Shown in pieces: positions 1 through 32,000 of a stretch of DNA of 32,000 bases; the stretch's first letter is position 1; each line of letters starts with the position of its first letter. The notes beneath the pieces were generated by a model. That model worked only from the letters and a program-made list of their open reading frames with translations. It ran no database searches and was not told the origin of the DNA. A program made the position numbers and the translations under genes. Source of the DNA: Pyrolobus fumarii 1A (lineage in GTDB: Archaea > Thermoproteota > Thermoprotei_A > Sulfolobales > Pyrodictiaceae). The stretch covers positions 1,020,001 to 1,052,000 of the forward strand of contig NC_015931.1 of assembly GCF_000223395.1 (NCBI RefSeq). Reading direction: 5' to 3'.

Positions 1-2
1 GG

Positions 3-404
3 CCATTATTCCGCTTACCGCTCGACTGTTGCGAGATTATCGGTGTGCCCGACGGCATCGAGTGGGGAAAGAGAGGCGTCGTGCTACTTGAGGTTAAGAG
101 TAGTTCCAGACCGGAGAGGTATGAGGGTGGAGCAGCACTCCGCAGCGCCAAGGTTCAACTAGCGAGTTACTACGCCATTCTCTCTAGTAGATGGAGAGTC
201 GAGAAGGCTATCCTAGTAGTCAAGGGCCTCGACGGTAGCATATACCGGCGCGTAGAGTACCACCCAGAGCAGCTCGAGGCTATATGGAGGACGCGTGGCC
301 TCCCAGCCGCAAGGAGACTGGCGTCATTCAAAGCGCCCTCCAGGCGCGTCAAGAGATTATGTGGGAAGTGCGAGCTAGGATTTGAGCCCCCGAGTGATAC
401 TTGA
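3..404 (+). CDS. PD-(D/E)xK nuclease, Cas4/RecB-like; 5' end lies outside the window
   Basis: The frame is open from nt 3, with no stop before the GTG at 45 used by the ORF track. Ordered motifs GVPDG ... VLLEVKSS (D ... ExK) ... QLASYY (QxxxY), plus a C-terminal CGKC pair. Confidence 0.5.
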   Translation, partial: PLFRLPLDCCEIIGVPDGIEWGKRGVVLLEVKSSSRPERYEGGAALRSAKVQLASYYAILSSRWRVEKAILVVKGLDGSIYRRVEYHPEQLEAIWRTRGLPAARRLASFKAPSRRVKRLCGKCELGFEPPSDT

Positions 405-440
405 GAAGCCTCTCGCAGATGCCTAGGATGGAGTCCGCCC

Positions 441-1433
441 TTGCTAGCAGCCAGGCTGTACGGGCCGCGTGACTTGCGTGTCGAGGATGTGCCAGAGCCT
501 AAGCCGCCGCGCGGCTGGGTACTCGTGAGGACCGTTGCTGTCGGCATATGTGGTACGGACAAGGCGTTCTACACCGGCACCTACCAGCTGTTCAGGAAGC
601 CGCTCATACCCGGTCACGAGGCTGTCGGTATTGTAGAGGAGGGTCCGCGGGAGATACAGGGAGAGCTAGTGGTCACCGAGATAAACCTGGTAGAAGACTG
701 GAGCGCGGAATGCGCCAGAGCCGGTCTGTACACGCATTGCCCGGGCTCCATCCGGAAGGTTCTAGGCATCACTATGGATGGAGCCATGGCAGAATATTTC
801 ATCTCCAAACCAGAAGCCCTCCACCCAATAGGCGACCTTGACCCAATCAAGGCGGTCTACGTGGAGCCTCTAGCCGCTGTACTGAGAGCATTCACGTTAC
901 ACCCCCTGAGGCCCGGCGAGAATGTAGCAGTGATCGGCACGGGGCCGATAGCCCTCATCTCTGCACAGGTAGCGAGACTCCAAGGTGGAAAAGTAACCGT
1001 CTATGCCAGGCGAGACTCTGTGAAGAAAAGAGTGTTTGAGAAGCTCGGGTTCCACGTAGAGACAGTAGACGAGATAGACCTGGACAAGATTGCGTGGGAA
1101 GGACTCGGGTACAGCGCGGTTATCGAGGCGACGGGCTCGCCCAGGGGGCTCGAAATAGCCGTAGCTATTGCTGCGCCCCGTGCAAGAATATACATGAAGA
1201 GCACGCATGGCTCGCTCGTGAGCTTCAATCAGACGCTAGCGGTCGTCAAAGAGTTGGAGCTCCTAGGTTCGAGGTGTGGGACCTTCAGCGAGTTTCGCGA
1301 GGCGATAAGGTTGTTAAAAGAGGGCTACATACACGTAGAGATTAGCAGCGTCTATGCGTTGAGGTACGCGAGGGAAGCGTTCGATAAGAGCCTGGAAAGA
1401 GACCAATTCAAGGTAGTAGTCAGGGCATCATAA
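441..1433 (+). CDS. Zn-dependent medium-chain dehydrogenase/reductase (alcohol/threonine dehydrogenase family)
   Basis: GICGTDK and GHEAVGIV zinc-site motifs near the N-terminus, a GTGPIALI Rossmann segment, and 330 aa length. Confidence 0.85.
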   Translation: MLAARLYGPRDLRVEDVPEPKPPRGWVLVRTVAVGICGTDKAFYTGTYQLFRKPLIPGHEAVGIVEEGPREIQGELVVTEINLVEDWSAECARAGLYTHCPGSIRKVLGITMDGAMAEYFISKPEALHPIGDLDPIKAVYVEPLAAVLRAFTLHPLRPGENVAVIGTGPIALISAQVARLQGGKVTVYARRDSVKKRVFEKLGFHVETVDEIDLDKIAWEGLGYSAVIEATGSPRGLEIAVAIAAPRARIYMKSTHGSLVSFNQTLAVVKELELLGSRCGTFSEFREAIRLLKEGYIHVEISSVYALRYAREAFDKSLERDQFKVVVRAS

Positions 1434-1650
1434 CGCGAAGCTCGTCCAAAAGGCCAGGCTCTTCACCCACTCTCAAAACTATCTTTAAATATCCAGGTCT
1501 GTGCCCTACCTTAGCATCTCGTGTTGTACGCAATGCCCACTGTACTAAGAGTGTGTTACATTCCTTCTATAGCTCCACATGGTGTTTTTAGGCTATGCGA
1601 AGAAAACATCACAATTATTCGATTGACGACATTTATTTATATCATGAGTA

Positions 1651-1660
1651 TTTTAAATTA
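1651..1660 (+). promoter_or_regulatory. TATA-box-like element upstream of the molybdopterin oxidoreductase operon
   Basis: ttttaaatta lies 31-40 nt upstream of the ATG at 1691, inside an AT-rich 250-nt intergenic region. A gaggg SD-like element sits just before the start. Confidence 0.35.
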
Positions 1661-1690
1661 CGAAAACGGAATAGTTGAGGGTAATCAATC

Positions 1691-4249
1691 ATGAGTAATG
1701 ATGGTTTTAAATTAACGCGAAGAGAGTTTCTGAAGCTAACCGCTGCGGCCAGTGCTGCTGTATCGGTTGGCGTGGCAGTCCCAAGAATCCCTAGTGTGGC
1801 TGAGCTGGAGAAAGCCGAGTTAGCTGTAGGCGACGGCATGATTCGTGAAGTAACTACAGCGTGCCTCATATGCATGCAAAGGTGTCCCATTGCTGTAGGC
1901 GTTGATAGCGAGGGCAAGATCCGGTACGTGAGATACCTCACAATGGAGGGTTATGACGAGTTCTTTGCGTGTTGTGGTAGGCCGCAGCTCATTTTCGAAC
2001 TGCCGTTCCTCCGCGAGAGGATAAAGAAGCCGTTGTTGCGGGTCGGGAAGCGGGGCGAGGGTAAGTTCAAGGAGATATCGTGGGATGAGGCTCTCCGCCT
2101 GCTAACAGAATGGATCAAGGAGTATTGGGATGAGCCTTGGCGTATTGTCGCAATGTCCAGGAGTGGCGCTGACAGTGGCTTCTTTCACACATTCTTCAAG
2201 AGTGTCGTCGGTACACCCAACGTCACTAAGCACTGTGATACTTGCCATACGGGCTTGGATTGGGCTGGATACTTCCTCTTCGGGAAGCTAGTGAGCCCGA
2301 GCAGCCTCATACCAGACTATGCTAACGCGGATCTGATTGTCATCATGGGTAGGAATCCGACACAGGGTATTGTAGCAACAGCGTGGAGCAAGCTGTTCGC
2401 CGAGTCCAGAGCCCGCAAGGCGAGACTCATAGTCTTTGATGTCAAGCGTGACAGGTTGTGCGAGCTTGCTGACCGTTGTTACATCATTCCTCCTGGGACC
2501 GACCTGGCTATAGTGCTAGCTATCATGAACGTGATACTCGAAGAGAAGCTGTACAACAGCGAGTACTTGATCAAGTGGACCAATGCGTCGATGCTGGTAT
2601 ACGAGGATACACTCGAGCCGGTAAAGATGGATGTGAACCCACTGCAGAAGGACAAGCTAACGTATCTTGTCTACGACGAGGCTACCGGAGAGTATAAGCT
2701 GAAACCGGAGGCCAAGAAGCCGGCTCTCGAGTATGAGGGCGAGTATAACGGCAGGCGGGTCAAGACTGTACTCCTTGTGTTAAAGGATGCGGTGAAGAAG
2801 TACACACCCGAGTGGGCGTCGAGAATAACGGGAGTACCCGCCGAGGAGATTAGGTGGGTCGCAAGGGAGCTTGCGCGAGCAGCTCCACGCGCGTTTATAG
2901 ACCATGTGTACAAGGCTGCCAGGTACTACAATGAGGGTATGTTCAACAGAGTACGGATGATTGTGAACGTGTTGCTAGGCTCTATGGGGGTAAAGGGAGG
3001 CATAGCATACCCAGGCGGCAAACCCAAGTTCCCATCGCCCTTTGAGGTAATCCCGATCGAGACTAGGAAGCCCGGCGGAGAGTCGATACCAGAGTATTGG
3101 AAGAAGAGGGGAGTGAAGAATATACACAAGAAGTGCTTCTCGCAACTGGTCGAGAAGACTGTTGTTGAGGGCAAGCCGTACCCAATAGGCCTCCTAATCA
3201 TATACAACGAGAACATCGTGAGCCACATTCTCGGGGCACGCGAGTTTATCGAGGCACTGAAGGACGAGAATAAGGTCAAGCACATAGTGGTCATAGACAC
3301 AACGTTCAACGAGACAGTGCTATTTGCCGACCTCGTGCTACCCACGACATTCTTCATAGAACAGGATGGTGCGACCCTCCACTATGCAAAGAAAGGTGGG
3401 CTTGGCCAGATAGTCGCGATAAAGAAGGTTGTCGACCCGCCGAAGGATGTGGACGCTAAGCCTTGCTGGCAGATACTCTGGGAGGTCGCCAAGAGGCTAG
3501 GCCTAACCAAGGCCGAGTATGATCCGAGAAAAGTGTGGGAGAAGCAAGTCGAGAAGTATGGTGGCCTCAAAGAGCTTCTCGAGAAAGGAGTCATCCCGGT
3601 AGCCAAGGGGCTCAAGTACCACCCGTGGGGCGGCAAGCCGCTGCCAACTGAGACCGGCGAGATAGAACTGATCAACGTGAAGCTCCTCAGAGAGTACCGC
3701 GAGTACCTCGGCAAGGAGTCGCCGCTCAACCCGTTGCCAACCTGGATACCGCCTGCTTGGATGCGCGAGACGGGAGGCCAACTGGCTGACGACCAGTTTG
3801 TCGTCGTAGACGCGATGAGTGCGTTGACGGCTACGAACACGTTCATGAGGTTTAGCGGGATTGTACGCGATGCTATGGAGAAGAGGAGAGAGTACGGGGT
3901 TCTCATACACACCGAGAGGGCAGCAAAGCTGGGCATACGCGATGGCGACCTTGTGAGGATTAAGGGTCCAGGCGGCGAGATGATAGCAAAAGCCATTGTT
4001 ACTGATGGTGTACATCCAACCGTCATCGTAGGCCCGCATGCTACTAACTTCGGCGAGCTGCTGCCCAAGGAGGTAGAGGTGGTCAAAGCTGACGGCAGTG
4101 TTGAACGTGTAAGAATCTTCGCTAAGGGTGGAGGCTATGGTGTGAACACCAACCTTCTAGGGCTCCCGGTGTTCGGGAAGACGCTTGTTGTCGAAGAGGG
4201 TGCACGAACAGCCCAATGCGATTTCATAGTCAAAGTGTCCAAGGCGTGA
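1691..4249 (+). CDS. Tat-exported molybdopterin (DMSO-reductase family) oxidoreductase, catalytic subunit; polysulfide/thiosulfate/tetrathionate-reductase-like
   Basis: Twin-arginine signal TRREFLKLTAAASAAV and an N-terminal FeS0 cysteine group CLICMQRC...CCGRP. It is 852 aa and is followed directly by FeS and NrfD-type subunits. Confidence 0.9.
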   Translation: MSNDGFKLTRREFLKLTAAASAAVSVGVAVPRIPSVAELEKAELAVGDGMIREVTTACLICMQRCPIAVGVDSEGKIRYVRYLTMEGYDEFFACCGRPQLIFELPFLRERIKKPLLRVGKRGEGKFKEISWDEALRLLTEWIKEYWDEPWRIVAMSRSGADSGFFHTFFKSVVGTPNVTKHCDTCHTGLDWAGYFLFGKLVSPSSLIPDYANADLIVIMGRNPTQGIVATAWSKLFAESRARKARLIVFDVKRDRLCELADRCYIIPPGTDLAIVLAIMNVILEEKLYNSEYLIKWTNASMLVYEDTLEPVKMDVNPLQKDKLTYLVYDEATGEYKLKPEAKKPALEYEGEYNGRRVKTVLLVLKDAVKKYTPEWASRITGVPAEEIRWVARELARAAPRAFIDHVYKAARYYNEGMFNRVRMIVNVLLGSMGVKGGIAYPGGKPKFPSPFEVIPIETRKPGGESIPEYWKKRGVKNIHKKCFSQLVEKTVVEGKPYPIGLLIIYNENIVSHILGAREFIEALKDENKVKHIVVIDTTFNETVLFADLVLPTTFFIEQDGATLHYAKKGGLGQIVAIKKVVDPPKDVDAKPCWQILWEVAKRLGLTKAEYDPRKVWEKQVEKYGGLKELLEKGVIPVAKGLKYHPWGGKPLPTETGEIELINVKLLREYREYLGKESPLNPLPTWIPPAWMRETGGQLADDQFVVVDAMSALTATNTFMRFSGIVRDAMEKRREYGVLIHTERAAKLGIRDGDLVRIKGPGGEMIAKAIVTDGVHPTVIVGPHATNFGELLPKEVEVVKADGSVERVRIFAKGGGYGVNTNLLGLPVFGKTLVVEEGARTAQCDFIVKVSKA

Positions 4250-4260
4250 GGTGAGAGTGT

Positions 4261-4908
4261 ATGGCTCGGTATGGTATGGTCATAGACCTCAACCGTTGCA
4301 TCGGATGTCTAGCCTGCGTTGTAGCCTGTATACGCGAGAACATCGCCAGGCAGACTGGCGAGGATGTAGTCTATCCAGAGCCGCCAGTGTTGTATGCTAG
4401 AACAAAACCGGTTCACATGAAAGGTGGCGAAAGCCTCCCATTCAGCGACACGACGGTGTTCATACAGTGTCAGCACTGCGAGAATCCACCATGTGCAATG
4501 GTTTGTCCGACGGGCGCCACGTTCGTCGACGAGTATGGAGTCGTCCGGCTTGATCACAACAAGTGCATAGGTTGTAGGGCGTGCATGATCGCGTGTCCAT
4601 ACGCAGCCAGGACCATGTATCGTGGTAGCCTGCCAGGCGAGCCGCCAAACAAGTATGGCCTGGTGCCAAACACGCCAGACAAGTGTACATTCTGCGTGCA
4701 TAGAAGAGAGGCTGGCAACTGGGTACCAGCATGCGTCGAGGCTTGTGCATTCGGCGCTAGGATGTTCGGCGACCTTGACGATGACAAGAGTGAGGTTGCA
4801 AGGATAGTCAGGAGTGGCACGGCCGTCCAGTTGCTATCGGGGCTGGGGTGTGATCCCAAGCTTTTCTACGTGCCGCCGTTGAGAAGCGCACTTAACGCAA
4901 GGAGGTGA
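4261..4908 (+). CDS. 4x[4Fe-4S] ferredoxin-type electron-transfer subunit (PsrB/NrfC/DmsB family)
   Basis: Four cysteine groups: CIGCLACVVAC, CQHCENPPCAMVCP, CIGCRACMIACP, CTFC...CVEAC. It starts 11 nt after the catalytic subunit stop. Confidence 0.9.
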   Translation: MARYGMVIDLNRCIGCLACVVACIRENIARQTGEDVVYPEPPVLYARTKPVHMKGGESLPFSDTTVFIQCQHCENPPCAMVCPTGATFVDEYGVVRLDHNKCIGCRACMIACPYAARTMYRGSLPGEPPNKYGLVPNTPDKCTFCVHRREAGNWVPACVEACAFGARMFGDLDDDKSEVARIVRSGTAVQLLSGLGCDPKLFYVPPLRSALNARR

Positions 4909-6077
4909 GCCTCATGAGTAAGGTGCTCGCACTCATACTAATCGGTGTAGTGCTCTCAGCGCTATTCGCCTATGGGGTCTACAGCTACCAGGTTGCAACG
5001 GGCGGCGCGCCGCTAGCACTAGCAGCATGGGGTGCAATGGTAGCCGGCTACACCTTCTTTGCGCTAATGTCTGGCGGCGTCTTTGACTCGCTAGCGATAG
5101 AGGCCGCCATACTAGGCAAGAGAGATGCGCTCAAACTAGCCAGGAAGCTTGTATGGCTTGCGCTCGCCACGCTGATACCCGGTATACTGCTAGTGTTCGC
5201 GGATCTAACGATGATGCAGAATAGTATGTGGATATGGCTAGGATTCAATCCAGCCTCTAGAATAGCGTGGAACGGCGTACTATACCTGCTGTACGGCGGC
5301 TTTGCACTAGCGACACTACTATACGTCATAATGAGGGGCGAGGAGAGCCTAGCGACGAGGACAGGTAAGCTACTGTTGCTGGGCGGCCTGGCGGCCAGCA
5401 TACTGCTAGAATACAACCTGGGAATGGCGTACGGCGTTAACTTTGCAGTGCCAGGCTGGTGGGCGGCACCCACCGGCATACTGTTCGTGGTGCTAGCGTT
5501 CCTGCTAGGCTCTGCCTGGACGCTTCTAGTGATGGAGACCATAGGCCCTGGCGGCGAGGACGCAGTCAAAGCATGGGAGGAGTACAAGAAGGGTACAGTG
5601 CTAGAGATGGGGTTGGCCGCAGCAGCACTTCTCTACATACTGCTCTGGGTCACGGTACAACAACTAGCATGGACCCCCGCATCGACCGTAGTATCGATGG
5701 GCACCGGGTATATCGCGGCGGTTATCGCTGTTGTTGTGCTAGCAGGGCTAGTACCGCTAGCCGTGGCTGCAGCACGCGTCAAGAGCAGGGGCACACTAGT
5801 GACGGTAGCTACGCTCGTAATCATAGCAGTGCTAGTATATATGATATTCCCGTTCAACACGGTGCCGCAACTCGCAAGGATAGATGCACTGGCGACATAC
5901 GCTAGCCTAGAGAGCTACGTGCACATAGAGGAGGTTGTAGCAGAACTACTAGCGTACACAGAGATACTAGCCGTCATAGGAGGTTTCGGTGTATTCGCCC
6001 TCCTCTACGGTCTAGGCTTGAAGCTGTTGGCCCTCGAGCCCGGCGAGAAGCCGAAGAGACTGATAGTCTTCCGCTAA
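4905..6077 (+). CDS. NrfD/PsrC-type polytopic membrane anchor (quinol-interacting subunit)
   Basis: 390 aa, almost entirely hydrophobic helices. The GTG start overlaps the stop of the FeS subunit by 4 nt. It occupies the third position of a Psr-like ABC operon. Confidence 0.8.
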   Translation: MSLMSKVLALILIGVVLSALFAYGVYSYQVATGGAPLALAAWGAMVAGYTFFALMSGGVFDSLAIEAAILGKRDALKLARKLVWLALATLIPGILLVFADLTMMQNSMWIWLGFNPASRIAWNGVLYLLYGGFALATLLYVIMRGEESLATRTGKLLLLGGLAASILLEYNLGMAYGVNFAVPGWWAAPTGILFVVLAFLLGSAWTLLVMETIGPGGEDAVKAWEEYKKGTVLEMGLAAAALLYILLWVTVQQLAWTPASTVVSMGTGYIAAVIAVVVLAGLVPLAVAAARVKSRGTLVTVATLVIIAVLVYMIFPFNTVPQLARIDALATYASLESYVHIEEVVAELLAYTEILAVIGGFGVFALLYGLGLKLLALEPGEKPKRLIVFR

Positions 6078-6089
6078 CACTCCCCTCCA

Positions 6090-6135
<46 letters not shown>

Positions 6136-6176
6136 TTGCTTCTCGTATAGAAACGCGGTTACCTGGCTGGTTGTTT

Positions 6177-7466
6177 CTAGTCGGGCTGGGGTAGCCTCCC
6201 TGATATGATACGCGATTCTATCTTCTCGAAGGCGTCGGTATCTAGAAGCCCGTGGCCACTCAGGTTGAAGACTATGACTGTGTCCTGTGGCGCTCTCTTC
6301 GCGATATCGATGACTGCTCTGATGGCGTGGGTTGATTCTGGTGCTGGGATGATACCCTCGCTGCGTGCAAACAGCTTGCCCGCCTCGTATACCTCCTCTT
6401 GTGTATAGGCACGTGCTTCAATGTAGCCGAGTTTCCTTAGCAGGCTTAGGCTTGGCGCGGCTCCGTGGTATCGTAGTCCAGCAGCGTGTATAGGCGGGGG
6501 TACGTAGTCCTTGCCCAGGGTGTACATCTTTGCTAGTGGCAGGACGAGGCCAGTGTCTAGTCCGTCGTAGCGGTACTCGCCTTTCGAGAGCCTCGGTACA
6601 GCTGTAGCCTCTGCGGCTATGAATCTGGTCTTCTCGAATCCCTCGCTACGAAGCTTCATTCCTAGAGCGGGGTACGAGAAGCCGCCCATGTTGCTCCCGC
6701 CGCCTACACATGCTATCATATAGTCCGGCTCTTCGGGCAACTGCTCCAGCACCTCCATGCCTATCACAGTCTGGTGTGTGAGCACACTCTCGAGTACAGA
6801 GCCAGCAACATACCTCCTATCGTTGCTTGACAGGACGTACTCCACGGCCTCGGTTATGGCGAGCCCCAAGCTGCCCGGGTGCTCCGGGTTCTCCCTGAGC
6901 GCTCGTCTCCCTGCTTCAGTGACCTCACTCGGGCTCGGGTGTACCGTGGCGCCAAGAAGCTGCATTAGCAGCCTGCGCTGCCTCTTGCTATGGTAGCTCG
7001 ACCTGGTCATGAATATGGTTGCTTTCATACCGAGTATCGCGGCTGCTGTAGCCACGGCGAGCCCCCATTGCCCGGCACCAGTCTCGGTCGCAACCTCGTT
7101 AGCACCGTCAAGCTTCGCGTAGTACACCTGGGGTATCGCGGTGTTGATTTTGTGGCTCCCGGTGGGCAACGCACCCTCGAACTTATAGTATATACGCACT
7201 CTTCCATGCACGCCAAGCGCCTTCTCTAAACCCTCTGCACGGATGAGTGGTGTCGGCCTCCCAACCTTCCTGTAAGCCGCCCTAACCTCGTCCGGTATAT
7301 CGAGGAACCTTGAGAGAGTGTACTCCTCGTCGATAAGCCTCGATGGGAGTATGCGCACCAGCAGCTGTATCCTGGAACCCTCGTCATCGAGAGGATCTAT
7401 GAGCGGGGGGAGCGGCACCGGGAGGTCAGCCACAATGTTATACCAGCGTGAAGGCACGTCAACCAC
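6177..7466 (-). CDS. trpB: Tryptophan synthase beta-subunit-like PLP enzyme, TrpB2 type
   Basis: PLP-lysine motif TGSHKINTA, GGGSNMGG phosphate loop, a long N-terminal extension and 429 aa length typical of TrpB2. No other trp genes are nearby. Confidence 0.9.
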   Translation of the reverse strand: MVDVPSRWYNIVADLPVPLPPLIDPLDDEGSRIQLLVRILPSRLIDEEYTLSRFLDIPDEVRAAYRKVGRPTPLIRAEGLEKALGVHGRVRIYYKFEGALPTGSHKINTAIPQVYYAKLDGANEVATETGAGQWGLAVATAAAILGMKATIFMTRSSYHSKRQRRLLMQLLGATVHPSPSEVTEAGRRALRENPEHPGSLGLAITEAVEYVLSSNDRRYVAGSVLESVLTHQTVIGMEVLEQLPEEPDYMIACVGGGSNMGGFSYPALGMKLRSEGFEKTRFIAAEATAVPRLSKGEYRYDGLDTGLVLPLAKMYTLGKDYVPPPIHAAGLRYHGAAPSLSLLRKLGYIEARAYTQEEVYEAGKLFARSEGIIPAPESTHAIRAVIDIAKRAPQDTVIVFNLSGHGLLDTDAFEKIESRIISGRLPQPD

Positions 7467-7515
7467 AGCTTACGACCCACACCTCACCCACGCAACACCC
7501 AGCCTATAACATAGT

Positions 7516-8061
7516 CTAGCTCTTCCCCTGGCCCCCTGGCTGTTGTTGCTGCTGTTGAACACCCATCCTCTTTGCGATCTCCTCGGCGCGTTTCTGTAAA
7601 TCTGGGGGTGCCATGAAGGGCTCCTCTTTCACAACGAAATCCTTGCGGAGCGGATAGACACCAGGCGTCCAATCCGGCGGGAGGAGTAGATGCCGGAGAT
7701 CTGGGTGCCCCTCAAACTCTATCCCAAACATCTCCCAGTTCTCCCTCTCCTGGAGCTCCAGGCTAGGCCATACCTTAACCAAGCTCGGGATGCGAGGATC
7801 GCTCCTCGGAACCTCTAGACGAACAAAGACTAGTCTATGCGGGTTAGAGTACGACTCTACAACATAGGTTACCTGTAGCTTCCCCTCCTTCGGGAGGTCA
7901 ACAACAGTCAAACTAGCAACGTGGTCATAACCCTCCTCGACTAAGACCTCTGCAACCCTCTCAAGCCTCTCTACGCTAGTCTCGAGTATAAGGTGGCCAT
8001 CCTTCTCTGCAAGCTTGCCTAGCGTAGCAAGCTTTGATTTAAGGCTCGTGTTCTCTCCCAA
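7516..8061 (-). CDS. NuoC (30 kDa subunit)-like protein, orphan, with a Gln-rich C-terminal tail
   Basis: Signature ERENWEMFGIEFEGHPDLRHLLLP; 181 aa. The tail reads MGVQQQQQQPGGQGKS. Confidence 0.75.
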   Translation of the reverse strand: MGENTSLKSKLATLGKLAEKDGHLILETSVERLERVAEVLVEEGYDHVASLTVVDLPKEGKLQVTYVVESYSNPHRLVFVRLEVPRSDPRIPSLVKVWPSLELQERENWEMFGIEFEGHPDLRHLLLPPDWTPGVYPLRKDFVVKEEPFMAPPDLQKRAEEIAKRMGVQQQQQQPGGQGKS

Positions 8062-8141
8062 GAGGCTACCCTGTTGGTCTTCCAGGATGGGAGTAAAAAG
8101 AGGGTGAGGCGTCGCGATGTGTGAATTGCTTGGATCGAACC

Positions 8142-8372
8142 TTACTCTATATGTATGATGTTAACCGGGCAGCTGTTAGCAGCGTTCTCGACGCACTCCT
8201 TGTACTGGTCTGGAACCTCGCCTACGCTCGGATCGTTGGGGTCAGCGCGGAACTCCTTCTTAATGGAGGCCTTGCCGTCGTTCGGGTCCATCTCGAACAC
8301 GTCAGGACAAAGGCTGACGCACACCATGTCAGCGATGCACTGGTCGCGGTCGATCTTCACGCGGATGGGCAT
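8142..8372 (-). CDS. Single-cluster [4Fe-4S] ferredoxin of the Pyrococcus furiosus type (Cys-x2-Asp-x2-Cys ... Cys-Pro)
   Basis: DQCIADMVCVSLCPDVFEM ... KEC ... NSCPVNIIHIE. Asp sits at the second ligand position, and two further Cys are positioned like the Pf-Fd disulfide pair. Confidence 0.9.
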   Translation of the reverse strand: MPIRVKIDRDQCIADMVCVSLCPDVFEMDPNDGKASIKKEFRADPNDPSVGEVPDQYKECVENAANSCPVNIIHIE

Positions 8373-8614
8373 GTTGCTCGCCCCTCGGCGGTTTAAGGCA
8401 CCTCCGTACCAGGATAAGAGTCTAGCCTCGAAATGCGGACATGTAAAGTTGGAGCGTGTTAACCAGACGATATCCGGATTGTATTCTGCTATAGGTGGTT
8501 ATTTGACGGATAGACGTCTAGACGTGTGTATTTACGGTCAGTACGTATTGTTTTACGTCACTTTTATCCTCGGGTGTTTTGTTTCAACGTTATTACTTGG
8601 GGTGGTCGGGTCCA

Positions 8615-9082
8615 ATGATAGACCCGAAGGGGCTACTTATCGTATCAACTGCTATTGCGTTGGTGAGTGTTGTTATAGGCATGGCCTTCGCGAGCAGTAG
8701 CATAGAGGTTGTAAAAGCTTGCATAGTTGAGCGTGGTGCGCATCACTCGATACTCTTAGAGTTGAACGTTGGCGGTTTGCATAGCTTGAGAGGCGTCTGG
8801 GTTAATGGCGAACGAATAGAGATGACGAGCCCGATTGTCATAACTTCGGGTCGCGTAGTGTTGCTTATCGAGAGTATGAGCTCAGTAAGAGTATTCCCAA
8901 GCATCGATGCAGCAATGAGGTACATTATGTCGCCGGATTACAGCCTGTTTCCAGGCAGACCGCTGCCAGACGCAATCGTATACCATGTTAGGCTTGTGTT
9001 CGACTCGGGGCTAGTAATAGACTATGTAATCAAGAAGGGTGATCAGGTCGGTGATAGGGTTGTGGTATGCCGCTCTTCATAG
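8615..9082 (+). CDS. Hypothetical secreted/membrane protein with a class III (type IV pilin-like) signal peptide
   Basis: ATG at 8615 gives MIDPKG|LLIVSTAIALVSVVIGMAF, a short charged N-terminus, KG, then a hydrophobic helix. The ORF track's longer start at 8579 is less likely. Confidence 0.4.
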   Translation: MIDPKGLLIVSTAIALVSVVIGMAFASSSIEVVKACIVERGAHHSILLELNVGGLHSLRGVWVNGERIEMTSPIVITSGRVVLLIESMSSVRVFPSIDAAMRYIMSPDYSLFPGRPLPDAIVYHVRLVFDSGLVIDYVIKKGDQVGDRVVVCRSS

Positions 9083-9885
9083 CGGGGTTCGGTACGAGTA
9101 TAGAGTACGTGACGCTCCGGCTTTTGGATGTGTTGCGTGAAGCAGACAAGGTCTACATAGATGCGTATACCAGTATAGCGCCTGGGCTTGACGCGGATAG
9201 TGTTGCTAGGCTTGCGCCTCGCGCCGAGATAGTGATTGCAGACCGTAAGCTTCTCGAGGAGAAGCAGAGCGTTATCATCGAGGAGGCGCGGGAGAAGAAT
9301 ATCGTGGTTCTCGTCCCGGGGGACCCGATGCTAGCAACTACGCACGTGACGCTCCGCATCGAGGCCGTGAGGAGAGGTGTGTCTGTTGAACTCATCCATG
9401 GCGTCTCTGGGTTGCAAGCTGTCGTTAGCTACACTGGTCTGCAGGTGTACCGTTTCGGGCGTACAGTGACACTCGTCTACCCCGAGGAGGGCTTCAAGCC
9501 ATACTCAACAGTAGAGTATACATGGGAGAACCTTGACCGTGGGCTGCACACGCTCATACTACTCGATCTGCGCTTGGATCAGGGCCGAGCAATGAGCATC
9601 AACGAGGCTATACCGATACTCCTCGAGCTTGAAGACGAGCTAGTCTCGCAGACGGGGCGCAAAGAGAGGCTCATACGAGACTCTATACTGGTGGGCGTGG
9701 CGCGTGCTGGCACACGCGAAGCAAAGTGCAGGGCTGGCAAGGCGGAAGAGGTGGCGTCCGAGGCCTATCCTCCCCCGCCACACTCGCTGATAGTAACAGC
9801 GCCCAGGCTACACCCTATAGAAGAAGAGGCGCTACACCTCATATGCAATCTGGGCGTGGCGCGGCACGGCCCGAAGACACGCTAA
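9067..9885 (+). CDS. dphB: Diphthine synthase (tetrapyrrole-methylase superfamily)
   Basis: N-terminus MPLFIAGFGTS...VTLRLLDVLREADKVYIDAYTS and VLVPGDPMLATTH, with length and architecture typical of archaeal Dph5. Confidence 0.9.
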   Translation: MPLFIAGFGTSIEYVTLRLLDVLREADKVYIDAYTSIAPGLDADSVARLAPRAEIVIADRKLLEEKQSVIIEEAREKNIVVLVPGDPMLATTHVTLRIEAVRRGVSVELIHGVSGLQAVVSYTGLQVYRFGRTVTLVYPEEGFKPYSTVEYTWENLDRGLHTLILLDLRLDQGRAMSINEAIPILLELEDELVSQTGRKERLIRDSILVGVARAGTREAKCRAGKAEEVASEAYPPPPHSLIVTAPRLHPIEEEALHLICNLGVARHGPKTR

Positions 9886-10029
9886 TCCGGGCGCCGCGTT
9901 GGCCCCTCCACGCACATCCACCCGAGAACCGGTCAGCGTGCGAAGCGTACCTGGTGCGTGTTCTCCGAGTGGCGGGTAAGGGGTTAGACCCTCGGGCGTA
10001 GCTAGAGTACACCAGGGAGGCTAGACTCT

Positions 10030-10725
10030 ATGACCGAGAAGCTCGAAACCCTCACCATTAATGACGTCGAGATAAGATGGTTGGGTCACGCTGGTTTCCG
10101 CATAGCGTGGCCGGGAGGCACCCTATACGTGGACCCCTACAAGGTGAGGGTGTCCCCCCGCGATGGGCGTCTCGTTCTCGTCACGCATGAGCATTTTGAC
10201 CATTGTAGCCCCGAGGATATACTCAGGGTGGCTTCTAGCGGCGCGACGCTGGTTGCCCCCCGTGTAGCTGAGTCGTGTGCCGCCAAGACCGGGTTGAAGG
10301 TTGTCAGTGTGGCTCCCGGTGACAAGCTAGAGCTGGGGGACGTTGTGATCGAGACCGTGCCAGCGTACAACACGAACAAGTTCCGCGCGCCGGGCGTCGT
10401 ATTCCACCCGAAGGAGGATGGGAGGGTAGGCTATCTCATCGAGGTTGGCGGCGTGAGGATCTTCCATGCTGGCGACTCGGACAACATACCGGAGTATGAG
10501 CAGCTCCGGGGGCGTGTTGACGTAGCGTTGTTGCCCGTGAGTGGCGTCTATGTGATGACTGCCGAGGAGGCTGCCGAGGCGGCGAAGCGGATACAGCCGC
10601 GTGTCGCAATCCCGATGCATTATGGAGAGTTTGTTGGTAGTGAGGCTGACGCGGAGAAGCTGGCTAGGCTCCTAGAGGGGAGCGGGGTTAAGGTGGTGAT
10701 ACTAGAACGTACCACGAGGTTGTAA
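10030..10725 (+). CDS. Metallo-beta-lactamase-fold hydrolase (UPF0173-like)
   Basis: LVTHEHFDHC (HxHxDH) motif, later HAGDS and PMHYG; 231 aa. Confidence 0.8.
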   Translation: MTEKLETLTINDVEIRWLGHAGFRIAWPGGTLYVDPYKVRVSPRDGRLVLVTHEHFDHCSPEDILRVASSGATLVAPRVAESCAAKTGLKVVSVAPGDKLELGDVVIETVPAYNTNKFRAPGVVFHPKEDGRVGYLIEVGGVRIFHAGDSDNIPEYEQLRGRVDVALLPVSGVYVMTAEEAAEAAKRIQPRVAIPMHYGEFVGSEADAEKLARLLEGSGVKVVILERTTRL

Positions 10726-10729
10726 AGCA

Positions 10730-11776
10730 TTGGAGCCTGTGCAGATATTCGCGGACTGGGACGCTGACGGAGTGGTCTCCGCGGCGCTGATATACTATGC
10801 TCAGAGGTATCGTGGCAAGTTCCCCCTGCCGGGCGAGAAAGCCGACATAGGCCTTTGGCCTGGTGGCCCCCGTTCGACGCTACGCAACATCGAGGAGCTT
10901 TTGGAGCGCGTCCGGAGGACCAGGCGTGAGCCGCGCGTAGCGGTATTCCTCGACATCCCGCTAACGCCCCAGATGCTAGAGGCGCTCAAAACACTCCAGA
11001 GAGAGCTGACGAACATACGCATAGTCTACATTGACCACCACTACTCAACGTTAGCCAATGCAAAGAAGCTCTATGAGGTGGTCGAGGAGGCTTATCTAGG
11101 TCATCGCCCGACCGCAGTACTAGTCTATAATCTGCTACGCAGCCTTGGTGTTCGCCACGTAACCCCACGCCTAGAGGCATTCATGAGGGCTGTTGGAGTA
11201 CTCGAGAGAGACAAGGTGGCGGGTCAAGTAGAGGACCGTATAGTGAAGCTGGCCGCGAGCCTATCCAAGGCTACTGCTGTCACACGCGACGCCGAGCTAT
11301 GGAGGAGGCTTGTAGTGTGGCTCGCCTCTCCGCTACCATCGCCAGCCCCCGTAGACCAGAACCTTATAGAGCGTGTCGTGAAGATAGCCCAGGAGAGTGA
11401 CCGCGAGATAGAAGAGAAGGCTAAGCTGCTCGCCCCTAGTGCGAGGAGAGTTGGCTTCCTCAAGGTGATTGACGTTAGGGGCCGGTGGGAGGGCAGAGGA
11501 GTCTCAGCGCTAGCATCCAAGCTGTACAAGATAGTCAGAGGCCCGGTAGCCGTGATTGCGAACGCCGGCGAGCATAGTATCATCGTGATTAGGGCGCCCG
11601 GGAAACTAGCATACCGAATGGCGCTCCTACTCGTAAAGAAGGGGCTCGGCGACAATATAGGTGGGCATGGCAGCCTTGCGATAGTAAGGCTGAAACCCGA
11701 GGTCGAGACAAACAAGCTACTTGAGGAACTACGTAGGATAAGCTTCGAGGCACAGAGAAGCACCCGGAGGCGCTAA
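10730..11776 (+). CDS. DHH-family phosphoesterase (RecJ-like domain protein)
   Basis: Motif I DWDADGVVSAA and motif III VYIDHHYS. It starts 5 nt after the preceding gene. Confidence 0.7.
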   Translation: MEPVQIFADWDADGVVSAALIYYAQRYRGKFPLPGEKADIGLWPGGPRSTLRNIEELLERVRRTRREPRVAVFLDIPLTPQMLEALKTLQRELTNIRIVYIDHHYSTLANAKKLYEVVEEAYLGHRPTAVLVYNLLRSLGVRHVTPRLEAFMRAVGVLERDKVAGQVEDRIVKLAASLSKATAVTRDAELWRRLVVWLASPLPSPAPVDQNLIERVVKIAQESDREIEEKAKLLAPSARRVGFLKVIDVRGRWEGRGVSALASKLYKIVRGPVAVIANAGEHSIIVIRAPGKLAYRMALLLVKKGLGDNIGGHGSLAIVRLKPEVETNKLLEELRRISFEAQRSTRRR

Positions 11777-11778
11777 AA

Positions 11779-12168
11779 TTGCGTGCAGGCTGTGCACGCG
11801 TAGTGGCATTGTGCCTCTTCGACGAGAGCCTAGCTAAGTATATCGAGGAGAAGCTTCGCGAGAACATGCTCGTTATACGGGTTCCACCAGAGTGCCCACT
11901 CGACGTGATGCACGCTACGCTATGGGCGCTTGGCGAGGCTCGTAGAAAACTCGGCGAGGAGGTCTCACCAGACCAGCTAGTCATAGTGACAGACTCAACG
12001 ACGCTAATCCACGACGACGAGGTTAGGAGGATGCTGGGACCGGTCAAGATAATCCGCGTTAAAGGCTGTACGCCGGAGGAAGTAGTGGCGTCAATCCTAG
12101 CTGCAGCTTGCGAACCCGTCTACGCGCCGTGCGAGGTAGACGCCGGGCTGGGTTGGCTACAAGCCTAG
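11779..12168 (+). CDS. Hypothetical protein
   Basis: The ORF is packed directly after the DHH gene and has protein-like composition. I recognise no motif. Confidence 0.4.
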   Translation: MRAGCARVVALCLFDESLAKYIEEKLRENMLVIRVPPECPLDVMHATLWALGEARRKLGEEVSPDQLVIVTDSTTLIHDDEVRRMLGPVKIIRVKGCTPEEVVASILAAACEPVYAPCEVDAGLGWLQA

Positions 12169-13080
12169 GGCGTCGAAACCAGCGCCTATCTCCTCGACCG
12201 TAGCCTCGCGACCCGTTTCTATGCAATGCCCCGGCCCTGGGCCTATGCACGCCCTGCCGTGCTCCGGGTCCAGACACACCTCGATACCATCAAGGATCGG
12301 CACGCCTTCGATACGCACCAGCCTATTAGAGGTGTCGAACACCACACGAGCATCTCCTATGAACCTAAGCCTCCAGTCGTAAACCTCCAACTCCACAACC
12401 TGCCTAGTGTACAACTCTCCCTCGAGCCTCCACCCCCGCAGGTCAACAAGCAAACCACGATCCATAACCGCCTTGTTGACGGCATGCGCAACCACACTGG
12501 GCTTCAACAACAACCTGTTATCAAACCACTCGACGGCCTCCAAGAGCTTCCTGGCAAGGTACAATGCCTTCGGGACCAGCGAGGCAGTGGGCTGCGAGCG
12601 CGGATAGGCACATGGCGGCCTAGAGCCCCGAATGTAATACGCGTATATCATCGCGATAGCCTCGTAGACCGGGTCCCCTGCGCCAAGCACACCATGCCTA
12701 ACGCCGCTAATCCCACCGCAATCGCCAGACACGCAAACAACTATAGATCGTGGCTTCTCCGGGAGAAGACCGTCGCGTCTAGCAGGATCCACGATAACCA
12801 CGGGCTCCTTCAGCTGCCCCGGGAGCGTATCACCAAGGAACAGTATCCTATCCACCGCTAGCCGGACCGGCACCCTAGACTCCACGATAGACTTGCTGCG
12901 CGGCACACGCCCAACAACGCTAACCACCCAGCCGCTATCGCCGAGACCAGCAAACAACGTGCGAGCAACAACAGCAACATCAAAGCTAGACCTAGGCCCA
13001 ACGATCACAACGTGAAGCTCACTCATCAAACCCCCAGCATTCTGCACAAACCAGGATACTCGGATAAAACAAGAAGCCAA
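12157..13080 (-). CDS. Conserved hypothetical protein (likely start near 13026, MSELHVVIVG)
   Basis: Long ORF with protein-like composition, while the opposite-strand ORF 12226..12861 is P/H/Q/R-rich nonsense. No family recognised. Confidence 0.5.
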   Translation of the reverse strand: MASCFIRVSWFVQNAGGLMSELHVVIVGPRSSFDVAVVARTLFAGLGDSGWVVSVVGRVPRSKSIVESRVPVRLAVDRILFLGDTLPGQLKEPVVIVDPARRDGLLPEKPRSIVVCVSGDCGGISGVRHGVLGAGDPVYEAIAMIYAYYIRGSRPPCAYPRSQPTASLVPKALYLARKLLEAVEWFDNRLLLKPSVVAHAVNKAVMDRGLLVDLRGWRLEGELYTRQVVELEVYDWRLRFIGDARVVFDTSNRLVRIEGVPILDGIEVCLDPEHGRACIGPGPGHCIETGREATVEEIGAGFDALGL

Positions 13081-13155
13081 CTAGCACAGTAACCCTCAAC
13101 AGTCGATAGGAGTGCAGTTGCACAAGAGAGTGGCACACGTTTTTGCCGCTTAAAC

Positions 13156-13554
13156 ATGGTAGGTCCGAGACAAGGTGAGACCTTGCCCCGCGTGTGCATC
13201 CCGACAGATGACGGCATAAAGGTGAGGAAAGGAGAACCAAGCAGAGCGGCACACATCCTAATCTACGAGTGGACCGGCAACCGATGGCAGCTCGTGCTAC
13301 GCCTCCAGAACCCGTACAGAAACGCCAGCCCCGGCGATGAATGCAAGCTAGCAAAGCTCCTATCGCAACACGGATGTGAGACACTAGTCGCCACACTAAT
13401 CAGAGACGAGGAAAAGACGTGCATGCAAAACGCTAACCTAGAGATAGTCACGGTGGAGCCGGGAGCCGAGATATGGGACGCGCTAAACAAGCTATCATCG
13501 AGACATGCTATGGAGGGGAAAACCCTAAACCCCCAGGTAGGCGAGAGTGGTTAG
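13156..13554 (+). CDS. NifB/NifX/NifY-like (dinitrogenase FeMo-cofactor-binding fold) domain protein
   Basis: The pattern RVCIPTDDG...AAHILIYEW ... GCETLVATLI ... LEIVTV...IWDALNKL resembles small archaeal NifX-like domain proteins. Weak, by eye only. Confidence 0.4.
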   Translation: MVGPRQGETLPRVCIPTDDGIKVRKGEPSRAAHILIYEWTGNRWQLVLRLQNPYRNASPGDECKLAKLLSQHGCETLVATLIRDEEKTCMQNANLEIVTVEPGAEIWDALNKLSSRHAMEGKTLNPQVGESG

Positions 13555-13565
13555 TGGACCATACA

Positions 13566-13643
13566 GGGCCCGTAGCCTAGCCAGGATAGGGCGCCGGCCT
13601 TCTAAGCCGGTAGTCCGGGGTTCAAATCCCCGCGGGCCCGCCA
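13566..13643 (+). tRNA. tRNA-Arg (anticodon TCT) with genomically encoded CCA
   Basis: Cloverleaf folded by hand: acceptor GGGCCCG/CGGGCCC, D stem GCCT/GGGC, anticodon stem CCGGC/GCCGG with loop CTTCTAA, T arm CGGGG-TTCAAAT-CCCCG, discriminator G, CCA. It is 75 nt without the CCA and has no intron. Confidence 0.92.
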
Positions 13644-13875
13644 AACCTGTTCTCACCTCTCACTCCCCGAAAGCTCCCAGGCTTGAATGCCCGTCATGAG
13701 GAATCCAAATCCGAAAAGTTGTTTCACTTGTACGGAAAATAGCGGGTTATGCATGATAGAAATTGTTAAGACCTTGAATATCGGTAAGGCAATGTTCTTC
13801 AATATTAGCTGAAATTGTGTTAAAGCAATCGTATTGTTTTTATAATATGCGTAAAGATCCGTTTTTGATACTCAA

Positions 13876-14145
13876 GTGGGGTTGAGTATGGGGAGTGATA
13901 CCATCAAGGTATTAAAGGACATTATCGATTCTAAGTTAGCTTATAAGTATGTACTTTGCACACTGCTTAGCTCCGAAAGAGAGTTTCTCACGACTTCGGA
14001 ACTCGGCTCCATACTACAATATTCTACAAGTTATATCCGCCGGATTGTTAAAGAAATGGAGGAAAAGGGGTTAGTGATACTAGAGAGGCTACAACCAGAT
14101 GATAGAATACTTGTAAAGATCCCAACGGAACTAAAGAAGATCTAA
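13876..14145 (+). CDS. Small winged-helix (MarR/ArsR-like) DNA-binding protein
   Basis: LTTSELGSILQYSTSYIRRIVKEMEEKGLVILE is a classic HTH plus wing. It is 85-89 aa, and the ATG at 13888 is a possible start. Confidence 0.6.
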   Translation: MGLSMGSDTIKVLKDIIDSKLAYKYVLCTLLSSEREFLTTSELGSILQYSTSYIRRIVKEMEEKGLVILERLQPDDRILVKIPTELKKI

Positions 14146-14163
14146 CACATAATCCTAAAGGAC

Positions 14164-14847
14164 GTGTGTAGCGACATCAATGTGCCTTTCAGCCTAAATG
14201 ACTCGCTTAGGAGAATAGAGAAAATACGTGCTCGTGAACTGTTAGAAGAGATCGTGGCATCTGTTCTTCAAGAACTAGGTTTTGATGTAAAGGTTGATAG
14301 GAAGATGGATGCTAAAGGCGCACAAGCGAAAATCGAGGTCGATGTATGGGCGGAGAAAAGAGTTGGCGACTCACGCTTCAAAATCTATGTTTCTTGCAAG
14401 AATTGGAATAAAGATGATGACAGTCGTGTGGTTTACGAGGAGTTTGGTAGAACGTCTAGCTTGTTAGATGTTCCACATCTCAGGATACTTATAGTCAAGT
14501 CCATGAACTCGCAGGCTAAGAAGATGGCCGATGCCAACGGCTTCTTTGTCATAGAACTTGGTGAGAAGGCGACAGAGTTCAACAGAAACGAGATACGCGA
14601 CCTCCTATACAAAAGGCTCTCCGAACTATTCCGAGGTATAGCACCACCCCAGCTAGTCAGCATTGCAGAGAAGGTTAGGGTTATATCAACTGAGCTCGCA
14701 GGAATATCTAGCGAGTTAAAAATAGTAGGAGGTAAAGTAAATGTAGATTCTAAGCACGTGTGGTTGTACAAAAACAGTCATAGTTGTTGCAAAAACTATA
14801 CAGATGCGGTGAAGACCGCAGACGACTATTGTAAGAGACAAATATGA
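14164..14847 (+). CDS. Restriction-endonuclease-fold (Mrr_cat-like, PD-(D/E)xK) protein with a helical C-terminal extension
   Basis: ELLEEIVASVLQELGFDV ... AKIEVDVWAEK ... KIYVSCKNW matches the Mrr catalytic-core layout (D/E ... ExD ... xCK). It starts 18 nt after the wHTH gene. Confidence 0.55.
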   Translation: MCSDINVPFSLNDSLRRIEKIRARELLEEIVASVLQELGFDVKVDRKMDAKGAQAKIEVDVWAEKRVGDSRFKIYVSCKNWNKDDDSRVVYEEFGRTSSLLDVPHLRILIVKSMNSQAKKMADANGFFVIELGEKATEFNRNEIRDLLYKRLSELFRGIAPPQLVSIAEKVRVISTELAGISSELKIVGGKVNVDSKHVWLYKNSHSCCKNYTDAVKTADDYCKRQI

Positions 14848-14889
14848 ATATATACGCTAGTATATTCGTATTTGTAGGTATATGCTAGC

Positions 14890-16512
14890 CTACTTTTTGA
14901 GCGATATTGTCGATGCTGCTGCAACCACAGCTGCTAGTATGCCAACTGCTATCAGTATCGTATTGCTTGTATCTCTCAACGCTTTAATCTCATTTGACAT
15001 TGCCTCCAGCTTACCGTCTAGCTTTTCTACCTCTGCCTTTAGCCGTTGCACCTCGTTCGCCACGACCGATAACGTCGTGTTTAGTTTCTCTATTCGCGTG
15101 TGTATTGTGCTACCCAGTGACCCTATCCTATTCTCAACGCTGACAAGCCTCTCAGATGTATAGTTTGTAGCCTCTAGCACAGCACCCACTCTCTCCTCGA
15201 TTGCATTCGTCTTCTCTACCAGCTTGCCCCCGAGAGTATCTACGAGGTCGCGTAGCGACGCAATCTTGGATGCTAGCGTCTTGCCAGTCATCCTTATCTC
15301 GACGCGCACACCCGAGATGTTAAGCGCAATACTGTTCAACTCCGAGAGTGTAAGGTTAAGCTTGGTTCTAGCGTCGCCGAGCTCACCGAGAACCCTTGCC
15401 AGCGCCTCCTCCACACTCTCGTTGTGCTCCGACAGAGCCTCTATCACAGCGCCCAGCCTAGCCTGTATCTCAGCGAGAGTCCTAGACGTGTTAGCGGAGA
15501 ATCCGTCCACCGTGATGCGTAGCTCAGCCACCTCTCTCGCAACACCACTAGTAGCGTTGTACACTATGAGCGACAGCCTCTGCTCAAGCCTGCCCAACAC
15601 GTCCGCCACAAACTTCCTCGTCTCCTCAGCCTCACCAGAGACCAGGACACCTAGCCTAGTAACCTCCCTAGAGACTCCAAGCACCGTGTCACGCACCAAC
15701 TCCACATTACTAGCCACGTTGCCCAGCTTAGACTCGACCTTGTCCAGCCTAGATGCTATATCCTCAAGCATACGAGTAACATTGTACAACTGATAGATTA
15801 TGTGCAGGAACTGTGCCTCCCTGTACATCCAAACTGGCTGTACCAAGTAGAATGTAAACGTGTAGGTACTGTATGCGCAATACGCTATATCCGTCTTCAC
15901 TTTGTCCCATAGGCATGATACCACACGCGCGAATATTGTATGCTTGCCAGGCACATCTAATATTACCGTTGGCGATATACCAGTTATTATGAAGCAGTAC
16001 GGCGTGTTAGACGATAGGTCGCGGTCACAAAACACTCTGAAGCCTATCTCGCTTGGCGATGATATCCACTCTCCAGGCTGATAGGCTATCTCCGGGTCAC
16101 TAGACCATAATGTAAGTAGCTCATTGTACAACGTATGTTCGCCATACGAAGTTAGGTAATCATCATCATTAAGCTCCCTAAAGTACATCAATGGACGCAC
16201 AAAGTCGAGATTCACAGCTATATCGGCAAATGCTACATACTCGTGAAACGGTCCTATAACGAACACGATATAGTCATACACGTCTAGTGTCGAACCACTA
16301 GTCCATGCCAGTTCTCTACCCTCCAGGTAGTAGCCCGTAACGTCAAGAATCCCTGCCACCGTAACGCCTGGCATCACACTAGAAATGTCGTAGATATCTG
16401 TGTACGAGTTTATAACATCTATTGTAACACTTGCATGCGTCATATACGCAACTGTTACGACTAGCATCAGTATAGCCAGTATCGTTGTGAGCACAACTCT
16501 ACCTATCCTCAC
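14890..16512 (-). CDS. Membrane-anchored surface protein: signal peptide, Cys-containing globular domain, ~270-aa coiled-coil stalk, C-terminal TM anchor
   Basis: N-terminus MRIGRVVLTTILAILMLVVTVAY and C-terminus TILIAVGILAAVVAAASTISLKK. Residues ~245-515 are heptad/hendecad-like helical repeats carrying 8 N-x-S/T sequons. Confidence 0.7.
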   Translation of the reverse strand: MRIGRVVLTTILAILMLVVTVAYMTHASVTIDVINSYTDIYDISSVMPGVTVAGILDVTGYYLEGRELAWTSGSTLDVYDYIVFVIGPFHEYVAFADIAVNLDFVRPLMYFRELNDDDYLTSYGEHTLYNELLTLWSSDPEIAYQPGEWISSPSEIGFRVFCDRDLSSNTPYCFIITGISPTVILDVPGKHTIFARVVSCLWDKVKTDIAYCAYSTYTFTFYLVQPVWMYREAQFLHIIYQLYNVTRMLEDIASRLDKVESKLGNVASNVELVRDTVLGVSREVTRLGVLVSGEAEETRKFVADVLGRLEQRLSLIVYNATSGVAREVAELRITVDGFSANTSRTLAEIQARLGAVIEALSEHNESVEEALARVLGELGDARTKLNLTLSELNSIALNISGVRVEIRMTGKTLASKIASLRDLVDTLGGKLVEKTNAIEERVGAVLEATNYTSERLVSVENRIGSLGSTIHTRIEKLNTTLSVVANEVQRLKAEVEKLDGKLEAMSNEIKALRDTSNTILIAVGILAAVVAAASTISLKK

Positions 16513-16785
16513 TGGCTACCACCACACATAGACTCAAACCAGTGATGCAATATATACTTATCTGTACTACAACATGGATACAGCTATGCAAAGATGGTAA
16601 TAATATAGGCATACGCTATGCGTAGCTACATATCGCATAAAACACAAACAAAAGCTTAATACTTTATCATAGGCTGAGGCGTGGATAAATAGTATGTTCA
16701 CACTTGCCAGTTTCATACTGGCTAGGTATGCCTTCACCCTATCGGAGATGACGGAGCATGCCAGACGACACGGTTCACACGGGTT

Positions 16786-17115
16786 CTATGCGAGCTTGAT
16801 TAGCTTGGCACCTCTCCTCTTATACTCTTCTAGCGTTTTAGGGTCTACAACGTGTATCTCGAGAGGGTAGTATGGAGGGATGCCTGCCTTCTCGAGCGTC
16901 TCCCATATCCTGGCTATCACTTCGACGCGCTTCTCTGGTGTCACGCGCTCCCTGAGGACTACCATGACGTCGATGTCGCTTAGCACTGTTAGTCTCTTTT
17001 CAGCTGCGCCTCCAAAGAGGTACACTTCCGATTCTGGATATAGCATCTTGACTATTGAGGCGAAGACTTGGACGACTTTCTTCCACTCTCTGAGCAGTTT
17101 GAGCCTACTATCCAC
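16786..17115 (-). CDS. Minimal nucleotidyltransferase (MNT), partner of the HEPN protein
   Basis: YLFGGAAEKRLTVLSDIDVMVV (GG...SDxD NTase motif). The likely GTG start at 17115 overlaps the HEPN stop by 8 nt (GTGGATAG). The ORF track's start at 17157 is probably too long. Confidence 0.8.
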   Translation of the reverse strand: MDSRLKLLREWKKVVQVFASIVKMLYPESEVYLFGGAAEKRLTVLSDIDVMVVLRERVTPEKRVEVIARIWETLEKAGIPPYYPLEIHVVDPKTLEEYKRRGAKLIKLA

Positions 17116-17533
17116 CAAACAGTTTCTCCTCCAGCTCTTCTGCGAGCCGTAATACACTCTTGGTGGTAGAGAGGACTATCTCGGCTTCGCGCCTACTATA
17201 TTCTACCGGGCCGTACGCGGCGCGAGTGTGAGCCTCGCTGAGCCATGCTAACTCCCTCCTATGTCTCCTCACATAGTCTGCGACGTAGCCAGCCTCGTTG
17301 GCGAGACCCTGCTCTAAGAGAGCAGAGACGAGTACGGCGAGCAACTCGCGGATATCATGGCCTCTAACCTCCTCGCCAAGCACCCGGTAGAGGAGGGACT
17401 TCAGGTAGAGCTGGGCGGCATACTCCGCCTCTCTAGCGCAGGTGTCGTAATCGCCTTCATTGCAAGCCCTCTCAGCCCATCTTAGTGCGTTGAGAGCCCG
17501 TCTACGCAGTAACATCGCGTATTCTCCGCTCAC
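17108..17533 (-). CDS. HEPN domain protein
   Basis: The layout AEYAAQLYLKSLLYRVLGEEVRGHDIRELL ... LSEAHTRAAYG matches the classical HEPN family, and it pairs with an MNT gene. Confidence 0.75.
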   Translation of the reverse strand: MSGEYAMLLRRRALNALRWAERACNEGDYDTCAREAEYAAQLYLKSLLYRVLGEEVRGHDIRELLAVLVSALLEQGLANEAGYVADYVRRHRRELAWLSEAHTRAAYGPVEYSRREAEIVLSTTKSVLRLAEELEEKLFGG

Positions 17534-17849
17534 AGCGTAACCCCGCCATTAAGGATAGAGGCTTCAAACTAGGTTCTTGTCCTTGACATAATGTAGACAT
17601 GTGTCACATGTAGGGGGCTTCACACTCTCTACGACCGCATGGTCGTAAATTGCTAGCACATCCAGCCTCGAAGGCAACTTGGTAAAGGATCAATTAAGGT
17701 GGCACATAGCGACCCTCGTGGGGATGCAAACCTGTGGTAGAGGTTGGCTGTGTTCACCTATTTCAATTGCTAACCTGATAGTCGGGCAGTCGAGTCGACC
17801 TCTCAACCTCGTCCTCTCACCCAAAACATTCGTGGTGAGTCTCTCGCGG

Positions 17850-19682
17850 CTAGAGATGTGGTCGTCCTGTGCGGTGTGTGGTCGCTAGCCTAGGCTCCCA
17901 GGTTCGCGTGTGGATGGTTAGTAGCGAGGTAAGCACCCCTAGTATTGTGGCTCCTTCGTCGCCTAGTGCCGCGACGACCCATAGTGGTAGATAGCCTAGG
18001 AGACCTAGGGTTGCCGACATGGTCTTGACGAGGGCTGCTATAGCGAAACTCGTGGTTATGGCGTTTCTGAACGAGTATGCGTATCGTATCAACTTTGGAA
18101 GGTCTGTGACTCCATTGGCTAGGATGGCGTCTGCGACCTCGGCTACGACGTCTATGCCGCCTACTGCTATGCCCACATCGGCTTCTGCAAGGGCCTCCAC
18201 GTCGTTTATACCGTCTCCGAGCATGGCGACGGGGCTGTTGTATCTAGCTCTAAGCCTCCTTACCAGCTCGAGCTTTTCGTGCGGCTTCAGCCCATAGTAG
18301 TACTCGTCGACCCCCAGCTTATCGGCTACAGTCTTCACGGCATCCCTCCTATCACCACTCGCGATTACAACCCTAAGCCCCATGGACCTCAACTCGTCTA
18401 TAACCTTCTTAGCGTTCTCCACAAGCTCCTCCTCCATGCATATGCTGCCGGCATAACGGCCATCAATAGCCACGTGTACCTCTTTACTTTCGCGGCAGGG
18501 GCTCGGGGGCTCGTAGCCCAAGTGTGACGCCACGAAGCCTCTCGAGCCCATCACCACCAGGTGACCCGAGACGACAGCCACTACACCGCGGCCAGGCTCT
18601 TCACGAGCCTGCTCGGGGGCCTCACGGCACTCCTTGGCAAGGGCTTGTGAAGCCGGGTGGCGACTAGCCTTGGCCGCTGCGCAAGCCAGCTTTAACACCT
18701 GGCGCGCGGTGAAACCGTTGGAGGGAACAACCTTCGCTACCCTTAGCTCGCCTAACGTCAACGTACCAGTCTTGTCCAGGATTACGACATTACAGTGGGC
18801 CAGTGTCTCCAGAACAGAGCCACCCTTAACGAGAATCGACCTAGTGGCTAGGATTGACACGGAGTATACAGTGGTGAACGAGGAGGCGACTATGAAGGCA
18901 CTGGGGCAGCCCGCGAGGAGCACCGTCAAGCCTCGATAAGGCCCCGCGAGGAGCACGAATAGCCCGAAAACCGCTAACACGAGAAGCGTGTAAGACGGCA
19001 CAATCCTCTCGATTAGCCGTTGTATCCTCGTCTTCCTTTCGAGCACCTCTTCGGCAGTCCGGACTAGGATCGCTAGTAGCGATTCACTTGGAGGCTTCAA
19101 CGCTCTCACAATCAGCGGGCTCCGACCCGCGTTGATGTAGCCGCTTTCCACCGGGTCACCGGGCTCCACAAGCCTACGCTCATGCTCCCCCGTGACAAAC
19201 CTGGTGTCAACTAAGCCGGGGCTCAGGGAGACACCATCGACGGGGATAACCTCTCCCGGCCTCACTATGATCACGTCGCCGGGCCTAACCTCGTCTAGAG
19301 GCTCTTCTCTGACACCCTTGCCCTTCTTGACAAGCACGCGGCTCGGGAGAAGGCTTTCAAGCATGCTTATCCTACGGCGGGCTAAGCTCTCAACATAAGC
19401 CTCGCTAGCCTCCGCTACCGCATAAAGGACGTAGACCATAGACGTCTCTAACACCGCACCAATAGCGTGACCCACAAACCCCACAATGGACATGAGGAGA
19501 TCTACTGTGAACACCCCGTTGGCTAGCGCATAGGCAAACCTAGCGCCAAGGAGAAGTGCAAGCGCAAGCACGATGTAGCCTGCAACCCAATGACCAAAGT
19601 AAGCCAGCATGGTTGATGCTGAAGCAGCCGTGCCAAAACCCACCCAGAACCACACTTCCTCCTCGCGAAGATGGGCGCCCAT
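17850..19682 (-). CDS. P1B-type heavy-metal-translocating P-type ATPase (no N-terminal metal-binding domain)
   Basis: Actuator motif TGE, TM6 motif CPS (LLAGCPSAF), phosphorylation site DKTGTLT, N-domain SRHP, hinge GDGINDVEAL. Confidence 0.9.
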   Translation of the reverse strand: MGAHLREEEVWFWVGFGTAASASTMLAYFGHWVAGYIVLALALLLGARFAYALANGVFTVDLLMSIVGFVGHAIGAVLETSMVYVLYAVAEASEAYVESLARRRISMLESLLPSRVLVKKGKGVREEPLDEVRPGDVIIVRPGEVIPVDGVSLSPGLVDTRFVTGEHERRLVEPGDPVESGYINAGRSPLIVRALKPPSESLLAILVRTAEEVLERKTRIQRLIERIVPSYTLLVLAVFGLFVLLAGPYRGLTVLLAGCPSAFIVASSFTTVYSVSILATRSILVKGGSVLETLAHCNVVILDKTGTLTLGELRVAKVVPSNGFTARQVLKLACAAAKASRHPASQALAKECREAPEQAREEPGRGVVAVVSGHLVVMGSRGFVASHLGYEPPSPCRESKEVHVAIDGRYAGSICMEEELVENAKKVIDELRSMGLRVVIASGDRRDAVKTVADKLGVDEYYYGLKPHEKLELVRRLRARYNSPVAMLGDGINDVEALAEADVGIAVGGIDVVAEVADAILANGVTDLPKLIRYAYSFRNAITTSFAIAALVKTMSATLGLLGYLPLWVVAALGDEGATILGVLTSLLTIHTRTWEPRLATTHRTGRPHL

Positions 19683-19811
19683 TCACCACTCCTAGCACGG
19701 TGCACAACCGCCCGCATATAATAACGCTTAATGTTAAAGCATCAAGGAGCTTAATACATAATGGTTAATAAGACGGGCTCTAGCTGCCAGGTTAAGGGTT
19801 AGCAACCAGCC

Positions 19812-20214
19812 ATGCCGGTGGTTAGCATATCACTTCCTGAAACACTGCTCGAAAGGATAGACGAGGCGGTCAAGAAGTACGGGTATACGGGCAGGTCGGA
19901 ACTGATACGAGAGGCGGTTCGCGAATTTCTTCAAAGCTTGGATAGCGGGACGCCGGATAAGCCCGTCTACGCGTTGATAGTGGCGCTGACAGATACTAGG
20001 GTGAGTAGACCAAGCCGACCAGAAGATGCTGGAGATTATACACGAACACCAAGAGCTTGTAAGAGCATTCTACCACCAGTCTCTTGGCGACGGGCTCTGC
20101 CTCAACATCGCCCTCATAAGGGCTCTACCCTCCGACCTACGCTACATGCTTAGCGAGGTGAGAAGAACCAGAGGCGTGAAGAGAGTCTGGTTCACCCTGT
20201 TAACAGAAGAGTGA
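19812..20214 (+). pseudogene. nikR: NikR-family (ribbon-helix-helix plus ACT-like metal-binding domain) regulator split by a frameshift near 20001-20007
   Basis: The N-terminal [43 protein letters not shown] is in frame 0. The C-terminal part [40 protein letters not shown]...GVKRVWFTLL is in the +1 frame, which is open from 20005. Frame 0 after 20004 reads non-NikR-like sequence. Confidence 0.75.
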
Positions 20215-20762
20215 GAGGGCTAGAGGACCAGGGTCAACGGGGGCTTAGATCTCCACGCTTTTCACGAGCGATATAGATTAGGTAGTGCGTCGCGCCTGCG
20301 GGTGAAACAACAGAATATGAATTTCATATTAACGGCGTTGTACTGGGAGTACAGACGAGACTATGCCGAGTGTTACATGGGAGCTAGCATATGGCATTCT
20401 ATCCCGTGTGAAGAGACTCACGTTGACCGACACTAGTGTGTACTATACGGCGTGGCTGCTGAGTGTCACATTGATGGGTTTGGCCGGGGTATTCTTTTCG
20501 GGTATTCCATATGGGTTCATGCAATAGCGGCACTAGCTACCTGCGCGGTCTCAGCGATGCTGTCTGCAACGTTGATAATCCGTGCTAAACAGGAGGCAGG
20601 AAAACAACCAAATCAATAGGTTTAATGTTAGAACCGGTTCCTGTCATCCCTCTAACTCTCCGAACCTTTTGATTATAACGCATCATTCGATTGAATAGCA
20701 TCTGGCGGTTTTTCACCACAATGGATATAGATTAGGCGGGAAGGTAGCCCGCGGTTTGGATA

Positions 20763-21449
20763 GTGAAAGGTGAAGCTAGTATGGCACGCGATATTGTAGC
20801 ACGCTCAGTACTTCTAGCATCATTAGCACTTAGCCTCGCCCTGCTGGCGTTCTGTGTGAGTACGGCCTACGCCGCCTTCTACCCATGCAAGGCCTGCCAC
20901 CAGGCCATGAACTTAACAGGTAACAAGAAAGTAGTAGAGTTCCACAAGATCGACCTGACGGTTGGTGCGCACCGCGGCCTCTACTGCTCCAACTGTCACG
21001 TGCCACCACTGATGCAGGAGCTCGTCGGCGGCGGTGAGGTGTACATCCCCGGGATGCACCCGAGAGACAAGCTAATGGAAACTAACAAGGTCTGTGCAGT
21101 CTGCCATCCACGCGAGTACAAGGACTATGAGATGCTAGTCCATGGTAACAAGACGTTCGAGTGTCCCGACGGCAAGGTCGTCAAGATAGTGGGTTACAAG
21201 GGTGTGATATACGACTTCCACGTGTGTAGCGAGTACAAGAACCTAGAGAAGAAGCCGGCTAGAGCCTGCGTAGAGTGCCACGACCCCCACGACCCGACCT
21301 ACTACGCGATCAACATTCTGCCAGAACCGTCCGATAGGCCGGCGCCACCCGCACAGGACGAGGTAGTGTATGGCACTGTCGCCGCCCTGGTGGGTGGCCT
21401 CCTCCTCATTGTTGGTGCGTTTGTCCTTCCCTCTAGGCCCCATGGTTAG
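20763..21449 (+). CDS. Membrane-anchored tetrahaem c-type cytochrome
   Basis: Four CxxCH motifs (CKACH, CSNCH, CAVCH, CVECH), an N-terminal signal/anchor helix and a C-terminal TM (VAALVGGLLLIVGAFVL). ATG at 20781 is the likely start. Confidence 0.85.
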   Translation: MKGEASMARDIVARSVLLASLALSLALLAFCVSTAYAAFYPCKACHQAMNLTGNKKVVEFHKIDLTVGAHRGLYCSNCHVPPLMQELVGGGEVYIPGMHPRDKLMETNKVCAVCHPREYKDYEMLVHGNKTFECPDGKVVKIVGYKGVIYDFHVCSEYKNLEKKPARACVECHDPHDPTYYAINILPEPSDRPAPPAQDEVVYGTVAALVGGLLLIVGAFVLPSRPHG

Positions 21450-21462
21450 GGGGTGAGATGCC

Positions 21463-22494
21463 GTGAGTGGGGAGAGGGTCGAGAGGAAGGAGAATGTTAA
21501 CGAGATGAGGAGGAGCCTCCTGAAGGCAGCCGCACTAGCCTCCGCAGCTTCCGCAATCACGTTTGTAGCTGTTGACAAGGAGCGGTTGAAGAAGGTCCTG
21601 GTGCCGGTTAAGCTCGAGGATATCCTGCCCGAGGCTAGCGCCGAGGGTAGCGAGCTGGAGAGGAAGGCTGCCGAGAAGGAGAAGGAGATGAAGAGGCTGT
21701 GCAGCGAGTGGACGGAGAAGCTGTGTAGGGAGCAGGGTGAGGATTCCGAAGCTTGCAAGGAGGCTCGCAAGCGCTGCGAGATGATCAAGGTCAAGGCTAC
21801 GCCCGCGAAGGAGGGCGTACACTTCGCAATGGCCCTCGACCTGAACAAGTGCATCGGTTGCAGGAGGTGCGCCTACGCGTGCGTCATGGAGAACAACCAG
21901 GCTAGGAACTTACACATAGAGTGGATAAAGGTCCTCGAGATGCCACGCGAGGAGATGGAGTTCATCTACTCGAAGCTAGACTACACTGAGGCCCCGAAGC
22001 CGGACAAGGTATACGTGCCGGTTGCGTGCATGCAGTGCGAGGACCCACCATGTGTAATGGTCTGCCCCGTGAGAGCCACGTGGAAAGAGCCCGATGGGAT
22101 CGTGGTTGTGGACTATGACCGCTGTATCGGCTGCAGGTACTGTATAACCGCCTGCCCGTATGGCGCGAGGCACTTCAACTGGGCCAAGCCATACGTGCCA
22201 CCCACCGAGATCAACCCGAACATGCACGTGCTTGGCAACGTGATACGTCAGATACACGTGGTTGAGAAGTGCACATGGTGTATACAGAGGACGAGGGACG
22301 GCGGCATACCGGCGTGCGTCGAGGTATGCCCGGTGGGTGCAAGGGTATTCGGCGATCTACATGATGCAGAGAGCCCGATACGCCGCGTGATAGAGGAGTA
22401 CGGCGCCTTTGTTTTGAAGCCAGAGGCTGGTACCAGACCAAAGTTCTTCTACTTCTTTGGTCCATCCCGCACTCCTCCACGCAAGGAGGAGTGA
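21463..22494 (+). CDS. Tat-signal 4x[4Fe-4S] protein (NrfC/PsrB/ActB2-like) with a Cys-containing K/E-rich N-terminal insert
   Basis: MRRSLLKAAALASAASA (likely start ATG 21505). Cysteine groups: CIGCRRCAYAC, CMQCEDPPCVMVCP, CIGCRYCITACP, CTWC...CVEVCP. Confidence 0.9.
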   Translation: MSGERVERKENVNEMRRSLLKAAALASAASAITFVAVDKERLKKVLVPVKLEDILPEASAEGSELERKAAEKEKEMKRLCSEWTEKLCREQGEDSEACKEARKRCEMIKVKATPAKEGVHFAMALDLNKCIGCRRCAYACVMENNQARNLHIEWIKVLEMPREEMEFIYSKLDYTEAPKPDKVYVPVACMQCEDPPCVMVCPVRATWKEPDGIVVVDYDRCIGCRYCITACPYGARHFNWAKPYVPPTEINPNMHVLGNVIRQIHVVEKCTWCIQRTRDGGIPACVEVCPVGARVFGDLHDAESPIRRVIEEYGAFVLKPEAGTRPKFFYFFGPSRTPPRKEE

Positions 22495-22506
22495 CGTGAG
22501 TAAGGG

Positions 22507-23763
22507 GTGGGAGCCGTGGCGGGCAGCTTCCTCGAGACAATAATCTATGTGATAAGGGAGGCGCTCTTCAAGGGCAGTAAGCGCTACTACATGGCGCTAT
22601 TGGGGCTTGCACTAATAGCAGCCTATGGCATATACCTATGGATATTCGTGCAGCACGCGCCGATATTCCTCGGCACCGACGAGGGCGGCATGATAGTAAC
22701 TGGCCTTAGCGACAGCGTGCCATGGGGCATCTACATCTCGTTCTTCGTGTTCTGGGTTGGTGTAGCAGCGGCAGGCATAGTCTTCGGTATAGCTGCTTAC
22801 GTCTTCGGCGACAAGGAGTTCAAGAAGGTCGCGGCGCTCGGCGAGGTCCAGGCAGTAGCAGCTGTAATAACAGCGCTATCGCTAGTCTACGTTGACCTCG
22901 GCAGGCCGATAAGAGGCCTCTTCCTGATGCCACAGCTGCCAAACCTACACTCCATGTTCGACTACGACTTCCTGGTGCTAACCGGCTATCTAACGCTAAA
23001 CCTGATCGGCGTGCTAGTGACGATACACTACTATCGTCGAGACAAGCCGCTACCCAAGAAGTTCATAGTGCCATTCATGATCATTGCTGCGCCATTCGCA
23101 ATCGGCATTCACACCGTGACAGCATTCATCTCCCAGGCGCTAACGGCTAGGCCCATCTGGCACAGCCCGCTACTAGCGCCACGCTACGTAGCCACGGCGT
23201 TCGCCAGCGGTCCCGCGATACTACTACTAGCGCTCTACCTCGCCGAGCGCTACGTGCCAGGCTTCAAGGTGGACTTCAGCGTCTACAAGAAAACGACGTA
23301 TGTGATGGTAGCGGCGCTAGTAGTAGGCCTCTACTTCACGCTCAGCGAGGTTCACGAGATATACTGGTATACGACTGAGGCGCTGAAGAAGGCGCAGGCC
23401 AACGAGCTATTCTTCGGCTACCACCTGCCATACCTAGCGATAATGATGTGGCTATGGATAGGCCTTGGCATCGCAGCTGTCATACTAGGCATACTGCCAA
23501 GGATCCACAACACTAAGAGCGGCATACTACTCGTCGCGGTGTTGACGATAGTGGCGGTCATCTGTGAGAAGACAATGACGGTGATAATTCCAGGCTTTGT
23601 GCCGGACACGCTAGGCCAGATAGTACCATACTATCCGACGCCAGTAGAGATAGCCATAACGATAGGCGTGCACGCCATCGGCATGCTAGTGTATCTGGCG
23701 CTATCCAGGCCAACCATAAAGGCTATAATGACTCACTACATGAAGGGTGGAGAGCATCACTAA
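22507..23763 (+). CDS. NrfD/PsrC/ActC-type polytopic membrane protein
   Basis: 418 aa with ~10 hydrophobic helices, positioned immediately after the NrfC-like gene. Confidence 0.85.
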   Translation: MGAVAGSFLETIIYVIREALFKGSKRYYMALLGLALIAAYGIYLWIFVQHAPIFLGTDEGGMIVTGLSDSVPWGIYISFFVFWVGVAAAGIVFGIAAYVFGDKEFKKVAALGEVQAVAAVITALSLVYVDLGRPIRGLFLMPQLPNLHSMFDYDFLVLTGYLTLNLIGVLVTIHYYRRDKPLPKKFIVPFMIIAAPFAIGIHTVTAFISQALTARPIWHSPLLAPRYVATAFASGPAILLLALYLAERYVPGFKVDFSVYKKTTYVMVAALVVGLYFTLSEVHEIYWYTTEALKKAQANELFFGYHLPYLAIMMWLWIGLGIAAVILGILPRIHNTKSGILLVAVLTIVAVICEKTMTVIIPGFVPDTLGQIVPYYPTPVEIAITIGVHAIGMLVYLALSRPTIKAIMTHYMKGGEHH

Positions 23764-23781
23764 ACAATCCAAACCCTAAAT

Positions 23782-24708
23782 ATGTTTTTTGAACGTATGT
23801 TTAAAACCCATGTCGCGTGTCGTGCGGGGCGGGTGAGGGGTATGAACATGCACAGGATGTATTGGCTCACCCCCGTGCTACTAGCCCTGGTAATAGTGGC
23901 GTTTAGTGTTGCCGCACTAGCCATTACAGAGGAGGAGGCTAAGCAGGTCTTCGAGAAGGCCGGTTGTGCAACCTGCCACAGCACACCTGGTAACGATTTC
24001 AAGAGCCTAGTCGACAAGATACGCAGTTGGGCATCCAAGTACGCTAGCCTAGACGAGGCTGTCGCTAACGAGTATAAGCAGGCTCAGACCTACGACCAGC
24101 TGATGCAGCAGATGAAACAATACACACCCAGCATAAGCGATGAGGACTATCAACTACTCTACCAGTTCTTCAAGCAGGTCTTCGAGGAGGCTAAAGGTGG
24201 CGCCGGGGTAACCGAGAGTGAAGCAAAGCAGGTCTTCGAGAAGGCTGGCTGTGCTACATGCCACAATGCTCCAGGCAACAACTTCGACAGTATCGTCGAG
24301 AAGATTCGCTCGTGGGCAGAGAAGTACGGCTCGCTAGACGAGGCAGTGGCTAGCGAATACCCACAGGCAAAGAGCTACGATGAGCTTATGCAGCAGATGA
24401 AGCAGTACACGCCTGGTATAAGTGACAAGGACTACCAGCTACTCTACCAGTTCTTCAAGCAGGTGTTCGAGGAGGCGAAGGGAGGTCAGGCTGCTGCGGC
24501 CACGCCAACGACGACCACCGCCCAGGTGTCGGAGGCCACCACAACCACTACAACAACACCTAAGGAGAACATAACAACGTTACCATCTGTGCCGACGCCC
24601 AACCCATCCGAGGAGGCACGAAGCCGAATAAGCACCGGGCTAGTGGTTGGCGTTGCGATACTAGTAGTGGCTGTAGTCCTCTTCGTGGTGTTCCGTCTAA
24701 AGAAGTGA
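23782..24708 (+). CDS. Dihaem c-type cytochrome (internally duplicated) on a Thr-rich stalk with a C-terminal TM anchor
   Basis: Two CATCH motifs in two 89-aa near-identical repeats, a linker TPTTTTAQVSEATTTTTTTP, and a C-terminal helix LVVGVAILVVAVVLFVVF. ATG at 23842 is the likely start. Confidence 0.85.
   Translation: MFFERMFKTHVACRAGRVRGMNMHRMYWLTPVLLALVIVAFSVAALAITEEEAKQVFEKAGCATCHSTPGNDFKSLVDKIRSWASKYASLDEAVANEYKQAQTYDQLMQQMKQYTPSISDEDYQLLYQFFKQVFEEAKGGAGVTESEAKQVFEKAGCATCHNAPGNNFDSIVEKIRSWAEKYGSLDEAVASEYPQAKSYDELMQQMKQYTPGISDKDYQLLYQFFKQVFEEAKGGQAAAATPTTTTAQVSEATTTTTTTPKENITTLPSVPTPNPSEEARSRISTGLVVGVAILVVAVVLFVVFRLKK
23935..24486 (+). repeat. Tandem in-frame duplication (period 285 nt) inside the dihaem cytochrome gene
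   Basis: Units at 23935-24201 and 24220-24486 both encode EAKQVFEKAGCATCH...YQLLYQFFKQVFEEAKGG, with scattered, largely synonymous or conservative differences. Confidence 0.9.
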
Positions 24709-24891
24709 GAAGGTACACACTACTCCTCATCTCGTTTTTCTTACCCTGGTATTCAAACCCCGTACGCGTCCAGTGTTTTGCCCGACCTATGGCACCTTCT
24801 AGGTGGTGTACAGGATAGCATTCTCTTTTTGGCAGCGTACAAGTAATAATGTTGTTCTCATCGTATAACTCTCTATGCTGGTGTGGTGTAG

Positions 24892-25215
24892 ATGACTAAC
24901 CAGGATGCAGCATCCAAAGTTGTTGAGAGGGTAGAGAAGGCGCTTCGCCGTGTCATTGTGCCCGGATTTGACATCGACGTTGTATCGGCCGGTATAGTCA
25001 GGCTAGTAAGGGTCTCCAGGGACAGGCGTCGGGTCGCGATAGTGCTTGACTACACGGGCTCTGATCCGTCATGCTTTGCGTGTAGGTTCTTGAACTGGCT
25101 GTTATGGGGCAAGTTGCTCCAGAGAATAGAAGAGGAGATGCGTAGAGAGGGGTTTGAAGCGGTAGAGTTCTTTGACTATAGGACTGGGTTGAGACTAGGC
25201 CAGGGAGAGGGGTAG
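24892..25215 (+). CDS. DUF59/MIP18 (SufT-like) Fe-S assembly domain protein
   Basis: VEKALRRVIVPGFDIDVVSAGIVRLVRV matches the DUF59 core; 107 aa. Confidence 0.55.
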   Translation: MTNQDAASKVVERVEKALRRVIVPGFDIDVVSAGIVRLVRVSRDRRRVAIVLDYTGSDPSCFACRFLNWLLWGKLLQRIEEEMRREGFEAVEFFDYRTGLRLGQGEG

Positions 25216-25220
25216 CACGC

Positions 25221-25481
25221 TTAGCCGCCCACCATGCCAGGGGCGATTACGACCTCCGAGTTGTCACGTAGCCTGGTATCGGGGTGCGCGGGTTTACCAT
25301 TAACAAGCACTACTACGCTCATCTCGTCATCCTCGATCATTGCACGCAGCTTTTCACTCATTCTCATGAGCTTCTCGAGTAGTGTAGCCACTTTGGCGTC
25401 TTCGGGCAACTCGAGTACAAGCTTATCGTGCCCAAGAGCGGCGGCGAGGCCTGCGAGTAGACGAACTCGCACCCTAATCAT
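25221..25481 (-). CDS. MoaD/ThiS-family ubiquitin-fold sulfur-carrier/SAMP-like protein ending in Gly-Gly
   Basis: 86 aa; VVVLVNGKPA...LRDNSEVVIAPGMVGG followed directly by the stop (cct ggc atg gtg ggc ggc taa on the minus strand). Confidence 0.8.
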   Translation of the reverse strand: MIRVRVRLLAGLAAALGHDKLVLELPEDAKVATLLEKLMRMSEKLRAMIEDDEMSVVVLVNGKPAHPDTRLRDNSEVVIAPGMVGG

Positions 25482-25555
25482 GACAATCCTCTTGTGTTTC
25501 TTGCACGTGTGCTCTTAAAACCAAAGTGGCAAGGTAAACCGTGACGACCGCGTAA

Positions 25556-26755
25556 CTATGAACCGTGTTTCGCGAAGTAGGCTGAGAGTTGCTCGGCATA
25601 CTTGAACCCGTTGTCAGGGAAGACTAGCACGTAGTGTCCCGGCTCTATCTCTCCGCTATCCCTTAGCTTCATGAAAGCTGCTGCGACAGCGCCACTACTA
25701 AGCCCCGGCAGGATGCCATCCTTCCTTGCGATGCTCAACACAGCCTCTATAGCCTCTTCGAGCTTGACATCAACTATACGGTCTGGCGTCGACCAGTGTA
25801 CCCATTTCATTCCGGTTTCTGGGCGGCGTATACCTGGTATCACCTCGCCTGGCGCTGGCACAACCCCATACACTTTGATGTTGTCGAATCGCGTCTTGAA
25901 GTAGAATGTTATGGCGCTCATGTGACCCGATGTGCCAAGGCCTCCGACTATGCCCTTTAGCTTAACGCCAGCGTGCTTCAGCTGCACTTCAAGCTCCTTG
26001 GCGGTGAAGCGTAGATGCACGAGGAAGTTTGCATCATTGTTGAACTGGTCTATGTGTAGTGCATTGTCCCTACTCGCGGCTTCCTTCACCTCGCTGATCA
26101 TCTCCACTGTTAGCGACTTATCCCTCCTTACAACCTCGGCGCCCATAGCCTTGAGCAGAATGTCGCTCACCTTCTGTATGCTCTTCGGTATCCACAGTTT
26201 AACCTTAAAGCCGTGTATGGCTCCCATTGCCGCCAGGGCCATACCAGTGTTGGTCGACGTAGCCTCGTAGATCTTGTCGCCCCTCCATCCCTCCTCGAGA
26301 GCCCTAACTATCATATACCAAGCTGTGCGGTCCTTAATGCTCATGCTATACGGGTTGTACCACTCTAGCTTAGCCCATACTGTATAGCCGTCACCGGATA
26401 AGCTCCTAAGCCTGACAAGGGGCGTCGGCCAGTTCCGGTAGAGAAGCTCAAGCGTGTCTTGGAATACCCTATATGGCTCGGGGTTAACATCCTCGTAGAA
26501 CCCAAGCTCCTCGAGGCTAACATTAACCTCTACCGTGCTGCCGCGGCTCACTGGGACTCTACGTACGCCGAGAAACCTCAGCGACCAGTAGAGGATGTTA
26601 GACTCCTCATCAGCCACGACATCGTCGTCGTTGACCACGATGCTTCGGGTAACGCGATTCTCGCGGAGAATAGTCGCCATTGAACTAAGCGCGTTTCTCA
26701 CATCGATACCGCGGTGCGCTTTCACCGACCTGATGTCAACGAGCCTATAGTCCAT
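25556..26755 (-). CDS. O-phosphoserine sulfhydrylase / cysteine synthase (Aeropyrum pernix OPSS-like, PLP fold type II)
   Basis: PLP-lysine motif SMSIKDRTA, then QFNNDANF, GLGTSGHMSAITFY, IPGIRRPETGMKW, and a ~100-aa N-terminal extension. It closely resembles the A. pernix OPSS sequence as I recall it. Confidence 0.88.
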   Translation of the reverse strand: MDYRLVDIRSVKAHRGIDVRNALSSMATILRENRVTRSIVVNDDDVVADEESNILYWSLRFLGVRRVPVSRGSTVEVNVSLEELGFYEDVNPEPYRVFQDTLELLYRNWPTPLVRLRSLSGDGYTVWAKLEWYNPYSMSIKDRTAWYMIVRALEEGWRGDKIYEATSTNTGMALAAMGAIHGFKVKLWIPKSIQKVSDILLKAMGAEVVRRDKSLTVEMISEVKEAASRDNALHIDQFNNDANFLVHLRFTAKELEVQLKHAGVKLKGIVGGLGTSGHMSAITFYFKTRFDNIKVYGVVPAPGEVIPGIRRPETGMKWVHWSTPDRIVDVKLEEAIEAVLSIARKDGILPGLSSGAVAAAFMKLRDSGEIEPGHYVLVFPDNGFKYAEQLSAYFAKHGS

Positions 26756-26863
26756 TGCTTTGCCCTAGCACCGAGCTACACTCGAATACATAATTATATT
26801 GCACAGGGATGCAAACATTACTCGTGGGATACGGGCACAACTAAGACGGTACATAACGAGATG

Positions 26864-27220
26864 CTAGCTTCCCTGCACCCCAGTACCCCGGATGCGGAAT
26901 ACACCAATGCGCCACGTCTCTTGCGGGTCGGGAGGCTCGATTATCCTCTCAAGCTCGGCCTCGATCCCCAAATCCTCGAGGACATAGCGGAAGTCGTCAA
27001 CCCAGTCGTTCACGCCGCACGTTGCACAGAAACTACCCTCTATCTTCACATATACGCGGTCACCGTCAATACGGAGCACCTTTGCCCTAGCCTCGCTCCC
27101 CCGATACCGGTTGTACATCTCAACCGCCTTGGCTAGCACATCTCTCGGCTTACCAGGACCCAATCGGAAACTACGAGCCTGGGTTACCATTCCTAACAGC
27201 CTCGTTAGAATATACCACAC
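26864..27220 (-). CDS. Small CxxC protein, possibly NifU C-terminal (Nfu)-like
   Basis: AKVLRIDGDRVYVKIEGSFCATCGV resembles the Nfu pattern (v.l..i.gd.v.v.l.G.C..C). Start uncertain (M1 or M11). Confidence 0.4.
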   Translation of the reverse strand: MWYILTRLLGMVTQARSFRLGPGKPRDVLAKAVEMYNRYRGSEARAKVLRIDGDRVYVKIEGSFCATCGVNDWVDDFRYVLEDLGIEAELERIIEPPDPQETWRIGVFRIRGTGVQGS

Positions 27221-27618
27221 CTAGTTTCAACTTATAAGTCATGTGGTTAGAACTGGTCAAGCTACTGAGAGCATCATACAGGATAGTAGCTTCGGTGTGC
27301 CATAAGCGCCGGATTCAACCATAATCCTAAGGACTGCGTAACCAGCTATAGAGCTAGCCATGCTAGCCGCTATGTACGCCGCGCCCATAGCATCTACTCC
27401 AAAACGGCTCAGGGTATGCGAGTAGGCCCCCGTATGCACTGTAAAGGATGCTCGTGAGCACGGGGAGTGCAGCAATAGGATCTAACCCCGAGGCGAGATA
27501 GGAGCTTGCCTCGTCGGTTGACCTCGTGTCTTCACAACAACAGTAGTGGAGAAACTCGTACGTATGTTCAGGGCGTGTTAAGCCGATTTTATACCGCGGT
27601 TCGGCCAAACACACGTTC

Positions 27619-28893
27619 TTGTTAAAATCTTGTTTTGCTGGGGGTCGTGGCGCGGTGAACAGTGTGGCAGCCGGGGATGTTGCGTGGCTATTGACAGCGT
27701 CATCAATGGTTCTGTTCATGACGGTGCCTGGCTTGGCGTTGTTCTATGGAGGCCTAGTGAGGGCCAGGAGCGTCGTCTCAACAATGATGTATAGTTTGTT
27801 GGCTTTCGCGCTAGTTAGCGTAGTCTGGGTGCTCCTAGGCTTCGGCATAGCGTTTGGTAGCGACATAGCGGGGTTCATCGGCAACCCCGTCGATTACCTA
27901 CGATGGCTTGCGCAGCCGACTCCATCAACTGGCGACATACCACTGCCTGTGATCATAGGATTCCAGGGCATGTTCGCAGCGATAGCCACGGCGATAATAT
28001 CCTCGGCTGTCGTGGAGAGGGCGAGGATAGAGGCTTGGGCGCTCTACGCGATACTATGGGTCCTACTAGTCTACAGTGTGATCGCGCACTGGGTGTGGGG
28101 TGGCGGTTGGGCACAGAAACTCCCAGAGCTGCTCGGCATTCCCGAGGCTCTTGACTTCGCTGGCGGAGTGGTCGTCCACATAGCATCTGGCTTCTCAGCG
28201 CTGATGCTAGCGCTGCTGCTGGGCAGGAGGAGGACAGCGCGCGAGGTTGAACCAGTGCCTCACAACATCCCCCTCGTGCTGATAGGCACTGGTATACTCT
28301 GGTTCGGGTGGATGGGGTTCAACGCGGGCTCTGCTCTAGCAGCAGACGCTACCGCGGCCAACGCGTGGCTCGTGACGAACACTGCTGCGGCGGCTGGCGC
28401 GATCACCTGGTTCCTGCTTAGCCTGGCAGTCACCGGAAGAGCATCCTCAGTTGCCTTTGCCAGCGGTGCTGTCGCAGGCCTGGTCGCGATAACGCCGTGC
28501 GCTGGCTATGTAGGTCCTCTGGATGCCCTCCCGATAGGCGCTGTTGCAAGCATAGTAAGCTACATGGCGATGAACTGGAGAATCAGGAAGGGCATAGACG
28601 AGACTCTAGACGCGTGGGCAGTGCACGGCATGTCCGGGCTCTGGGGTAGCATAGCTGCAGGAATATTCGCCAACCCCGCGGTTAGCAGCCATGCAGGGCT
28701 CCTCTACGGTAACCCGGTGCAGCTAGCCTCACAGATACTGACTAGCGTCGCAGCCATCGCTTACGCCATGATAGCGACTGTTGTGATATACTATGTTGTC
28801 GAGGCTCTTGTCGGTTGGAGGGTGCCAGTAGAGGCAGAGTATGTCGGCCTAGACGCTGCTGAGTACGGTGAGCAGGCGTATCTCACAATGTGA
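27619..28893 (+). CDS. amt: Ammonium transporter (Amt/MEP family)
   Basis: GDVAWLLTASSMVLFMTVPGLALFYGGL, DFAGGVVVHIASGFSAL, WFGWMGFNAGS, AVHGMSGLWGSI. GTG at 27655 is the likely true start. Confidence 0.9.
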   Translation: MLKSCFAGGRGAVNSVAAGDVAWLLTASSMVLFMTVPGLALFYGGLVRARSVVSTMMYSLLAFALVSVVWVLLGFGIAFGSDIAGFIGNPVDYLRWLAQPTPSTGDIPLPVIIGFQGMFAAIATAIISSAVVERARIEAWALYAILWVLLVYSVIAHWVWGGGWAQKLPELLGIPEALDFAGGVVVHIASGFSALMLALLLGRRRTAREVEPVPHNIPLVLIGTGILWFGWMGFNAGSALAADATAANAWLVTNTAAAAGAITWFLLSLAVTGRASSVAFASGAVAGLVAITPCAGYVGPLDALPIGAVASIVSYMAMNWRIRKGIDETLDAWAVHGMSGLWGSIAAGIFANPAVSSHAGLLYGNPVQLASQILTSVAAIAYAMIATVVIYYVVEALVGWRVPVEAEYVGLDAAEYGEQAYLTM

Positions 28894-28906
28894 GGAGGTG
28901 GGAGCC

Positions 28907-29266
28907 GTGACGAAGCTAATCATAGCCTTCATACGCCCCGAGAAGCTGGAAGACGTCAAGAAGGAGCTTGAAGCCATAGGCGTCTACCCAATGACCATAG
29001 TGGAGGTTCGTGGTAGGGGCGAGCAGCGCGGAATCACATTGATGTATCGTGGGCATCCGGTGCGCGTCGATCTGATACCGAAGTTGCAGCTAGAGATAAT
29101 CGTAGAGGATGACATGGTGGATAAGGTGATCGAGGCGATAGTGCGGGGTGCCTATACCGGCCGTCCTGGCGACGGCAGGATAATCGTACTCCCCGTCGAG
29201 AAGAACATCAGGATACGCGAGGAGTATGAGAAGCTAAGGACCCGTGAGCAACCACCCACGCCCTAG
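28907..29266 (+). CDS. glnK: PII nitrogen regulatory protein (GlnK)
   Basis: VTKLIIAFIRPEKLEDVKKELEAIGVYPMTIVEVRGRGEQRG...YRG T-loop. The GTG at 28907 is preceded by ggaggtg, 13 nt after the amt stop. The ORF track's start at 28868 overlaps amt and is unlikely. Confidence 0.9.
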   Translation: MTKLIIAFIRPEKLEDVKKELEAIGVYPMTIVEVRGRGEQRGITLMYRGHPVRVDLIPKLQLEIIVEDDMVDKVIEAIVRGAYTGRPGDGRIIVLPVEKNIRIREEYEKLRTREQPPTP

Positions 29267-29589
29267 TCATCGCCCCTCCTAGTTTTTCACGCCGTTAACA
29301 TTGCTGACGGGGTTGAATGGCCCCGTACTCGGGTCCCTTCTCGCGTGGTTATGGTTCCCGGGTTGGCTCTTCATGCTCGCCCGCGATAGTAACGGGCCGG
29401 GTGAGGCAATACCCGCCGTTTATAGGCTCGTATCTCGCTACTCCTCGTTTCCAGGATAGGGCCCCGTGTGGGGATACCGCCAGTGTCCGACGCGCCTCAT
29501 GGGGAGAAGTCGCCGGGTTTCCGACTGGGGCCCTCCACGGTTATAGCCCAGTCCTCGCGGTGTCTTCGTGGTGAGGCTGAGGGGTCTGG
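29267..29589. ncRNA. Candidate structured RNA or long structured leader (identity and strand unknown)
   Basis: GC-rich stretch with no credible ORF and many stable local helices, e.g. ACGGGG-N8-CCCCGU, AACGG..CGGGU-N8-ACCCG-CCGUU, GGGCCCC...GGGGCCC, CCAGU...ACUGG. Confidence 0.25.
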
Positions 29590-30726
29590 TTGAGCCGGTA
29601 CCGGCCGGTACCCCTCACTAGGCTACTACGCGACATGATGAGCTACGCCAGCACGGCTCTGGACCTAGGGTTCTATGCTATTGCTTTTCGCGACGAGGGG
29701 GCGTCGTACGAGGTCGTGCAGCTAGAGAGGCTTGTCGAGAAGCTCTGGGAGGGTGCTGTTGTCGAGGCTAGCCTCGCAGTAAGGGGCTACGAGGAGGCCG
29801 TCGCAATGGTAAGCGTCTTTAAGGTTGTCGATGGGCTTGTGAGAGTCACTGACGTCGCCGCCGATCTCGCGTCGCTAGTGTTGCGGGGCATAGATCCGCC
29901 CAGCCTGTTACGAGTCGCTCTTCTATCCGGGGCGGAGGTTACCGCCCCCTTACGCGTTCGTAGCAAGATGCGTGTGGCAGAGATCGAGGATGAGGGTGTT
30001 GACATCGTTGCTGTGAGGAGGGGCGGCGAGTGGATAATACACCCTAGCGATGACGTCATGCTCGAGCCGGGTGATGTTGTCGTTGTGCGCGGCTCGCCAG
30101 AGAACGTTGCGAGGGTTACGGGGATGAGGTTTGAGGTTTCGAGCGGTGGCGGCGAGGTTGAGGAAGAGACATTGCGTCTCAAGAAACTCGCGGATATACT
30201 CCTCGACCTAGGGTTCTACAGTATACTCTATGGCGATGAGATAGTCGCACTGCACGTCCAAGAGATCGAGCATAGGCTTGACGAGGAGATCATCTACTAC
30301 TACGAGATGGTCTCTGGGCTGGGGCTGAGCCCCCAGCAGGAGTACGCGTTGCACAAGTTCGCGGAGGTTGTCGAGAACGTGTCGGACGTCGCGGCGGCCA
30401 TGGCGTCTATGGTGAGGACGCATCGCCCGATACACCGTGTGATAGCGGCGGCCGAGGATATGAGCCAGGAGAGGATACTCGCGCTGGTATACCAGGGGCC
30501 CGGCGGCGTTAGGCTCGGGGACACCGGGCTGCAACGCGAGGAGGTGATCGTGGTCGCGGTTAGGAGGGGTGAACGCTGGGTACCTACACCACCGCCAACC
30601 GTGATACTAGAACCGGGGGACCGCGTCATCATCAAAACCTACGTGGAGGACCTGGATGAGCTACTGGAGAGCGTAGAGTCCATGGGCTTCCGTGTCCTAC
30701 GTGAGAAGCTGGAGATCGAGGAGTAG
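29590..30726 (+). CDS. Regulatory protein with two TrkA-C (RCK C-terminal) domains, each preceded by a helical PhoU-like segment
   Basis: Two copies of the TrkA-C pattern: VDIVAVRRGGEWIIHPSDDVMLEPGDVVVVRGSPENV and VIVVAVRRGERWVPTPPPTVILEPGDRVIIKTYVEDL. ATG at 29635 is a possible start. Confidence 0.7.
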   Translation: MSRYRPVPLTRLLRDMMSYASTALDLGFYAIAFRDEGASYEVVQLERLVEKLWEGAVVEASLAVRGYEEAVAMVSVFKVVDGLVRVTDVAADLASLVLRGIDPPSLLRVALLSGAEVTAPLRVRSKMRVAEIEDEGVDIVAVRRGGEWIIHPSDDVMLEPGDVVVVRGSPENVARVTGMRFEVSSGGGEVEEETLRLKKLADILLDLGFYSILYGDEIVALHVQEIEHRLDEEIIYYYEMVSGLGLSPQQEYALHKFAEVVENVSDVAAAMASMVRTHRPIHRVIAAAEDMSQERILALVYQGPGGVRLGDTGLQREEVIVVAVRRGERWVPTPPPTVILEPGDRVIIKTYVEDLDELLESVESMGFRVLREKLEIEE

Positions 30727-31997
30727 AAGGCTAGCAGCGTGACCGGGTAGGCGACTAGCATCGCGGTGTATGCCCACAGCCTGCCCGGTACACCGTAATC
30801 CACCACGACTACGCCAGGCCTAGACACGTGGAGCAGTAGAAGACCCTCAACGCTAGACGTGACCACGTCGACGGGGCCCTTCACGTTCTCGACGAGCACG
30901 CGCGCCGCTAGAACCAGGTACCACCCTGGCCTCGCAGCCTCAAAGACTAGCTTGTCCCCCTCGAGCCGCGACGGTATAGGCTCGTATAGCGGCTCCTCTA
31001 GCCTCTCCACGGCCTCTGCCAGCGCCCTCCCCGCCTCAGGGAGCACCGGGTTCATCCTGGTCATGGACGCGGCTAGCGGCGAGACCATCTCCTCTCCACG
31101 AGGGAGCACGCGGAGAGCTTCACGCAAGTCTATCGAGCCCTGGGGGCAAGGGGACGAGACGCATATCGTCACGTTGCAGCCCGGATGGTCGCATATTGTC
31201 AACGTGGCTGTGGGGAGCTGATGCGACACCAGGACTATACGAGCATCGCCATAGAGCCGGACTAGGCGTGCAACATCCAGGGGGCTAGCCCCATGCACAT
31301 CGAGTACAAGGGGGTACACGCGGTAGACGAGGCTACTATCGCCTACCCTATAGATGCAGTGTCTCGCCAGCGTAACCTCGAATGGCGGTAGGAGCAGCCT
31401 CCTGGCTTCCATGCACAGTTCCGCCGGGTAACCGGCGAGACTAGGCGTGTCGATGAGACCGGCTCCAGCTATGAGAGCCACGTTGCGGGCCGTGCGCGGG
31501 TCCTCAACCAGGCTCCGGATCCACTCGTAGTAGACCGTGATGTTGGTGAAGAGCGGGTCTCCCTGATGAAAGCCCCCCGTTGCGCTCGTGTAGGTGTAGG
31601 CGTGGGGCCAAGCGACGGGTGTGGAGTAGTCGAAGGATATGTCGAGCGTGGCGATTACCCTCTCGCCCCGTAGCGCCGCATAATCCGGGATAGGCTCGTA
31701 GAGGAGGAGAGACTGGTGGAGCAGAACGAGCAGCGCCACGAGTACACCTAGCCTCGCACCACGTGGTATCCTTGTCTCGAGGCTCCACGCTCTACCAGCG
31801 TATCTCAACACAGTGGCGTTTACAAAGACAAACCTCCATGCAATCAACCTGGCCATTTCGGGCGCGGCGGCGCCAACGAGCACGAGCGTGTTGATGAGGC
31901 CCGCTGCGAGGCCTATCAGCTCGTATAGTATGGATAGTGTGTCTAGCTGGCTCCTTGACCTCCTGGTGAGCAGGAAGACCGCGTAAACAACCGCCAC
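30639..31997 (-). CDS. Large membrane protein (TM helices, large extracytoplasmic domain, C-terminal TM); 5' end may lie outside the window
   Basis: Protein-like composition over 450 aa with hydrophobic helices at both ends. The ORF begins 3 nt from the window edge at a GTG, so the true start is uncertain. Confidence 0.5.
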   Translation of the reverse strand: MAVVYAVFLLTRRSRSQLDTLSILYELIGLAAGLINTLVLVGAAAPEMARLIAWRFVFVNATVLRYAGRAWSLETRIPRGARLGVLVALLVLLHQSLLLYEPIPDYAALRGERVIATLDISFDYSTPVAWPHAYTYTSATGGFHQGDPLFTNITVYYEWIRSLVEDPRTARNVALIAGAGLIDTPSLAGYPAELCMEARRLLLPPFEVTLARHCIYRVGDSSLVYRVYPLVLDVHGASPLDVARLVRLYGDARIVLVSHQLPTATLTICDHPGCNVTICVSSPCPQGSIDLREALRVLPRGEEMVSPLAASMTRMNPVLPEAGRALAEAVERLEEPLYEPIPSRLEGDKLVFEAARPGWYLVLAARVLVENVKGPVDVVTSSVEGLLLLHVSRPGVVVVDYGVPGRLWAYTAMLVAYPVTLLAFYSSISSFSRRTRKPMDSTLSSSSSRSST

Positions 31998-32000
31998 GGG

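Follow-up and report, generated by a model that had tools for sequence, protein, structure and literature searches.

The idea that NrfCD modules can stand alone is accepted. In alternative complex III (ACIII, ActABCDEF; PDB entries 6F0K, 6BTM, 6LOD and 8K9E), electrons pass from a quinol site through FeS clusters and a membrane-anchored multihaem cytochrome c to a monohaem-type cytochrome c as the exit. NetBCD of Aeromonas and Cbc4 (CbcSTU) of Geobacter combine an anchored small multihaem cytochrome, an NrfC-like FeS protein and an NrfD-like protein; they lack a catalytic subunit and deliver electrons to periplasmic cytochromes. In NrfABCD, the quinol-oxidizing NrfD, the FeS protein NrfC and a small multihaem mediator supply an ammonium-making multihaem reductase. 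Nitrate-ammonifying vent bacteria without NrfA have an analogous locus with a HAO homologue, NrfD, an FeS protein and a cytochrome c.

Parts of an archaeal counterpart are also known. Both cytochromes of the module treated here were catalogued in 2015, Pyrfu_1102 in cluster 06 together with Igni_0530, and Pyrfu_1105 in cluster 30. Igni_0530, the Ignicoccus orthologue of Pyrfu_1102, has been purified from membranes. The A. pernix cytochrome of the APE_1719.1 type serves a bc complex as its c subunit and is encoded beside an oxidase gene. Pyrolobus and Hyperthermus have neither cytochrome b nor Rieske genes, and hence their APE_1719.1-type cytochrome c was assigned to “an unidentified electron transport complex”. 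In P. delaneyi, the orthologous cluster was named a putative membrane respiratory complex, and its proteome contained Pyrde_0485, 0486 and 0496. P. fumarii itself reduces nitrate to ammonia, has three HAO-type octahaem cytochromes, respires thiosulfate, does not grow on elemental sulfur and uses methylmenaquinone as its quinone.

Our analysis covered a stretch of 32 kb (the window) of Pyrolobus fumarii 1A. As described earlier, Pyrfu_1102-1105 are four co-directional ORFs (ORF1 to ORF4) on the + strand; among all ORFs of the window, only ORF1 and ORF4 contain more than one CxxCH motif. The starts at 20781 (ORF1), 22516 (ORF3) and 23842 (ORF4) are backed by Shine-Dalgarno sequences and annotation. 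As Shine-Dalgarno sequences, AGGTGA precedes the ATG of ORF1 and GGGGGTGA the GTG start of ORF2. With the corrected starts, the tight packing on one strand proposed in the sequence-only reading stands, but its gaps of under 60 nt do not hold for ORF3 and ORF4. Here, the spacer (23764..23841, + strand) measures 78 nt and contains a run of six T, the element TTTAAAA and the Shine-Dalgarno sequence GGTGAGG; it may provide an own promoter for ORF4. The TATA-like 13-mer GATATAGATTAGG (20724..20736, + strand), about 45 nt 5' of the ORF1 start codon, is a candidate operon promoter, and a second exact copy is found at 20270. About 25 nt past the ORF4 stop codon, the T-rich run TCGTTTTTCTT (24733..24743, + strand) resembles an archaeal terminator and may end transcription. 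Mo-pterin, NrfA and oxidase genes are all absent from the operon, in line with the earlier reading, and the P. fumarii locus encodes no catalytic partner. The same window also holds a separate Mo-enzyme/FeS/NrfD operon with a PhsA-like reductase at 1691-6077.

ORF1 (Pyrfu_1102; 20781..21449, + strand) encodes a tetrahaem cytochrome c with the motifs CKACH, CSNCH, CAVCH and CVECH. Transmembrane (TM) segments are predicted at residues 10-28 and 198-216. The C-terminal TM helix agrees with the earlier proposal of anchors at both ends. The N-terminal anchor is less certain, as this hydrophobic segment ends in AYA|A and may be a cleaved signal peptide. With four haems, ORF1 differs from ActA, which has five, and no homology to ActA was detected. 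It is unrelated to the trihaem DsrJ of DsrMKJOP. No match to the NetB model was listed at E<=0.01, and the NrfB model gave 18 of 184 bits.

ORF2 (Pyrfu_1103; 21463..22494, + strand) is a Tat-exported protein of the NrfC/PsrB/DsrO type. It contains the twin-arginine motif RRSLLK, four complete and conserved four-cysteine groups for [4Fe-4S] binding, and an archaeal-specific Cys4 insert at the N-terminus. Pfam Fer4_11 matches at 4e-18. The top NCBIfam model is DsrO with 193 bits (below the cutoff of 200), and the NrfC model reaches 120 of 378 bits. In the PDB sequence comparison, the best match is PsrB (2vpw_B, 4e-40), and the protein also aligns with the FeS portion at the C-terminal end of ActB.

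ORF3 (Pyrfu_1104; 22516..23763, + strand), whose product matches the P. fumarii protein P0001 at 100% identity, is the NrfD-family integral membrane subunit and the presumed site of quinol. It matches Pfam NrfD at 1e-35, and its hydropathy predicts 10 TM helices with both ends inside. NrfD proper has 8 TM helices, and the curated NrfD model gave no match to the module. ORF3 instead falls into the 10-helix group that holds DsrP and ActC. The NCBIfam DsrP model scores 239 bits, under its cutoff of 350. The AlphaFold2 model (pLDDT 84, pTM 0.86) was compared by Foldseek, and the best matches are the ActC chains of the four ACIII structures (TM-scores 0.72-0.76, E 5e-12 to 1e-9), followed by ActF; PsrC is absent among the matches at E<=1e-3. 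At the sequence level, ActC chains are the only PDB matches. The nearest kin of ORF3 is thus DsrP as judged by sequence, and ActC of ACIII as judged by predicted fold.

ORF4 (Pyrfu_1105; 23842..24708, + strand) encodes a dihaem class I cytochrome c with a tandem-duplicated domain, a stalk rich in Thr and a C-terminal TM anchor. CATCH occurs in two copies, Pfam Cytochrom_C and Cytochrome_CBB3 both match, and the protein resembles Aquifex cytochrome c555. At the protein level, the two domains hardly differ, and their DNA shares 77% identity. Apart from P. fumarii, a single MAG (L011) shows this duplication; most relatives have a monohaem cytochrome. A CxxCH motif and an invariant Met are common to the whole family including APE_1719.1 of A. 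pernix. The N-terminal hydrophobic segment ends in ALA|I and may be a cleaved signal peptide instead of an anchor. As the exit cytochrome, this stalked and TM-anchored class I protein differs from the lipoprotein ActE. The subunits are therefore those named in the sequence-only reading: a tetrahaem cytochrome, a Tat-exported 4x[4Fe-4S] protein, an NrfD-type membrane protein and a stalked dihaem cytochrome c. The outward-facing topology proposed there holds as well.

The module is widely conserved. Its gene order recurs in about 30 loci of Desulfurococcales, the synteny is the same in P. fumarii, P. delaneyi and H. butylicus, and about 24 of 33 archaeal loci retain the order tetrahaem cytochrome, FeS protein, NrfD and class I cytochrome c. 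Ignicoccus-type modules have no class I cytochrome c. The four CxxCH motifs and five further His residues of ORF1 are invariant in 22 orthologues. Together with the recurring gene order, this shows that the arrangement is not due to chance. Bacteroidales, Puniceicoccaceae and Steroidobacteraceae likewise have tetrahaem-FeS-NrfD modules homologous to this one. The earlier reading named a lack of cytochrome c maturation genes as grounds for refutation, and it withstands this check: in relatives, the module is bordered by ccm genes, and CcmF is encoded elsewhere in the P. fumarii genome.

No Mo-pterin catalytic subunit lies next to the module in any of about 33 loci. A C-terminally anchored HAO-family octahaem cytochrome is encoded near it in 8 of the 33 related loci, in four of these on the same strand and at most 175 nt away; no such adjacency is seen in P. 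fumarii, Ignicoccus or most Pyrodictium loci. Where the octahaem is adjacent, ccm genes are often adjacent too, and the region may be no more than an island of cytochrome genes. The novelty claimed earlier is thus only partly upheld: a possible catalytic partner does lie next door in some relatives, direct orthologues of the module proteins were already on record (Igni_0530/Hbut_1391 in cluster 06, APE_1719.1/Hbut_1395 in cluster 30, and Pyrde_0485-0488, already seen as a putative respiratory complex), and NetBCD and Cbc4/CbcSTU are functionally equivalent bacterial modules. The statement that c-type cytochromes are uncommon in hyperthermophilic Crenarchaeota was overstated, as they are well documented in this family. 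In the texts consulted, we did not find the four-gene unit described as a single module. The genes are real and conserved, and they encode a variation on a known type of complex, parts of which have already been published.

On balance, Pyrfu_1102-1105 probably encode a stand-alone, four-subunit membrane methylmenaquinol:cytochrome c oxidoreductase comparable to NetBCD, Cbc4 or a minimal ACIII, as the sequence-only reading had proposed in outline. ORF3 would oxidize methylmenaquinol near the outer face of the membrane, ORF2 on that face would take the electrons, and these would then pass to the anchored tetrahaem ORF1 and leave via the stalked ORF4 to terminal reductases beyond the cytoplasmic membrane. 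Subunit identities, cofactor motifs, topology signals, synteny, neighbourhood and the likeness to ActC are observed. What we infer is the direction of electron flow, which of the two cytochromes comes first, the acceptor and, if there is any, proton translocation. The logic is that of ACIII, but the Mo-pterin-like ActB1 domain, ActD and the second NrfD-like protein ActF are missing. In composition, the module resembles NetBCD and Cbc4 (CbcSTU); a class I cytochrome c subunit and TM anchors at the C-terminus come in addition. The cluster 30 cytochrome of A. pernix, in contrast, works in a Rieske/cytochrome b complex. The partner is most likely the HAO-family octahaem cytochrome, which would take the place of NrfA (absent here) and reduce nitrite or hydroxylamine to ammonium in the nitrate ammonification of P. 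fumarii; a haem-copper oxidase or other acceptors are possible alternatives. Neither nitrite nor O2 can be the universal acceptor, because Hyperthermus, P. occultum and Ignicoccus, all strictly anaerobic sulfur reducers, carry the module.

Direction cannot be read from sequence, and NrfCD modules can work either way. A Qrc-like cytochrome c:quinone oxidoreductase, in which an extracytoplasmic donor, either a hydrogenase or the octahaems it reduces, feeds electrons through the cytochromes to methylmenaquinone at the NrfD subunit, and the quinol serves membrane Mo-enzymes such as the PhsA-like reductase, nevertheless seems unlikely to us. In its favour, the related Qrc runs from cytochrome c to quinone by the same logic, the octahaem Igni_0955 accepted electrons from the native hydrogenase of Ignicoccus in vitro, strict H2/S0 respirers carry the module, and a Mo-enzyme/FeS/NrfD operon lies within the window. 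The Qrc models, however, stay far under their cutoffs (QrcC 146 of 400 bits, QrcD 50 of 570) and QrcB is missing, the ORF3 fold is nearest to ActC, a quinol oxidizer, and the uptake hydrogenases of Pyrodictiaceae were proposed to reduce quinone directly. ORF4 is of the His/Met class I type known from the A. pernix bc complex; such cytochromes normally accept electrons at high potential and would donate poorly to methylmenaquinone. Quite unlikely is a role as subunits of, or dedicated donor to, a sulfur, polysulfide or thiosulfate reductase or an H2:sulfur oxidoreductase supercomplex in Pyrodictiaceae and Ignicoccus. Nass et al. hypothesized that Igni_0530 is part of a sulfur reductase, haem c is present in the H2-oxidizing, sulfur-reducing complexes of P. 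abyssi and P. brockii, and the FeS and NrfD genes carry the annotations “polysulfide reductase” and “related to sulfur reductases”. The thiosulfate respiration of P. fumarii would fit as well. Against this stand the missing Mo-pterin neighbours, the window's Mo-enzyme with its own FeS and NrfD partners, and P. fumarii itself, which retains the module yet does not grow on elemental sulfur. P. delaneyi Su06, which does not reduce sulfur, expresses the module on nitrate and ferrihydrite.

The same P. delaneyi work bears on a special form of the favoured reading with another acceptor, in which the module would be a quinol dehydrogenase serving only to pass electrons out of the cell to Fe(III) minerals. 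When grown on ferrihydrite, P. delaneyi contained more of the monohaem orthologue Pyrde_0485, and NetBCD and Cbc4 are the analogous enzymes of iron reducers, but the other P. delaneyi subunits showed no differential abundance, the authors held another cytochrome complex and Mo-enzymes responsible for reducing iron, and many carrier species are not known as iron reducers. We regard this as very unlikely. A DsrJOP module in DsrC- or sulfite-linked sulfur metabolism is highly improbable and already largely refuted. DsrO and DsrP are the best curated models, the gene order is that of dsrJ-O-P, and in a neighbour-joining tree, the archaeal clade is sister to DsrP and the bacterial tetrahaem type. 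We rejected DsrJOP identity on the below-cutoff scores of both models, the lack of homology between ORF1 and DsrJ (hhalign probability 8%) and the absence of DsrM and DsrK genes beside the module in any archaeal locus examined; in addition, ORF2 keeps all four cluster motifs, two of which are missing from the compared DsrO sequences.

Methylmenaquinol:cytochrome c oxidoreductase activity is hence the reading we retain. It is suggested by the composition, cofactor motifs and membrane orientation predicted for a widely conserved unit, by the closeness of the NrfD model to the quinol-oxidizing ActC, and by the absence of bc complex genes in Pyrolobus and Hyperthermus. The octahaem genes near eight loci, the reduction of nitrate to ammonia by P. 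fumarii with its three HAO-type octahaems, the production of orthologues as proteins and methylmenaquinone as the quinone point the same way, as do, by analogy, the vent-bacterial locus and the precedent of NetBCD and Cbc4. The lack of an adjacent octahaem gene in P. fumarii and the Ignicoccus-type modules without class I cytochrome c count against it. If this reading is true, the module substitutes for the bc1 complex or ACIII in Pyrodictiaceae and related Desulfurococcales.

The four co-directional ORFs (ORF1–ORF4, Pyrfu_1102 to Pyrfu_1105) were found where the sequence-only reading had placed them. Their starts, at positions 20781, 21463, 22516, and 23842, are backed by Shine–Dalgarno sequences and by the annotation; for ORF1, ORF3, and ORF4, the annotated starts differ from the longest-ORF starts. 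Because of these supported starts, the spacers are 13, 21, and 78 nt. ORF1 contains four CxxCH motifs and ORF4 two, and a scan of all ORFs of the 32-kb window found no further ORF with more than one. The two cytochromes are listed as Pyrfu_1102 and Pyrfu_1105 in the tables of Kletzin et al. (2015), and ORF3 matches, at 100% identity, the protein “Polysulphide reductase NrfD [Pyrolobus fumarii 1A].” Pfam and NCBIfam assign ORF2 to the 4Fe-4S dicluster proteins, ORF3 to the NrfD family of membrane proteins, and ORF4 to the class I cytochromes c. In ORF2, a Tat motif, RRSLLK, is accompanied by four groups of four cysteines, all complete. For ORF3, hydropathy predicts 10 TM helices, and the positive-inside rule places both termini in the cytoplasm. 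A hydrophobic N-terminal segment and a C-terminal TM helix are common to ORF1 and ORF4, the latter also having a Thr-rich linker. As the N-terminal segments of ORF1 and ORF4 end in AXA-type motifs, they may be cleaved.

The 600-nt gap upstream of the operon contains two exact copies of the TATA-like 13-mer GATATAGATTAGG, one at 20724–20736, about 45 nt 5′ of ORF1, and the other 454 nt further upstream at 20270–20282. Only ORFs of 44–55 aa, one of them hydrophobic, lie downstream of the 20270 copy, which could drive a small protein or an RNA. A T-rich run is located 3′ of the ORF4 stop codon. The ORF3–ORF4 spacer (23764–23841) has a T6 run and a TTTAAAA element, followed by a strong Shine–Dalgarno sequence. 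Partly independent transcription of ORF4 is possible and would agree with Pyrde_0485, its orthologue in P. delaneyi, being regulated separately. A sigma-70 promoter scan, a scan type not applicable to an archaeon, gave a count at or below the shuffled-sequence expectation, and an Rfam search returned nothing but a tRNA.

To follow the operon across archaea, we used an NrfD-alignment scan with one genome per species. It gave 30 loci, which belong to Pyrodictiaceae, Hyperthermus, Thermodiscus, Ignicoccus, and MAGs labelled Desulfurococcales or Acidilobaceae. The module loci of H. butylicus, I. islandicus, and P. delaneyi brought the comparison to 33. The order tetrahaem–FeS–NrfD recurs in every archaeal locus whose contig allows viewing it, and a class I cytochrome c gene comes next in about 24. 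This fourth gene encodes a monohaem protein nearly everywhere, a dihaem protein only in P. fumarii and one MAG (L011). The two domains of ORF4 are near-identical as protein at a DNA identity of 77%, which points to a lineage-specific tandem duplication. Ignicoccus-type modules have a longer NrfD (468–476 aa), and the class I cytochrome is absent.

The haem-binding motifs read from the P. fumarii sequence are conserved: all four CxxCH motifs are invariant in 22 tetrahaem orthologues, together with five further His and two non-haem Cys. Pyrfu_1102 was placed in cluster 06 (Igni_0530-type tetrahaem cytochromes) of the 2015 catalogue and has the features of that cluster, namely a length of ~210–250 aa, four CxxCH, a C-terminal TM helix, and a position 5′ of FeS and NrfD genes. 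Pyrfu_1105, placed in cluster 30 (APE_1719.1-type class I cytochromes), has a signal/TM segment, CxxCH, a conserved Met, a Thr/Pro-rich stalk, and a C-terminal TM helix. An alignment of APE_1719.1 with 22 orthologues shows a common CxxCH, an invariant Met, a Thr/Pro-rich stalk, and a C-terminal anchor. In the archaeal FeS subunits, an N-terminal insert of ~70–90 aa separates the Tat signal from the first cluster motif (ORF2 residues ~40–115); this insert is absent from bacterial homologues and from DsrO. Its four conserved Cys could form disulfides or an extra metal site. The archaeal tetrahaems likewise have an insert between haems 3 and 4 (ORF1 residues 122–160) that is absent from bacterial homologues and contains the invariant C128, H147, and C149.

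Cytochrome c maturation, which the sequence-only reading had wanted checked, is accounted for by ccm genes that flank the module in relatives and by CcmF in the P. fumarii genome. Within the 32-kb window, ccm genes are absent. The P. delaneyi module is immediately preceded, on the same strand, by ccmB, a thioredoxin-type gene, ccmF, and ccmC, and at least six further loci have ccmF, ccmC, a likely ccmE (a gene without Pfam match), and a ccmB-like ABC-2 permease gene beside the module. Outside the window, the P. fumarii genome has a gene for a CcmF homologue of 1031 aa (E 7e-211), and the Pyrfu_1102 row in Table S1 of Kletzin et al. reads “YES” under three or more CCM genes. As for haem synthesis, the window has a tetrapyrrole methylase gene at 9067–9885 (+), and H. 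butylicus has a porphobilinogen synthase (ALAD) gene ~7 kb upstream of its module (L001:569-1585); haem biosynthesis genes may be loosely clustered with the cytochrome genes.

The flanks of the P. fumarii operon are unrelated genes: a P-type metal ATPase and a ribbon-helix-helix protein upstream, and a DUF59-like gene, a ThiS-like gene, a PLP enzyme, and Amt with PII downstream. In the stretch 24892–26755, the DUF59/FeS-assembly-like gene is followed, on the opposite strand, by the ThiS-like sulfur-carrier and CysM-like PLP enzyme genes. The PLP enzyme has an N-terminal extension of ~100 aa, and in P. delaneyi, a PLP enzyme gene lies two genes downstream of the module. At ~13000–17600, beside tRNA-Arg(TCT) at 13566–13643, the GC content falls to 0.46–0.50. 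This stretch contains a gene for an Mrr-type nuclease, a coiled-coil ORF of 540 aa, and a nucleotidyltransferase/HEPN pair, and it may be an integrated element. In P. delaneyi, the place immediately before the module is taken by the ccm genes instead. Apart from the cytochrome operon, the window has a classical molybdoenzyme operon of three genes at 1691–6077 (+), which encodes a Tat-signal Mo-bisPGD subunit of 852 aa, an FeS subunit of 215 aa, and an NrfD-like anchor of 390 aa. The best NCBIfam match of the Mo-bisPGD subunit is PhsA thiosulfate reductase (269 bits, under cutoff), and the operon is a candidate for the thiosulfate or polysulfide reductase of P. fumarii.

That the module comes with no catalytic subunit, as claimed from the sequence, is true of the P. 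fumarii locus but not of the family, since an HAO-family octahaem cytochrome is encoded near the module in 8 of the 33 loci. The distance is at most 175 nt, with both on the same strand, in four of them (L015, L024, L028, and L029). These proteins match Pfam Multi-haem_cyto, have hydrazine dehydrogenase as best NCBIfam model, and end C-terminally in a coiled coil and a TM anchor. The H. butylicus octahaem is Hbut_1389, two genes upstream of the module, and the P. delaneyi paper combines the octahaem Pyrde_0496 with Pyrde_0485–0488 in one “putative membrane respiratory complex.” Because the association is not universal and overlaps with the ccm clustering, it may in part reflect a cytochrome gene island. 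Other neighbors recur in related loci. An HTH_10 regulator is one. Another is a protein of ~480–540 aa (L006:5767-7386, with homologues in at least 10 archaeal loci) that combines an internal RR-plus-hydrophobic segment with a 2x[4Fe-4S] ferredoxin domain at the C-terminus; its gene lies 60–800 nt from the module in many relatives and is absent from the P. fumarii window.

P. fumarii oxidizes H2 with nitrate (to ammonia), thiosulfate, or low O2. Its quinone is methylmenaquinone, cytochrome b and Rieske genes are absent, and it has three HAO-type octahaem cytochromes, Pyrfu_1334, Pyrfu_1339, and Pyrfu_0788. Starting from the observed subunits, cofactor motifs, topology, and synteny, we infer the direction of electron flow, the order of the cytochromes, the acceptor, and any energy coupling. 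Methylmenaquinol would be oxidized by the NrfD subunit, the four FeS clusters on the outer membrane face would take the electrons, the tetrahaem would relay them, and they would exit via the class I cytochrome to extracytoplasmic reductases. We consider this route moderately likely. The HAO-type octahaems are the best candidate for the receiving enzyme, at the step from nitrite or hydroxylamine to ammonium. In vent bacteria that ammonify nitrate without NrfA, a close analogue, a locus of HAO homologue, NrfD, FeS protein, and cytochrome c, has been proposed for nitrite reduction.

Four rival readings are all less likely. Electrons could run in reverse, as in Qrc; the QrcC and QrcD models reach 146 of 400 and 50 of 570 bits, respectively, and the operon has no QrcB-like gene. 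The module could also belong to a sulfur-reductase complex, as proposed in the literature for Igni_0530, the tetrahaem orthologue purified from membranes, or it could be dedicated to Fe(III) reduction. A DsrJOP-like role is largely excluded. DsrO and DsrP are the top-scoring curated models, yet both matches are under the cutoffs (ORF2 to DsrO with 193 of 200 bits, ORF3 to DsrP with 239 of 350 bits). Homology of the tetrahaem to the trihaem DsrJ was rejected (hhalign probability of 8% between the profile of the archaeal orthologues and that of DsrJ). Desulfobacteraceae loci have adjacent DsrM (dihaem b) and DsrK (CCG domain), whereas neither is present in the window or in any archaeal locus compared. 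The DsrO sequences compared lack the first cluster motif and part of the last, whereas archaeal and bacterial tetrahaem-type FeS proteins keep all four.

ACIII is the nearest relative of ORF3 by fold. Among PDB sequences, ActC of ACIII was its sole match, a weak one. With the AlphaFold2 model of ORF3 (pLDDT 84, pTM 0.86), the best Foldseek matches were the ActC chains 8k9e_C, 6btm_C, 6lod_C, and 6f0k_C (TM 0.72–0.76, E 5e-12 to 1e-9), at a sequence identity of merely 16–17%; ActF ranked after ActC, and PsrC gave no match at E ≤ 1e-3. The ActC-like fold agrees with published trees, in which the 10-helix members DsrP and ActC/F are grouped together. ORF3 is thus a 10-TMH NrfD-family subunit of the ActC type, and the class I cytochrome of ORF4 is analogous in position to the monohaem ActE. 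Other parts differ from ACIII. ORF2 matched PsrB, ArrB, and the C-terminal FeS part of ActB among PDB sequences; with 343 aa, it aligns only to residues 798–1022 of 6f0k_B, lacks the N-terminal Mo-bisPGD-like domain of ActB, and contains no detectable molybdopterin domain. ActF and ActD are missing, since the operon, here and in ~30 related loci, contains one NrfD gene and no additional gene for a membrane protein. ActA is a pentahaem protein, whereas ORF1 has four haem motifs; its PDB sequence search matched no ACIII chain and nothing significant, with NrfB and NrfA only at E > 3. The AlphaFold2 model of ORF1 was poor (pLDDT 65, pTM 0.37) and its Foldseek matches meaningless. An exhaustive tetrahaem profile search found only ~10 full-length clusters and weak partial matches to small multihaem cytochromes without a curated family.

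The NrfC, QrcC/D, TtrB, and ArrB models all scored far under their cutoffs for ORF2 and ORF3. For Nrf, the NrfC model reached 119.8 of 377.6 bits and the pentahaem NrfB model 18 of 184 bits, an NrfD equivalog was not among the matches listed, and the window has no NrfA-like ORF. As the features that define membership of ACIII, DsrMKJOP, Nrf, and Qrc are lacking, the module is none of these and belongs to the stand-alone NrfCD class. In this recognized class, exemplified by NetBCD and Cbc4 (CbcSTU), an NrfCD-type dimer “operates alone” and delivers electrons to periplasmic proteins. The module has the same architecture of a small anchored multihaem cytochrome c, an NrfC-like FeS protein, and an NrfD-like protein without catalytic subunit, a likeness of functional class and not of sequence family. 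The NetB model NF049875 was not among the ORF1 matches at E ≤ 0.01 and gave a weak match (E 0.0016) to a distant relative.

Among bacteria, the closest relatives of ORF3 come in two types. One is genuine dsrMKJOP of Desulfobacteraceae. The other, in Bacteroidales, Puniceicoccaceae, and Steroidobacteraceae (L034, L038–L041, L055, and L076), consists of tetrahaem, FeS, and NrfD genes with a nearby monohaem cytochrome c and without DsrMK or DsrJ. The bacterial and archaeal tetrahaems are homologous (hhalign probability of 99.1%, E 1e-18, all four haem motifs aligned). An NJ tree, based on distances and lacking support values, unites the archaeal NrfD proteins in one clade, whose sister group comprises the bacterial tetrahaem type and DsrP. 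The sole bacterial NrfD tested, from the Bacteroidales locus L038, scored 399 bits against the NCBIfam DsrP cutoff of 350. Because it exceeds this cutoff, annotation pipelines probably name such proteins DsrP, and the module draws attention to bacterial homologues that probably bear this wrong name.

A broader reading, which we hold to be rather unlikely as a whole, would join these lines. The “complex III” long missing from Pyrodictiaceae and Ignicoccus would be the present module, acting as a methylmenaquinol:cytochrome c oxidoreductase of a minimal, ACIII-like kind. With anchored HAO-family octahaems, it would form an archaeal, NrfA-independent nitrite-to-ammonium respiration above 100 °C. 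Its tetrahaem–FeS–NrfD core, common to some Bacteroidales, Verrucomicrobiota, and Gammaproteobacteria, would be a stand-alone, ancestor-like form from which the DsrJOP and ACIII types were elaborated.

Parts of the module have been noticed before. Both cytochromes were catalogued in 2015, when the cluster 30 protein was explicitly assigned to an unidentified complex, and in P. delaneyi, the cluster was noted as a putative respiratory complex, with detection of its proteins. In the searchable literature, we found no main-text mention of Pyrfu_1102–1105, Hbut_1391, or Igni_0529, and no description of the four genes as a unit, of their affinity to DsrP/ActC, or of counterparts in bacteria. The module is useful for archaeal bioenergetics, although specialists would hardly be surprised by it. 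Abundant c-type cytochromes are present in Pyrolobus, Hyperthermus, Pyrodictium, and Ignicoccus, yet none has a Rieske/cytochrome b complex, and the four-gene unit is the obvious candidate to fill this gap. Once the two catalogued cytochromes are seen to share a conserved operon with a DsrP/ActC-like NrfCD pair, the gap becomes a testable hypothesis. For P. fumarii, which ammonifies nitrate and whose catalogued cytochrome clusters include none of the NrfA type, the module offers a route of electron supply to the HAO-type octahaem reductases.
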